Shown one piece after another: positions 1-28,173 of a stretch of DNA of 28,173 nucleotides. The notes under the pieces are model-generated. The model searched no databases and had not been told where the DNA came from. It saw only the letters and a program-made list of their open reading frames with translations. Numbering within the stretch: the stretch's first letter is position 1; every line of letters begins with the position of its first letter. The stretch is taken from NCBI GenBank assembly GCA_023136205.1, contig JAGLRQ010000077.1, positions 1-28,173 of the forward strand, given 5' to 3'. The stretch comes from Candidatus Auribacterota bacterium (GTDB lineage Bacteria; Auribacterota; UBA6266). The position numbers were made by a program, and so were the translations under genes.

Positions 1-83
1 AATAGTCGCTGTCCCTATTTTTTCTTACTATTTTTTCTTATTTTTTCTATTTTTTTTACTATTTTTATTTTTTTTATTTTTTT
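1..83 (-). repeat. A/T-rich short-tandem-repeat block with a GGGACAG-containing terminus (sister copy at 7837-7890)
   Basis: Read directly: 1-23 AATAGTCGCTGTCCCTATTTTTT parallels 7837-7859 AATAGGTGTCTGTCCCTATTTTTT. Both continue with CTATTTTTTC-type short repeats. The block ends at ~83, where metallophosphoesterase-like coding sequence begins. Confidence 0.6.
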
Positions 84-212
84 CCGGTAATTAGGCAGGG
101 CTTTTGTCTGCTTACCCAAGTCTTCCAGAAATGCCTTCATGATACTGGATGCACCTTCGGGAGCGTCTTTGCGATAGTGAATGTCTGCCACATGAATAAA
201 TGCGTAGTTCAT
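15..212 (-). pseudogene. 5' fragment of a metallophosphoesterase (calcineurin-like) gene, truncated near nt 84 by the A/T repeat block
   Basis: N-terminus MNYAFIHVADIHY fits metallophosphoesterase motif I (hydrophobic strand followed by D-x-H). Only ~43 authentic codons remain (to ...ALPNYR). The ORF then reads through the repeat as a Lys-rich tail (KKIKKIKIVKK...). Confidence 0.5.
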
Positions 213-335
213 ATATTTTTATTCCTCCTCTGCCTGTCTTCAATAGTCTGCGGTTCTCATTGCTGGCGAGCCGTACAGGCCATCAATGGCCAATGGTTTT
301 ATGCTGGAAGAAAAAGGGGACATCCCCATTCTTTC

Positions 336-689
336 CTACCCATGATGATTTTGCAACCGATAAAGCCCAATGTTTGGGTTACCTGGTGTAATTTTAATTT
401 CACTATTCAACGTTATATTCAGAGAAGATGTTTCAAGAAATGCTATTTCAATATCACGGATCATCTCGGCAGCATCAGATACAACATTGGCAGCGGCATA
501 ATAATTGCCTGCACCTAAACCTGGAGTGCCACGCTCTTCAATAAGTCGGTTCCTTGTTTCTGATGGCAGTTTTTCTAGAATTTGATAGGCTGTTAAATAG
601 GATCGACCACGTTCTCTGGAATCGACACGCATGTCTTCCAGAACACTTGTAACTGCTTCAATAATATCTCTTGGCATAAGGTTAGACAT
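336..689 (-). CDS. hypothetical protein (117 aa)
   Basis: ORF with ATG at 689 preceded by GAGGAAAAAA (SD-like). No family recognised by eye. Confidence 0.6.
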   Translation of the reverse strand: MSNLMPRDIIEAVTSVLEDMRVDSRERGRSYLTAYQILEKLPSETRNRLIEERGTPGLGAGNYYAAANVVSDAAEMIRDIEIAFLETSSLNITLNSEIKITPGNPNIGLYRLQNHHG

Positions 690-779
690 TTTTTTCCTCG
701 TTTCTTTTGAAATTGTCTCTCATGTTTTTTATTCTTGAACACACAATGCTTAATATTTAAGGTATGATCCAATTCTCAT

Positions 780-2069
780 CTATTTTCCCATTACTTTTAA
801 CCACTTCCTCCAACTTTGTTCAAGATTTTTGTATACATCCTTTAATGTTTTTATCTGATCACTGATACTTTTATCTTTGTGTTCTATTATTTCAAGAACT
901 CCTCCAGTAGGCTCGAGTTTAAGTATTGTTATACTTTCAGATTTCTCAAGTAATTGGATATAATCTAATTCAGCAGTTACATTTTCAAGCTGTTCGCATA
1001 ATTTGATTAGTTTTTTCAGTTTCTTCATTCTAGGAAGGCATGCAAACCATCCAATAAAGGCATAAGCATTTATATCATCCATAACAGGTCTTATGTATCT
1101 GTCAAATAAAGCCCATCCATCTCTATTTTCATCTTTGTCTATTAGAAAGGGATATTTTTCCTTTTGTTTGGGAAGATTTTTTGATCCATAAGTGTTAGTT
1201 AGAATATCTATTATTACCCCTAATGAATATCTGTATCTATTTCGTAGCATTCCAACATATTTTTTTTTCGACATCTTCTTATCAATGATTTTTATTGTAG
1301 CATCCTCAATTTTCTTAAGCCTATATCCGGCAATAGATTCAAAAAACTGCCAGTAAATTAGCCCTGTCCCAACAAATAAAGCGACAAAAAGGCCAATCAT
1401 CAAATTATTTATATTATTGCTTAAGATAGAAGAAGTGTATTTATTCACTAAAAATATTAGACAAGTAAAAACTAAAAAAGCACACGCAATTAAAACTGCC
1501 AATTTGAATATGCTTTGGGTTTTTTCTCTTTTTGAAAATAAACCTAATATCGAACCAATACAACCACATAAAATACTTAGCATTAAGAAAAATATTCCCC
1601 AACGTTGTAATTTTCTAATACGATAATCTGAAACCCATCTCATAAAATCATTTTCTTTTGTTTGCAAATAATATTTATCATTCGAACCATAAACAAAAAT
1701 TAGATTTAAAATGTCCAAATATTGCCCGTCCATTAAAAAGATTGTTTGTTCTCTTCTGTTCGTGATTTTCTCAATTGCAATATCTTTTAAAGACGGTATA
1801 TTTATTCTCAGAATATCGCAAACCTCATCAAATGCGTTTTTAAATCCTTTGATGGATGATAATGTTTTTTCCCTTTGCCTACCATCAGGAGACGAGAGTT
1901 CTTTCTCAAAATTAGTCAGTTGATAAACACCTATAGATAGATTCTTAAAAACAGTTTCTTCACAAATTTTGTTCAGAAAGTTATTGTAAGGGGAAAAATT
2001 AATAACAGCGGCACAAATAGCAAAAATAGCAGAAAATACGAACAAAGTTATTATAAAGAGCTTTTTCAC
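780..2069 (-). CDS. hypothetical membrane protein, four predicted TM helices (429 aa)
   Basis: GTG start at 2069 preceded by AGAGGAAA. Hydrophobic helices: LFIITLFVFSAIFAICAAVINF, WGIFFLMLSILCGCIGSILGLF, IFKLAVLIACAFLVFTCLIFLV, LMIGLFVALFVGTGLIYWQFF. The soluble segments are unrecognised. Confidence 0.65.
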   Translation of the reverse strand: MKKLFIITLFVFSAIFAICAAVINFSPYNNFLNKICEETVFKNLSIGVYQLTNFEKELSSPDGRQREKTLSSIKGFKNAFDEVCDILRINIPSLKDIAIEKITNRREQTIFLMDGQYLDILNLIFVYGSNDKYYLQTKENDFMRWVSDYRIRKLQRWGIFFLMLSILCGCIGSILGLFSKREKTQSIFKLAVLIACAFLVFTCLIFLVNKYTSSILSNNINNLMIGLFVALFVGTGLIYWQFFESIAGYRLKKIEDATIKIIDKKMSKKKYVGMLRNRYRYSLGVIIDILTNTYGSKNLPKQKEKYPFLIDKDENRDGWALFDRYIRPVMDDINAYAFIGWFACLPRMKKLKKLIKLCEQLENVTAELDYIQLLEKSESITILKLEPTGGVLEIIEHKDKSISDQIKTLKDVYKNLEQSWRKWLKVMGK

Positions 2070-2309
2070 AAGATATTTCCTCTGTAGTATATCATTCTAA
2101 GATTCTGTTTCACCCGCGTTGCTTAAGCGTAACATCAATATTTTATTGCCACAAGCGTTTATTCAACATCCTGCACGCCTATGCTTTGTGTCAGGTCGGG
2201 GTGAAAGCACTTGCGTAAAAAATGAATTTTTTTGCTTTTAATATATAAAAAGGGGTTACTTTTTTCTACTAAACACGTTATATAGATTGTATCTCAGTTT
2301 TTAGTAATC

Positions 2310-2567
2310 TTAACTGGGTTTTGGAAATTCATTTCGTAGTTCATTCCGTTTTTTTTCATCCATTTTCGAATCAACCCAGATACATTTCCAAGATATTTCT
2401 TCCCCAGACCATCCCGATCTTTGATAAATATTTTTTACCCACGTTTCGACAGTATCTTGCGGAGATTCAATCTTTTCGCCATCTACGTTTCCAAAAAACT
2501 TATGCGTCCCCTCAACCCATCCTCTAGAAGTAAGGTGGTATTCAATTTCAAGGTCATCAACAGCCAT
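2310..2567 (-). CDS. hypothetical small protein (85 aa)
   Basis: ATG at 2567 preceded by GGGGAGG 5 nt upstream. Trp-rich and acidic. No family recognised. Confidence 0.55.
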   Translation of the reverse strand: MAVDDLEIEYHLTSRGWVEGTHKFFGNVDGEKIESPQDTVETWVKNIYQRSGWSGEEISWKCIWVDSKMDEKKRNELRNEFPKPS

Positions 2568-2683
2568 GTCAACCTCCCCTATTATAAAAAATCTAACGAA
2601 AAATCAAATGACCGGAGCAAGCTCCATTTTGCAACGGCCCAATGTATGTTGCTATCAATTCAATGAAACCCATGTCTCATCTT

Positions 2684-2708
2684 GTAAAAGGGGTCAGACC
2701 CCTTTTAC
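2684..2708. other. perfect hairpin GTAAAAGGGGT-CAG-ACCCCTTTTAC overlapping the stop codon of the 2694-3449 gene
   Basis: 11-bp perfect stem with a 3-nt loop. The minus-strand TGA stop (2694-2696) lies in the loop, and a T-run follows on the + strand. The core GGGGTCA(G/A)ACCCCTTTT recurs at 4194-4214. Confidence 0.6.
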
Positions 2709-3449
2709 GATTTTTTCCGTTGCTTCTCTGACTGAGTATTCCCAAATTGAATTGTTGGTAAATGGTGACCTGCTTGGGTGTTGTGGCCACATCACGATTT
2801 TTCCATGACGATATTTCCAGACCCGGTACACCAATCTCTTCTTTTCATATCCTTCAAACTGTATTTCTTCATCTGGTTTATTAAAGTTAATATTCCAATG
2901 ACCTGAGCTTGAAATCCAGTTGTTCACCTCCCTGTCTTTCAGAATTGTATTCAAACCTAACAAAATAATGAATCTTGGCTTTAGATAATCGACAGTTACC
3001 ATGGGTATCCATTCGGCGTACTTTTTCTCAATCACTCTGACTGTTGCTACACCAAATAATCCAACTCCAAAATTGAGATTGCCTGATATTGACATACATT
3101 CTTCAATGCTTAGATCACCACTGTGTTTTCGAATAATTGATTGGTATAGGTGTCTTGCTTTGTTCCAGAATCTCTTTGTGTCTTCGTAGTAGATTTTTTC
3201 GTGAGGGATGCCGCAGGTTGGCGCAGAATATGCAAGTTTGTTCAATACTGTATCTGTTCGATTCGGCGAGTTTCCTGGTGACGGTCCTATTGTCAGCACA
3301 AATGGGTTCACCGATGTCGGCATGCCAAATGGCCAGGGTTCCATTGGAGATGTGTTTGAGATTTCGCCTATTACTCTTTTACGTTCAGATTCAGAAATCT
3401 GCCTTGCAGAATTCAAGCGATCCCTTGGTATGCTACTCCATAGACTCAT
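2694..3449 (-). CDS. uracil-DNA-glycosylase-superfamily-like protein (251 aa; by-eye assignment)
   Basis: Strong SD (GGGGAGGG, 6 nt before ATG 3449). Motif-A-like FVLTIGPSPGNSP (res ~50-62; compare GQDPY / GINPG / GMNPGP / GEAPG of UDG families). Motif-B-like WPQHPSRSPF (res ~221-230; compare HPSPLS / HPSPRN). Spacing is ~170 aa, as in SMUG-type enzymes. Confidence 0.45.
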   Translation of the reverse strand: MSLWSSIPRDRLNSARQISESERKRVIGEISNTSPMEPWPFGMPTSVNPFVLTIGPSPGNSPNRTDTVLNKLAYSAPTCGIPHEKIYYEDTKRFWNKARHLYQSIIRKHSGDLSIEECMSISGNLNFGVGLFGVATVRVIEKKYAEWIPMVTVDYLKPRFIILLGLNTILKDREVNNWISSSGHWNINFNKPDEEIQFEGYEKKRLVYRVWKYRHGKIVMWPQHPSRSPFTNNSIWEYSVREATEKIVKGV

Positions 3450-3492
3450 ATTAAACCCTCCCCATCAGTTGCCTAATGTGGCAATGAGATAT

Positions 3493-3531
3493 CGTAAAAG
3501 ACCGTGAGCAAAGCGAGCGCAGCTTTTCACG
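3493..3531 (-). terminator. possible intrinsic terminator after the 3551-4174 gene
   Basis: Two-part stem CGTGA..AAAGC / GCTTT..TCACG (3503-3531), followed on the minus strand by GTCTTTTAC. The loop shares AGCGAGCGCAGC with the GGGACAGTCC repeat family. Confidence 0.35.
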
Positions 3532-3550
3532 ATCACCTTCGATTGCCTTG

Positions 3551-4174
3551 TTATATTTCGCACTCTGACCAAGCAATACCACCTGAATTCTTCCGATTCA
3601 TTACAACTCCACTTACGTAAATTCTAACGTTGGTGGTTACTTCATGGTGATTATAGTTATTGTTTGCCACATGCACTACAGCAGTACCAGCTGAAAGATT
3701 TTCCAGCTTGGGACCTAGGTGATTCCACCTGCCTCTCATGGTGTGAGTGGGGTTTACGAGTATATCATATGGAAGATCCCGACCGGCTTTAACTAACCCA
3801 TTTTTTGCAAAGCCATCTATCTCACCGCAGATAGCGAATGAAATCATTCGATTACAGATTCTGTGTGTCCGCTCTGGCCAAATATCTTGCAACCGGTCCA
3901 GATTCCTTGCTGTTGGTTTAGTGGCAAATATCTGGTTCGGCATCTTGATCTTCTGCATCGGTGATACCAACCATGGAACTAACCTGCCTTTTCCCGAACC
4001 CGTCTCTACAAATGCCAATACCCCAGACTTCAACACTTTTGAAACACGTATGTAGCTTGGATGGTTCTTGGCATTTCCAGGCAAGACAACGAGGTCGTGA
4101 TCACAGTTACCTAAGAAATGAAGAATTTCCTTTGAGGTCGAAGATTCCAGCGGTGAAATAGCACATATTCTCAT
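3551..4174 (-). CDS. hypothetical protein with weak carbon-nitrogen hydrolase (nitrilase-superfamily)-like features (207 aa)
   Basis: MRICAIS..., DLVVLPG, FAICGEIDGF and DILVNPTH resemble the strand order and Cys motif (hhICyD/E) of CN hydrolases. The Glu of the usual PE motif is not evident (LPG). Confidence 0.35.
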   Translation of the reverse strand: MRICAISPLESSTSKEILHFLGNCDHDLVVLPGNAKNHPSYIRVSKVLKSGVLAFVETGSGKGRLVPWLVSPMQKIKMPNQIFATKPTARNLDRLQDIWPERTHRICNRMISFAICGEIDGFAKNGLVKAGRDLPYDILVNPTHTMRGRWNHLGPKLENLSAGTAVVHVANNNYNHHEVTTNVRIYVSGVVMNRKNSGGIAWSECEI

Positions 4175-4193
4175 AGTAAAGTCTCATTAGGGT

Positions 4194-4214
4194 AAATGGG
4201 GTCAAACCCCTTTT
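4194..4214. other. hairpin AAATGGGGT-CAA-ACCCCTTTT, related to the 2684-2708 hairpin
   Basis: 9-bp stem with one T:T mismatch. Lies 20-40 nt upstream (minus-strand sense) of ATG 4174, with a T-run on the + strand. Confidence 0.5.
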
Positions 4215-4288
4215 CTCTTTATACTCAATTTTTGTGGAAGCACTTACTCCGTATCGGGGTTAAGTAAATTATTATATTGGATATCAAG

Positions 4289-4335
4289 AAAATCCCGGGG
4301 ACACAAGAAAAAATCCCGGGAAAATCCCGGGGACA
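4289..4335 (+). repeat. three closely spaced direct repeats AAAATCCCGGGG(ACA)
   Basis: AAAATCCCGGGGACA at 4289-4303 and 4321-4335, with a shortened AAAAAATCCCGGG at ~4309-4320. Each contains the CCCGGG palindrome, and the last runs into a GGGACAG core. Confidence 0.6.
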
Positions 4336-4407
4336 GAACACTTAATTATTTTTTTGTTCGGGCACCTTATTTTTCCTTCTCAAATTTCCGGCAATTATTT
4401 TGTAGTA

Positions 4408-4433
4408 TTAATTAGAACTATCCCCTTTTTCAC
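4408..4433 (+). repeat. junction module TTAATTAGAACTATCCCCTTTTTCAC (second copy at 15764-15787)
   Basis: Near-identical 24-26-nt match to the sequence immediately 3' of the MFS gene. Confidence 0.6.
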
Positions 4434-4452
4434 ATAACTCATTTTATAAAAA

Positions 4453-4495
4453 CATCTTAACATAAATCCAGCTCTTCTCCATCTTCTAAAATCTT
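4453..4495 (+). repeat. junction module CATCTTAACATAAATCCAGCTCTTCTCCATCTTCTAAAATCTT
   Basis: Also at 14459-14505 and 20771-20813, and diverged at 17028-17062. On the minus strand it encodes the spurious MEKSWIYVKM prefix seen on several track ORFs. Confidence 0.7.
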
Positions 4496-4569
4496 AACAT
4501 TTTAAGGAAACATAACAACAGACATCTCTTTTACTAAATTTCACCAACCCCACACCCCCAACATTCCTT

Positions 4570-4598
4570 TTGACCTGCCGGCACAATTGTTTCATAAT
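4570..4598 (+). promoter_or_regulatory. sigma70-like promoter TTGACC-17nt-CATAAT
   Basis: TTGACC at 4570-4575, CATAAT at 4593-4598, ~38 nt upstream of ATG 4636. Confidence 0.4.
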
Positions 4599-4635
4599 AT
4601 GCAAAATTCGCATTGTTTCGGAGACACAAGCAAGA

Positions 4636-4991
4636 ATGAGAAAGACCGAAAAAATAAAATATGAAATTGACCCGCATAACAGGATTATATTCACAAAAAC
4701 AGGAAGAAAATCAAAGCTTCCCAAATACAGAGGGAATGGAAGGTAAATAAAAGATTAGGTGTCCTGTTTGAAATGCCGCATGAAAAAGGAATCCTTCAGA
4801 GAATTGTCTTTGGAGCAAGCTGCAAGCTGGGCAAAAGTAGCACTGTTGAGTTTAAACTGAGAAATAAACAGGGAAAAGACCTGGGAATAGACATTAAGTT
4901 TTCCAAGAAAACACTAAAAGAGCAGGGGGGAATTTTCTTTCGTGCTGTCACATCAAAAAAAGAGAAGCAATTTTTAATCGGTGGTGGATAG
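4636..4991 (+). pseudogene. internally deleted, frameshifted paralogue of the 14759-15739 repeat-protein gene
   Basis: From ATG 4636, MRKTEKIKYEIDPHNRIIFTKTGRKSKLPKYR matches YEIDPHNRLVFTKTGKKSKLPKFR, then a stop at 4744-4746. A different frame encodes EWKVNKRLGVLFEMPHEKG...KEKQFLIGGG (to 4991), matching the last ~85 residues of the full-length protein. About 0.64 kb of the middle is missing. Confidence 0.75.
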
Positions 4992-5122
4992 AGGTGGTAG
5001 GAAAGAATGGAGAGCAACTATTTTTCTAAAAAGGCAATGGGGCCAGGCTCCCTTCTCTAACCATCCCCACTCTGTGAAAATTACAATACCTTCCCGGTCT
5101 TAAAAATTGTATGCTAAGCTAA

Positions 5123-5150
5123 TTGGAAATATGTTAACCTGAATTAATAT
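5123..5150 (+). promoter_or_regulatory. possible sigma70-like promoter TTGGAA-16nt-TAATAT
   Basis: TTGGAA at 5123-5128, TAATAT at 5145-5150, 25 nt upstream of ATG 5176. SD AAGGTG lies 8 nt upstream of the ATG. Confidence 0.3.
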
Positions 5151-5175
5151 GTAAACGAATTAAAAGGTGACTTAA

Positions 5176-7200
5176 ATGCAAATTGCCAAGAAGTATAAAA
5201 TAGAAGTTAAGAAAGACCACCTTTCAAAAATCGCATCAGGTAGTCCGGAGTTTGCATTGGCCGAGTTGATTTGGAATGCGCTAGATGCAGATGCCAACAA
5301 CATTGAGGTTTGTTTTCATGAAGGACCATTAGGTGTGGATGAAATACTTATTCGAGATAACGGTACCGGCATTGCTTATGATGAAGCCGAAAATCTATTT
5401 GTTTCTCTTGGAGGTTCATGGAAAGCCCAACAACAGAAAACAAAAAAGGGGCGCTTCCTGCATGGGAAAGATGGTGAAGGACGGTTTAAGGCATTCATTT
5501 TAGGTAGGATAGTAGATTGGAATATCATCTATAAAAAAGATAGCCAATTTTTGAGATATACAATTGAAGAGTGTTCCGATTCACTAGATGAATTTAGTTT
5601 AAGCGCTGAGGAAGGAATCATTAATAAACAAACCGGCGTTGAGGTACATATTACTGAGTTAAATAAGAAATTTCATGTGTTGAACAAAGAAAAAGCTATT
5701 GAAAAACTAACCCCAATATTTGCCTTATACTTGAGCAATTATCCATCCGTCAAACTAAGTATTGATGGAACACCAATCAACCCAGATGAGGTCATCCTCC
5801 ACAAGAATAGTTTTTCCTTAGATACTATCAAGGAAGATGGCTCTTTACACCAAGTAGAACTCGAAGTCGTTGAATGGTGTGAAATTAAAGAACGAGAGCT
5901 CTGGTTCTGTAATGCACATGGATTTCCTTTAGAGGTTTATAGTAAACAGATCCGAGGCATTGGCGAATTTGGATTTAGCGGTTATATAAAATCAACGTAT
6001 ATCCAGCACCTTCATTCCCACGGTTTGTTAACATTAGGGGAGTTAAATAAAAATCTAAACCAAGCATGTGAACAAGCTGTTAAGAAAATCAAAGATTATT
6101 TCATAAAAAGAACCCTTGAAAGCGCTCGAGATCAGCTGGAAAAGTGGAAAGAAGAAAAAGTATATCCTTATGTAACTGAACCAGCAACACCTGTTGAGGT
6201 AGCTGAAAGACAAGTATTCGATATCATCGCTATCAACATTAATCAAAGCCTCCCGGATTTTGAGCAGACTGAGAAGAAAACGAAAGCATTTCAATTACGA
6301 ATGCTTCGGCAAGCCGTAGAAAAAAGTCCAGAGGAACTACAGATAATAATAGGCGAAGTTTTACAACTTCCTAAGAAAAAACAAGAACAACTAGCTGAAT
6401 TACTTAAGGATACATCTCTATCCGGGATAATAAGTGCATCTAAACTTGTTACCGATCGACTTAAGTTTCTCTCCGGACTTGAACACATGTTATTTGATAA
6501 AGACGTTAAGAAGCATTTTAAAGAAAGAACCCAATTACATCGCATATTAGCTGATAATACATGGGTTTTTGGACATGCGTTCTCCTTGTCCGTTGATGAT
6601 AAGTCTCTTACCGAAGTCCTTCGCAAGCATATCAATTTATCAGGAAATAATTTACTTGTTGATGCCCCAGTTAAACGGCTTGATGAAAGCATTGGTATTG
6701 TTGATCTTATGTTGTCTCGATCCATTCCAAGAAACCATTCTAATGAACTCGAACATCTTGTAGTTGAGCTGAAAGCTCCGCGTATTAAAATAGGGCAAAA
6801 AGAAATAGAACAAATTAAGAGTTACGCTTTTGCAGCGGCTGGGGACGAGCGGTTTCAAGGCCTAAAGACACGTTGGCATTTTTGGGTAATATCAAATGAC
6901 ATTGATAATTATGCTGAAATAGAGCTAAGTCAGGAGAAGTATGAGGATGGTATCATTTTTAAAACTACAAAAAATATTGACCTAACAATATGGGTTAAGA
7001 CATGGTCACAGCTATTACAAGAGAATAAACACAGACTGGAATTTATTAAAGAAAAGCTAAATTACAACATAGACCGTGAGGATGCCCTTGCATATCTAAA
7101 GAAAACATATGAGGAATATACTCAAGGTCTTATTTTTCCACAAAAAGATGGGCAGAGTGCAGTAAATATTGACAAACAAAAAGAGACAGAAAAGCTTTAG
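5176..7200 (+). CDS. GHKL-superfamily ATPase (MORC / HATPase_c_3-like) with a C-terminal PD-(D/E)xK-type nuclease-like domain (674 aa)
   Basis: N-box ELIWNALDADA, G1 box ILIRDNGTGI and G2-like GKDGEGRFKAF near the N-terminus. The C-terminal region has LHRILADNTWVFGH ... GIVDLMLSR ... EHLVVELKAPRIKIGQKEIEQIKSYA (D...E-x-K arrangement). Confidence 0.65.
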   Translation: MQIAKKYKIEVKKDHLSKIASGSPEFALAELIWNALDADANNIEVCFHEGPLGVDEILIRDNGTGIAYDEAENLFVSLGGSWKAQQQKTKKGRFLHGKDGEGRFKAFILGRIVDWNIIYKKDSQFLRYTIEECSDSLDEFSLSAEEGIINKQTGVEVHITELNKKFHVLNKEKAIEKLTPIFALYLSNYPSVKLSIDGTPINPDEVILHKNSFSLDTIKEDGSLHQVELEVVEWCEIKERELWFCNAHGFPLEVYSKQIRGIGEFGFSGYIKSTYIQHLHSHGLLTLGELNKNLNQACEQAVKKIKDYFIKRTLESARDQLEKWKEEKVYPYVTEPATPVEVAERQVFDIIAININQSLPDFEQTEKKTKAFQLRMLRQAVEKSPEELQIIIGEVLQLPKKKQEQLAELLKDTSLSGIISASKLVTDRLKFLSGLEHMLFDKDVKKHFKERTQLHRILADNTWVFGHAFSLSVDDKSLTEVLRKHINLSGNNLLVDAPVKRLDESIGIVDLMLSRSIPRNHSNELEHLVVELKAPRIKIGQKEIEQIKSYAFAAAGDERFQGLKTRWHFWVISNDIDNYAEIELSQEKYEDGIIFKTTKNIDLTIWVKTWSQLLQENKHRLEFIKEKLNYNIDREDALAYLKKTYEEYTQGLIFPQKDGQSAVNIDKQKETEKL

Positions 7201-7215
7201 AGACACAACACCCAA

Positions 7216-7416
7216 TCACCCAAAAACCCCCTCCCTAACATAAACCTCACAAACATTATCCCTCAGTCTTATCTTGCGGATTTGAGATTTTGGCATCCAG
7301 ATTTTCTCCACATTTTCAACTAAAACAGCTTTTTCAGTTTCATGCAAGATACGGATCTGAACCCAGACATATCCGGGTTTTGAATATAACAACCTGTAAA
7401 TGCTAAATGGCCACAT
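7216..7416 (-). CDS. hypothetical small protein (66 aa)
   Basis: ATG at 7416 preceded by AAAGGAG 8 nt upstream. Sequence ...HETEKAVLVENVEKIWMPKSQI... . No family assigned. Confidence 0.55.
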   Translation of the reverse strand: MWPFSIYRLLYSKPGYVWVQIRILHETEKAVLVENVEKIWMPKSQIRKIRLRDNVCEVYVREGVFG

Positions 7417-7435
7417 AATGTTGACTCCTTTCTAA

Positions 7436-7822
7436 GAAAAATGGGACAGTCCACGCGCTTGCTATGCTCGCTTGGGACAGTCCCTCTTTTTCTCTCTCCT
7501 ATTGAATAAGTACGCCTTTTTGGCGGTTTTGGGGTCTACGCTTAAGGATTTTGCCTATATCGGTATCCGACATGCCTAATAGATGTAATTCTGTGGCTTT
7601 TTGGGCTAACTTCTGGTATATATGAGGACACTCTACAGGTAGTATTTTGATATGGGCATGGATTTCAGCAATGGTTCGAATTGGTAGTGACCGGGTCCAC
7701 CATTCCGCCTTCGCTAGGAATTGGGTGTTTCATTCCAGAAGCTATGTCGGGCAAGTCCCCAAGAAAATGGGGAAAGTCCCAAGCGAACGCAGTGAGCGGG
7801 TGGACTGTCCCTTTTTTCTTTG
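7436..7822. mobile_element. MITE-like element: ~60-bp inverted copies of the GGGACAGTCC hairpin module flanking a degenerate HTH-encoding ORF
   Basis: The left arm (7436-7495) and the reverse complement of the right arm (7761-7822) are ~80% identical. The interior (7514-7683) is ~90% identical to 17425-17594. On the minus strand it encodes ...YQKLAQKATELHLLGMSDTDIGK... with a 1-nt indel relative to the other copy and no start codon. Confidence 0.45.
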
Positions 7823-7836
7823 TCGTCGAGAAATTT

Positions 7837-7890
7837 AATAGGTGTCTGTCCCTATTTTTTCCCCCTATTTTTTCCCTATTTTTTCCTACT
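7837..7890 (-). repeat. left boundary of the R-M cassette: 18-bp inverted-repeat arm plus CTATTTTTTC-type repeats
   Basis: 7837-7854 AATAGGTGTCTGTCCCTA is the exact reverse complement of 13122-13139 TAGGGACAGACACCTATT. It is followed by TTTTTTCCCCCTATTTTTTCCCTATTTTTTCC. Confidence 0.65.
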
Positions 7891-7998
7891 CATTATTATC
7901 TGGGATATTTAGACCATCAATCTCAAAAGATTCTTCACTTTTGAAAAGTCTAAAATTTTTGATTGTGATTTTTTTAATAAACATATTTTAAGTAAAAA

Positions 7999-9525
7999 TT
8001 ATACAATACTATATAAGGCTTCATTGCTTTCCAAATGCCCTAAAAATTCTTCAATTGTTTTTGGAGAGATGAAAAGATTATCCGTTTGCCTCACATAGTC
8101 AATTTGCTTTACAGAATCACTAAAAATACTTGGTGCAACAAAATAGCACATTGAATTTTTTGCTTTCTTTCCAAATTCTTCCAAATGCCTGCTAATAGGC
8201 CATACTTCCATCATCGTTTGTGTCCGCCCCTCGGACATTGTTACTTCAATCAAAATTCCGTTTACATCCTCAAAACACTCAATATCACCAGTATTGCCAA
8301 CACCTCCCGCTGTTGATGTAGGAATACCCTCATCATCAATAGGATAGTTTGGGATTACTTTCACATCTGGAAATTTTGATTTGACTGCTAATGCAGTCAA
8401 AAACTCAAGTCGTGTTGGATTAGAGAGATATTTTAAAGTCTCATCTTTACTTAATCGTTTATTTGATAAATTCAACATTTCTATTTTTATTTTATCCCAA
8501 GCATAAACACCCACCCACTTTGTTAAGAATTTATCTTGTTCCGAAACAGAAACTGCTTTTGGTACAAATGAAATAAGATTTTTATCAACTATTGAGATGT
8601 ACTCAAAATAACTTTCTTCCGTGTCGTATTTTTTGTATTCAGAATAATTTCCTAAAACATAATCAACTTTTTCTTGCTCGTTTTTGTTTATATCAATAAA
8701 TCGTCCACCACCACGCAAAGAAATAAGCCCAGTTAATCGCATTTTTCTGATAAACTCATCAGGGTAATCAACCAAAATAGACTTATCATCTCTAACGATG
8801 TCTTTACCCTCCATGATTTCATCTCTGCAAATTTCAGCTATGACTTCCCAACTTGGAGAATAGCCAAAATCTTGCCGAAGCTTCTTGATCCTTTGATACA
8901 ACTTTTTTGCATCGTTGTCTTTCCAATAAATTATTAAAGGTAATTCTAGTTTAGAAATTCCTGCATCATTACATTCATCATCTGCGTTGAGCTTAGTAAT
9001 TACTTGAAGCAATAAAACCAGTGGCACATTTTCATTTAAAACTCTGCGAAAAGGACTATTGCTCTGATATTTAACAAAAGCATTCAGGAATGCTTGTTGC
9101 TCAAATTCTGGATGTTCATTATCAACAAGCTTCAATCCTATTTCGGAAAATCGTATTTTCTCCCCCGATTTGTAAAAAACAAAACCTAACTCTTTGGCAA
9201 TTTTGAACCATGTATCAAAACGAGAAGGCCATCCCCAACTAAATCCTGCCTCTTTATGATTTTGTGGATTATCTTCTAAAACTTTGGAAACGTCTTTATC
9301 TGTCAAAGGCTCTTTTGTTTTGATTTTCTTTTTTACACTTATTGACAATCTTGTCGGTCTGTACAGTCCAATTCTAATTATTTCGCCTGCAATTTTTTCT
9401 GCTAATTCGTTATTAAGAATTTGCCCGTCATAATCTTTCAAGATGCCAAGAAACCACTTTAACCGCTCAGGATTTCTAAGTGTTGTGGTAAATAATAATG
9501 GCTTGTATTTTGATTTGTTAGGCAT
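7999..9525 (-). CDS. AlwI/BstNBI/MlyI/PleI-family type IIS restriction (or nicking) endonuclease (508 aa)
   Basis: N-terminal LLFTTTLRNPERLKWFLGILKDYDG resembles the family N-terminus. C-terminal PTSTAGGVGNTGDIECFEDVNGILIEVTMSEGRTQTMMEVWPISRH matches, from my memory of N.BstNBI, P.THAAGNQPDMEIIYEDFIVLGEVTTSKGATQFKMESEPVTRH. Confidence 0.8.
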   Translation of the reverse strand: MPNKSKYKPLLFTTTLRNPERLKWFLGILKDYDGQILNNELAEKIAGEIIRIGLYRPTRLSISVKKKIKTKEPLTDKDVSKVLEDNPQNHKEAGFSWGWPSRFDTWFKIAKELGFVFYKSGEKIRFSEIGLKLVDNEHPEFEQQAFLNAFVKYQSNSPFRRVLNENVPLVLLLQVITKLNADDECNDAGISKLELPLIIYWKDNDAKKLYQRIKKLRQDFGYSPSWEVIAEICRDEIMEGKDIVRDDKSILVDYPDEFIRKMRLTGLISLRGGGRFIDINKNEQEKVDYVLGNYSEYKKYDTEESYFEYISIVDKNLISFVPKAVSVSEQDKFLTKWVGVYAWDKIKIEMLNLSNKRLSKDETLKYLSNPTRLEFLTALAVKSKFPDVKVIPNYPIDDEGIPTSTAGGVGNTGDIECFEDVNGILIEVTMSEGRTQTMMEVWPISRHLEEFGKKAKNSMCYFVAPSIFSDSVKQIDYVRQTDNLFISPKTIEEFLGHLESNEALYSIV

Positions 9526-9529
9526 AATT

Positions 9530-10435
9530 TTAATAGTTAGTAATCAAAACTTCTTTGATTTTTTTCTTTCCGTTATTATGATAACTGATGTAATTACTTT
9601 TAATATTGTGGACTTTATATTTTTTCATCCACTTAATCAATAAGTCATTTTTACTTCCGTTGTAATGAGTTACATTTGACAAAGCAAATTTAACACCTTT
9701 TTTGTTTAATTCATCAATCAAATTAAGTAAATCTGTCTCTGCTTTCTCATTCCATAGTTTATTGTACTCACTTGAAGTAATAATATATGGCGGATCAATA
9801 TAAACAAAGTCATTCTTTGAGTATTCATTTTTCTCAAAGAACTTTCTAAAGTCCTTTATTGTAAATTTAATTTTTTTGTCTATGACAAAATCAAAATAGT
9901 TATTAAGTGCATTTACTACATTCTTATTGAAGTCAACATTCCCAACAGGTAAATTAAATTTACCGCCGCCATTGAATCGTAGCATTCTGTTAAAACCATA
10001 GATTAACAAAATGTATAAAATAAGAGGATCATTTTTTTTGTTTTTATTTACGCAAATTCGCAGTTTCTCATAGCCCTCTTTATTAAACCTTGCGTAATAA
10101 GTTTTTTTAAATTCTTTTTTGAGAGAATCTGGAACGATATCTTTTTTGTATGAGTGAGATAATTTATATTTATGAATAATTTTCTCAACATCTTCAAAAA
10201 AATTCTCTGGATTTTTTGCATTAGAAATCAAAAGCTTGTGTATGTTCACGAGATGTTTGTCTATGTCATTTAAAAAATACTTATTTGCTTTAATATTCAA
10301 AAATACCGTACCTCCTCCCGCAAATGGTTCGTAAAAACTATTTATTTCTTGCGGAAACAAATCTAAAAGTTGTCTCATTAGCCGATATTTATCCCCAACA
10401 TAAAAGAGGGGTGATCTTTTTATTTCTTTATTCAT
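9530..10435 (-). CDS. Dam-family (D12 class) N6-adenine DNA methyltransferase (301 aa)
   Basis: FYVGDKYRL...YEPFAGGGTVFLN (motif I), FVYIDPPY (motif IV) and ALSN, collinear with E. coli Dam. The start overlaps the upstream gene's stop (ATGA at 10432-10435). Confidence 0.9.
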   Translation of the reverse strand: MNKEIKRSPLFYVGDKYRLMRQLLDLFPQEINSFYEPFAGGGTVFLNIKANKYFLNDIDKHLVNIHKLLISNAKNPENFFEDVEKIIHKYKLSHSYKKDIVPDSLKKEFKKTYYARFNKEGYEKLRICVNKNKKNDPLILYILLIYGFNRMLRFNGGGKFNLPVGNVDFNKNVVNALNNYFDFVIDKKIKFTIKDFRKFFEKNEYSKNDFVYIDPPYIITSSEYNKLWNEKAETDLLNLIDELNKKGVKFALSNVTHYNGSKNDLLIKWMKKYKVHNIKSNYISYHNNGKKKIKEVLITNY

Positions 10436-12240
10436 GATTTTGTGTTTGTTACAAATAAGTATTCCTTGTGATTATTAAAATCAGTATTTCCAGCATTAAA
10501 ATGTCTATAATCTTTTTCAAAAACTTTTGTTTTTCCTTTCTTGCTTAAAATTTTCTTGATTTCTTCAAGTGTAATTTTATTTTTTGATGAATTACTTTTT
10601 GATTCATAAGTATTGTTATATGACACCACTAAGTAGTTTGCATTTATATCATTGACTAATTCCGCAAATCTATCTTTTGCACTTACTCGACAATAATCAC
10701 TCATGTTTTCTGGTTCTGGCTTCAACGCTACTCCGTGCAACTCTGGCTTATCCCACTTTGTAAGTGTTTCAAGCACATGATAAAACCTGCTGTATTGCCG
10801 TGAATTATAAGGCGGATCAATATAAACAATATCTGTCTGAATTTGTTTTGCGAACGAATTTGCGTCTTCTCTAAAAATTAACACCTCTTTGGCTTCAATG
10901 GGGTTTATTGGTCGCATAAAAAAGTTATCGTCAACAAATTCTTTTTTGAAATAGGCATCATAATGCCCAACAGTATTTGCAATTTTATCAATGGAATAAA
11001 GCAAAGATGAAATTAACATGCTATATTCTCGCTTAGTAAGATTTTCTCGGTTTTTTTCAATGTTCTCTCGGATAAATCCAATAATTTTTGCTGAATTTTT
11101 TGAGAAATATTTACCACCAAAATTTATTGAAAAATAGTTTTCATCCAAATCTTCTCCGTTGATATTATTATAGTCTCTTATAATAATATTAGTTTTTTCT
11201 TGGTTCCACTTACCATTGTCAAAAAATGCTTTATAAATGGCTTGATTTGAGTGTAGAAAATCATTCAAAATGATTTTGTCAAAATGTTTACTTGCTACAG
11301 CGGCAACAACTCCGGTTCCAGCAAAAATATCTGTAAATGATTTTCCCTCGCATTCTTTATCAAGAATAGAAAAAATCCACTCTATCAGTTTATGTTTATT
11401 GCCAATATATCTACGATTTTGTAATTGAAAATGATTTTTTTTTATTTGCGGAACATGAAAATAAGTTTCTTGAATTTTTTCTGCACTTATCTCATATGCT
11501 GGCTTTTCAATTTCTAGCAAGTCAAAAAGTGTTCCCTGTACTCCCTCTGCAACATAATCAAGATTTTTATTTTTATCTCCTAGTTCTTTAAAAAAACTAT
11601 AGTGCTTATTTCCTGCAACAATAATAAAATCAGTAATCTCTATTCCATTTATTTTTCCTGCATAAGAAATTCTATCTACAATACTTTTATCCTGCTTGCT
11701 AGGATTTGGATTTCCTGTTGGATGATTATGAACTAAAATAATTGAGGAAGCGTTCAGACGAAAAGCAGGTTCAAAAATTTCTCTTGGGTGAAAAAGAGTT
11801 TTATCTACAAGCCCCACACTAATAACCTCTTTTTTAATAAGAACATTTCTTGCATCCAAATATAAACAAACAAGATATTCTTTTTTCTTATCTCTCAAAT
11901 CATAGGTAAGCGATAGAACATCTTGAGATTTTTTTATTGTAATTTCACTTGATTGACCATCTTCATAAAACCTTTTGACTAAAGAAATTGCCGCTGCAAT
12001 TTGCAATGCTTTTGCTGGTCCAATTCCGTCAACGGTCTGCAAATCTTTGACTGTTACATCCAAAAAAGTTTTGCTAAATTTATTAATAATTTGTTGTGCA
12101 AGTTTTTGAACATTTTTTCCTTTTATTCCGCTTCCAAGAACAATTGCCAAAAGATCACTTTTTGAAAGTGCTTGTGGACCTTTTTTGAGAAATTTTTCTC
12201 GCGGTCTATCAACTTTTGGAATATCTTTAATCTTTGTCAT
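10432..12240 (-). CDS. fusion protein: N-terminal RadC-like JAB/MPN domain + C-terminal D12-class N6-adenine DNA methyltransferase (602 aa)
   Basis: Res ~1-220: DRPREKFL, LLAIVLGSG, VDGIGPAKALQI (HhH), HPREIF, LVHNHPTGNPNPSKQD (RadC JAB motif). Res ~270-602: RRYIGNKHKL, DIFAGTGVV (motif I), IVYIDPPYNSRQY (motif IV), VVSYNN. This is a single uninterrupted ORF. Confidence 0.85.
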   Translation of the reverse strand: MTKIKDIPKVDRPREKFLKKGPQALSKSDLLAIVLGSGIKGKNVQKLAQQIINKFSKTFLDVTVKDLQTVDGIGPAKALQIAAAISLVKRFYEDGQSSEITIKKSQDVLSLTYDLRDKKKEYLVCLYLDARNVLIKKEVISVGLVDKTLFHPREIFEPAFRLNASSIILVHNHPTGNPNPSKQDKSIVDRISYAGKINGIEITDFIIVAGNKHYSFFKELGDKNKNLDYVAEGVQGTLFDLLEIEKPAYEISAEKIQETYFHVPQIKKNHFQLQNRRYIGNKHKLIEWIFSILDKECEGKSFTDIFAGTGVVAAVASKHFDKIILNDFLHSNQAIYKAFFDNGKWNQEKTNIIIRDYNNINGEDLDENYFSINFGGKYFSKNSAKIIGFIRENIEKNRENLTKREYSMLISSLLYSIDKIANTVGHYDAYFKKEFVDDNFFMRPINPIEAKEVLIFREDANSFAKQIQTDIVYIDPPYNSRQYSRFYHVLETLTKWDKPELHGVALKPEPENMSDYCRVSAKDRFAELVNDINANYLVVSYNNTYESKSNSSKNKITLEEIKKILSKKGKTKVFEKDYRHFNAGNTDFNNHKEYLFVTNTKS

Positions 12241-12242
12241 AG

Positions 12243-13091
12243 TTATTTTTTATAAATTGCTTCAAGCGTTTTTTTATCTTTTGTTTTCCATTTCTGCCAT
12301 CCACTTGTGGAGTTTCCTAAAATAATATCCGAAGCCGCACTCGGACTGTTAAAAACATAATCTTTTATAAAAATATACAGATTTTCATCTTTTTTTTCTA
12401 AATAACCATTAGAGATTAGTTTATCAACACTTTTCTTGTTCCTTTCTGCAACAGCATTAGAAAATTGAGTTGTAGCCGTTGAATCTTTATACACAACAAA
12501 CCCCTCGTTTATCATTCGTCCAGTTGCTAATGCTTTCTTTCCTCCACAGGTAAACAACGGATTTGAAGTGTCAGTTTGTTCCTTTGATGTAATTTCTTGC
12601 AGAATTGTATATCCAACGGTTGTAAGTAATAATTTTAAATTGTTTAAAAATTCTTCCATTTCAGCAATATCTGCTTCAGACAGAGAGGGTAAGAATGATT
12701 TTGTGCTATTTTCTAAATCAAACCTTTTTACTTGTGAGGCTATTTCTATACATCGACTTTCAAGATATTTAACATGGGCTTTTGTTAAATTGTTGTCTTT
12801 ACTGACAAATGCTATTGCGGTGCGCCAAAAATCTTTTGAACTGTCATGAGTAGTTAATCTATTGCCCAAATTTTCAGCTTCTCCAATATATGCAGTAGAT
12901 AGTAGGGCCTCTTCATTTTCTTTTCCAATCAAAAAATACACTGCTGGTTTGTTGCAATCAGATCGTTGTTTAATATCTTTGAGTTTATTTCTAGGAATAA
13001 CAATTGCTTGGCCAACCCAATTACTTAATTCTGCGGTTTTCAATCCGTTTGGTTCTCCATCAACTAAAAATATTTTTATTGTTTTTGCCAT
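12243..13091 (-). CDS. GIY-YIG nuclease family protein with DUF4357-like C-terminal domain (282 aa)
   Basis: PAVYFLIG...TAYIGEAENLGNRLTTH (GIY...YIG...R...H). C-terminal FVVYKDSTAT...FNSPSAASDIILGNSTSGWQKWK is typical of DUF4357. The stop lies 2 nt before the RadC::MTase start codon. Confidence 0.75.
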   Translation of the reverse strand: MAKTIKIFLVDGEPNGLKTAELSNWVGQAIVIPRNKLKDIKQRSDCNKPAVYFLIGKENEEALLSTAYIGEAENLGNRLTTHDSSKDFWRTAIAFVSKDNNLTKAHVKYLESRCIEIASQVKRFDLENSTKSFLPSLSEADIAEMEEFLNNLKLLLTTVGYTILQEITSKEQTDTSNPLFTCGGKKALATGRMINEGFVVYKDSTATTQFSNAVAERNKKSVDKLISNGYLEKKDENLYIFIKDYVFNSPSAASDIILGNSTSGWQKWKTKDKKTLEAIYKK

Positions 13092-13121
13092 AATTATTTT
13101 TCGTAGGGAATTAGCGGGAAT

Positions 13122-13139
13122 TAGGGACAGACACCTATT
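13122..13139 (+). repeat. right boundary of the R-M cassette: 18-bp inverted-repeat arm TAGGGACAGACACCTATT
   Basis: Exact reverse complement of 7837-7854. Preceded by GGGAATTAG x2. Confidence 0.7.
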
Positions 13140-13141
13140 TC

Positions 13142-13261
13142 CTATTCGCTTCCCTCATCTTTTTCTTCCAAAAACTTATCTTCTTTAATTTTCTTACTTA
13201 CTTTCTCAGCTATTGAATCTGTTGCATCTTCAACAATATCATTCACTGGTTCGAATAACCA
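13142..13261 (-). pseudogene. 3' fragment (39 codons + stop) of a paralogue of the small acidic protein gene at 14273-14434
   Basis: The minus strand reads WLFEPVNDIVEDATDSIAEKVSKKIKEDKFLEEKDEGSE*, versus WLFEPVNDIIEDATDSIAEKVSKKIKEDKLLEEEDEGNE* in the intact copy. There is no start codon, and the fragment abuts the stop of the 13266-14153 gene. Confidence 0.65.
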
Positions 13262-13265
13262 TATC

Positions 13266-14153
13266 TTAGCTCACATAGTCATAAGCTTGTTTTATCAAGC
13301 GCATTGCATAATCCAGCTGGTCAGCAGAATTAATTTTAAAAACCCTGTTTAATTTACCATAACCATATGTTGCAGGTACCGCCTTAGTCAAATTCTGAGA
13401 GTCATCAATTTTTTTATCACCCATTTTAATGAAAATCTTCAAGCCATCCTTTTGTATGTTCGGGCTTACAAAAGTAGAAGTAGTCCTATAATCACAATAC
13501 CATATGCCAACCTTTTCCCAAACATCATCAGAAATTGCCAATATTCTCTCACGCAATTTTTCGAATAAGTCTCTTATTTGTGGCGTAGCCTTGTTCAAAA
13601 GCCCATCCAATGTGTATTCCTTAAGTTTCCTGCCTTTTACAGGCTCTACACCTTCTTTGGTAGCCCGTTTTTGCCTGACAACATTTACATCCTCAACATT
13701 AAACAAGTCACCATAAAAGGAATATTTCTTCAACTCAACAGAAGGAATCATCTGATTAATAGCAGACAACTCCTTTCCATTAAAACTCTTCGCCACAATA
13801 ATGAGCCTCGGTTCAACACCCCAGTTCACTTCAAGCTTGCCCTTAAATTTTTCTTTCACAATAAGATTAATAGTCCGCTTATTTTGCTTAACCCAATTCA
13901 GATAAAAAAGCCCCTGGATTATAGCACTCGAATCCTTAATCCACTTGTACTCAATAACAACAGGCACATTATCTTCATCTATGCCTAAAGTATCTATCCG
14001 GCCATTAGGAATAGGATACTGCCTCTCAAGGAGCTTAATACCAGTCAAATCTTCAAGATTATTCTCCATAAGCTTCTCAAGTTCAGCCTCATACCTAAAC
14101 TCGCGACTATTAACCTTCTCAACCTTACTATCTTTCAATCTGAACAAAGGCAT
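13266..14153 (-). CDS. NucS/DUF91-like PD-(D/E)xK nuclease domain protein with DUF5655-like C-terminal domain (295 aa)
   Basis: NGRIDTLGIDEDNVPVVIEYKW (D...E-x-K) within the N-terminal ~130 aa. The C-terminal WYCDYRTTSTFVS...GLKIFIKMG...INSADQLDYAMRLIKQAYD resembles DUF5655. SD GGGGGTG lies upstream of ATG 14153. Confidence 0.6.
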   Translation of the reverse strand: MPLFRLKDSKVEKVNSREFRYEAELEKLMENNLEDLTGIKLLERQYPIPNGRIDTLGIDEDNVPVVIEYKWIKDSSAIIQGLFYLNWVKQNKRTINLIVKEKFKGKLEVNWGVEPRLIIVAKSFNGKELSAINQMIPSVELKKYSFYGDLFNVEDVNVVRQKRATKEGVEPVKGRKLKEYTLDGLLNKATPQIRDLFEKLRERILAISDDVWEKVGIWYCDYRTTSTFVSPNIQKDGLKIFIKMGDKKIDDSQNLTKAVPATYGYGKLNRVFKINSADQLDYAMRLIKQAYDYVS

Positions 14154-14272
14154 TTCTCACACCCCCTAAATTATATTATTCCTGTTTTCAAAAGAACCAT
14201 CTTTAAATATTGGACCCAGTGTTCCATCAGCATCATAACTAATTTAACTAATTAGTGATAGACACCTATTCC

Positions 14273-14434
14273 CTATTCGTTCCCCTCATCTTCTTCTTCC
14301 AGCAACTTGTCTTCCTTGATTTTCTTACTTACTTTCTCAGCTATCGAGTCGGTTGCATCTTCAATAATATCATTCACCGGTTCAAACAACCAAGTGAAGA
14401 ATCGTTCTATGAGTCCAGGTTTTTTATTGTTCAT
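14273..14434 (-). CDS. small acidic hypothetical protein (53 aa from ATG 14434)
   Basis: MNNKKPGLIERFFTWLFEPVNDIIEDATDSIAEKVSKKIKEDKLLEEEDEGNE, with SD-like GAGGAAGGTG upstream of ATG 14434. The longer track ORF (to 14488) begins inside the repeat module. Confidence 0.5.
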   Translation of the reverse strand: MNNKKPGLIERFFTWLFEPVNDIIEDATDSIAEKVSKKIKEDKLLEEEDEGNE

Positions 14435-14458
14435 AATACATAACACCTTCCTCAAAAA

Positions 14459-14580
14459 CATCTTAACATAAATCCAGCTCTTCTCCATCTTCTAAAATCT
14501 TCGAAGAAAAAAGGGACAGTCCACCCGCTCGCTGCGCTCGCTTGGGACTTTCCCCATTTTCTTCATCCCCCCCCTCCCCG
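14459..14580 (+). repeat. composite intergenic repeat: CATCTTAACATAAATCC module + GGGACAGTCC hairpin module + C-rich tract
   Basis: Nearly identical to 20771-20886. GGGACAGTCC (14513-14522) can pair with GGACTTTCCC (14545-14554), giving 10 bp with one mismatch. Confidence 0.75.
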
Positions 14581-14609
14581 TTGTAATCACTTTTCTTTCA
14601 TGTTAGAAT
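14581..14609 (+). promoter_or_regulatory. sigma70-like promoter TTGTAA-17nt-TAGAAT
   Basis: TTGTAA at 14581-14586, TAGAAT at 14604-14609. The identical arrangement occurs at 20887-20915. Confidence 0.5.
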
Positions 14610-14628
14610 GTTTAAACAAAAGAAGTAA

Positions 14629-14750
14629 GGGGGACTTCCCCCTAGATTTTACAAATCTGGCCAGGGGGACTAGAGAATCCCCCTAGATTTTTCAAATCTG
14701 GCCAGGGGGACTGGATCCCCCCAGATTTTGCAAATCTAGCAGGGGGGACT
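14629..14750 (+). promoter_or_regulatory. three tandem palindromic leader units (GGGGGACT...CCCCC-T-AGATTT-N3-AAATCT-GGCCA-GGGGG)
   Basis: G5-6 tracts start at 14629, 14664, 14705 and 14742 (period 35-41 nt). Each unit is an interrupted inverted repeat. The last G-tract ends 11 nt before GTG 14759. Confidence 0.5.
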
Positions 14751-14758
14751 AGAAGAGA

Positions 14759-15739
14759 GTGTACGAAATTGATCCGCATAACAGGCTTGTTTTCACAAAA
14801 ACAGGAAAAAAATCAAAACTTCCTAAATTCAGAGAAATTATTGATGGCAGAATTAAAATAGATAAAAATAATTCTTTTATCTACCATGTAAAGCAACCCC
14901 AAGCTTCCAATATCCCCCAACAGATTAAACTTTCGGGTAAATGGTCTTTAAATAAGAACCATGACCTTGTGCTTACCTTAGATAAGAAGCATAAGATGTA
15001 TGCCAGAGATAAGCTTACAATAAAGGGTGAGATAAAAGACGCGAAAGCAAATAAGCTGGTGTTTTCTGTTGCCGCAAAAAGCGGTTCAAATCAATACCGG
15101 GGATATATTTTAAACCTTAGCGGTAGCTGGCAGGCTGATAAGTATAACCGCCTGACGTTCAACGTAAAAAGGAATAAAGGTGCAACAGATATATTAACTT
15201 TTAAGGGCGGTTGGAGTATTAATAAAAAGAACCAGATTATTTATACTTATGAAAAAGCACATTTAAAAACTAAGAAAAAGATAACAAAAACCATAATACT
15301 TAAAGGGCATTGGGATATAACAGAAAAACGCAGGATTTTATACGTTTTAAATAAAAAAATAGATTCGCAATTTGATTTTAAAGTAAGCTTGGGAAAACCG
15401 CTTAAAAGAGGGCTTCAATATAAAATAGGGATAGGAAGTGTTCCTTCTAGGGAAAAGATAACTCTTTTGGGGGAATGGAAAGTAAATAAAAAATTAGGGG
15501 TCTTGTTTGAAATGCCGTATGAAAAAGGTAAACTCAAAAGGATTATTTTTGGAGCAAGCTGTAAGCTGGGCAAAAACGGCACCGTTGAGTTTAAACTGAA
15601 AAACAAACGAGGGCAAGACCTGGGAATGGATATTAAGCTTTCCAGGAAAATACTTAAAGATCAGGGTGAAATTTTCTTGCGTGCTATCACATCAAAAAAA
15701 GAGAAACAATTTTTAATTGGTGGTGGGTGGCGGTGGTAG
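14759..15739 (+). CDS. hypothetical beta-rich repeat protein (326 aa)
   Basis: GTG start. Internal ~40-50-aa repeats carry the signature L.G.W.(L/I)NK.N.L.(F/L) (KLSGKWSLNKNHDLVL, LSGSWQADKYNRLTF, FKGGWSINKKNQIIY, LKGHWDITEKRRILY, LLGEWKVNKKLGVLF). A deleted paralogue lies at 4636-4991. Confidence 0.65.
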   Translation: MYEIDPHNRLVFTKTGKKSKLPKFREIIDGRIKIDKNNSFIYHVKQPQASNIPQQIKLSGKWSLNKNHDLVLTLDKKHKMYARDKLTIKGEIKDAKANKLVFSVAAKSGSNQYRGYILNLSGSWQADKYNRLTFNVKRNKGATDILTFKGGWSINKKNQIIYTYEKAHLKTKKKITKTIILKGHWDITEKRRILYVLNKKIDSQFDFKVSLGKPLKRGLQYKIGIGSVPSREKITLLGEWKVNKKLGVLFEMPYEKGKLKRIIFGASCKLGKNGTVEFKLKNKRGQDLGMDIKLSRKILKDQGEIFLRAITSKKEKQFLIGGGWRW

Positions 15740-15763
15740 AAAAAAACCGTTGTTGAGAGTTTG

Positions 15764-15787
15764 CTTAATTAGAACTATCCCCTTTCA
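15764..15787 (+). repeat. junction module TTAATTAGAACTATCCCCTTTCAC (copy of 4408-4433)
   Basis: Lies between the convergent ends of the repeat-protein and MFS genes. Confidence 0.6.
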
Positions 15788-15794
15788 CACCCTT

Positions 15795-16985
15795 TCACCC
15801 ATCCGTGATAGAATCATTTTTATCCCCGGGAATAAAAAAAACCAGCGGCAACCCCAAAAAAGAGCAGATTCCCGAAATAAAAAAAGCTTTTTCCATCCCG
15901 AATATATCGGAAACCTTTCCGAAAAACAGGACAATAATCGAACTTAAAAGAAAATTTATAGTCAGATATATTCCATTGGCAATTGAAGGATACTTAAAAT
16001 CATTTTCCTGGATCAAGGCTAATACCACCGGGGTGCTGGAAAATGAAATCAGGCCCAGTAATATCACTACAGGAATAAGAGCGTGTTTGACCCCGATCAA
16101 AAAAAGCAGCATTGCCAGAGGAGAGCAGAAAGTAACAATAATCAATAACCGTTTTCTTCCTACGATGTCTGATATTATACCGGTAAGCAATACCCCTATT
16201 ATTGCCGCCGCCTGGAGAATAGAAAGCGCTCCTCCCGCTATCCACAAGCTATACCCCTTAAAACTCAAATATGTAGGTAAAAAAGCGGCTGTTACAGAAG
16301 CGGTAAATGATTTGACCAAAATAATTCCCACAAGGGCGAAAATTAGCATTTTCCCCTGTTTCAGGGTTTTTGTGATTGATTTTTTGAAATTATATTTTTT
16401 GGACCTATGCCGGGGAATTTTTTCATCTTTTAATTTTAATAATAAAACAATTGATACGACTATACCTAAAGGCATTAATCTGTATATCCCCGCAAAACCC
16501 CAGAGGCTTATCGCGCCTACGACAATAATCGGGCCAATCGTTCTCGAGAGTTCACCGCCAATCTGAAAACCGCTCATACTCATCCCCAGTTTTCGGCCTG
16601 AAATTCTTTTAAGTATAACCGGCGCGGGAACATGAAAAAAAGAAGAACTCAATCCGGTAACAATAAGCAGTATTATGAGGCTCAAATAATTGGGCGCTTT
16701 ACCAATCAGACTCATCGCAATTGCGGTAATCGCCGGAGCCAGCGCCACGAAATATTTCAATCCTACTCCATCGGCAATATGACCGATGAAAGGATTTAAT
16801 ATGCTGGGAATCCGCATTGCCAGCCTGAGACAAGCGGCAAGCGTATATGTTAATGAAAATTTTTCAATCAATAAGGGAAGCACCGGAGACAGAAAGCTTG
16901 TATAAATATCATGAATCAAATGCCCTGCTGAAAGCAAATATACCTTTAATTTTTTTGGCGTTATCAATCGTTTCAAATTCACCAT
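15795..16985 (-). CDS. MFS transporter (396 aa from ATG 16985)
   Basis: About 12 hydrophobic helices. MFS loop motifs GHIADGVGLKYF and GIISDIVGRKRLLII. The upstream 23 codons of the track ORF (MEKCLIYVNM...) are repeat-encoded. ATG 16985 (MVNLKRL) is preceded by AAAAGG. Confidence 0.85.
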   Translation of the reverse strand: MVNLKRLITPKKLKVYLLSAGHLIHDIYTSFLSPVLPLLIEKFSLTYTLAACLRLAMRIPSILNPFIGHIADGVGLKYFVALAPAITAIAMSLIGKAPNYLSLIILLIVTGLSSSFFHVPAPVILKRISGRKLGMSMSGFQIGGELSRTIGPIIVVGAISLWGFAGIYRLMPLGIVVSIVLLLKLKDEKIPRHRSKKYNFKKSITKTLKQGKMLIFALVGIILVKSFTASVTAAFLPTYLSFKGYSLWIAGGALSILQAAAIIGVLLTGIISDIVGRKRLLIIVTFCSPLAMLLFLIGVKHALIPVVILLGLISFSSTPVVLALIQENDFKYPSIANGIYLTINFLLSSIIVLFFGKVSDIFGMEKAFFISGICSFLGLPLVFFIPGDKNDSITDG

Positions 16986-17027
16986 TCTAAACCTTTTTCT
17001 TAAACAATCGGGGAACACAAACAACAT

Positions 17028-17120
17028 GTTAACATAAATCAAGCATTTCTCCATCTTCTAAGAAAAAAGGGACAGTCCACCCGCTCGCTGCGCTCGCTTG
17101 GGACTTTCCCCATTTTCTTC
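17028..17120 (+). repeat. diverged CATCTTAACATAAATC module + GGGACAGTCC hairpin module
   Basis: GTTAACATAAATCAAGCATTTCTCCATCTTCTAAG, then GGGACAGTCC (17069-17078) ... GGACTTTCCC (17101-17110). Confidence 0.7.
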
Positions 17121-17134
17121 TCTCTTATTGAATT

Positions 17135-17424
17135 TATCCCGGATTTTGCCCTCTGCAATCCAAAGGATTGCGAGGACTATAGTCCTGGAAATTCTTCGGA
17201 TTTCTCAGGGCATTAGAAACGCATAACTGTCTAATAACAAAGGATTGCATGATAATAGCCGACATCAAAAAAATATAAATAAGTTTTGGGATTACCCGAA
17301 CCTTTTCAAGAAAATCCCGTTAGGATTTTCTTGGGTTCGCCCTTTCCCTAATAGATTTACAAATGTAAATCTAAGCATTGGGACAGGCGGGCAGATTTTG
17401 CTAACGCAAAATCTGGATTTATAT
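17135..17424. other. ~290-bp hairpin-rich segment inserted relative to the 7436-7822 copy of the element
   Basis: AGGACTATAGTCCT (17173-17186). CGAACC-TTTT-CAAGAAAATCC-CGTTA-GGATTTTCTTG-GGTTCG (17297-17339). TAGATTTACA-AA-TGTAAATCTA (17352-17373). CAGATTTTGC-TAAC-GCAAAATCTG (17392-17415). Confidence 0.6.
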
Positions 17425-17594
17425 GCCTTTTTGGCGGTTTTGGGGTCTACGTTTAAGGATTTGCCTATATCGGTATCTGACATGCCCAATAGATGTAATT
17501 CTGTAGCTTTTTGGGCTAACTTCTGGTATAAATGGGGGCACTTTACGGGTAGTATTTTGATATGGGCATGTATTTCACCAATGGTTCAAAATTG
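17425..17594 (-). repeat. second copy of the degenerate HTH-encoding segment (compare 7514-7683)
   Basis: ~90% identical to 7514-7683. The minus strand reads ...ILPVKCPHLYQKLAQKATELHLLGMSDTDIGKSLNVDPKTAKKAYK with an in-frame TGA upstream and no plausible start for a full-length protein. Confidence 0.6.
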
Positions 17595-17676
17595 AGAGGC
17601 AAATCCGCCAGTGTTTCTTCCCTGACCTGAAGGGATAAGAATCCAAAAAAAGGAGCAGTTTAGGCAGGAGGAGTTA

Positions 17677-19464
17677 ATGAAAAAATTTATTTTCATGGCC
17701 ACAATCTTTGTTCTTAGCTTCTTAAACATAGCAAGAGCAGAAATATTAGAAAAAGATACAACTGTACAAGGAATTACTTTTTCAAAAGGAATTAAGGTAA
17801 GTTTTTACAAATCTGGAAAGCTTGAAGAGGCAATACTAGCCCAGGACCAAGAAATCCAGGGCATTCCCTGTGCAAAAGGTCATCGGGTATACTTTTACGA
17901 ATCCGGAAAACTTAAGCGAGCAACACTAGTCCAAGACCTAGAAATCCAGGGTATAAATTTTATTAAGGGGGCTAAAATATGGCTTGATGAATTTGGAGAG
18001 TTAAACAGTGTAACATTGTCTCAAGACCTAGAAATCCAAGGCATAAAATTCCCTAAAGGTTGTAGCATAAATCTTGATGGGTACGGGAAACTTAGGCTTG
18101 TGCACTTAGGTTCATCTCTGGAAATCCAAAATATCCCTTGTGCCAAGGGCGATGTATCCTTTTACGAATCCGGCAAACTTAAAAGTGCAAAGCTATCCCA
18201 AGACCAAGAAATTCAAGGCATCCCCTGTGCCGCGAGCAATGTCTTTTTTTACGAATCCGAAAAAGTTAAAATCGCGAGATTAGCCCAGGACCAGGAAATC
18301 CAAGGAATAAAATTTGTTAAGGGAAAACATGTGCGACTTTACGAATCCGGCAAGCTTAAAGAAACGAAATTAGCTCAAGACCAAGAAGTTCAAGGCATAA
18401 AATTCATTAAAGGAACTTCTATGCGCTTTTACGAATCCGGGAAGATTAAATATGCAAGACTAGGTCAAGACCGGGAAATCCAAGGTATCCCCTGCGCCAG
18501 AGGCGATATATCCTTTTACGAATCCGGCAAACTTGAAACTGCAGAATTGTCCCAAGACCAAGAAATTCAAGGAATAAAATTCGTTAAAGGTAGCCGAATA
18601 AGCTTTGATAAGCTCGGAAAACTTGGCCAGACAATTTTATTAGCCCAAAAATATTTAAAAAAATATGACAATGTGGCTATTGATTATAGGAGTCCTAAAT
18701 TTTTAGAGAATGATAAAATTTTATTTTTAACGATGGTTAAGTGTCATAGCGATTGGGACAGTAACCGCCTCTTAAGCAAAATTGAAATTACAGAAATGAA
18801 CATTGAAAACTTAAAAGAAAAAATATTATTTAAACTGGAGCAGGAAAATAATGAAAATTTTTGGGAAATGTTTGATTTCCATGGTTTTAATTTTGATGTT
18901 GATACAAAGGGTAACTATTGTATCTTGGAGCCAAACTTAAATTTTAAAAGGCCAGAGACTTTAAAATTAATTATTATAAAGTTAAAATCAAAAGAACAAA
19001 CTACCATTACTCGAAGAGGCATTAAATATCGCATTTCACCAAACGGGAAATTGCTTATTTATGGAGGAATGGGAAGTTGCGCATATGATTTTTTAAAGAA
19101 GAAAACCATATATTTAACTGATATCATGGGAAAAGCCAGGGAGATTATTTATGAAACGCAGGATATAATTAGGAACTGGTGCTGGGTAGACAATGATAAC
19201 ATCCTAATACATAGCCAGGCAAAGGAGTCGAATTTCTGTATTAAATTTATAAATATACATACCAAAGAGATAACCAATGTTATCAAAAACAAAGATTCTA
19301 TAGATTCAGTAATAGCTCGATATGTAGCCCCTTGTTCCTTTGATGGTAAATTTACAATCAAAGGACATTGGGAAGGCGATTTAATATTAACCAACCTGAA
19401 GTCTTTAGAAGACAGAGTTCTAAAGAGAGGACATAACGGGGTATTAATGATAAATGAAAATTAA
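17677..19464 (+). CDS. secreted tandem-repeat protein (595 aa): ~10 repeats of ~30 aa + C-terminal globular region
   Basis: Signal peptide MKKFIFMATIFVLSFLNIARA. SD AGGAGG. Repeat consensus QDQEIQGI(K/P)(F/C).KG..V.FYESGKLK.A.L, somewhat reminiscent of MORN-variant/YwqK-type repeats (weak). Confidence 0.6.
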   Translation: MKKFIFMATIFVLSFLNIARAEILEKDTTVQGITFSKGIKVSFYKSGKLEEAILAQDQEIQGIPCAKGHRVYFYESGKLKRATLVQDLEIQGINFIKGAKIWLDEFGELNSVTLSQDLEIQGIKFPKGCSINLDGYGKLRLVHLGSSLEIQNIPCAKGDVSFYESGKLKSAKLSQDQEIQGIPCAASNVFFYESEKVKIARLAQDQEIQGIKFVKGKHVRLYESGKLKETKLAQDQEVQGIKFIKGTSMRFYESGKIKYARLGQDREIQGIPCARGDISFYESGKLETAELSQDQEIQGIKFVKGSRISFDKLGKLGQTILLAQKYLKKYDNVAIDYRSPKFLENDKILFLTMVKCHSDWDSNRLLSKIEITEMNIENLKEKILFKLEQENNENFWEMFDFHGFNFDVDTKGNYCILEPNLNFKRPETLKLIIIKLKSKEQTTITRRGIKYRISPNGKLLIYGGMGSCAYDFLKKKTIYLTDIMGKAREIIYETQDIIRNWCWVDNDNILIHSQAKESNFCIKFINIHTKEITNVIKNKDSIDSVIARYVAPCSFDGKFTIKGHWEGDLILTNLKSLEDRVLKRGHNGVLMINEN

Positions 19465-20773
19465 ATCGAAACTAAAAATTATAGTATTTATTTTCGTTGT
19501 TTTTCTTCAAGCCGCTTCTTTTGCTGATGAAATAGATGATTTTATAGCAGATTCAAGAAGTGAAGACAGAAACGTTAAAGCTGATTATGCTGAATTGCTG
19601 GGAAATTATAAAGATGAAAGGACGTTTAAGCGATTAATTGAATTAGTTCAAGATGAAGATAATTATGTTCGCTGGAAAGCAGCCAATTCACTGGCAAAAT
19701 TGGAAGATAAGCGAGCCATACCAGCTCTAAAGGAAGTGATCATTAAAACAAAAGGAGATGAAGACCTAAGGGATTATATAGGTAAAGCCCTTTATAAATT
19801 AGGCGATGAATCTTTAATTCCCTTCTGGATTGAATGTCTAGAAGAACAGAATCGCTGGCTGACAGAATTATTCGTAAGGGTGATGGTAGATTATGATTAC
19901 CGAGATAAAAAAGCGTCTGAAATTTTAATTAGAAACTTAGAAAATAAAGACGAAAAAGTGAAAATATGTGCTGCCTATGCTTTAGCTTATACCAAGGAAG
20001 CAAAAGCTTATGACGGATTGCTTAAATTGTTAGTAGATAGTTCAAGTCAAGTCAGGCAAATGGCTATTTTAGCCTTAGGTCATATTGGAAATAAAGAGGC
20101 AACACCTTATCTGCTCTTAGCTTTAAGTGACGAAAATAATCTTGTTCGCATAGCTGTCTACCATAGTTTATATCGTTTGGCTGATCCAAGAGCTGTATAC
20201 GGACTTATTGAGGCTGTGAATACAGAGGAAGATAATTATTTGCGGCAATATGCCATTGTCACTTTGGGAAAAACAAAAAATAAAATAGCCATACTCACTT
20301 TATTATCTATCCTTGATGAGAAACCACAAAAAAGGAACTCTGATAAAGCAGCTCTCAAGGCCGATGCCGTTAAGGCTCTTGGAGAAATTGGAGATAAAGA
20401 AGCTAAGAAGCGATTAGAAGAATTCTTTAAAGAAATGACATCAGCCGATGCACCGCATTTTTACTCTTTTGGCGGCGGGGGTGGAGGTAGAGGGGATATC
20501 AGTCCCTATATTCCATATTTAGATAAAAGTTTTCCTTTGACAAGCAACATTTCAAATAATTCTCTTGTATTTCAGAGATTTTCTGAGAACCACATCTTAA
20601 GTGACCCGCTCTATAAAAACAATATGGGAGTTATAATTAAGAAATCTTTGCAAAAAATAGAAGCTACTAAGAAAGAAATACCCCCGGTAGAATTTAGCAA
20701 GGTTCAATACGAGAAAATGATAAAAACCGCTAAGTCTAATTTGGAAAATTTTAAGCCAATAGAAACATATTAA
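19454..20773 (+). CDS. HEAT-repeat (PBS-lyase HEAT-like) protein with signal peptide (439 aa)
   Basis: Repeats such as VRWKAANSLAKLEDKRAIPAL, VRQMAILALGHIGNKEATPYLLLALSDENNLVRIAVYHSLYRLADPRAV and ADAVKALGEIGDKEA. The start overlaps the upstream gene's end by 11 nt. Confidence 0.8.
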   Translation: MKIKSKLKIIVFIFVVFLQAASFADEIDDFIADSRSEDRNVKADYAELLGNYKDERTFKRLIELVQDEDNYVRWKAANSLAKLEDKRAIPALKEVIIKTKGDEDLRDYIGKALYKLGDESLIPFWIECLEEQNRWLTELFVRVMVDYDYRDKKASEILIRNLENKDEKVKICAAYALAYTKEAKAYDGLLKLLVDSSSQVRQMAILALGHIGNKEATPYLLLALSDENNLVRIAVYHSLYRLADPRAVYGLIEAVNTEEDNYLRQYAIVTLGKTKNKIAILTLLSILDEKPQKRNSDKAALKADAVKALGEIGDKEAKKRLEEFFKEMTSADAPHFYSFGGGGGGRGDISPYIPYLDKSFPLTSNISNNSLVFQRFSENHILSDPLYKNNMGVIIKKSLQKIEATKKEIPPVEFSKVQYEKMIKTAKSNLENFKPIETY

Positions 20774-20886
20774 TATAAATCCAGCTCTTCTCCATCTTCT
20801 AAAATCTTCGAAGAAAAAAGGGACAGTCCACCCGCTCGCTACGCTCGCTTGGGACTTTCCCCATTTTCTTCTTCCCCCCCTCTCCG
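20771..20886 (+). repeat. composite intergenic repeat (copy of 14459-14580)
   Basis: TAATATAAATCCAGCTCTTCTCCATCTTCTAAAATCTTCGAAG, then GGGACAGTCC (20820-20829) ... GGACTTTCCC (20852-20861), then a C-rich tract. It starts at the stop codon of the HEAT gene. Confidence 0.75.
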
Positions 20887-20915
20887 TTGTAATCACTTTT
20901 CTTTCGTGTTAGAAT
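20887..20915 (+). promoter_or_regulatory. sigma70-like promoter TTGTAA-17nt-TAGAAT
   Basis: TTGTAA at 20887-20892, TAGAAT at 20910-20915. Same module as 14581-14609. Confidence 0.5.
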
Positions 20916-20935
20916 GTTTAAAATAAAAGAAGTAA

Positions 20936-20979
20936 GGGGGACTTCCCCCCTAGATTTTTCAAATCTGGCCAGGGGGACT
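20936..20979 (+). promoter_or_regulatory. single leader unit GGGGGACTT-CCCCCC-T-AGATTT-TTC-AAATCT-GGCCA-GGGGGACT
   Basis: G-tract at 20936-20940, C-tract at 20945-20950, G-tract at 20972-20976. The last G-tract ends 8 nt before ATG 20985 and is the only SD-like sequence there. Confidence 0.5.
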
Positions 20980-20984
20980 AACGC

Positions 20985-22145
20985 ATGAAAAAAAATAAAT
21001 TACTTATACTTCTTATAATTGTTTTTGCTTTACAGCTGGGCTCACTGTCGGGAGCCGAAGGCGGCGAAGCGAAGCGCGCAATCTCTGCCAAAGTTACGGA
21101 CATATCAGACCGTAAATATGAAAAAGCTGTTATAGAGCTTTTTGATAACGCGAAAGACTCTATCGTTATTTCCATGTACAGTATAAGTACGGGAGATGAC
21201 CGGAAAAATCCTGTTAAACTCCTGCTAAATGACTTATTGGAAGCAAGGGGCAGAGGTGTTAACGTTACAATGTATCTTAATTCCCGCTTCAGGCATAACA
21301 GCACAGATGAGTCATTTATTGCCAGCCCTATGTTTAAAGAATTAGAAAAAGCCGGATGTGAAATTTACCCAATGCCCAAAAACCGTGTGCTTCATGATAA
21401 GCTTATCGTTGTAGATAACAGATATGTTGTTGTAGGCAGTACAAATTGGTCTAACAGGGCACTGAGAAGCAATTTTGAATCTAACACACTCATTGATTCC
21501 CCTGATCACGCTAAAGAAAAACTCAAACACCTGAACGATATCTTAAAATTTATAAAATCAAACAGCGAAATATCACATTCCAAAATCTATACAAAAAATT
21601 TACCCGAAGAACTATTTATTCCTAAAAAACTCTTAATAAATGAAGAATATTTTCCAAATATGGTTACAATAAAAGATGAACGTGCTTTTGATTTATATTT
21701 GTTACTTTTGGCCCACGCTCAAAACGGGAAAAAACAAGAATTTTATATTAATTTAGAAGACATGGGACTCTGCTTAGGGTTACCCGGCAATTGGAATTAC
21801 AGCACCCTGAGGAGACAAGTTATAAAAAGCCTCCGGAAACTGCAAAAGCATTACAATCTTATAACTGTAAAGTTCATTTATAGCAGAGACGCCCATATAA
21901 CACTTAATTCCAGTGTTTTCGCGGGCGAAGCGAAGCAATCTCATTTTACAATACCAACTGATTCTATTATAAAACCGGGAAACGCAAAACTAACCTTACG
22001 CTTAAAATTCCTTCTTTTGATCGAAGCATTTCTTAAAAATGAAGGAGAGGATTTATATTCTATCGCAAAAGCTACACTTGCTAAACGTTTTGGCGTGAAT
22101 AACGCAACTATATCCAAAGCTTTTGGTGATTTGCGTAATAATTAA
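20985..22145 (+). CDS. secreted phospholipase-D-family (single HKD, Nuc-like) nuclease with a ~200-aa C-terminal HTH-like extension (386 aa)
   Basis: Signal peptide MKKNKLLILLIIVFALQLGSLSGA. HKD motif VLHDKLIVVDNRYVVVGSTNWSNRAL (H-x-K-x4-D-x6-GSxN). C-terminal FDLYLLLLAHAQ...STLRRQVIKSLRKL... and ATLAKRFGVNNATISKAFGDL look like wHTH/HTH segments. Confidence 0.75.
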   Translation: MKKNKLLILLIIVFALQLGSLSGAEGGEAKRAISAKVTDISDRKYEKAVIELFDNAKDSIVISMYSISTGDDRKNPVKLLLNDLLEARGRGVNVTMYLNSRFRHNSTDESFIASPMFKELEKAGCEIYPMPKNRVLHDKLIVVDNRYVVVGSTNWSNRALRSNFESNTLIDSPDHAKEKLKHLNDILKFIKSNSEISHSKIYTKNLPEELFIPKKLLINEEYFPNMVTIKDERAFDLYLLLLAHAQNGKKQEFYINLEDMGLCLGLPGNWNYSTLRRQVIKSLRKLQKHYNLITVKFIYSRDAHITLNSSVFAGEAKQSHFTIPTDSIIKPGNAKLTLRLKFLLLIEAFLKNEGEDLYSIAKATLAKRFGVNNATISKAFGDLRNN

Positions 22146-22173
22146 GGGAAAAGGGACAGTCCATCTTTTTCCC
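22146..22173 (+). terminator. possible terminator hairpin containing a truncated GGGACAGTCC core
   Basis: GGGAAAA (22146-22152) ... TTTTCCC (22167-22173), with GGGACAGTCC (22153-22162) in the loop, immediately after the TAA of the PLD gene. Confidence 0.3.
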
Positions 22174-22218
22174 TATGTGATTACTTCATTATTTTGTTGG
22201 TATGTTATAATTAGCGCC

Positions 22219-23490
22219 ATGCAAATCAAAATTAAAAAAATAGTATATCCGGGAAAAAGCCTCTCTCAAATCGAAGGCAAAATAATTTTTACCGATGAAG
22301 GGCTGCCCGGGGAGTCCGTAGAGGTTGAACCGGTTAAAGAAAAAAATAATTTCATCGAGGGAAAAACAGTTAATATAATTTCTCCTTCCGCTCATAGAAT
22401 AAAACCACGATGCTCACATTATAAAATATGCGCGCCATATCAATATATGGACTACGACACCCAGATAAAAATTAAACAAGCGCAATTAAAAGAAGATTTT
22501 TTTGCCCACCAGCTGAAAACAGATCTGCCGGGCCTCATTTTCCGTCCGGCCCCGAATATATGGAATTACAGGAATAAAATCAGCTTCAATATAATGTGGG
22601 AAAACAACATCCCCTATCTTGCTTACAATCTGCCTGATTCCCCGACACAGTTCGAAAAAATAGAGGAATGTTTTCTCGTCCCCGGCAGGATAAACTTACT
22701 ATTAAAACACATGCTGGGACTAATCAAAGATGCCAATATGGAATTTATAAATAAAGTAGTGATAAAAGAAAGTTCGGATAAAAAGAATATACTGCTAACG
22801 CTTTATGGCGATCAGCGCAAAGAGCTAAAAGATTTTTCTGATAGCTGCGAGAAATTAACAACTCATTTCCCTATCAGCGGCATAATCTATATCTGTAAAA
22901 ATCAAAATACCAGCCTTACTCTATCGGGAAATTATTTTATTAAAGAATTCATCGGAAAAACACAATTTCTGATAGGAGCCGAATCATTTTTTCAGACAAA
23001 TATCGAAATGTTAAAGATATTGCTGGAAGACATGACAAAATCTATATTATTAGATAAAAATAAAATCATTGCTGATCTTTACTGCGGAGTCGGGACATTC
23101 GGGATTCTGCTGGCAAAGAAAGTGTCAAAAGTTATCGGCGTAGAATCATCAAAAGAAAATATAAGTTTTCTGAAGAAAAATATTGAGCTCAACAACATTA
23201 CCAATTTTCATATTAGGAAAGGCGACTGCCGGAAATTAATAGAATCTGTGTTAAAAACATCCCCGGACGTTTTAATTTTCAACCCTCCAAGAAAGGGATT
23301 GGATAAAACTATTTGCGATCATATCCTTATGAAACCGCCCCGGGCTATAGCCTATATATCATGCAATCCGGCAACGCTCACAAGAGACTTGAAAATACTA
23401 TTATCCGTGTACAAACTGAAGAAAATCTTCGCGTACGACTTTTTCCCGCAAACACCGCACATGGAAACATTGGTTATTTTAGAGAAATAG
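22219..23490 (+). CDS. RumA/TrmA-family RNA (uracil-5-)-methyltransferase, RlmD-like (423 aa from ATG 22219)
   Basis: TRAM-like N-terminus (GESVEVEPVKEKNNFIEGK), FFQTN, DLYCGVGTFG (SAM motif I), NPPRKG, YISCNPATLTRDL (catalytic Cys motif). The upstream 32 codons of the track ORF overlap the PLD gene end and hairpin. Confidence 0.85.
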   Translation: MQIKIKKIVYPGKSLSQIEGKIIFTDEGLPGESVEVEPVKEKNNFIEGKTVNIISPSAHRIKPRCSHYKICAPYQYMDYDTQIKIKQAQLKEDFFAHQLKTDLPGLIFRPAPNIWNYRNKISFNIMWENNIPYLAYNLPDSPTQFEKIEECFLVPGRINLLLKHMLGLIKDANMEFINKVVIKESSDKKNILLTLYGDQRKELKDFSDSCEKLTTHFPISGIIYICKNQNTSLTLSGNYFIKEFIGKTQFLIGAESFFQTNIEMLKILLEDMTKSILLDKNKIIADLYCGVGTFGILLAKKVSKVIGVESSKENISFLKKNIELNNITNFHIRKGDCRKLIESVLKTSPDVLIFNPPRKGLDKTICDHILMKPPRAIAYISCNPATLTRDLKILLSVYKLKKIFAYDFFPQTPHMETLVILEK

Positions 23491-23491
23491 G

Positions 23492-23520
23492 GATCAATAG
23501 ATATCCGGAATATCCTGATC
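23492..23520. terminator. possible bidirectional terminator between convergent genes
   Basis: GATCA-ATA-GATAT-CCGGA-ATATC-C-TGATC, followed by the T-rich run TTTGTCCTATTTCTT. Confidence 0.4.
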
Positions 23521-23526
23521 TTTGTC

Positions 23527-26500
23527 CTATTTCTTCGGCGTTGTAGCACTATCTAAATTAGAATAACTCGAATCACCGGCAGTATTAAAAGCTCTAACTC
23601 TATAAATATAAGTCTTGCCCCGTTTCAGGCCACCATCGGTAAAACTGGTAATATCCGCGGAGATAACCGCGATTTCCTCAAACAATTTTCGCTCCCTGCG
23701 TTCTATCTTAAAACCATCCTCATTATCAGACTTGTCCTGCCAGGTTAGGTTAATTTGACTTTTGGATATGGCCGTTACCGAAAGATCCGACGGCGCGGCT
23801 GGAGGAATAATAATATTGTCATTAACCGTAACTATACAACTATCAGTATCAACCGCTCCATTGTTATCTGTCACGGTTAAAACTACAGTATAATCATCAG
23901 CCACACTGTAGCTATAGGCCGGAGTTATTCCCAAGCCGATAGCCCCATCGCCAAAATCCCAGATGTAATCCACAATACTTCCATCCGGATCTATAGAGCC
24001 AGAACCATCAAAAACTACCAGATCATCAACCAGTACTGTTTGATCTATACCGGCATCAGCAACAGGAGGCTGGTTCAAAGTTGATTTTATATATAAACCC
24101 GTATGTCGAGCATCATGAAGGAATTGAGCCCATTCGATAGTTGCCTGGTCATAAAAGGATAATGGCAAATCCCAAACAAATACGTTAAAATTGTAGTCTA
24201 CCCAAATAATTTCGATTTCTCCATCCCCGTCAACATCAGCCAAAGCCGGTGTACTTCTCGGTGACGGGCCTAAATTGGATGCCCTTAAAACAGGAAGGGA
24301 CGCATTATAGGGCATCATGTTAAGATACGGTGAATTATCTGAAGCAATAATTTCCATACATCCGTCATCATTAACATCACCTATTGCCGCTGCCCCAAAA
24401 CCATAATATTGGCCCCAAGCATTTATCCAGACATTTCTTCTAGATAGCACCTTTGGCCATGTCTCATCAACTAACGTTCCATCATAACGCAAGGCATAAA
24501 GAATACTATTGGCCATATCGTCTTCCGCTCCAATAATGATTTCGGGATTTCCATCAGCGTTTATGTCTCCCAAGGTCGGCGGACTTATTTCTACCAATGT
24601 ATTGGTAATAAGATTTGAAGGGTTAACCGGCCAACCGGCCATGTCGCTGCCATCATGATGAATAACATAGACAATTTTATCATTTGAAGAAGATACAATA
24701 ATCTCAAGATCCGCGTCTCCGTCTAAATCCCCTAAGACTAAAGATACCCAATAAGTTTGCAATATCGGCCCAATAACTTCATATGTGCCATTCGGGTTCA
24801 AAACATGAATACGCGAAGCATTGTAGGGGCCTGTAACAACCACAATTTCTTTCTCGCCATCATTATCTACATCACCAACCGCGGCATTGGTCATAGTGTA
24901 GTAGTTTCCTAATTCAACCGGCCACCCGATTAAAGAATTTCCATTGATATCTACAACATTAATTTTCCCATAGGTGGATACCAGGACTATATCCAACTGG
25001 CCATCACCATTAATATCTTCAATAATCGGTTTCCCAGCTAAATTAAGATTGGGCCATCCGTATACTAATGTCCCATCATGATTCCAAACATATTTACCTT
25101 TTCCTGAAACTATTTCCATAAAACCATCCCCATCTAAATCAGCCGCAACCGGACTATCCTGGACAGCAGCATCTACTTCCTGCGGCCATCCGGGCAAAAA
25201 CTGACCATCATCCGTAAATATATATACCTGCTTGCCATAACCAATGATAATTTCATCTGTTCCATCATTATTTATATCGGCCACCGTATGAGTACTGAAT
25301 TGCAGCACACCAGGACCTGAATAATAAGGCGGGATTTTCTGCGGCCATCCGTTTTTAAGCAGGGGGTCCAGATGAATATGTATCTCATAAATATCTGTCA
25401 ACGAGCCAAATTTAGTAAGCCGCAAAGTGTATATGCCGGCAGTAGAAATAACACTGGAATCAAAAGTCGCTAAAAGCCCCTCAACTACCGGCAAATTTCC
25501 TTCGTTGCTTAAAATAATACCCTCGTCTGTAACAGGGCCAATGGCATTTCCACTATTATTTGTAAGAAAATACTCGACTCTATAGTTTATAAAGTTTGAA
25601 TCACAGGCTGTTCCTCTTATTTCAATACTATTATTCTGAGCACTTAAAAAATCCCGTTCTTTCGGAGATGTTATATATGTGTTTTGAACAGTAACTAAAA
25701 TCCTATCTTCATAACGATTGTTCAGAGTATCAATTACCGTCACTTTTATGGTATAGTCACCGTCGGTTACGAACGACGTATCCCAATTCGGAACTAAAAT
25801 ATTGTTCTCGACAACAGAAGTTCCACTGTTTAGCATTGTCCACGTCCGCGGGACATTCCCTTCTCCGCATTCAACTTTAAAGCTGGCAAAACTGCTGCCG
25901 CTAGCTGTTCCCTTTATATTGACAATTTCGCTTACAAGCGCGTATGCCGATGGTGCGGAAATTTTTGCCGTGCAAAATGAATTAACTGTAAGCGCTTTAT
26001 AAGCGTTAATCCGGCCAAAGCCAAAATTCAAATCCCAACCAGTATCTCCCAGGTCATCAGCAGAAACTCTAATTATCTGTCTCACCTCTTCATTCGTAAG
26101 GTTCGGATTTTTAGAAATCACTAGAGCAGCTAAACCACTAACATGAGGACAAGCCATGGAAGTTCCCGCCTGCCTATAATATTTCTCTCCAACTACCAAC
26201 TCACTATACGCTTTACCCTCAGCCCGTAAAGATAAAATATTGCGTACCGGTTCATAATTCGGAGGAGGGTTGCTAATACCTGAACCTGGCGCGGCAACAT
26301 CTATTTTTACGCCCCAGTTCGAAAAATATGATTTTGCATCATTGTGGTCGCTTGAAGCCACGGTAATAACATTTGTAAACCCCGCCGGACGGTAATTAGC
26401 TACATCCGCATTGCTATTGCCGGCAGCAGCTACAATTACACACCCAAAAGCATGAGCATAATTAACCGCGTCTTCAAGGATTGGAGAAGATCCCACTCCC

Positions 26501-27711
26501 CCCCAGGAATTACTAAGGACATCAGCACCGTTATCAGCCGCGTATTTAATAGAATTAGCTAATTGTGAATCATAACCTGAACCATTATCATCTAATCCTT
26601 TAACCGCCATAACCTTAGCCTGGGGAGCAACACCAATTATCCCTATTGAATTATTACCGACAGCGGCAATTGTTCCCGCACAATGAGTCCCATGACCGCT
26701 TAGTGCGTCTATGGGATCATTATCATCATAAGAAAAATCCCAACCCTTATCATCATCTATATAGCCGTTACCATCATCATCGAGGCCATTATCAGGTTCT
26801 TCTCCGGGGTTAGTCCAAAGGTTGGCCGCTATATCTTCATGATTATAATCAATGCCAGAATCAATTACCGCAACTATCATTCCACTGCCCTGAGCAATGT
26901 CCCAGGCTGGTTCACAATTTAATTTATCCGTTTTCAATCCCCATAAATCACTATAAAGCTGTCCCCAGCTTCCCGTTGAAGCGTAATAAGGATCATCAGG
27001 AACCATAAAAGTTTCATTGATATAGTCCGGTTGGGCATATTCTATATTCGGATCGTCCATGTATCTCGTACAGGCCGCCTCAACATCCATATTCTTTTGT
27101 TCAAATTCCACCCTATAAATATGCCCTAAATAGGGTATTTTGACATTTTTCGGTACGCGTTTAGCGCGGTTGTTGAACCGTTTTTTGTTTTTCTCGTAGT
27201 CTTCAAAAAACTGTTCTTTTGCCTGCCGGCGCCATTGCCCTGCTTGAGTCTTTGAGATATATCCGAACGGTATCTTATCCGCATTACTTTGCCTAAAAAT
27301 CTTCCTCATCCTTTTGACTTTAAATTTTTGGTTAAGATTATCCAAATTAGAATTGCCGGTTATAGTTTGAAAATCCTGACTCCTTTCAATCAATTTCCCC
27401 GCGACAATGCCTACATCCGCGTCATCCTTGAATTTGATAATAATCTTATCCCGGACATAATTAGATTGTTCTTTCTCTCTCTTTAAAACATCAGTTTCTG
27501 ATTTAGATTGTTCTTTCTCTTTCTTTAAATCATCCGTTTCTGATGAGGTTACAAAAAGTATCTGATTTTCACCCTCGGCTATAACCTCAATTTTAAAACC
27601 ATTCTCATTTTTTTCTTCTATCATCTTTGCCCGTAAATCGGGAACAAAGGAAACAGTAATACCACATATTAAAAACAGCCCTAAAATACCAAATCCTGTT
27701 ATCTTCCCCAT
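23527..27711 (-). CDS. S8 (subtilisin-like) serine peptidase with FG-GAP/VCBS-type repeats, a PKD domain and a C-terminal fibronectin type III domain (1,394 aa from ATG 27711)
   Basis: Catalytic triad motifs VAVIDSGIDYNHEDI, GHGTHCAGTIAA and GTSMACPHVSGLAALV. At least 8 Ca-binding-type D.(D/N).DG..EI repeats (DINNDGTDEIIIG, ADLDGDGFMEIV, GDVDNDGEKEIVVV ...). PKD domain: FDGSGSIDPDGSIVDYIWDFGDG...VVLTVTDNNG. Fn3: LTWQDKSDNEDGFKIERRE...YIYRVRAFN. Signal anchor MGKITGFGILGLFLICGITVSF, preceded by AAGGGGG. Confidence 0.9.
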   Translation of the reverse strand: MGKITGFGILGLFLICGITVSFVPDLRAKMIEEKNENGFKIEVIAEGENQILFVTSSETDDLKKEKEQSKSETDVLKREKEQSNYVRDKIIIKFKDDADVGIVAGKLIERSQDFQTITGNSNLDNLNQKFKVKRMRKIFRQSNADKIPFGYISKTQAGQWRRQAKEQFFEDYEKNKKRFNNRAKRVPKNVKIPYLGHIYRVEFEQKNMDVEAACTRYMDDPNIEYAQPDYINETFMVPDDPYYASTGSWGQLYSDLWGLKTDKLNCEPAWDIAQGSGMIVAVIDSGIDYNHEDIAANLWTNPGEEPDNGLDDDGNGYIDDDKGWDFSYDDNDPIDALSGHGTHCAGTIAAVGNNSIGIIGVAPQAKVMAVKGLDDNGSGYDSQLANSIKYAADNGADVLSNSWGGVGSSPILEDAVNYAHAFGCVIVAAAGNSNADVANYRPAGFTNVITVASSDHNDAKSYFSNWGVKIDVAAPGSGISNPPPNYEPVRNILSLRAEGKAYSELVVGEKYYRQAGTSMACPHVSGLAALVISKNPNLTNEEVRQIIRVSADDLGDTGWDLNFGFGRINAYKALTVNSFCTAKISAPSAYALVSEIVNIKGTASGSSFASFKVECGEGNVPRTWTMLNSGTSVVENNILVPNWDTSFVTDGDYTIKVTVIDTLNNRYEDRILVTVQNTYITSPKERDFLSAQNNSIEIRGTACDSNFINYRVEYFLTNNSGNAIGPVTDEGIILSNEGNLPVVEGLLATFDSSVISTAGIYTLRLTKFGSLTDIYEIHIHLDPLLKNGWPQKIPPYYSGPGVLQFSTHTVADINNDGTDEIIIGYGKQVYIFTDDGQFLPGWPQEVDAAVQDSPVAADLDGDGFMEIVSGKGKYVWNHDGTLVYGWPNLNLAGKPIIEDINGDGQLDIVLVSTYGKINVVDINGNSLIGWPVELGNYYTMTNAAVGDVDNDGEKEIVVVTGPYNASRIHVLNPNGTYEVIGPILQTYWVSLVLGDLDGDADLEIIVSSSNDKIVYVIHHDGSDMAGWPVNPSNLITNTLVEISPPTLGDINADGNPEIIIGAEDDMANSILYALRYDGTLVDETWPKVLSRRNVWINAWGQYYGFGAAAIGDVNDDGCMEIIASDNSPYLNMMPYNASLPVLRASNLGPSPRSTPALADVDGDGEIEIIWVDYNFNVFVWDLPLSFYDQATIEWAQFLHDARHTGLYIKSTLNQPPVADAGIDQTVLVDDLVVFDGSGSIDPDGSIVDYIWDFGDGAIGLGITPAYSYSVADDYTVVLTVTDNNGAVDTDSCIVTVNDNIIIPPAAPSDLSVTAISKSQINLTWQDKSDNEDGFKIERRERKLFEEIAVISADITSFTDGGLKRGKTYIYRVRAFNTAGDSSYSNLDSATTPKK

Positions 27712-27967
27712 TTCTTTTCCCCCTTCATCCTTTTTCAAATTATTAGGCTGATTGTAACACATTTCAGACCTCTTCGCAATCCCGGGTATAGACATAGAAC
27801 AGAAGAAGGCCAGACAAAAGTGCTTGAAGTAAGCAGGGCTTGGTAATATGATAATGAAAAGTAAATTTATGTGGTGGAAAATGTGGTACAAGGGCTATTT
27901 TAAGCACAAAATTGACCTAAAACCTCGCTCTCCGTCATTAGGAAACAGGGAAATACAATACCTATTA

Positions 27968-28173
27968 ATGAAGCCGGGACATAAAAAATATATTCTAAAG
28001 AATATCAATAAGGCCTCCATAAAACAGATTGCCCGGGAACTCAACCTAAAGGAAAGAAAGATAAAAAAATTCATGGAAAGACAAAAGAAAAAGCCCGCGA
28101 ATTCTAAAAAAGAAACAAAAGGCCCCCGTAAACGAGCAGTTTTAGTAATATCTATCGCTTTGATAATAATCCT
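27968..28173 (+). CDS. partial ORF (5' part; runs off the window): hypothetical membrane-anchored protein
   Basis: MKPGHKKYILKNINKASIKQIARELNLKERKIKKFMERQKKKPANSKKETKGPRKRAVLVISIALIIIL... The frame is open from ATG 27848, so the start is uncertain. A basic linker is followed by the onset of a TM helix. Confidence 0.4.
   Translation, partial: MKPGHKKYILKNINKASIKQIARELNLKERKIKKFMERQKKKPANSKKETKGPRKRAVLVISIALIII

What the first reader, a model, noticed from the sequence alone, without database searches (positions are those of the whole stretch)
2684..4214. UDG-superfamily-like + nitrilase-like gene pair bracketed by two copies of the hairpin GGGGTCA(G/A)ACCCCTTTT
The 251-aa protein shows UDG-type motif A (TIGPSPG) and motif B (QHPSRSP) at SMUG-like spacing. 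It sits in a defence-type neighbourhood rather than with repair genes. Some glycosylases of this superfamily act on modified phage bases rather than on uracil. Its upstream neighbour (207 aa) has a Cys motif, FAICGEIDGF, reminiscent of CN hydrolases. The pair is delimited by two related strong hairpins. 2684-2708 is a perfect 11-bp stem overlapping the stop codon. 4194-4214 lies just upstream of the first start. In both, the T-runs are on the + strand, which is antisense to the genes. A two-gene module with matching boundary hairpins suggests a portable unit or antisense-transcript terminators protecting it.
Basis: partly seen in the sequence, partly recalled or inferred. Interest (0 to 1): 0.65.

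Follow-up and report, generated by a model that had tools for sequence, protein, structure and literature searches.

The report
Two unlinked orphan defence-island genes
Two neighbouring genes in a bacterial anti-phage island encode a probable new, very divergent branch of the uracil-DNA-glycosylase superfamily and a stripped-down nitrilase-fold protein, but they are chance neighbours, not a portable two-gene module.

Summary
The sequence features are real: both ORFs, both motif sets, the defence-island setting and two copies of a 23-nt hairpin sequence (21/23 identical).

The fold guesses hold up. The 207-aa protein (A207) has a confident nitrilase-superfamily fold. It keeps the Cys of FAICGE, but appears to lack the canonical catalytic Glu (LPG in place of LPE) and Lys.

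The 251-aa protein (B251) belongs to an unannotated family of at least 248 clusters. Several weak, concordant lines place the family in the UDG superfamily:
- UDGs are the recurring named Foldseek matches.
- One family member nearly reaches the Pfam UDG cut-off.
- A profile-profile match to family-4 UDGs lands on motif A (P=0.002).
- All four hallmark positions are colinear.

The module idea fails its own refutation test. About 17 independent B251-family loci and about 12 A207-family loci never contain the other gene, and neither family has any recurrent partner. DNA homology to the closest relatives stops at each ORF's edges. Three hairpins, including one between the two genes, sit exactly in those junctions. 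The hairpins therefore look like junction or terminator elements, not boundaries of a unit.

B251 is most likely a stand-alone Brig-type antiviral DNA glycosylase candidate. The function of A207 is unknown.

The parts
3551..4174 (-). A207: a 207-aa compact, divergent nitrilase-superfamily-fold protein. Cys115 (in FAICGE) is invariant. G32 and P78 occupy the positions where nitrilases carry the catalytic Glu and Lys.
   Evidence: ORF and translation. No Pfam, NCBIfam, PADLOC or PHROG hit. 45 homologous clusters at 37-79% identity. AF2 pLDDT 91.8. Foldseek against PDB gives 41 hits with E<=1e-3, all nitrilase superfamily; the best is 9wpn at 6.6e-7. Conservation. hhalign aligns DLIVLPG with LVVLPE.
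2694..3449 (-). B251: a 251-aa member of an unannotated family that is probably a new branch of the UDG superfamily. Motif A is GPSPGNS (54-60), the strand-2 Asn is N125, strand 3 is LLGL (162-165), and motif B is WPQHPSR (220-226).
   Evidence: ORF and translation. Family size 248 representative clusters and 103 clusters, none with a Pfam domain. AF2 pLDDT 84. UDG matches by Foldseek. Bridging member P0279. Profile-profile comparison P=0.0021 with controls.
2684..2708 (.). Hairpin H1: a perfect 11-bp palindromic stem with a 3-nt loop, A4/T4 arms, and a T6 run after it on the + strand. It is like a bidirectional intrinsic terminator and overlaps the last three codons and stop codon of B251.
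   Evidence: It lies just outside the DNA homology to the closest B251 relatives, which ends at 2709. The C-termini of those relatives differ.
4192..4214 (.). Hairpin H2: a degenerate copy of H1 (21/23 identical) with only a 5-bp G+C stem. It lies 24-36 nt upstream of the A207 start codon and is followed by TTTTCTCTTT on the + strand.
   Evidence: It lies just outside the homology to the closest A207 relative, which ends at 4187. It is absent upstream of nine other A207 homologues.
3496..3534 (-). Hairpin H3 with a UUUU tail, in the 101-bp spacer between A207 and B251. It is a terminator-like element that separates the two genes.
   Evidence: RNA fold of 3480-3545 (-) gives -18.6 kcal/mol, z -1.9; the 101-nt spacer gives z -2.1. 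It lies between the two homology blocks, 3545-4187 and 2709-3476.

Best explanation
The segment holds two unrelated single-gene units that happen to lie side by side in a mosaic anti-phage island. Each unit is horizontally mobile on its own.

B251 is a member of a previously unannotated family that is a far-diverged branch of the uracil-DNA-glycosylase superfamily. Its layout is strand 1 followed by G-x-S-P-G-N-S, a conserved Asn after strand 2, and a last strand followed by W-P-(Q/N)-H-P-S-R. It has no Fe-S cysteines. The most likely function (inferred, not shown) is a stand-alone DNA glycosylase that flips out and excises a non-canonical, probably modified-pyrimidine, base from invading phage DNA. 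That would leave abasic sites that block replication, as Brig1, Brig2 and Brig3 do.

A207 is a separate, compact protein with the nitrilase-superfamily sandwich fold. It keeps an invariant Cys-x-Glu and about a dozen other invariant polar residues, including His143. It has Gly and Pro where nitrilases have the catalytic Glu and Lys. If it is an enzyme, it uses a non-canonical active site. Its substrate is unknown.

The three hairpins sit in the junctions between the units. H1 and H3 most likely act as intrinsic terminators that insulate each gene. H2 is a decayed duplicate of H1, left at the other junction.
For: Shown:
- No co-occurrence. tblastn of both proteins over all fetched loci finds 0 of about 17 informative B251-family loci with an A207 homologue. 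It finds 0 of about 12 A207-family loci with a B251 homologue.
- Only contigs of the same population repeat the pair.
- The closest B251 relative (87% nt identity) matches window 3476-2709 only and has an unrelated 334-aa gene upstream.
- The closest A207 relative (79% nt identity) matches 4187-3545 only and is followed by an unrelated 238-aa gene.
- Neither family has a recurrent neighbour.
- A207 fold: Foldseek probability 1.00 to 41 nitrilase-superfamily chains.

B251 as UDG-like:
- 1ui0 is rank 3 against PDB.
- UDG-like viral proteins are ranks 3 and 4 in BFVD, with probabilities 0.91 and 0.77.
- P0279 matches the family profile at E 7.6e-11 and hhalign 98.3%. It also matches Pfam UDG PF03167 at E 9.7e-5, 22.9 bits against a cut-off of 24.3.
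- An independent family-4 profile hits P0279 at E 1.7e-4.
- hhalign of the family against a 77-sequence family-4 profile gives P=0.0021 on strand 1 plus motif A. The extended alignment is colinear through strand 2, strand 3 and H-P.
- Controls gave P 0.18-0.8, and 30 block shuffles all gave P>=0.006.

Context and hairpins:
- Defence context.
- G+C of the pair is 41-44%, against 27-37% in the neighbouring island genes.
- Hairpin energies.
- Precedent for single-gene UDG-superfamily defence glycosylases: PMC11078745; bioRxiv 10.1101/2025.10.29.685425; bioRxiv 10.64898/2026.02.25.707755.
Against: - No single line for the UDG assignment is significant on its own. Foldseek E-values are 0.0018-0.11 and TM 0.37-0.48. 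Top PDB hits also include DUF1537 and MoaB/MoeA folds.
- The B251 family profile finds no PDB sequence at E<=10.
- hhalign probability is only 13%.
- The position of the catalytic Asp/Asn of UDG families 1-3 is a Ser.
- No activity, substrate or phage phenotype is known.
- The contexts of the B251 family are mixed. They include housekeeping-looking neighbourhoods.
- The mapping of A207 residues onto the nitrilase tetrad rests on a low-probability alignment (2.5%) plus secondary-structure order. It does not rest on a structural superposition.
- The near-identity of H1 and H2 flanking exactly these two genes is not explained by simple terminator function.
Confidence: 0.55

Rival explanations
1. 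This is a functional two-gene system of the Brig3-BapA type. A207, an amidase-like hydrolase, removes an amide-linked decoration from a hypermodified phage base. B251 then excises the exposed base. The pairing is recent and so far confined to this lineage.
For: The genes are adjacent, on the same strand and 101 bp apart, inside a defence island. Their G+C is similar to each other and unlike the flanks. The pair is kept in all six contigs of this population. There is a precedent for a glycosylase with an accessory base-trimming hydrolase (bioRxiv 10.64898/2026.02.25.707755). Nitrilase-superfamily enzymes are typically amidases, which is established knowledge.
Against: No co-occurrence in about 29 independent loci. 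Each gene travels alone, with homology breakpoints at its own edges. A terminator-like hairpin lies between them. B251 has its own strong Shine-Dalgarno sequence, GGAGG. A207 lacks the canonical amidase Glu and Lys. BapA is an ASCH protein and is unrelated to A207.
Confidence: 0.08
2. The two matching hairpins are the ends of a portable unit. They would be recombination sites or a duplicated target, such as attL/attR-like cores or integron-like cassette boundaries, that moved both genes together.
For: 23-nt direct repeats, 21/23 identical, bracket the pair, and an additional shared GTCTCAT lies a few bases upstream of each. The pair has a distinct G+C. Chance expectation for the 13-mer is 0.02.
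Against: No recombinase or transposase lies in or next to the segment. There is no attC-like R''/R' structure in the window. The motif is absent from all other loci of either family. Each gene has its own breakpoints, and a third, different hairpin lies between them. H1 reads into the B251 C-terminus, which differs from that of its relatives. This suggests local origin of the hairpin.
Confidence: 0.1
3. B251 is not a DNA glycosylase. Either it has another Rossmann-like three-layer fold (MoaB/CinA-like or DUF1537-like) and the motif resemblance is convergent. Or it is a UDG-fold protein with a non-excision role, such as DNA binding, UdgX-like cross-linking or housekeeping repair of ordinary lesions.
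For: The top Foldseek PDB hits include DUF1537 and MoaB/MoeA at E-values similar to the UDG hit. No hit reaches Pfam's gathering score. Ser replaces the catalytic Asp/Asn. Some homologues sit among housekeeping genes.
Against: UDG is the only fold that recurs in both structure libraries and in sequence-profile tests. Four hallmark positions are colinear and nearly invariant across 65 diverse members. Many homologues lie in islands or mobile elements.
Confidence: 0.2

Closest known systems
Brig1, Brig2 and Brig3: UDG-superfamily antiviral DNA glycosylases (PMC11078745; bioRxiv 10.1101/2025.10.29.685425; bioRxiv 10.64898/2026.02.25.707755)
   Same: They are small, mostly single-gene proteins found in defence islands or mobile regions. 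They are annotated as hypothetical. Their similarity to family-4 UDGs is only distant and mostly structural. Brig1's best structural match was the S. tokodaii family-4 UDG. B251's only named PDB match is the T. thermophilus family-4 UDG.
   Different: No sequence or structural comparison with the Brig proteins could be made here. The B251 motifs (GxSPGNS and WP(Q/N)HPSR) and its roughly 50-residue N-terminal helical extension were not found in those papers' supplements. No substrate or phenotype is known for B251.
Family-4 UDG (Pfam PF03167; 1ui0, 1l9g, 4zbx)
   Same: The order of elements is the same: strand 1 then G-x-x-P-G, helix, strand 2 then Asn, helix, strand 3 then (L)G, beta-hairpin, last strand then H-P, C-terminal helix. 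The profile-profile match lands on motif A.
   Different: B251 has no 4Fe-4S cysteine ligands. It has GPSPG in place of GE(A/G)PG. It carries insertions of about 10 residues after motif A. It is not detectable by Pfam or by PDB sequence profiles.
SMUG1 (UDG family 3)
   Same: The motif A to motif B spacing is about 169 residues, close to the SMUG1 spacing of about 155 (the latter from memory). The motif shapes G-x-x-P-G and H-P-S-x-x are shared.
   Different: Ser stands where SMUG1 has the catalytic Asn (GMNPG). No detectable sequence similarity was found. No SMUG1 structure appears among the Foldseek matches listed.
Nitrilase / CN-hydrolase superfamily (Pfam PF00795; for example 9wpn CJ1056C, AmiF 2e2k, Nit2 2w1v)
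   Same: A207 has the four-layer alpha-beta-beta-alpha fold. An invariant Cys lies in a hydrophobic-strand-C-x-E context like ICYD/ICWE. The DLIVLPG strand is equivalent to LVVLPE.
   Different: A207 is 207 aa, against 260-340 aa. There is no Pfam hit. Gly stands at the catalytic Glu position and Pro at the Lys position. The second Glu was not identified. Additional invariant residues are His143, Asn140, Arg101 and Arg183.
Brig3-BapA operon
   Same: It pairs a glycosylase gene with a neighbouring hydrolase gene in a defence island.
   Different: BapA is an ASCH-fold deglucosylase whose gene overlaps brig3. Here the hydrolase-fold gene comes first. It is separated from B251 by a terminator-like hairpin, and the pairing is not conserved.

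Membership tests
UDG superfamily | Three-layer alpha/beta/alpha fold with a four-stranded parallel sheet, detectable by structure comparison | tested here: inconclusive
   The AF2 model (pLDDT 84) has the expected order of strands and helices. By Foldseek, 1ui0 is rank 3 at E 0.11, probability 0.66, TM 0.39/0.48. Named UDG-like viral proteins in BFVD are ranks 3 and 4 at E 8.7e-3 and 4.2e-2, probabilities 0.91 and 0.77. No match reaches E<=1e-3.
UDG superfamily | Motif A (G-x-x-P-G/Y) directly after strand 1 | tested here: met
   GPSPG at 54-58 follows strand 50-54. G54, S56, P57 and G58 are at least 90% conserved in 65 members. They align to GEAPG of family 4.
UDG superfamily | Motif B (H-P-S...) directly after the last core strand | tested here: met
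   HPS at 223-225 follows strand 215-219. P221, H223 and P228 are nearly invariant. H223-P224 align to H155-P156 of 1ui0 in the extended alignment.
UDG superfamily | Conserved Asn after strand 2 (base-recognition position) | tested here: met
   N125 is at least 90% conserved and follows strand 121-125.
UDG superfamily | Significant match to the family profile (Pfam PF03167) | tested here: inconclusive
   B251 itself gives no hit. One of 65 members hits at E 0.072. Family member P0279 hits at E 9.7e-5, 22.9 bits, just under the 24.3-bit cut-off. P0279 is tied to the family at hhalign 98.3%. Family versus family-4 profile gives P 0.0021.
UDG superfamily | N-glycosidic bond cleavage (base excision) activity | not testable with these tools
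   This needs an enzyme assay.
UDG family 4/5 | Four Cys ligands of a 4Fe-4S cluster | tested here: not met
   The B251 family has no conserved cysteines. Family-4 sequences have invariant C13, C16 and C100.
UDG family 3 (SMUG1) | Catalytic Asn in GMNPG and sequence similarity to SMUG1 | tested here: not met
   Ser56 occupies that position. No PDB sequence was matched by the family profiles. Only the motif spacing resembles SMUG1.
Brig1/Brig2/Brig3 defence glycosylases | Homology to a Brig protein and protection against phages with modified bases | not testable with these tools
   The Brig sequences are not in the accessible collections. The B251 motifs are absent from the supplements. PADLOC 2023 predates the Brig proteins.
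Nitrilase / CN-hydrolase superfamily | Alpha-beta-beta-alpha sandwich fold | tested here: met
   AF2 pLDDT 91.8. Foldseek gives 41 PDB chains at E<=1e-3, all nitrilase superfamily, probability 1.00, TM 0.5-0.6.
Nitrilase / CN-hydrolase superfamily | Match to Pfam PF00795 or to solved nitrilase sequences | tested here: not met
   No Pfam hit. The family profile finds no nitrilase in PDB sequences. hhalign against four PDB nitrilases gives probability 2.5%, P 0.019; controls gave 0.18-0.35.
Nitrilase / CN-hydrolase superfamily | Catalytic Cys after a hydrophobic strand (ICxD/E) | tested here: met
   C115, G116 and E117 are invariant in 41 sequences, within SFAICGE after strand 108-112.
Nitrilase / CN-hydrolase superfamily | Catalytic Glu at the end of strand 2 (hhhhPE) and catalytic Lys (RKxHLF) | tested here: not met
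   Strand 2 ends in LPG, and G32 is at least 90% conserved. It is aligned to LPE by hhalign. MPNQIF stands where RKIHLF is expected; this is a manual mapping by secondary-structure order. The alignment has low confidence, so a structural superposition is still needed.
Conserved two-gene defence module | Co-occurrence of the two families in independent genomes | tested here: not met
   No co-occurrence in about 29 independent loci. There is no recurrent partner for either family.
Integron cassette / site-specific mobile unit | attC-type imperfect palindromes (RYYYAAC...GTTRRRY) or a nearby recombinase | tested here: not met
   A crude attC scan found none on either strand. No integrase or transposase domain is present in the window.

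The most novel reading that the evidence does not exclude
The B251 family would be a new, eighth-or-later family of the UDG superfamily that works as a single-gene antiviral glycosylase with a Ser-based motif A and a novel modified-base specificity. In this lineage it would have newly recruited A207, a Cys-His-type descendant of the nitrilase fold. A207 would act as a pre-processing amidase that strips an amide-linked decoration from hypermodified phage DNA. Candidate decorations are acetylaminomethyl-dU, glutamyl- or putrescinyl-thymine, carbamoylmethyl-adenine and 7-amido-7-deazaguanine. B251 could then excise the exposed base.
Probability: 0.05. Interest if true: 0.8.

Novelty: new variant of a known kind. 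Interest (0 to 1): 0.4.

Why it matters
Antiviral DNA glycosylases are a mechanism recognised only since 2024 (Brig1-3 and the Dag families). The known ones were found by functional screens or structure-guided searches, because sequence methods miss them.

B251 represents a sizeable family of at least 248 clusters at 50% identity, spread across many phyla. The family has no Pfam domain and no annotation. It carries UDG hallmarks and is often found in islands or mobile elements. It is therefore a concrete, testable candidate for a further defence glycosylase family with an unusual Ser in the catalytic motif.

A207 shows that the nitrilase fold exists in a 207-residue form without the canonical Glu-Lys pair, which is of interest for the evolution of enzyme folds.

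The work also gives a clean negative result. Matching hairpins around neighbouring genes do not make a module. Here they mark the seams between independently shuffled single-gene units.

Tried and rejected
- Pfam, NCBIfam, PADLOC and PHROGs on both proteins gave nothing.
- PDB sequence searches with single sequences and family profiles gave nothing relevant.
- hhalign against shallow PDB-derived alignments gave only 6% and 2.5% probability. Global mode failed.
- Fusion partners in longer B251 homologues have no Pfam domains.
- tblastn found neither family in plasmids (PLSDB), phage genomes (INPHARED) or IMG/VR.
- Rfam and tRNA scans of the window found nothing.
- An integron attC scan found none.
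- I looked for a conserved hairpin upstream of A207 homologues, or the GGGGTCARACCCC motif in other loci. It was absent.
- I looked for a + strand promoter that could feed the hairpins as antisense terminators. None lies inside the pair, and promoter-like sites are not above chance (45 found against 53 expected).
- BapA-like identity for A207 is rejected, because BapA is an ASCH fold.
- The motif strings were not found in the Brig1 or Getz et al. supplements.
- The genome-wide frequency of the hairpin could not be tested. Only this 28-kb contig and overlapping contigs of the same population were reachable.
Full report
**Observation**

The window carries two ORFs on the minus strand. A207 lies at 3551-4174 (207 aa). 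B251 lies 101 bp downstream at 2694-3449 (251 aa).
- B251 contains TIGPSPG (residues 51-57) and QHPSRSP (222-228).
- A207 contains FAICGEIDGF (112-121).

GGGGTCAGACCCC (2690-2702) and GGGGTCAAACCCC (4198-4210) are the only two such sites in 28 kb. Chance expectation is 0.02. The shared sequence is 23 nt, 21/23 identical.

H1 (2684-2708) is a perfect 11-bp stem with a 3-nt loop. It contains the last three codons and the stop codon of B251. Because it is a palindrome with A4/T4 arms, it folds equally well on both strands (-16 and -17.5 kcal/mol). It therefore looks like a bidirectional intrinsic terminator, not a purely antisense one.

H2 is much weaker. It has a 5-bp stem, with z -0.7 on the gene strand and -2.05 on the + strand.

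A third hairpin with a UUUU tail, H3 (stem 3500-3534), lies between the two genes.

The neighbourhood (about 1-14,200) is a genuine defence island. It holds an AlwI-type restriction enzyme, two D12 methyltransferases (one fused to RadC), PDC-S14, PDC-S18 and a HATPase_c_3 protein. Housekeeping-type genes follow.

**What the two proteins are**

Neither protein hits Pfam, NCBIfam, PADLOC or PHROGs.

*A207.* It has 45 homologous clusters (37-79% identity), all unnamed. They come from Methylococcaceae, Azomonas, Pseudomonas, Thioalkalispiraceae, Desulfobacterota and others.
- The AF2 model is confident (pLDDT 91.8).
- Foldseek against PDB returns 41 chains with E<=1e-3, all from the nitrilase superfamily. 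Best is 9wpn at 6.6e-7, probability 1.00.
- Membership in the catalytic sense is doubtful. Cys115-Gly-Glu117 is invariant.
- The strand that ends in the catalytic Glu of nitrilases (LVVLPE) reads LVVLPG here, with Gly32 at least 90% conserved. hhalign aligns the two, though weakly: P 0.019, against controls of 0.18-0.35.
- By secondary-structure order, RKIHLF corresponds to MPNQIF, so there is no Lys.
- Twelve further invariant polar residues, including His143 in NPTHT, argue for a real but non-canonical active site. This last point is inference.

*B251.* A single-sequence search finds only 12 clusters. A profile finds 248 representative clusters at E<=1e-3 and 103 90%-identity clusters. Every one lacks a Pfam domain, and where a name exists it is "hypothetical".

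Evidence for the UDG superfamily is made of several weak, concordant pieces:
1. The AF2 model (pLDDT 84) has the UDG order of elements.
2. Foldseek puts T. thermophilus family-4 UDG at rank 3 in PDB (E 0.11). Named UDG-like viral proteins are at ranks 3 and 4 in BFVD, with probabilities 0.91 and 0.77, followed by several phage polymerases.
3. P0279 is clearly a family member (E 7.6e-11; hhalign 98.3% over 196 columns). It hits Pfam UDG at E 9.7e-5, 22.9 bits against a 24.3-bit cut-off. It also hits an independent family-4 profile at E 1.7e-4.
4. I built a 77-sequence family-4 profile from verified PDB sequences and IMG/VR loci. hhalign of the B251 family against it gives P 0.0021, exactly on strand 1 plus motif A.
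5. With a permissive setting, that alignment runs colinearly through strand 2, the helix-strand 3 "LrPrvVVl.GL" segment, and H223-P224 onto H155-P156 of 1ui0.
6. Mismatched-family controls gave P 0.18-0.8, and none of 30 block-shuffled profiles reached 0.0021.

The hallmark residues G54, S56, P57, G58, N125, P221 and H223 are at least 90% conserved among 65 diverse members.

Against this, no single test is significant by usual thresholds. Other Rossmann-like folds score similarly in PDB. Ser occupies the position of the catalytic Asp/Asn. There are no Fe-S cysteines.

I put about 80% on "UDG-superfamily fold" and about 40% on "antiviral base-excision enzyme".

**Is it a module?**

No. I fetched several sets of loci:
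- 22 metagenome loci of the B251 family.
- 8 genome loci of the A207 family.
- 13 further contexts for relatives of the two genes, plus six contigs of the window's own population.

tblastn with both proteins over all of them shows no locus with both genes. About 17 B251 loci have enough upstream sequence to be informative, and about 12 A207 loci have enough downstream sequence. Only six contigs of the same population repeat the arrangement.

The closest relatives are decisive:
- L035 (87% nt identity) matches window 3476-2709 only and has an unrelated 334-aa gene upstream.
- L047 (79% nt identity) matches 4187-3545 only and is followed by an unrelated 238-aa gene.

Downstream neighbours of A207 homologues are all different. 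Fifty neighbour ORFs of B251 homologues show no recurrent family.

Contexts are often islands or mobile elements. They include HEPN proteins, AbiTii, ThsB-TIR, AAA_13, transposases and T4SS genes. They are not exclusively so.

Neither family occurs in PLSDB plasmids, INPHARED phages or IMG/VR.

**The hairpins**

H2, H3 and H1 lie precisely in the three seams defined by the homology breakpoints: beyond 4187, between 3545 and 3476, and below 2709.
- H1 runs into the B251 reading frame. The C-terminus differs from those of its relatives (...KIVKGV against ...AKIK and ...EKIKL). H1 therefore belongs to the locus, not to the gene.
- The motif is absent from every other locus.
- No conserved hairpin precedes other A207 genes.
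- There is no attC-like site, no recombinase, no Rfam family and no tRNA.

The most economical reading is that these are terminator or insulator elements at junctions of independently acquired single-gene units. H2 would be a decayed duplicate of H1. Why H1 and H2 are so similar remains unexplained, and the genome-wide frequency could not be tested.

**Comparison with what is known, and verdict**

The nearest functional analogues of B251 are the Brig1/2/3 UDG-superfamily defence glycosylases. Those are likewise only distantly UDG-like and sit in defence islands. Membership of those families could not be tested.

The Brig3-BapA operon is a precedent for "glycosylase plus trimming hydrolase". 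However, BapA has an ASCH fold and the pairing here is not conserved.

Overall verdict:
- The fold intuitions are largely right.
- The module and boundary interpretation is not supported.

What remains of value is a sizeable unannotated UDG-like family that is a candidate antiviral glycosylase, and a minimal, non-canonical nitrilase-fold family. Interest is moderate (0.4). Both are new variants of known kinds.

Noticed in passing
window 4277-4340: There are three closely spaced copies of AAAATCCCGGG(GACA), each containing the palindrome CCCGGG. They lie in the roughly 600-bp divergent region between A207 and the 72-aa/HATPase_c_3 genes. They are candidate operator sites. One arrangement is also flagged as a terminator-like hairpin on the - strand.
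   Followed up: no
window 780-2069 (-) and 2310-2567 (-): Two further orphan genes (429 aa and 85 aa) lie downstream of H1. Their G+C is about 30%. They have no Pfam, PADLOC or PHROG family. The only signals are a weak SLATT hit (E 0.026) for the 429-aa protein and a weak SSB-like PHROG hit (E 0.004) for the 85-aa protein. They may be another uncharacterised defence pair.
   Followed up: partly
window 10432-12240 (-): A 602-aa fusion joins an N-terminal RadC/JAB domain (with UPF0758_N and HhH) to a D12-class adenine methyltransferase. It sits next to a second D12 methyltransferase and an AlwI-type endonuclease. This is an unusual architecture for a type II R-M system.
   Followed up: partly
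window 5176-7200 (+): A 674-aa protein carries an N-terminal HATPase_c_3 (GHKL ATPase) domain and a weak HSDR_N_2 nuclease-like domain. It is preceded by a 72-aa ORF (4773-4991). PADLOC gives only weak type II REase hits.
   Followed up: no
L005 1652-2137 (-): In the metagenome locus with the 75%-identical B251 homologue, the convergent neighbouring ORF (161 aa) matches the central part of my family-4 UDG profile. The score is 14.5 bits, E 8e-7 for one sequence, over '...YINVFKCP...KPKTVVLL'. Two UDG-like genes therefore sit side by side there.
   Followed up: partly
L031 5968-6628 (Candidatus Electrothrix aarhusensis): The A207 homologue is split into two frames and is probably a pseudogene. 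It is flanked on both sides by related G+C-rich palindromes containing CAGCCGACGC...GCG(C)GGCTG/GGTCGG. Three loci (L002, L027, L031) share (G)TTATAT(C/T)TCAC directly upstream of the start codon.
   Followed up: no
window 2702-2711 (+) and 3487-3496 (-): The 10-mer CTTTTACGAT follows the stem of H1 on the + strand and follows the stem of H3 on the - strand. The two junction hairpins thus share a tail sequence in opposite orientation. This may be chance.
   Followed up: no
window 2557-2716 (+): A promoter-like site (TCAACA-17-TATTAT, 2557-2585) lies about 100 nt upstream of H1, which has its best T-run on this strand. Together they could define a + strand RNA of about 125 nt, antisense to the 5' leader of the 85-aa gene. 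Promoter-like sites are not above chance in this region.
   Followed up: no
L040, L047, L048 (A207-family loci): Neighbours of A207 homologues include proteins with R-x4-6-H motifs typical of HEPN domains (L040 up186 and dn307, possibly L047 dn238). They also include two tandem ThsB_TIR + 8xMP pairs (L048), AbiTii and an NgoFVII-like nuclease (L040).
   Followed up: no
L041-L046 against the window: Contigs of the same population from sister samples carry the same gene order. One variant (L042) has an HTH gene where the window has PDC-S14 and PDC-S18. All of these contigs end near the window's left end. This suggests island microheterogeneity and a repeat at that edge.
   Followed up: no

Follow-up and report, generated by a model that had tools for sequence, protein, structure and literature searches.

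An open reading frame in the window (the whole 28,173-nt stretch of Candidatus Auribacterota DNA that was analysed) encodes a 674-aa protein in which a GHKL ATPase is fused to a PD-(D/E)xK nuclease. In our judgement the protein is probably an autonomous, horizontally mobile, single-protein nuclease that acts against phages or mobile elements, with the paraMORC3 / GHKL-type Shedu type 1D architecture. The combination of GHKL ATPase and nuclease is already published and validated, and the window copy represents a subfamily of a known kind rather than a new system.

Domain organization and active sites

Analysis confirmed a protein that begins with a GHKL ATPase, continues through a MutL/Hsp90-like middle domain and a helical linker, and carries its PD-(D/E)xK nuclease at the C-terminus (Table 1). 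Both catalytic domains had been proposed by the earlier note from their motifs, and both are borne out by independent matches. The Bergerat motifs at the N-terminus lie within a Pfam HATPase_c_3 match (aa 23–124, E 1e-15, 58.4 bits against a cut-off of 25). The best sequence matches among solved structures are MutL, Mlh1, PMS2 and MORC2, and a Foldseek search with the AlphaFold2 model of the protein (pLDDT 76.7) retrieved the N and M domains of Hsp90/TRAP1 and the LN40 fragment of MutL (E ~1e-11, alignments of 320–490 columns). The middle domain carries an invariant E233-W234 pair and a conserved (K/R)QIRG segment.

Table 1. Positions of the gene and protein features in the window.
Feature	Position	Strand	Basis or sequence
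Shine-Dalgarno AAGGTGA	5164..5170	+	Sequence reading; GGTG core ends 6 nt before ATG at 5176
Whole gene, GHKL ATPase-nuclease fusion	5176..7200	+	674 aa
GHKL (Bergerat-fold) ATP-binding domain, aa 1 to ~165	5176..5670	+	Pfam, conservation, fold match
Motif I, E30-x3-N34-x2-D37	nt 5263-5292	+	AELIWNALDADA (E30-A40)
Motif II, D61-x-G63-x-G65	nt 5356-5370	+	IRDNGTGI
GGSWK, specific to the window family	aa 79-83	+	GHKL domain
G-rich lid, H96-G97-x2-G100-x-G102-R103	nt 5461-5484	+	HGKDGEGRFKAF (G97, G100, G102)
Alpha/beta middle (transducer, S5-like) domain, aa ~170-275	5683..6000	+	Model secondary structure, Foldseek, hhalign
Long helical linker, aa ~276-445	6001..6510	+	Predicted helices, column entropy
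PD-(D/E)xK nuclease domain, aa ~446-650	6511..7125	+	Pfam, Foldseek, invariance
E-D-ExK: E450, D510, E531-L-K533	nt 6523-6525, 6703-6705, 6766-6774	+	Followed by Q546, Y550
Variable C-terminal tail, aa 651-674	7126..7197	+	pLDDT <50; column entropy highest in protein

The linker is modelled as five helices (H292-316, H339-358, H367-383, H385-396 and H400-440), with low pLDDT at 392–421. Residues 340–460 rank among the most conserved stretches of the protein, with a column entropy of 1.0–1.3 bits compared with 2.2–2.6 bits in the variable parts, and W324, Y330-P331 and E344-R345 are conserved linker residues. A probable role for the linker is to connect the ATPase with the nuclease, or else to provide a dimer interface or DNA clamp. 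The C-terminal tail is probably disordered in view of its model.

The nuclease domain contains LHRILADNTWVFGH, GIVDLML (D510) and HLVVELKAP (E531 and K533), with D510 and E531-L-K533 borne on the predicted strands E508-516 and E525-532, and the E-D-ExK residues are preceded by an invariant helix motif, KERxQLH...NxWxFG. The closest Pfam model is HSDR_N_2 of the PD-(D/E)xK family, which matches the window protein at aa 480–553 (E 4.6e-5). Foldseek, which the earlier note had named as a check on this domain, also returned nuclease folds: against the PDB, a separate C-terminal model (pLDDT 68.8) best matched MspJI (7.5e-4), NucS (2vld), McrC, AF1548 and AspBHI, with modest E-values of 7.5e-4 to 0.2. 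PDB sequence searches with the full-length and C-terminal profiles gave GHKL matches only and none for the nuclease, and the VcSduA profile found no match in the PDB.

Conservation was assessed in 109 homologues with 44–77% identity. N34, D37, D61, G63, G97, G100, G102, D510, E531, K533 and Q546 are kept in all 109, and E30 in all but one (108/109). HATPase_c_3 and HSDR_N_2 each match 30 of 30 aligned homologues, the latter with a best E of 3.2e-7. Judged from the sequences, the motifs quoted in the earlier note are not chance matches, because both domains have Pfam matches and the residues are kept in 108 or all of the 109 homologues. Clustering at 50% identity splits the family into at least 1464 clusters, and relatives occur in at least 545 species genomes from many phyla. 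Some database copies bear the name 'DNA mismatch repair protein'.

A solitary gene in mobile and defence contexts

The 674-aa frame starts at an ATG (5176) consistent with the N-termini of homologues, and its product is identical to MCK4947710.1, which is labelled 'ATP-binding protein' in a Candidatus Aureabacteria MAG. The gene had been described as the only plus-strand gene in a minus-strand neighbourhood, and it is indeed the sole long plus-strand ORF between 780 and 14153. The promoter of its own that the note suggested is implied by the layout of the locus, because the gene is divergently oriented and has a 1-kb gap upstream; the sequence of the region adds nothing to this, with six sigma-70-like sites (one at 4570-4598) where chance alone would give 11.5. 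Scans of the gene flanks for Rfam families, tRNAs, promoters and terminators gave no significant match. Upstream of the gene, three minus-strand ORFs lack any Pfam or NCBIfam match, and a weak match of the 251-aa ORF to Csn2 (E 0.0066) is the sole PADLOC match among them.

The claim that this is an autonomous single gene agrees with the neighbour census. A conserved partner gene was sought in 79 loci across 79 genomes, with three genes on each side, and none was found, because the 409 neighbouring ORFs split into 382 clusters, the largest with three members; these are raw counts, taken without a background control. Even the nearest homologues (71–74% identity) occupy unrelated contexts.

The contexts are those of defence or mobile elements, as the earlier note had proposed for the neighbourhood. 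In the window the gene lies beside an AlwI-like restriction endonuclease (3.4e-125), two methyltransferases and the PADLOC candidates PDC-S14 (1e-104) and PDC-S18 (1.7e-66). The Pfam families that recur most often among 122 neighbours at other loci are ResIII, DEAD, SWI2_SNF2, Phage_integrase, HSDR_N, Eco57I, N6_Mtase and T4SS. A relative is carried by 51 plasmids, 15 of them conjugative; in the Psychrobacter plasmid pP62BP1 the gene adjoins Drt2 and a Dcm/LlaMI restriction-modification pair. The Pasteurella phages Pmp14 and Pmp3 have full-length copies in the tail-gene region, amid hypothetical genes. In an E. coli P4-like satellite at ssrA it is the sole gene between psu and int, a locus published as an antiviral hotspot, for which WP_021536577 is listed as a single-gene 'HATPase_c_3' system (PMC9122126). 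The distribution is patchy, with the gene found in 11 of 5426 E. coli genomes.

Two readings that place the gene outside stand-alone defence can be weighed at this point. In the first, the protein would serve a housekeeping role in DNA repair or as a chaperone, as a paralogue of MutL or HtpG. It shares the GHKL and transducer fold and the ATP-binding motifs with MutL, MORC and Hsp90, MutL, Mlh1 and PMS2 are its top sequence matches among solved structures, Hsp90/TRAP1 its top fold matches, and the mismatch-repair name of some database copies points the same way. These matches are, however, limited to the GHKL and middle domains. No MutL_C match was found, the TIGR00585 match covers aa 22–75 only (32.5 bits against a cut-off of 180), a PD-(D/E)xK nuclease takes the place of MutL_C, and the CW, coiled-coil and chaperone C-terminal domains are absent. 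The genes are also mobile and accessory rather than housekeeping. The earlier note had named a mainly housekeeping context as evidence against its proposal; some copies do lie amid housekeeping genes (locus L083), but others sit in plasmid, phage, satellite or defence contexts, and neither MutS nor a co-chaperone is linked to them. With TIGR00585 below its cut-off, no MutL_C and no conserved neighbour, a MutL paralogue was rejected, and we regard the housekeeping reading as scarcely credible.

In the second, the gene encodes the restriction subunit of a classical restriction-modification system, a GHKL type II enzyme like BbrUII/HgiDII that is paired with one of the adjacent Dam-type methyltransferases. 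Enzymes of this type provide the closest sequence models to the GHKL domain and the best NCBIfam and PADLOC matches of the N-terminus (NF050001, PDLC03485/PDLC03419), the models have 611–695 positions, near the 674 aa of the window protein, and two D12-class methyltransferases lie 2–5 kb downstream. The NF050001 match (2.3e-13) is nevertheless confined to aa 28–206 and reaches 49.6 bits against a cut-off of 550. The two methyltransferases are accounted for by the AlwI-like type IIS enzyme, with which they share an operon on the other strand; the nearest homologues have no methyltransferase nearby, and across the 79 loci no gene, methyltransferase or otherwise, is conserved as a neighbour. The window gene thus differs from the BbrUII/HgiDII type in having no cognate methyltransferase, and with NF050001 so far under its cut-off this reading, which we consider very unlikely, was rejected.

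Relationship to VcSduA, Shedu and paraMORC3

The reading of the protein as a stand-alone defence nuclease draws on its resemblance to VcSduA of the Vibrio cholerae WASA lineage (AWB73059.1), a Shedu type I-D protein described by Adams et al. (Nat Microbiol 2025, PMC12137116). VcSduA has 673 aa and the window protein 674, and the two share the same order of GHKL ATPase, middle domain, helical region and PD-(D/E)xK nuclease; VcSduA and the window family are both single-gene, patchy and mobile. An hhalign comparison of the window family with VcSduA was collinear from end to end over 557 columns (E 4.5e-5, probability 68.8%), within a range of 35–69% for the hhalign probability. The alignment pairs the two middle domains and, in the GHKL domain (window/VcSduA), E30/E27, N34/N31, D61/D76, G63/G78, G65/G80 and the G-rich lid. 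In the nuclease it pairs E450/E469, D510/D527, E531/E555, K533/K557, Q546/Q575 and Y550/Y579. E30 and K533 are thereby matched to two residues that are essential to defence in VcSduA, where E27A and K557A each abolish protection (PMC12137116).

Direct membership in the VcSduA family was rejected. The best BLASTP E was 0.81, and ELIWN occurs in none of the 543 hits of the published VcSduA-model table, which was searched for this motif. Relatives of VcSduA show weak matches to GHKL models (best E 0.0039) and none to nuclease models, whereas the window family matches HATPase_c_3 at 1e-15 and also HSDR_N_2. At the level of profile comparison, the window protein is a remote homologue of VcSduA in a separate sequence family. 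VcSduA is the experimentally validated protein, and the window family is known here from sequence, context and predicted structure; transfer of function rests on architecture and context, because BLASTP finds nothing and the hhalign probability is 35–69%.

The description 'Shedu/DUF4263-like' in the earlier note has weak support at the sequence level. As in canonical Shedu (SduA), a single gene encodes a C-terminal PD-(D/E)xK nuclease with an N-terminal domain, which in Shedu regulates the nuclease; canonical Shedu differs in lacking an NTPase and in its reported tetrameric form. The PADLOC SduA model PDLC00401 matches the window protein weakly (E 0.031) and eight of 30 family members (best E 4.6e-4), to which PDLC00390 adds one, giving 9/30. 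A match to Pfam DUF4263 (PF14082) was rejected, with 0/30 members even at E up to 10. In a control the VcSduA family also failed this model (0/20), and the DUF4263 test therefore cannot separate the window family from the published 'GHKL Shedu'. No Shedu structure appears among the 50 Foldseek PDB matches listed for the nuclease model, and none of the PADLOC v2 models spans the window protein.

GHKL-bearing Shedu proteins were catalogued as type 1D in 2023 by Gu et al., who also list homologues with HATPase_c_3, an 'N24' middle domain and a nuclease (bioRxiv 10.1101/2023.08.10.552793). The link that the earlier note had drawn to Iyer, Abhiman and Aravind (2008) is apt. Their paraMORC3 combines GHKL and an S5 module with a conserved C-terminal RE-fold domain bearing E-D-ExK; it is wide but sporadic, and stands alone without conserved neighbours in proteobacteria and Bacteroidetes (PMC2292703). 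By this published description the window protein fits, with E450-D510-E531xK533, no conserved neighbour and a sporadic occurrence. Adams et al. give the paraMORC3 label to VcSduA-like proteins (PMC12137116), and paraMORC3 may therefore cover both the window and the VcSduA subfamilies.

The action of such a solitary nuclease can be read in two further ways. It might be a modification-dependent (type IV) restriction enzyme that attacks modified phage DNA and hence needs no methyltransferase. The gene is solitary and has no methyltransferase partner, and the best Foldseek matches of the nuclease include the modification-dependent MspJI, AspBHI and McrC. Those E-values are weak, however, even the best (7.5e-4), and reflect the common PD-(D/E)xK core, and searches detected no domain that reads modifications, whether SRA, EVE, YTH or another. 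T1-like Drexlerviridae are not known to be hypermodified. It is these phages that VcSduA restricts (PMC12137116), and we consider a type IV enzyme improbable. Alternatively, the protein could be an abortive-infection toxin, a triggered nuclease that breaks down the DNA of host and phage without distinction, killing the cell. This is a frequent outcome for defence nucleases that have no self mark, and it was proposed for the Shedu homologue PD-T4-8 by Gu et al. (bioRxiv 10.1101/2023.08.10.552793). On the other side, VcSduA cultures were robustly protected at all tested MOIs (PMC12137116), which suggests direct restriction rather than abortive infection in VcSduA, and we hold this alternative to be unlikely for the window family.

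Proposed mechanism and implications

For the preferred reading, an autonomous GHKL ATPase-nuclease, GHKL biology suggests a mechanism. Two protomers would dimerise through their ATP-bound GHKL domains, as in MutL, Hsp90, MORC and Topo VI-B; the first three serve as models for ATP-driven dimerisation at the N-terminus. The GHKL domains, the middle domains and the long conserved helices would then make a clamp. ATP binding and hydrolysis, with E30 as the putative general base and N34 holding Mg2+, would power a conformational cycle that the helical linker would relay to the C-terminal nuclease. The nuclease, whose active site (E450/D510/E531/K533) is assigned by conservation, would cleave invading DNA. 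We infer that both activities are needed in the window family, because both active sites are invariant; for the remote homologue VcSduA the need has been shown directly. The ATP-gated nuclease defence put forward in the earlier note would match, by analogy, the experiments on that distant homologue.

Because no cognate methyltransferase accompanies the gene, a methylation mark is a less likely trigger than a DNA structure, a DNA end, a topological feature or a phage factor. It is possible, though we hold it doubtful, that the ELIWN/GGSWK subfamily is a functionally distinct arm of GHKL-nuclease defence with its own trigger and target range. Such a trigger might be, for example, DNA ends, crossings or supercoiled entry intermediates, sensed through a MutL/MORC-like clamp with aa 340–460, and the subfamily might act on plasmids besides phages.

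The finding adds a large and widespread candidate subfamily to the class of single-gene defences composed of a GHKL ATPase and a nuclease. PADLOC v2 does not annotate this subfamily, and defence inventories made with it therefore miss these genes. Copies that occupy the psu-int hotspot of some E. coli P4-like satellites on their own offer a model system that is ready for testing, and a second divergent family in which every catalytic residue is kept would help to tell the core mechanism apart from features of one lineage. Within the window, a defence island from a Candidatus Aureabacteria MAG is now more securely annotated.

Domain architecture of the window protein

The GHKL-nuclease gene lies exactly where the earlier note had placed it (5176..7200, + strand, 674 aa, ATG start), and all the motifs quoted there are found in the translated ORF. 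Its product, the window protein, is identical to MCK4947710.1, which is named merely 'ATP-binding protein' in the database. Residues 23–124 match Pfam HATPase_c_3 (E 1e-15). The solved structures found by sequence are MutL, Mlh1, PMS2, MORC2 and Topo VI-B only, and they cover only the first ~100 residues. An AlphaFold2 model with 30 homologues as input (pLDDT 76.7) aligns in Foldseek with Hsp90/TRAP1 N+M and MutL LN40 over 320–490 columns (E ~1e-11), which indicates a transducer-type domain after the GHKL domain; a MutL/HtpG paralogue was among the alternatives weighed. The helical linker (residues 340–460, window 6196–6555) ranks with the most conserved stretches of the protein (entropy 1.0–1.3 bits), and its conservation equals that of the catalytic motifs, which was unexpected. 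No known domain match was found for the linker, inside which the model is poor (pLDDT 40–55 at residues 392–421). It may be a key element for coupling, dimerisation or DNA binding.

Residues 480–553 match Pfam HSDR_N_2, a PD-(D/E)xK family (E 4.6e-5), as do 30/30 aligned homologues (best E 3.2e-7). The Foldseek search of the C-terminal region that the earlier note had proposed was run on a separate model of the nuclease part (residues 440–674, pLDDT 68.8). PD-(D/E)xK nucleases top its PDB matches, namely MspJI, NucS (2vld), McrC, AF1548, AspBHI and HamA, with modest E-values (7.5e-4 at best). The nuclease motifs run in the order E450 ... D510 ... E531-x-K533, with Q546 and Y550 after them.

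Conservation and relation to known GHKL nucleases

Conservation was assessed in 109 members of the window family, the ELIWN/GGSWK relatives of the window protein (44–77% identical). N34, D37, D61, G63, G97, G100, G102, D510, E531, K533 and Q546 are kept in 109/109 and E30 in 108/109, and this near-total invariance of both active sites points to strong purifying selection on both. The window protein has 1843 matches in a 90%-clustered protein database, and at least 545 species-representative genomes, drawn from many phyla, carry a relative. A profile of the C-terminal domain retrieved 1464 clusters at 50% identity. All of the top 150 show the same ~660-aa architecture or are fragments thereof, so the nuclease seems to be tied to the GHKL module rather than a shuffled domain. 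Some database copies, from Pseudomonas aeruginosa (P0127, P0128, P0136), are only 533–535 aa long and bear the name 'type I restriction enzyme HsdR N-terminal domain-containing protein'. Part of the GHKL domain is missing from them, probably through gene calls truncated at the N-terminus or through decay of the gene.

The proposed link to Iyer, Abhiman and Aravind (2008) holds. Their paraMORC3 class is defined by GHKL, S5 and a C-terminal RE-fold with E-D-ExK, and is often stand-alone, without conserved neighbours (PMC2292703), a description that fits the window protein in each point. Type 1D Shedu homologues include proteins with HATPase_c_3 and an 'N24' middle domain (Gu et al. 2023/2025, bioRxiv 10.1101/2023.08.10.552793). 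VcSduA, a 673-aa GHKL and nuclease protein of V. cholerae, guards against T1-like phages and vibriophage X29, and its protection is abolished in the E27A and K557A mutants and robust at every tested MOI (Adams et al. 2025, PMC12137116). An abortive-infection toxin was a further alternative weighed.

Membership of the window protein in the VcSduA family is ruled out by BLASTP (E 0.81, no match), and the ELIWN motif has 0 occurrences among the 543 hits tabulated for the VcSduA model. For the comparison, the first ~400 residues of VcSduA were taken from the preprint supplement and its family was drawn from the protein database. With 30 sequences, profile–profile alignment of the two families covered the GHKL and middle domains (E 3.9e-4, probability 35%); with 109 sequences it spanned residues 7–633 in 557 collinear columns (E 4.5e-5, probability 69%). 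The collinear alignment superposes the ATPase residues (window/VcSduA: E30/E27, N34/N31, D61/D76, G63/G78, G65/G80 and the G-rich lid) and those of the nuclease (E450/E469, H455/H473, W463/W494, D510/D527, E531/E555, K533/K557, P535/P559, Q546/Q575, Y550/Y579). The two families are thus remote homologues that share one architecture and whose catalytic residues correspond.

The description of the nuclease as 'Shedu/DUF4263-like' finds weak support in sequence: DUF4263, the Pfam family of canonical Shedu, matches 0/30 window-family members, and two PADLOC SduA models match 9/30 weakly (best E 4.6e-4). No Shedu chain is present among the 50 Foldseek matches listed for the nuclease model. In the controls, DUF4263 matched 0/20 of the VcSduA family, and PADLOC gave no model match for two of its members, both near relatives of VcSduA; since that family fails too, these tests do not discriminate. 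The window protein is filed by architecture class, as paraMORC3 or GHKL-type Shedu 1D.

Genomic setting in the window and elsewhere

The window is a complete contig of 28,173 bp from a Candidatus Aureabacteria MAG, in which the GHKL-nuclease gene is the sole long + strand ORF from 780 to 14153. The minus-strand defence neighbourhood reported around it is present, with AlwI-like R-M, PDC-S14 and PDC-S18 genes downstream. The last two match PADLOC 'phage defence candidate' families strongly and lengthen the defence island. The fusion of a RadC-like JAB domain to a D12-class methyltransferase is unusual. Searches of Pfam and NCBIfam gave no match for the three ORFs at 780–4174, whose sole PADLOC match is a weak one to Csn2 (E 0.0066, 251-aa ORF), and Rfam, tRNA and promoter scans gave no significant signal in the ~1-kb non-coding gap upstream of the GHKL-nuclease gene (4175–5175). 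Directly 3´ of the gene lies a convergent, putative 66-aa ORF (7216–7416, - strand), without a match in NCBIfam.

Features of the window and of the window protein
Feature	Position	Strand	Evidence or remark
GHKL domain	aa 1 to ~165		Pfam and fold match
Transducer-type alpha/beta domain	aa ~170–275		model and fold match
Long-helix block	aa ~276–445		model
Three ORFs (429, 251, 207 aa)	within 780–4174	-	
Shine-Dalgarno AAGGTGA	5164–5170	+	upstream of 5176 ATG
AlwI-like type IIS restriction endonuclease	7999–9525	-	PADLOC 3.4e-125
Two D12-class adenine methyltransferases	within 7999–12240	-	after AlwI-like gene
Second D12-class methyltransferase	10432–12240	-	RadC-like JAB domain (with UPF0758_N, HhH) fused at the N-terminus
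PDC-S14 match	12243–13091	-	PADLOC 1e-104; GIY-YIG and DUF4357 domains
PDC-S18 match	13266–14153	-	PADLOC 1.7e-66; NucS-like and DUF5655 domains
Repeat copies	7430–7495, 7760–7825 (inverted), 14500–14565, 17056–17121, 20807–20872		

A ~60-nt dispersed intergenic repeat (consensus AAGAAAAAAGGGACAGTCCACCCGCTCGCTGCGCTCGCTTGGGACTTTCCCCATTTTCTTC) has five copies in the window (92% mean column identity), and the GHKL-nuclease gene is closely followed on its 3´ side by an inverted pair of copies with a spacing of 273 nt. Its core GGGACAGTCC occurs 13 times at <=1 mismatch, versus 0.57 expected, and the repeat resembles a host-genome element of the REP or terminator-hairpin type. Within 20985–23490 (+), a PLD-family gene with a product like DISARM DrmC (PADLOC 7.1e-18) and a tRNA(U5)-methyltransferase-like gene overlap at the start of the latter; the two could be a further defence-related pair, or unrelated.

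The gene stands alone, as had been claimed: across 79 loci (three genes either side), grouping 409 ORFs by similarity gave 382 clusters, none with more than 3 members, and no neighbour is conserved. The closest homologues (71–74% identity) occupy unrelated contexts: next to TraF/TraH/TraG and a PIN-Phd pair, amid small unknown genes, or as an insertion adjoining moeA/mobB. The commonest Pfam families among 122 immediate neighbours are ResIII, DEAD, SWI2_SNF2, Phage_integrase, HSDR_N, Eco57I, N6_Mtase and type IV secretion proteins. A classical R-M subunit and a type IV enzyme were also weighed; the GHKL-nuclease gene has no cognate methyltransferase. Relatives are carried by 51 plasmids, 15 of them conjugative, and on the Psychrobacter plasmid pP62BP1 the family gene adjoins Drt2 and a Dcm/LlaMI pair. 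Two Pasteurella phages, Pmp14 (OR544131.1 13752–15710, 36% identity) and Pmp3, bear full-length copies in a hypothetical-gene block flanked by tail genes and the tape-measure gene, which suggests prophage-borne exclusion of competing phages. The genomic context of the family points to defence and mobility.

Members are rare in E. coli (11/5426 complete genomes). In strain 19SZHZ713Rt, the family gene (NZ_CP080070.1 1168005–1169990, product WP_021536577) is alone in the psu-int interval of a P4-like satellite integrated at ssrA. The psu-int locus is a reservoir of antiviral systems (Rousset et al., PMC9122126), and WP_021536577 is entered in the supplementary table of that paper as a single-gene 'HATPase_c_3' system. 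Neither HATPase nor GHKL is named in its main text.

Proposed mechanism and standing of the family

The earlier observation is confirmed, and its reading as a stand-alone GHKL ATPase joined to a PD-(D/E)xK nuclease is supported. The gene is autonomous and codes for two intact, invariant catalytic sites, and its surroundings are defence and mobile elements. By analogy, defence would need the ATPase and the nuclease together, as demonstrated for the remote homologue VcSduA alone. Going by GHKL enzymology, ATP-driven N-terminal dimerisation would form a clamp in which the conserved helices and the middle domain take part; the conformational cycle of this clamp would license the nuclease.

The novelty is limited, in that the family is a putative defence subfamily, new and tool-invisible, of a known and validated kind. 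The GHKL and nuclease architecture (paraMORC3, Shedu 1D) and its defence role in VcSduA were already known; the window subfamily is new, and WP_021536577 in E. coli provides a ready experimental model.

Follow-up and report, generated by a model that had tools for sequence, protein, structure and literature searches.

An AlwI-family restriction-modification block of foreign origin, probably set between two solo copies of a host TIR repeat, in an Omnitrophota genome

The window analysed here, a single contig of 28,173 nt from an Omnitrophota genome, carries in a defence island four adjacent genes that were clearly imported from other bacteria. They comprise an AlwI-family restriction-modification (R-M) set and a PDC-S14 gene, and they are enclosed by a perfect inverted repeat of 18 bp. 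The initial annotation had regarded this arrangement as a non-autonomous cassette bounded by its own inverted repeats. We are confident, if not certain, of a different reading: the block was acquired horizontally, and the two repeats are solo host copies of a TIR and not the termini of the block. Judged by sequence likeness, the repeat is the TIR of an IS200-like Y1 (HUH) tyrosine transposase of the TIRYT or 'TIRtron' type (Di Nocera 2013).

All four open reading frames lie on the minus strand (7999-9525, 9530-10435, 10432-12240 and 12243-13091) and are separated by 4, -4 and 2 nt, which confirms the tightly packed operon described at the outset; in this order, Pfam assigned them to RE_AlwI, MethyltransfD12, RadC plus MethyltransfD12, and DUF4357, the last with GIY-YIG as a weak second match. 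The first encodes an AlwI-family type II (IIS-like) restriction endonuclease of 508 aa (Pfam PF09491, 6.9e-43; PADLOC REase_II, 3.4e-125), whose C-terminal catalytic region can be aligned to BspD6I. Two methyltransferases of the D12 class (PF02086) are encoded in the R-M operon. One is a Dam-family N6-adenine DNA methyltransferase of 301 aa (9530-10435) that also exceeds the cut-off of TIGR00571; the other is an N6-adenine methyltransferase of 602 aa (10432-12240) with a fused RadC (JAB) domain, as indicated by Pfam, NCBIfam and PADLOC. The assignment to an AlwI-family type IIS-like set with two Dam-family methyltransferases thus agrees with the Pfam and PADLOC predictions, and each methyltransferase probably serves one strand of an asymmetric site. 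Neither GGATC nor GAGTC stood out in a test of k-mer avoidance. The fourth gene (12243-13091) codes for a GIY-YIG-like/DUF4357 protein of 282 aa that corresponds to PADLOC PDC-S14 (DUF4357, 5.5e-20; PDC-S14, 1e-104); its GIY-YIG match (0.0019) stays under the Pfam cut-off. As noted initially, no transposase or integrase gene is present inside the block.

For the AlwI-family endonuclease, over 120 protein clusters with 75-90% identity are spread over several phyla. Altogether, the low-GC R-M block shows exceptional promiscuity: Omnitrophota, Desulfobacteraceae, Brocadiaceae and Patescibacteria share its protein at 75-90% identity, and neither a mobility gene nor a terminal repeat accompanies it.

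The interior of the block (7855-13121) has a GC content of 30.95%, versus 39.3% (sd 2.1) in 5.3-kb windows of the genome (z -3.9), and thereby falls into the lowest 0.3% of windows; by tetranucleotide distance it ranks among the top 0.2%. The AT-rich, foreign character of the interior, first noticed from two 60-nt lines that indeed contain 13 and 29 G+C, is therefore borne out by the windowed GC and k-mer analysis. Less can be made of the absence of Shine-Dalgarno sequences. When GGAG, GAGG or AGGA at positions -20 to -4 was scored, none of the four starts carried the motif (0/4), and the neighbouring genes quoted for comparison did carry one, exactly as described. However, this is not distinctive: the motif precedes 37% of the long ATG ORFs of the genome (n = 1055; background 13.6%) and, because only about this share carries it, four starts without it are not significant (p ~0.16).

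The inverted repeat is perfect, as first reported: 13122-13139 on the minus strand is the exact reverse complement (18/18) of 7837-7854 on the plus strand (AATAGGTGTCTGTCCCTA). The repeat search in the window extended the pair to 21 nt at 95%, and perfect inverted pairs of 18 bp are expected by chance at ~0.006 in 28 kb. Sequence and genome repeat search identified both copies as members of a dispersed family. In the 1.76-Mb genome the 18-mer occurs 5 times exactly, 8 times with at most one and 11 times with at most two mismatches; the reversed 18-mer, searched as a control, gave 0 matches. Two exact copies, on contig C91 at 266-283 (minus) and 998-1015 (plus), flank a transposase gene (C91:279-959) that encodes a protein of 226 aa. 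This protein matches Pfam Y1_Tnp (PF01797, 9.7e-15) over the cut-off, and the motifs NHVH, FQ and YIERNP read in it match the table for subclass 2.1 (PMC6006769). The same TIR-flanked arrangement is present in a related genome (G004), and in seven loci fetched from other phyla a transposase of 37-44% identity lies between 18-mers of '-+' polarity that are ~700 nt apart. Across many phyla the 18-mer hardly varies (at least 17/18), although the transposases are only ~40% identical. Another nineteen '-+' pairs, spaced by under 150 nt, fold into perfect hairpins; doublets elsewhere, with their A5 and T5 flanks, resemble bidirectional terminators, and they account for most of the 30 copies (at most two mismatches) in another genome, G024. 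Several transposase paralogues are encoded in the present genome, each with its own TIR. The motif given for TIRs, GGGGWSAS (Di Nocera et al. 2013, PMC3733652), is matched at 7/8 positions by the core AGGGACAG, at 8/8 by that of the paralogue on C93 (GGGGACAG) and at 7/8 by that on C110 (GGGGACGC). A variant copy (AATAGTCGCTGTCCCTA) opens the window itself (1-17, plus strand) and has behind it a tail of T-rich ...CTA iterations that reaches ~85; the same variant occurs on contigs C137 and C114.

Where the imported DNA ends was apparent from eight homologous loci (L055-L062), which align with 74-88% nucleotide identity from 13100 or 12257 down to 7951-8035. Their blocks keep 29-36% GC versus 35-59% in their flanks, and the trio of endonuclease and two methyltransferases is kept in 8/8. 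The RadC-methyltransferase fusion is found in L056-L062, and the methyltransferase of L055 lacks RadC. The PDC-S14 candidate defence gene is separable: it is present in L058, L059 and L062 and absent from L055, L056, L057, L060 and L061 (5/8) as well as from a strain variant, L189. Neither the 18-mer nor any other significant terminal repeat was found in the eight homologous blocks. Homology to other R-M loci starts at 13100, which places it 22 nt inward of the right repeat; for the left repeat the distance is 50 to 97 nt. Between the repeats and the imported DNA lie short iterated ...CTA units, on the left as about three units of CCCTATTTTTT (7855-7885, plus strand), which form the junction, and on the right, in operon sense, as CCCTA ATTCCCGCTA ATTCCCTA CG (13101-13121, minus strand); no more than 22-31 nt thus separate the imported DNA from the ends of the repeats. 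The controller HTH gene of the related loci has been lost here, and an AAA_15-type ATPase gene, intact behind the AlwI gene in L060 and L061, is cut to 32 codons at the repeat tail (7886-7984, minus strand; MFIKKITIKNFRLFKSEESFEIDGLNIPDNNE and a stop). The repeats may have helped to form the junctions, since the ends abut the tails more closely than random intergenic placement suggests.

The co-occurring strain variant L189 shows two differences from positions 1-11681 of the window, the left TIR included. This stretch is followed by a recombination tract (11682-12257, minus strand) in which the two are 11% diverged; beyond 12257 L189 is unrelated to the window and has kept the HTH (controller) gene. 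A right TIR was not found in its remaining 460 nt up to the contig end. The block is carried by 7/7 population assemblies.

We propose that the block would have arrived as a longer unit, with controller, in some cases PDC-S14, two methyltransferases, endonuclease and ATPase, and that recombination beside the repeats would have trimmed and partly replaced this unit. Transcription of the operon would now start in host sequence upstream and end at 7761-7820, directly outside the left TIR copy. At this position is a 60-nt hairpin repeat (module B, no strand assigned) with the core AGGGACAG, a folding energy of -13.4 kcal/mol (z -3.9) and 12-17 copies in the genome; it is likely the terminator of the R-M operon.

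It is tempting to go one step further and to see in the TIRs, acted upon by the Y1 transposase or by illegitimate recombination, the very places where foreign defence DNA is joined, trimmed or exchanged. We consider this improbable, although it is the better of the alternatives. Both imported ends stop at iterated TIR tails, as described above. A start-less 3' fragment of a small acidic-protein gene (module A; 13145-13261, minus strand) is a direct repeat, 87% identical, of 14250-14392, where a third TIR copy with two mismatches (14253-14270, minus strand) follows the intact small acidic ORF and precedes a NucS-like PDC-S18 gene; the NucS-like gene is thereby bracketed by 143-bp direct repeats ending in a TIR. 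The 'small acidic ORF + TIR' module precedes defence genes in 4/5 of its copies in the genome, and directly downstream of it are four different systems: a type I R-M system, a methyltransferase/helicase system, PDC-S18, and PDC-S14 with the present R-M genes. In G004 adjacent genes even take their TAG stop codon from the TIR, and the E. coli TnpA-REP is cited in PMC6006769 as cleaving and rejoining REP DNA. Being nearly invariant across many phyla, the 18-mer could be a portable joining site for distant donors and recipients. However, in relatives housekeeping genes adjoin the repeats as often as defence genes do, and in G004 inward-facing TIR pairs bracket housekeeping transporters too. The GC content on the tail side is not generally foreign, conservation that stops at the repeat is expected for the terminal piece of any duplicated module, and the polymorphic right end seen in L189 involves ordinary homologous recombination inside the RadC-methyltransferase gene.

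Less probable still, and largely refuted, is the cassette as originally conceived, in which the 18-bp repeats are the TIRs of a non-autonomous unit (7837-13139) mobilised whole by a transposase acting in trans. It would account for the perfect 18/18 match and the compositionally foreign interior, a transposase predicted to recognise the repeat is encoded elsewhere in the genome, and transposon-like R-M units flanked by inverted repeats have been documented (PMC2853133). Yet the 18-mer search of the source genome, one outcome of which had been named beforehand as refuting the model, returned a dispersed repeat with 11 copies, shared by many phyla; because it is scattered in this way and tied to a transposase gene of its own, the 18-mer is not the end of a mobile cassette. 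Its polarity is also wrong. The outermost sequence around the R-M block is AATAGG..., whereas in functional TIR units TAGGGACAG... is outermost; all transposase-flanking and doublet units have the polarity opposite to that of the pair at the block, and the block-type polarity ('+-') occurred five times, never closer than 150 nt. No target-site duplication was found outside the 18-mers, the flanks ...AGAAATTT and TCCTATTC... having nothing in common. The block is single-copy in the genome; the proposed search for empty sites gave no DNA match to it in five family genomes, in which the whole island is variable, and the population assemblies all carry it. Finally, homologous blocks elsewhere travel without the repeats, genes are cut at both inner edges, and L189 has the left repeat but not the right one.

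Least probable of all is that the repeats are regulatory or structural elements of the operon (operator, insulator or terminator) whose positions were selected: the first start codon of the operon, which has lost its controller gene, follows the right copy at a distance of 30 nt, and doublets elsewhere are terminator-like, but a single 18-nt copy folds weakly (-2.3 kcal/mol; 10/200 shuffles as good), a promoter scan reached shuffle level only, the repeat is also found in unrelated contexts, and L189 retains the controller gene with no right copy in its available sequence.

The reading that we prefer, a horizontally acquired block between two solo host TIR copies, carries a caution: a perfect inverted repeat around foreign-looking genes can be just two copies of a host repeat. 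Such cases are decided by the copy number of the repeat, by its polarity, by whether the target is duplicated and by whether the cargo takes the repeat along. The TIRYT repeat, nearly invariant next to transposases of ~40% identity, would also be a good substrate for the TIRYT biochemistry that is still missing.

Like the transposon-like R-M units of Furuta, Abe & Kobayashi (2010, PMC2853133), the block is an R-M set with no linked mobility gene and with an inverted repeat on its flanks. In that study, however, high-copy repeats were removed first. Its convincing cases had inverted repeats found nowhere outside the unit, a target duplication of 8 bp and an empty site; here the repeat is dispersed, a target duplication was not found, and five family genomes and seven population assemblies yielded no empty site. 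With the AlwI-family type IIS systems (AlwI, MlyI/PleI, N.BstNBI, BspD6I) the block shares the PF09491 endonuclease and the two N6-adenine methyltransferases expected for an asymmetric site, but it departs from them in the RadC/JAB domain at the N-terminus of one methyltransferase, in the loss of the controller gene and in the PDC-S14 gene that stands ahead of the operon.

The repeat family recalls the REP/REPIN-RAYT systems of Proteobacteria (Nunvar 2010; Bertels & Rainey 2011, PMC3116915), with short dispersed extragenic repeats, hairpin-forming inverted doublets and a low-copy Y1 transposase gene with repeats on its flanks. Unlike these, it has no GTAG or CGTC tag, a single unit is barely palindromic, and there are ~10 copies here rather than hundreds. 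A classical REP/RAYT element (REPtron) was rejected on the missing tag, the weak fold and the score of REP_Tyr_transpos, the best NCBIfam model for the C91 protein, which at 55.6 bits remains under the 80-bit cut-off. The closest likeness is to the TIRtrons with their TIR-associated tyrosine transposases (TIRYT), probably the same as TnpA-Y1 subclass 2.1 (Quentin et al. 2018, PMC6006769) and RAYT group 1 (Bertels et al. 2017, PMC5581495). The present family differs from the surveyed TIRtrons in its host phylum, Omnitrophota, which is outside those surveys, in the near-invariance of the 18-mer across phyla despite ~40%-identical transposases, and in the short tandem iterations at the TIR ends in this AT-rich genome. 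Common to both are a Y1/HUH transposase of ~226 aa with NHVH, FQ and YIERNP, inverted TIRs that flank its gene, one of them overlapping the 3' end, and a moderately abundant TIR family of singles and dimers, with paralogues that each have a TIR of their own.

The 28-kb contig very probably carries a horizontally acquired, ordinary R-M plus PDC-S14 block with a solo copy of a host TIRYT repeat on either side. The source assembly (G000; 1.76 Mb, 166 contigs, 39.4% GC), of which the window is contig C142, falls in Omnitrophota according to the Omnitrophota MAGs among the 18-mer matches (see below). As proposed in the initial annotation, four packed minus-strand ORFs with spacings of 4, −4 and 2 nt are found between the repeats; profile matches identify the product of 7999-9525 as an AlwI-family endonuclease, that of 9530-10435 as a Dam-family methyltransferase, that of 10432-12240 as a fusion of RadC and a D12 methyltransferase, and that of 12243-13091 as a DUF4357 protein that also matches GIY-YIG weakly. 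PADLOC placed the last of these in PDC-S14, a candidate single-gene defence family (1e-104), and a PDB sequence search with it gave no meaningful match. The AT-rich, foreign composition claimed for the interior was indeed found: its GC content of 30.95%, compared to 39.3 ± 2.1% in 5.3-kb windows of the genome, is among the lowest 0.3% (z −3.9), and in tetranucleotide distance to the genome it ranks within the top 0.2%. The absence of a Shine-Dalgarno sequence holds literally, as the core motif precedes none of the four starts but is present at the neighbouring genes quoted for comparison. It is not a distinctive trait, since only 37% of 1055 long ATG ORFs of the genome have the motif (background 13.6%; canonical core used in place of the 16S 3' end, which is absent from the assembly) and four genes without it have a chance of p ~0.16. 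The A-rich leaders are thus compatible with a foreign origin, yet not discriminating. A sigma-70 promoter scan of 7300-14800 gave 26 sites, which is the level of shuffled sequences (28 ± 5). With regard to specificity, k-mer counts revealed no depletion of GGATC and only a weak one of GAGTC.

The sequence at 7837-7854 (AATAGGTGTCTGTCCCTA) is, as annotated, the exact reverse complement of 13122-13139; the match grows to 21 nt at 95% identity, and chance alone would give about 0.006 perfect 18-bp inverted pairs per 28 kb. However, the 18-mer is a dispersed repeat and not the boundary of a cassette. The source genome has 5 exact copies, 8 at ≤1 mismatch and 11 at ≤2 mismatches, and no copy of the reversed 18-mer used as control. 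The window itself has a third copy at 14253-14270 and a variant at 1-17, on the contig edge. In contig C91 of the same genome, exact 18-mers at 266-283 (−) and 998-1015 (+) lie on either side of a 226-aa ORF encoding an IS200-like Y1 transposase (Pfam PF01797, 1e-14), an arrangement shared with the complete related genome G004. The best NCBIfam model for this protein, REP_Tyr_transpos, scored 55.6 bits, below its cut-off of 80, and a PDB sequence search gave no match. Altogether, the genome has three intact and one truncated Y1 transposase paralogues (C110, C93, C91, C150), and the two further intact ones each have their own flanking inverted repeat with a GGGGAC(AG) core. With position 9 free, the 18-mer was found in at least 119 stretches among species-representative genomes, in phyla including Planctomycetota, Omnitrophota, Hydrogenedentota, Acidobacteriota, Nitrospirota, Elusimicrobiota, Verrucomicrobiota and others. 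The repeat AATAGGTGNCTGTCCCTA is at least 17/18 identical across genomes that carry the labels of more than 10 phyla and range from 32% to 71% in GC content (L063-L142; G024, G016, G002-G005), whereas the Y1 transposases flanked by it are only 37-44% identical; such conservation is unusually strong for a REP/TIR-type repeat.

Relatives of the endonuclease form more than 120 protein clusters with 75-90% identity, with Desulfobacteraceae, Brocadiaceae, Taylorbacteria and other Patescibacteria among the sources. In all of the eight contigs encoding such endonucleases that we fetched for comparison, the trio of [RadC-]D12 methyltransferase, D12 methyltransferase and AlwI endonuclease is present; three also have the DUF4357 gene with an HTH_3 controller-type gene ahead of it. 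What follows the endonuclease gene differs (AAA_15 ATPase, DUF6119, others). The blocks are 74-88% identical to the window at the DNA level, and the match starts at 13100 in the four-gene form or at 12257 in the three-gene form and ends in both at 7951-8035. Their GC content is 29-36% compared to 35-59% in the host flanks, and neither the 18-mer nor any significant terminal direct or inverted repeat was found in the eight blocks. Therefore, the block is foreign in every host and moves without visible mobility genes, and the inverted repeat is not brought along. A DNA search of five family genomes gave no match to the R-M block; only the repeats and the gene family of 14759-15739 matched. Elsewhere the block sits amid housekeeping genes of unrelated hosts, for example right after lipoamide dehydrogenase (L057) or GlnRS (L056), and no mobility gene is present at these loci (L055-L062; endonuclease protein set P0001-P0120). 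GATC is rare across the host genome (6280 observed vs 11809 expected, z −51) and in the R-M blocks of seven loci (100 vs 210), and CCWGG is absent from the seven blocks (0 vs about 20), which suggests avoidance of common restriction sites by a promiscuous R-M block.

Over the R-M region, the window is matched at 99.9-100% identity by seven contigs of other metagenome assemblies within a single sample series; two further population contigs end short of the block. One contig, L189 (ERZ23498528 scaffold_2705), has only two differences to window positions 1-11681, left repeat and ATPase remnant (see below) included, is 11% diverged over 11682-12257 and unrelated beyond. Here, an HTH controller gene is directly upstream of the RadC-methyltransferase gene, and the remaining 460 nt contain neither a DUF4357 gene nor an 18-mer. 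Therefore, the right part of the window is a recombinant replacement with one crossover in the RadC-methyltransferase gene, and the two repeats were not brought in jointly with the cargo. Two haplotypes, L185 and L189, were assembled from one sample: one has, like the window, a TIR ahead of PDC-S14, the other the HTH controller gene.

At the right junction, homology ends 9 nt 5' of the first ATG; of the HTH gene found ahead of DUF4357 at other loci, only the final few bases are left, followed by a 21-nt iterated tail (CCCTA ATTCCCGCTA ATTCCCTA CG) and the 18-mer. At the left junction, 32 codons of an AAA_15 ATPase gene remain behind the endonuclease gene (7886-7984), and the stop codon of this remnant is the first unit of the tail TAGG AAAAAA TAGGG AAAAAA TAGGGGG AAAAAA TAGGGACAG. 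At its outer end, nearly every TIR copy of the genome continues into a unit of 6-12 nt, iterated 2-4 times in tandem, which repeats the last bases of the TIR and ends in CTA, such as CCCTATTTTTT x3, CCC(G)CTAATT x2.5 or TATATGC x2 (window 7855-7885, 13101-13121 and 18-85; C91:225-265 and 1016-1040; C150, 3' of the truncated transposase). Genome G024, which is GC-rich, has similar iterations on the inner side. They may arise by slippage or by repeated transposase cleavage and rejoining. Outside the right repeat, a gene for a small acidic protein is represented by a 3' fragment that lacks a start and repeats 14250-14392 in direct orientation; outside the left one is a 60-nt hairpin repeat (7761-7820; also 7434-7493, 14504-14563, 17060-17119 and 20811-20870), which has the AGGGACAG core in common with the TIRs and resembles a doublet from a related TIR family.

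Could the repeats or their transposase actively form the junctions of imported DNA? The imported DNA halts at repeat tails on both ends, and a module of the 3' end of the small acidic-protein gene (ending in KKIKEDKLLEEEDEGSE and a stop) plus TIR is directly upstream of defence genes in four of five copies in the genome (type I R-M, MTase/helicase system, PDC-S18, PDC-S14+R-M; C128:15600, C150:22720, C102:22099, window 13139 and 14270). Defence genes may use this module as a portable leader or landing pad. However, the repeats of G004 adjoin housekeeping genes, and the tail side, tested at every TIR copy, is not low in GC or foreign except at the R-M cassette. In G004, the terminal CTA of the TIR gives the TAG stop of a CNNM/CBS transporter and a PLD-like protein gene (L036:4253-4270 with ORF 4268-5500; L037:5740-5757 with ORF 4591-5742), so the repeats abut coding sequence exactly. 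Altogether, the two ends and the module leave a slim chance for such an active role.

The acquired block between solo host repeats has also to be distinguished from the non-autonomous mobile cassette of the initial annotation, which we abandon. Compared to the transposon-like R-M units for which Furuta et al. 2010 (PMC2853133) gave criteria, the repeats here occur outside the unit as well, a target duplication is missing outside the two repeats, and no empty site was found by DNA search of the family genomes. In addition, the polarity is wrong. Among 80 loci fetched from the 18-mer scan of species-representative genomes, 19 adjacent '-+' doublets are less than 150 nt apart and fold to perfect hairpins (−21 to −37 kcal/mol), and each of seven '-+' pairs ~700 nt apart encloses a Y1 transposase that shares 37-44% identity with the C91 protein. 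The '+-' polarity seen around the cassette, with AATAGG outermost, occurred in only five cases, none closer than 150 nt. Tn7/Mu-like ends (TGT...ACA plus internal binding repeats) are ruled out, because the doublets and transposase-containing units put the inside at the AATAGG side. An integron-like/attC array is dismissed, since the transposase-associated family accounts for the repeats and gene orientations are mixed.

Di Nocera et al. 2013 (PMC3733652) described RAYT-like genes with flanking TIRs, named TIRtrons or TIRYT; many of these TIRs share GGGGWSAS, and some are moderately abundant repeat families present as singles and dimers. Quentin et al. 2018 (PMC6006769) suggested that TIRYT are probably subclass 2.1 (NHVH; FQ; YIELNP; about 238 aa). 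In the C91 protein, which is 226 aa long, the motifs read NHVH, FQ and YIERNP; the core of its TIR is AGGGACAG, to be compared with GGGGWSAS. The 18-mer and the C91 transposase thus match the published description of TIRtrons/TIRYT.

What the first reader, a model, noticed from the sequence alone, without database searches (positions are those of the whole stretch)
10432..12240. RadC-like JAB domain fused in-frame to an R-M-type N6-adenine methyltransferase
One uninterrupted 602-aa ORF joins a complete RadC module to a complete D12-class MTase. The RadC module has the HhH segment VDGIGPAKALQI and an intact JAB motif LVHNHPTGNPNPSKQD. The MTase has YIGNK, FAGTG and IVYIDPPY. The ORF sits between a GIY-YIG nuclease gene (2-nt gap) and a Dam-family MTase gene (ATGA overlap), in the same operon as an AlwI-family endonuclease. 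RadC-like proteins are common on mobile elements and their biochemistry is still unsettled. A RadC domain covalently attached to one of the two strand-specific methylases of a type IIS system is not a canonical R-M architecture as far as I know. It could couple methylation to ssDNA or incoming-DNA processing, or act as a protease/nuclease effector.
Basis: partly seen in the sequence, partly recalled or inferred. Interest (0 to 1): 0.7.

Follow-up and report, generated by a model that had tools for sequence, protein, structure and literature searches.

The report
Portable RadC module on restriction-system methylases
The gene is a real restriction-modification DNA methylase with a complete RadC protein on its front end. 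The same RadC unit, with a short conserved peptide that resembles a sliding-clamp docking site, sits on methylases of at least six unrelated restriction systems in uncultured bacteria. That gives the long-mysterious RadC protein a testable functional context.

Summary
Window 10432-12240 (minus strand) is one uninterrupted 602-aa ORF: full-length RadC (UPF0758_N/HhH plus an intact JAB site), a ~60-aa predicted disordered linker, and a D12 N6-adenine methyltransferase. A Dam-family methylase and an AlwI-family endonuclease follow.

It is not an assembly artefact. More than 240 protein clusters from independent assemblies in many phyla keep the fusion, and RadC is under purifying selection (dN/dS 0.02-0.27).

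- RadC plus a conserved tail is a portable module. It is also fused to a second D12 family, to C5-cytosine methylases and to N4/N6 methylases. Their partner enzymes are of five kinds: AlwI, Nt.BstNBI-like, HpaII, NgoFVII-like and type IIG. Near-identical RadC modules (90-92%) sit on methylases only ~43% identical, with breakpoints just after the tail.
- The tail holds an almost invariant Q-x-[T/S]-L-F (261 of 262 unique sequences). It matches the three critical positions of the beta-clamp-binding motif. Solo RadCs lack it.
- The GIY-YIG gene is only an occasional neighbour.

The fusion is absent from 72,556 plasmid and 50,697 phage records, and I found no paper on it. My leading, unproven mechanism is generic tethering of the methylase and RadC to clamp-marked DNA. 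This is a new variant of a known kind.

The parts
10432..12240 (-). 602-aa RadC-linker-D12 methyltransferase ORF (M1 of the R-M cassette)
   Evidence: ORF listing; Pfam and NCBIfam domains; conserved as one ORF in more than 240 clusters
12007..12231 (-). UPF0758_N domain (aa 4-78) holding the HhH segment VDGIGPAKALQI
   Evidence: PF20582 5.2e-23 and weak PF00633 HhH; helical in the AF2 model
11584..11934 (-). RadC-type JAB/MPN+ domain (aa 103-219)
   Evidence: PF04002 6.5e-36; PDB 2QLC 2.5e-23; Foldseek TM 0.86-0.87 to 2QLC
11689..11730 (-). JAMM metal-site motif H171-N-H173...S181-x-x-D184; the upstream Glu is E154
   Evidence: E154, H171, H173 and D184 are invariant and S181 is >=90% conserved in 42 type-A and type-B sequences
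11401..11577 (-). Predicted disordered linker (aa 222-280) between the RadC and MTase domains
   Evidence: AF2 pLDDT 24-38 with no secondary structure, while both flanking domains are folded
11494..11556 (-). Conserved tail Y229-VAEG-V-Q235-G-T-L238-F239-DLLEIEKPA-Y249. The core QGTLF is at 11524-11538. It is a clamp-binding-like short linear motif and marks the 3' edge of the portable module.
   Evidence: Y229, Q235, L238, F239 and Y249 are invariant. Q-x-x-L-F occurs in 261 of 262 unique tails. It is absent from solo RadCs. Recombination breakpoints fall just after it.
10438..11436 (-). D12 (alpha-class) N6-adenine DNA methyltransferase domain (aa 269-601), with motif I FAGTG at 11311-11325 and motif IV DPPY at 10807-10818
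   Evidence: PF02086 7.4e-34; PADLOC MTase_II PDLC03373 5.9e-129 covering aa 269-601
9530..10435 (-). M2: Dam-family N6-adenine methyltransferase (301 aa), start overlapping the stop of M1 (ATGA)
   Evidence: TIGR00571 dam 4.2e-43 and PF02086; overlap seen; conserved next to M1 in type-A loci
7999..9525 (-). R: AlwI-family type II(S) restriction endonuclease (508 aa)
   Evidence: PF09491 6.9e-43; PADLOC REase_II 3.4e-125; remote match to the BspD6I catalytic domain
12243..13091 (-). Occasional upstream neighbour: GIY-YIG (weak) plus DUF4357/RAMA-like protein, PADLOC candidate system PDC-S14. It is not a fixed part of the cassette.
   Evidence: found upstream of the fusion in only 5 related loci
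13266..14153 (-). Neighbour: NucS_C-like plus DUF5655 protein, PADLOC candidate system PDC-S18
   Evidence: a 31%-identical homologue lies directly upstream of the fusion in L039

Best explanation
The ORF is the first methyltransferase (M1, a D12 N6-adenine enzyme) of a horizontally mobile three-gene AlwI-family R-M cassette (M1, Dam-family M2, R). It has acquired a portable N-terminal accessory module. The module is a full-length, catalytically intact RadC (an HhH-containing DNA-binding domain plus a JAB zinc hydrolase) followed by a flexible tether that carries an almost invariant Q-x-[T/S]-L-F peptide. The module is exchanged by recombination among methylase genes of at least six unrelated type II R-M systems. 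Its role must therefore be independent of methylation chemistry, target sequence and partner nuclease. The most likely generic role is localisation. The QxxLF peptide would dock on the beta sliding clamp and the HhH domain on DNA. That would place the methylase and the RadC hydrolase on clamp-marked, newly synthesised DNA, so that protective methylation keeps pace with the endonuclease. Shown here: the architecture, conservation, purifying selection, modular exchange, predicted disorder of the linker, and the motif match at positions 1, 4 and 5. Inferred: clamp binding, the benefit to the R-M system, and what the JAB site hydrolyses.
For: Architecture and intact motifs. More than 240 clusters in many phyla keep the fusion. 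RadC dN/dS is 0.02-0.27, against 0.003-0.10 for the MTase. The same RadC plus tail is fused to D12 type A, D12 type B, C5 (PF00145) and N6_N4 (PF01555) methylases. Their downstream genes are AlwI-family, Nt.BstNBI-like, HpaII-family, NgoFVII-like and type IIG enzymes. RadC nearest neighbours cross MTase types at 90-92% identity, and identity collapses right after '...LFDLLExEKPxY'. MTase-linked RadCs average 56-73% identity to each other but 41% to solo RadCs, and solo RadCs end without the tail. AF2 gives two folded domains joined by residues 222-280 at pLDDT 24-38. Q, L and F are invariant, and the motif is present in 261 of 262 unique tails. RadC-less M1 variants still start with QDKLF, QTSFF or QRDLF. 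The published consensus is Q-phi-x-L-F with positions 1, 4 and 5 most important, and B. subtilis DnaE uses QMGLF (bioRxiv 10.64898/2026.05.27.728225). Mobile-element transposases also use the clamp (PMC4549789). DNMT1-PCNA is the eukaryotic precedent (PMC9690074).
Against: No binding test was possible. Position 2 of the motif is G or A in about 76% of tails, not the preferred aliphatic residue, which in known motifs weakens binding. Conservation extends over about 21 residues (Y229 to Y249), longer than a typical clamp motif, so the segment may bind another partner or have a second role. Hemimethylated DNA is normally already protected, so the selective advantage of replisome coupling for an R-M methylase is not obvious. 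RadC-less versions of the same cassette exist (L044, and cultured plasmids), so the module is dispensable for basic R-M function. Nothing here says what the JAB site does.
Confidence: 0.4

Rival explanations
1. Establishment or incoming-DNA helper. The RadC module acts on single-stranded or newly entered DNA from transformation or conjugation. Either the cassette's own DNA and the new host chromosome get methylated before the endonuclease accumulates, or imported DNA is processed. The QxxLF tail would bind some other host factor.
For: [quoted passage not shown] The cassette is clearly horizontally mobile across phyla, with serine recombinases nearby in about 8 loci. Many hosts are CPR/Patescibacteria. 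From my own background knowledge, not tested here: radC is competence-induced in several Gram-positives, and the DpnII system has a ssDNA methylase (DpnA) that protects incoming DNA.
Against: None of 72,556 plasmid and 50,697 phage records carries the fusion. No conjugation or competence genes were seen next to the cassettes. This reading does not explain an invariant QxxLF peptide.
Confidence: 0.2
2. Self-processing or dosage control. The JAB metalloprotease cleaves the fusion in the conserved tail. This would release the methylase, possibly exposing an N-terminal QxxLF, or tune methylase level relative to the endonuclease.
For: Characterised JAB/MPN+ enzymes are peptidases, and structure searches with RadC-like domains retrieve metalloproteases, not nucleases (PMC11981726). 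A nearly invariant Gly (G233) lies two residues before the motif. RadC-less variants begin close to the motif. Peptidase domains process polyvalent proteins (PMC5512222).
Against: Comparative analysis argued that RadC-type JABs lack the groove that holds a ubiquitin-like tail (PMC5512222). AF2 does not dock the tail into the JAB site. The HhH domain points to a DNA-related role.
Confidence: 0.1
3. Regulatory DNA-binding head. The N-terminal module occupies the position where related methylases carry an HTH. It would autoregulate operon transcription in the manner of a controller protein.
For: The S. epidermidis plasmid homologue of M1 has an XRE-like HTH extension in the same position. Separate 70-aa XRE HTH genes head the operon in about 6-10 related loci but not in this window.
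Against: From background knowledge, not tested here: HhH motifs bind DNA without sequence specificity. The same RadC module serves operons with unrelated promoters and genes. An invariant catalytic JAB site is not needed for a repressor.
Confidence: 0.08
4. In-cis repair or clean-up enzyme. RadC removes damage or stalled complexes that methylases create, such as trapped methylase-DNA complexes or aberrant methylation. The analogy is a replisome-coupled DNA-dependent metalloprotease.
For: The module combines a zinc hydrolase, a DNA-binding HhH domain and a clamp-like motif. It associates exclusively with DNA methylases among the closest 13 fused representatives. Two C5 fusions sit next to Vsr repair genes.
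Against: From background knowledge, not tested here: most fusions are to N6-adenine methylases, which form no covalent intermediate. There is no biochemical precedent for RadC. The literature searches found nothing.
Confidence: 0.08
5. Artefact or neutral accident. Either an assembly or frameshift error joined two genes, or a chance fusion of adjacent genes has no function.
For: The window is from a metagenome-assembled genome. Frameshifted or truncated copies do exist (L058, L060, L063).
Against: More than 240 independent clusters keep the single ORF. Purifying selection acts on RadC. The catalytic residues are invariant. The module has been reused repeatedly on different methylases.
Confidence: 0.02

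Closest known systems
AlwI-family type IIS R-M cassettes with two adenine methylases (for example on Staphylococcus epidermidis plasmid NZ_CP069955.1 and Leuconostoc plasmid NZ_CP035140.1)
   Same: Same gene order: 'DNA adenine methylase' M1, Dam-family M2, AlwI-family endonuclease. M1 is 51-55% identical over residues ~244/271-598.
   Different: M1 in these plasmids is unfused or carries a short XRE-like HTH head. It has no RadC and no QxxLF tail.
Housekeeping RadC / YicR (UPF0758; PDB 2QLC)
   Same: Same two-domain RadC (UPF0758_N with HhH, plus JAB) with an intact E/HxH/S/D site. It scores above the NCBIfam equivalog cutoff, and the JAB domain superposes on 2QLC at TM 0.86.
   Different: Solo RadCs are ~220-230 aa, end right after the JAB domain and lack the tail. 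They are only ~41% identical to the methylase-linked clade.
[quoted passage not shown]
   Same: The RadC JAB domain is used as an accessory domain on DNA-acting proteins of mobile DNA (PMC3239186, PMC5512222, PMC11981726).
   Different: Those partners are helicases, primases and anti-restriction modules. The methylases in polyvalent proteins are gamma-class EcoKI/TaqI-like enzymes coupled to SNF2 ATPases. Here the partners are ordinary type II R-M methylases of three classes, inside R-M operons.
ParB-methylase fusions (e.g. Bacillus cereus Bce_0392)
   Same: An adenine methylase carries an N-terminal DNA-processing domain. The ParB domain was shown to nick DNA (cited in PMC5512222).
   Different: The accessory fold is different (ParB, not JAB). 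From background knowledge, not tested here, these are typically orphan or phage methylases. No clamp-like tether has been described.
Beta-clamp clients with a Q-phi-x-L-F motif (polymerases, MutS, Hda, IS transposases) and eukaryotic DNMT1-PCNA
   Same: A short Q..LF peptide lies in a flexible region of a DNA enzyme. Positions 1, 4 and 5 match. Conceptually it parallels a methylase recruited to the replication clamp.
   Different: Binding is untested. Position 2 is usually G or A. I found no published bacterial DNA methylase with a clamp-binding motif.

Membership tests
RadC / UPF0758 (PF20582 + PF04002; NCBIfam PRK00024) | N-terminal UPF0758_N domain containing an HhH motif | tested here: met
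   PF20582 5.2e-23 at aa 4-78; weak PF00633 at 62-83
RadC / UPF0758 (PF20582 + PF04002; NCBIfam PRK00024) | JAB/MPN+ fold with the metal-site motif E...HxH...S-x-x-D | tested here: met
   PF04002 6.5e-36. E154, H171, H173 and D184 are invariant and S181 is >=90% conserved. TM 0.86-0.87 to 2QLC.
RadC / UPF0758 (PF20582 + PF04002; NCBIfam PRK00024) | Score above the curated equivalog cutoff | tested here: met
   208.9 bits against a cutoff of 180
RadC / UPF0758 (PF20582 + PF04002; NCBIfam PRK00024) | Stand-alone protein of ~220-230 aa, orthologous to the housekeeping gene | tested here: not met
   It is fused to a methylase and belongs to a separate clade, ~41% identical to solo RadCs, with an extra tail
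D12-class (alpha) N6-adenine DNA methyltransferase | PF02086 match above threshold, with motif I (FxGxG) preceding motif IV (DPPY) | tested here: met
   118 bits against a cutoff of 22. FAGTG is at 306-310 and DPPY at 475-478.
D12-class (alpha) N6-adenine DNA methyltransferase | m6A formation at a defined site | not testable with these tools
   Needs SMRT or nanopore methylome data, or an enzyme assay
AlwI-family type IIS R-M system (M1 + M2 + R) | AlwI-family endonuclease gene adjacent to two adenine methylase genes in one orientation | tested here: met
   PF09491 6.9e-43 and PADLOC REase_II 3.4e-125. M2 is Dam-family. The genes overlap or abut. Cultured plasmids have the same order.
AlwI-family type IIS R-M system (M1 + M2 + R) | Asymmetric recognition site, strand-specific methylases, cleavage at a distance | not testable with these tools
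   The specificity is unknown. GGATC and GAGTC are not specifically depleted in the 28-kb window, while GATC is ~2-fold depleted.
Beta-sliding-clamp clients (clamp-binding motif) | Pentapeptide Q-phi-x-L-F with positions 1, 4 and 5 critical | tested here: inconclusive
   Q, L and F are present in 261 of 262 unique tails. Position 2 is G or A in ~76% of them, not aliphatic. Consensus taken.
Beta-sliding-clamp clients (clamp-binding motif) | Motif lies in a flexible or terminal region | tested here: met
   Residues 222-280 have pLDDT 24-38 and no secondary structure. The motif lies within the first ~25 residues of the RadC-less variants.
Beta-sliding-clamp clients (clamp-binding motif) | Physical binding to DnaN | not testable with these tools
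   No complex prediction or binding assay was available
Polyvalent proteins of phages and conjugative elements | Large multi-effector protein on a phage or conjugative element, typically with ArdC-N, MPTase, or gamma-class MTase plus SNF2 | tested here: not met
   It has only two enzymatic domains. There are no T4SS or phage genes nearby. No plasmid or phage record carries the fusion. The methylase classes differ.

The most novel reading that the evidence does not exclude
RadC plus the QxxLF tail is a sliding-clamp-docking accessory module that bacteria and their mobile R-M systems attach to DNA methylases of any class. That would make these the first prokaryotic methylases physically coupled to the replisome, a functional analogue of DNMT1-PCNA. 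It would also place the enigmatic, near-universal RadC hydrolase at newly replicated DNA, where it may process DNA or DNA-bound protein.
Probability: 0.3. Interest if true: 0.85.

Novelty: new variant of a known kind. Interest (0 to 1): 0.64.

Why it matters
RadC is one of the most widespread bacterial proteins whose biochemical function is still unknown. Its 'DNA repair' name is disputed (PMC5512222, PMC3239186), and a 2025 review still calls its function open (PMC11981726). This work shows a distinct RadC clade that is selected, catalytically intact and repeatedly recombined onto DNA methylases of unrelated restriction systems, always with the same short peptide in a flexible tether. That yields concrete, cheap experiments: peptide-clamp binding, JAB-dead and motif mutants of a three-gene operon, and self-cleavage blots. 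If clamp docking holds, it would be a new way for restriction-modification systems to coordinate methylation with replication. It would also give the first physical context for RadC. Practically, hundreds of database entries named 'DNA repair protein RadC' are in fact R-M methylases.

Tried and rejected
- **Assembly or frameshift artefact:** rejected. More than 240 clusters and about 55 named-MAG loci keep the single ORF.
- **Small circular plasmid** (many members sit on ~7-8 kb contigs): no terminal overlaps in 19 complete contigs, so these are just fragmented assemblies.
- **GIY-YIG/DUF4357 as an obligatory operon partner:** rejected. It is upstream in only 5 related loci and matches a separate candidate system, PDC-S14.
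- **Decaying passenger RadC:** rejected by dN/dS of 0.02-0.27 and invariant catalytic residues.
- **Recognition site from k-mer depletion:** uninformative in 28 kb. Only GATC is about 2-fold low.
- **Literature searches** for a RadC-methylase fusion, a RadC-DnaN link, a bacterial methylase with a clamp motif, and a RadC protease or crosslink role: nothing relevant found. One search was mostly noise from unrelated uses of 'JAB' and 'RADC'.
- **Foldseek of the two-domain model against the PDB:** it identified only the RadC half (2QLC). The D12 half had no confident solved neighbour.
- **Clamp-peptide complex prediction:** not possible with the tools available.
Full report
**1. Observation.** Window 10432-12240 on the minus strand is one ATG-initiated ORF of 602 aa.
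- Pfam finds UPF0758_N (aa 4-78, 5e-23), the RadC JAB domain (103-219, 6.5e-36) and MethyltransfD12 (278-540, 7e-34).
- NCBIfam scores the N-terminal 218 aa above the RadC equivalog cutoff, 208.9 against 180 bits.
- The stop overlaps the start of the next gene (ATGA). The upstream gene ends 2 nt before the start codon.
- Downstream on the same strand are a Dam-family methylase (9530-10435) and an AlwI-family endonuclease (7999-9525; PF09491 6.9e-43; PADLOC REase_II 3.4e-125).

**2. Not an artefact, and not rare.** A search of 5.8 billion proteins returned 120 of 120 listed clusters (77-100% identity, 602-606 aa) with the same four Pfam domains. One of them is the window's own protein, named 'DNA repair protein RadC [Candidatus Aureabacteria bacterium]'.

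A scan of one genome per species found the fusion in MAGs of many lineages. These include Desulfobacteraceae, Gammaproteobacteria, Bdellovibrionales, many Patescibacteria/CPR lineages, Atribacterota, Margulisiibacteriota, Omnitrophota, Planctomycetia, Firestonebacteria and Arcobacter.

A second subfamily (type B) is only ~42-45% identical to the window's M1 in its D12 domain. It is followed directly by an Nt.BstNBI-like AlwI-family enzyme with no M2. It also fills 120 of 120 listed clusters.

In closely related pairs, dN/dS is 0.02-0.27 for RadC and 0.003-0.10 for the methylase. E154, H171, H173 and D184 of the JAB site are invariant. RadC is therefore a selected and presumably active part of the protein.

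**3. What the core system is.** Cultured bacteria carry the same three-gene cassette on plasmids: 'DNA adenine methylase', Dam-family methylase, AlwI-family endonuclease. Examples are Staphylococcus epidermidis NZ_CP069955.1 and Leuconostoc NZ_CP035140.1. Their M1 is 51-55% identical from residue ~244-271 onward and carries no RadC.
- PADLOC's best M1 profile has 339 positions and aligns to residues 269-601.
- No record among 72,556 plasmids and 50,697 phages covers 80% of the fusion.
- The S. epidermidis M1 carries an XRE-like HTH head in place of RadC.

So the R-M core is ordinary. The unusual part is what sits in front of M1.

**4. The main new result: a portable module.** ORFs at the related loci show the same RadC, 57-81% identical to the window's, joined to different methylases:

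| Loci or representatives | MTase fused to RadC | Partner genes |
|---|---|---|
| Type A (this window) | D12 | Dam-family M2 + AlwI-family REase |
| Type B | D12 (second family) | Nt.BstNBI-like AlwI-family enzyme |
| L064 | C5-cytosine | HpaII-family REase + Vsr |
| L067 | C5-cytosine | NgoFVII-like REase + Vsr |
| L065, L066 | N6_N4 | NgoFVII-like REase |
| L062 | N6_N4 | type IIG enzyme |
| L061 | C5-cytosine (plus a C-terminal D12 domain) | not seen; the ORF runs off the contig |
| P0126, P0127, P0128, P0134; P0133 | C5-cytosine; N6_N4 | context not available |

- In an exhaustive search with the RadC part alone, the closest representatives with a C-terminal partner all carry a methylase. 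Ordinary ~220-230 aa RadCs follow at 50% identity or less.
- RadC modules average 56-73% identity across methylase types but 41% to solo RadCs.
- Nearest neighbours cross types: L034 (type B) with L007 (type A) at 92%, L061 (C5) with L033 (type A) at 90%, and L040 (B) with L069 (A) at 92%.
- In those pairs identity stays at 80-100% up to about residue 250 and then falls to 20-45%.

The unit that moves is RadC, a short variable spacer and a conserved tail. It has been recombined onto methylases of at least six unrelated R-M systems.

**5. The tail.** All fused proteins carry Y-[VI]-[AS]-[DE]-G-x-Q-x-[TS]-L-F-[DN]-L-L-E after the JAB domain. Eleven solo RadCs end without it.
- Y229, Q235, L238, F239 and Y249 are invariant in a 42-sequence type-A and type-B alignment.
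- Q-x-x-L-F occurs in 261 of 262 unique tails.
- AlphaFold2 (mean pLDDT 69) folds both domains but leaves residues 222-280 at pLDDT 24-38 with no secondary structure. This is the usual signature of a short linear motif in a flexible tether.
- RadC-less variants of the type-A M1 keep such a peptide near their N-terminus: L044 QDKLFEVLE, L052 QTSFF, L058 QRDLF.

The bacterial clamp-binding consensus is Q-phi-x-L-F (QL[S/D]LF), with positions 1, 4 and 5 most important. Natural variants include QMGLF and QLSFF (bioRxiv 10.64898/2026.05.27.728225; PMC9690074).

The match is therefore good at the critical positions. Some family members read QLSLF, QLNLF or QLTLF. Position 2 is G or A in about three quarters of tails, however, and conservation spans ~21 residues. 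Both points argue for caution.

**6. Mechanism.** The module serves methylases that differ in chemistry, target and partner nuclease, so its role must be generic.

*Leading proposal (confidence about 0.4).* The tether docks on the beta clamp and the HhH domain on DNA. That would concentrate the methylase and the RadC hydrolase on clamp-marked, newly made DNA. Mobile elements are known to exploit the clamp (PMC4549789). DNMT1-PCNA is the eukaryotic parallel. I found no report of a bacterial methylase with such a motif.

[quoted passage not shown] A 2025 review notes only metalloprotease structural neighbours and calls the function open (PMC11981726).

*Rivals.* They are listed separately with refutation tests:
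- a helper for establishment or incoming ssDNA;
- self-cleavage at the tail;
- a regulatory head equivalent to the HTH of cultured homologues;
- in-cis clean-up of methylase-induced problems.

Because RadC-less cassettes exist, the module improves basic R-M function but does not enable it.

**7. Surroundings.**
- The GIY-YIG/DUF4357 gene (12243-13091) matches candidate defence family PDC-S14. The NucS-like/DUF5655 gene (13266-14153) matches PDC-S18.
- PDC-S14 precedes the fusion in only five related loci, once as a decayed remnant.
- In several loci a 70-aa XRE HTH gene heads the operon. In three of them a PDC-S14 or PDC-S18 gene is inserted between it and the fusion. Serine recombinases lie nearby in about eight loci.
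- The window region 8-13.5 kb has lower G+C (0.27-0.34) than its flanks (0.37-0.42).

All of this is consistent with a mobile defence island.

**8. Comparison and novelty.** The parts are known: RadC, the D12 methylase and the AlwI-family system. The first-stage finding of a non-canonical fusion holds.

Published RadC fusions are to HhH, ArdC, primase and DinG. Methylases in polyvalent proteins are a different class in a different context. The nearest published analogue is the ParB-methylase fusion. I found no paper that describes RadC-methylase fusions in R-M operons. The proteins are in public databases under inconsistent names.

I rate this a new variant of a known kind, with interest 0.64. 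It would rise to about 0.85 if clamp docking is confirmed (probability about 0.3).

Noticed in passing
window 5176-7200 (+): A 674-aa protein with an N-terminal GHKL-type ATPase (HATPase_c_3) and an HSDR_N_2-like region. It has a weak match to the BbrUII/HgiDII restriction-enzyme family and to MutL N-termini. It is probably another defence gene flanking the cassette.
   Followed up: partly
window 12243-13091 (-) and 13266-14153 (-): Two single-gene candidate defence systems sit directly upstream of the R-M cassette. PDC-S14 is GIY-YIG plus a DUF4357/RAMA-like domain. PDC-S18 is NucS_C-like plus DUF5655. Homologues recur between an XRE HTH gene and the RadC-methylase gene in L024, L083 (PDC-S14) and L039 (PDC-S18). 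This suggests they insert into the same operon.
   Followed up: partly
whole window: GATC is about 2-fold under-represented (49 sites against ~99 expected from a maximal-order Markov model). GGATC and GAGTC are not specifically depleted. This hints at GATC-directed restriction pressure in this organism.
   Followed up: no
L008, L012, L024, L032, L044 (R genes downstream of M2): In these type-A cassettes M1 and M2 stay 57-88% identical to the window's, but the endonuclease is only ~27% identical. Pfam confirms the L012 enzyme is still AlwI-family. The nuclease gene appears to have been swapped under conserved methylases.
   Followed up: partly
L052:5875-7914: M1 without RadC and M2 are joined in a single 679-aa ORF in a Bdellovibrionales chromosome, with no endonuclease match nearby. 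It may be an orphan or decaying derivative that resembles fused two-domain type IIS methylases.
   Followed up: no
L061:1612-4420: A triple fusion of RadC plus tail, a C5-cytosine methylase and a D12 adenine methylase, at least 936 aa. It runs off the end of the contig.
   Followed up: no
L068:4465-5920: RadC plus tail ends at a stop codon without a methylase. The overlapping next ORF (249 aa) looks nuclease-like from its motifs. The contig has masked N runs.
   Followed up: no
L084:3851-5089 (S. epidermidis plasmid NZ_CP069955.1): The cultured homologue of M1 (412 aa) carries an N-terminal XRE-like helix-turn-helix extension at the position where the window protein carries RadC.
   Followed up: partly
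L064:3624-4028 and L067:2857-3264: Vsr very-short-patch repair endonuclease genes follow the RadC-C5 methylase R-M systems (HpaII-family and NgoFVII-like), as is usual for m5C systems.
   Followed up: no
window 23527-27891 (-): A 1454-aa secreted-type protein with an S8 subtilase domain, FG-GAP repeats, PKD and fn3 domains. It is unrelated to the finding.
   Followed up: no
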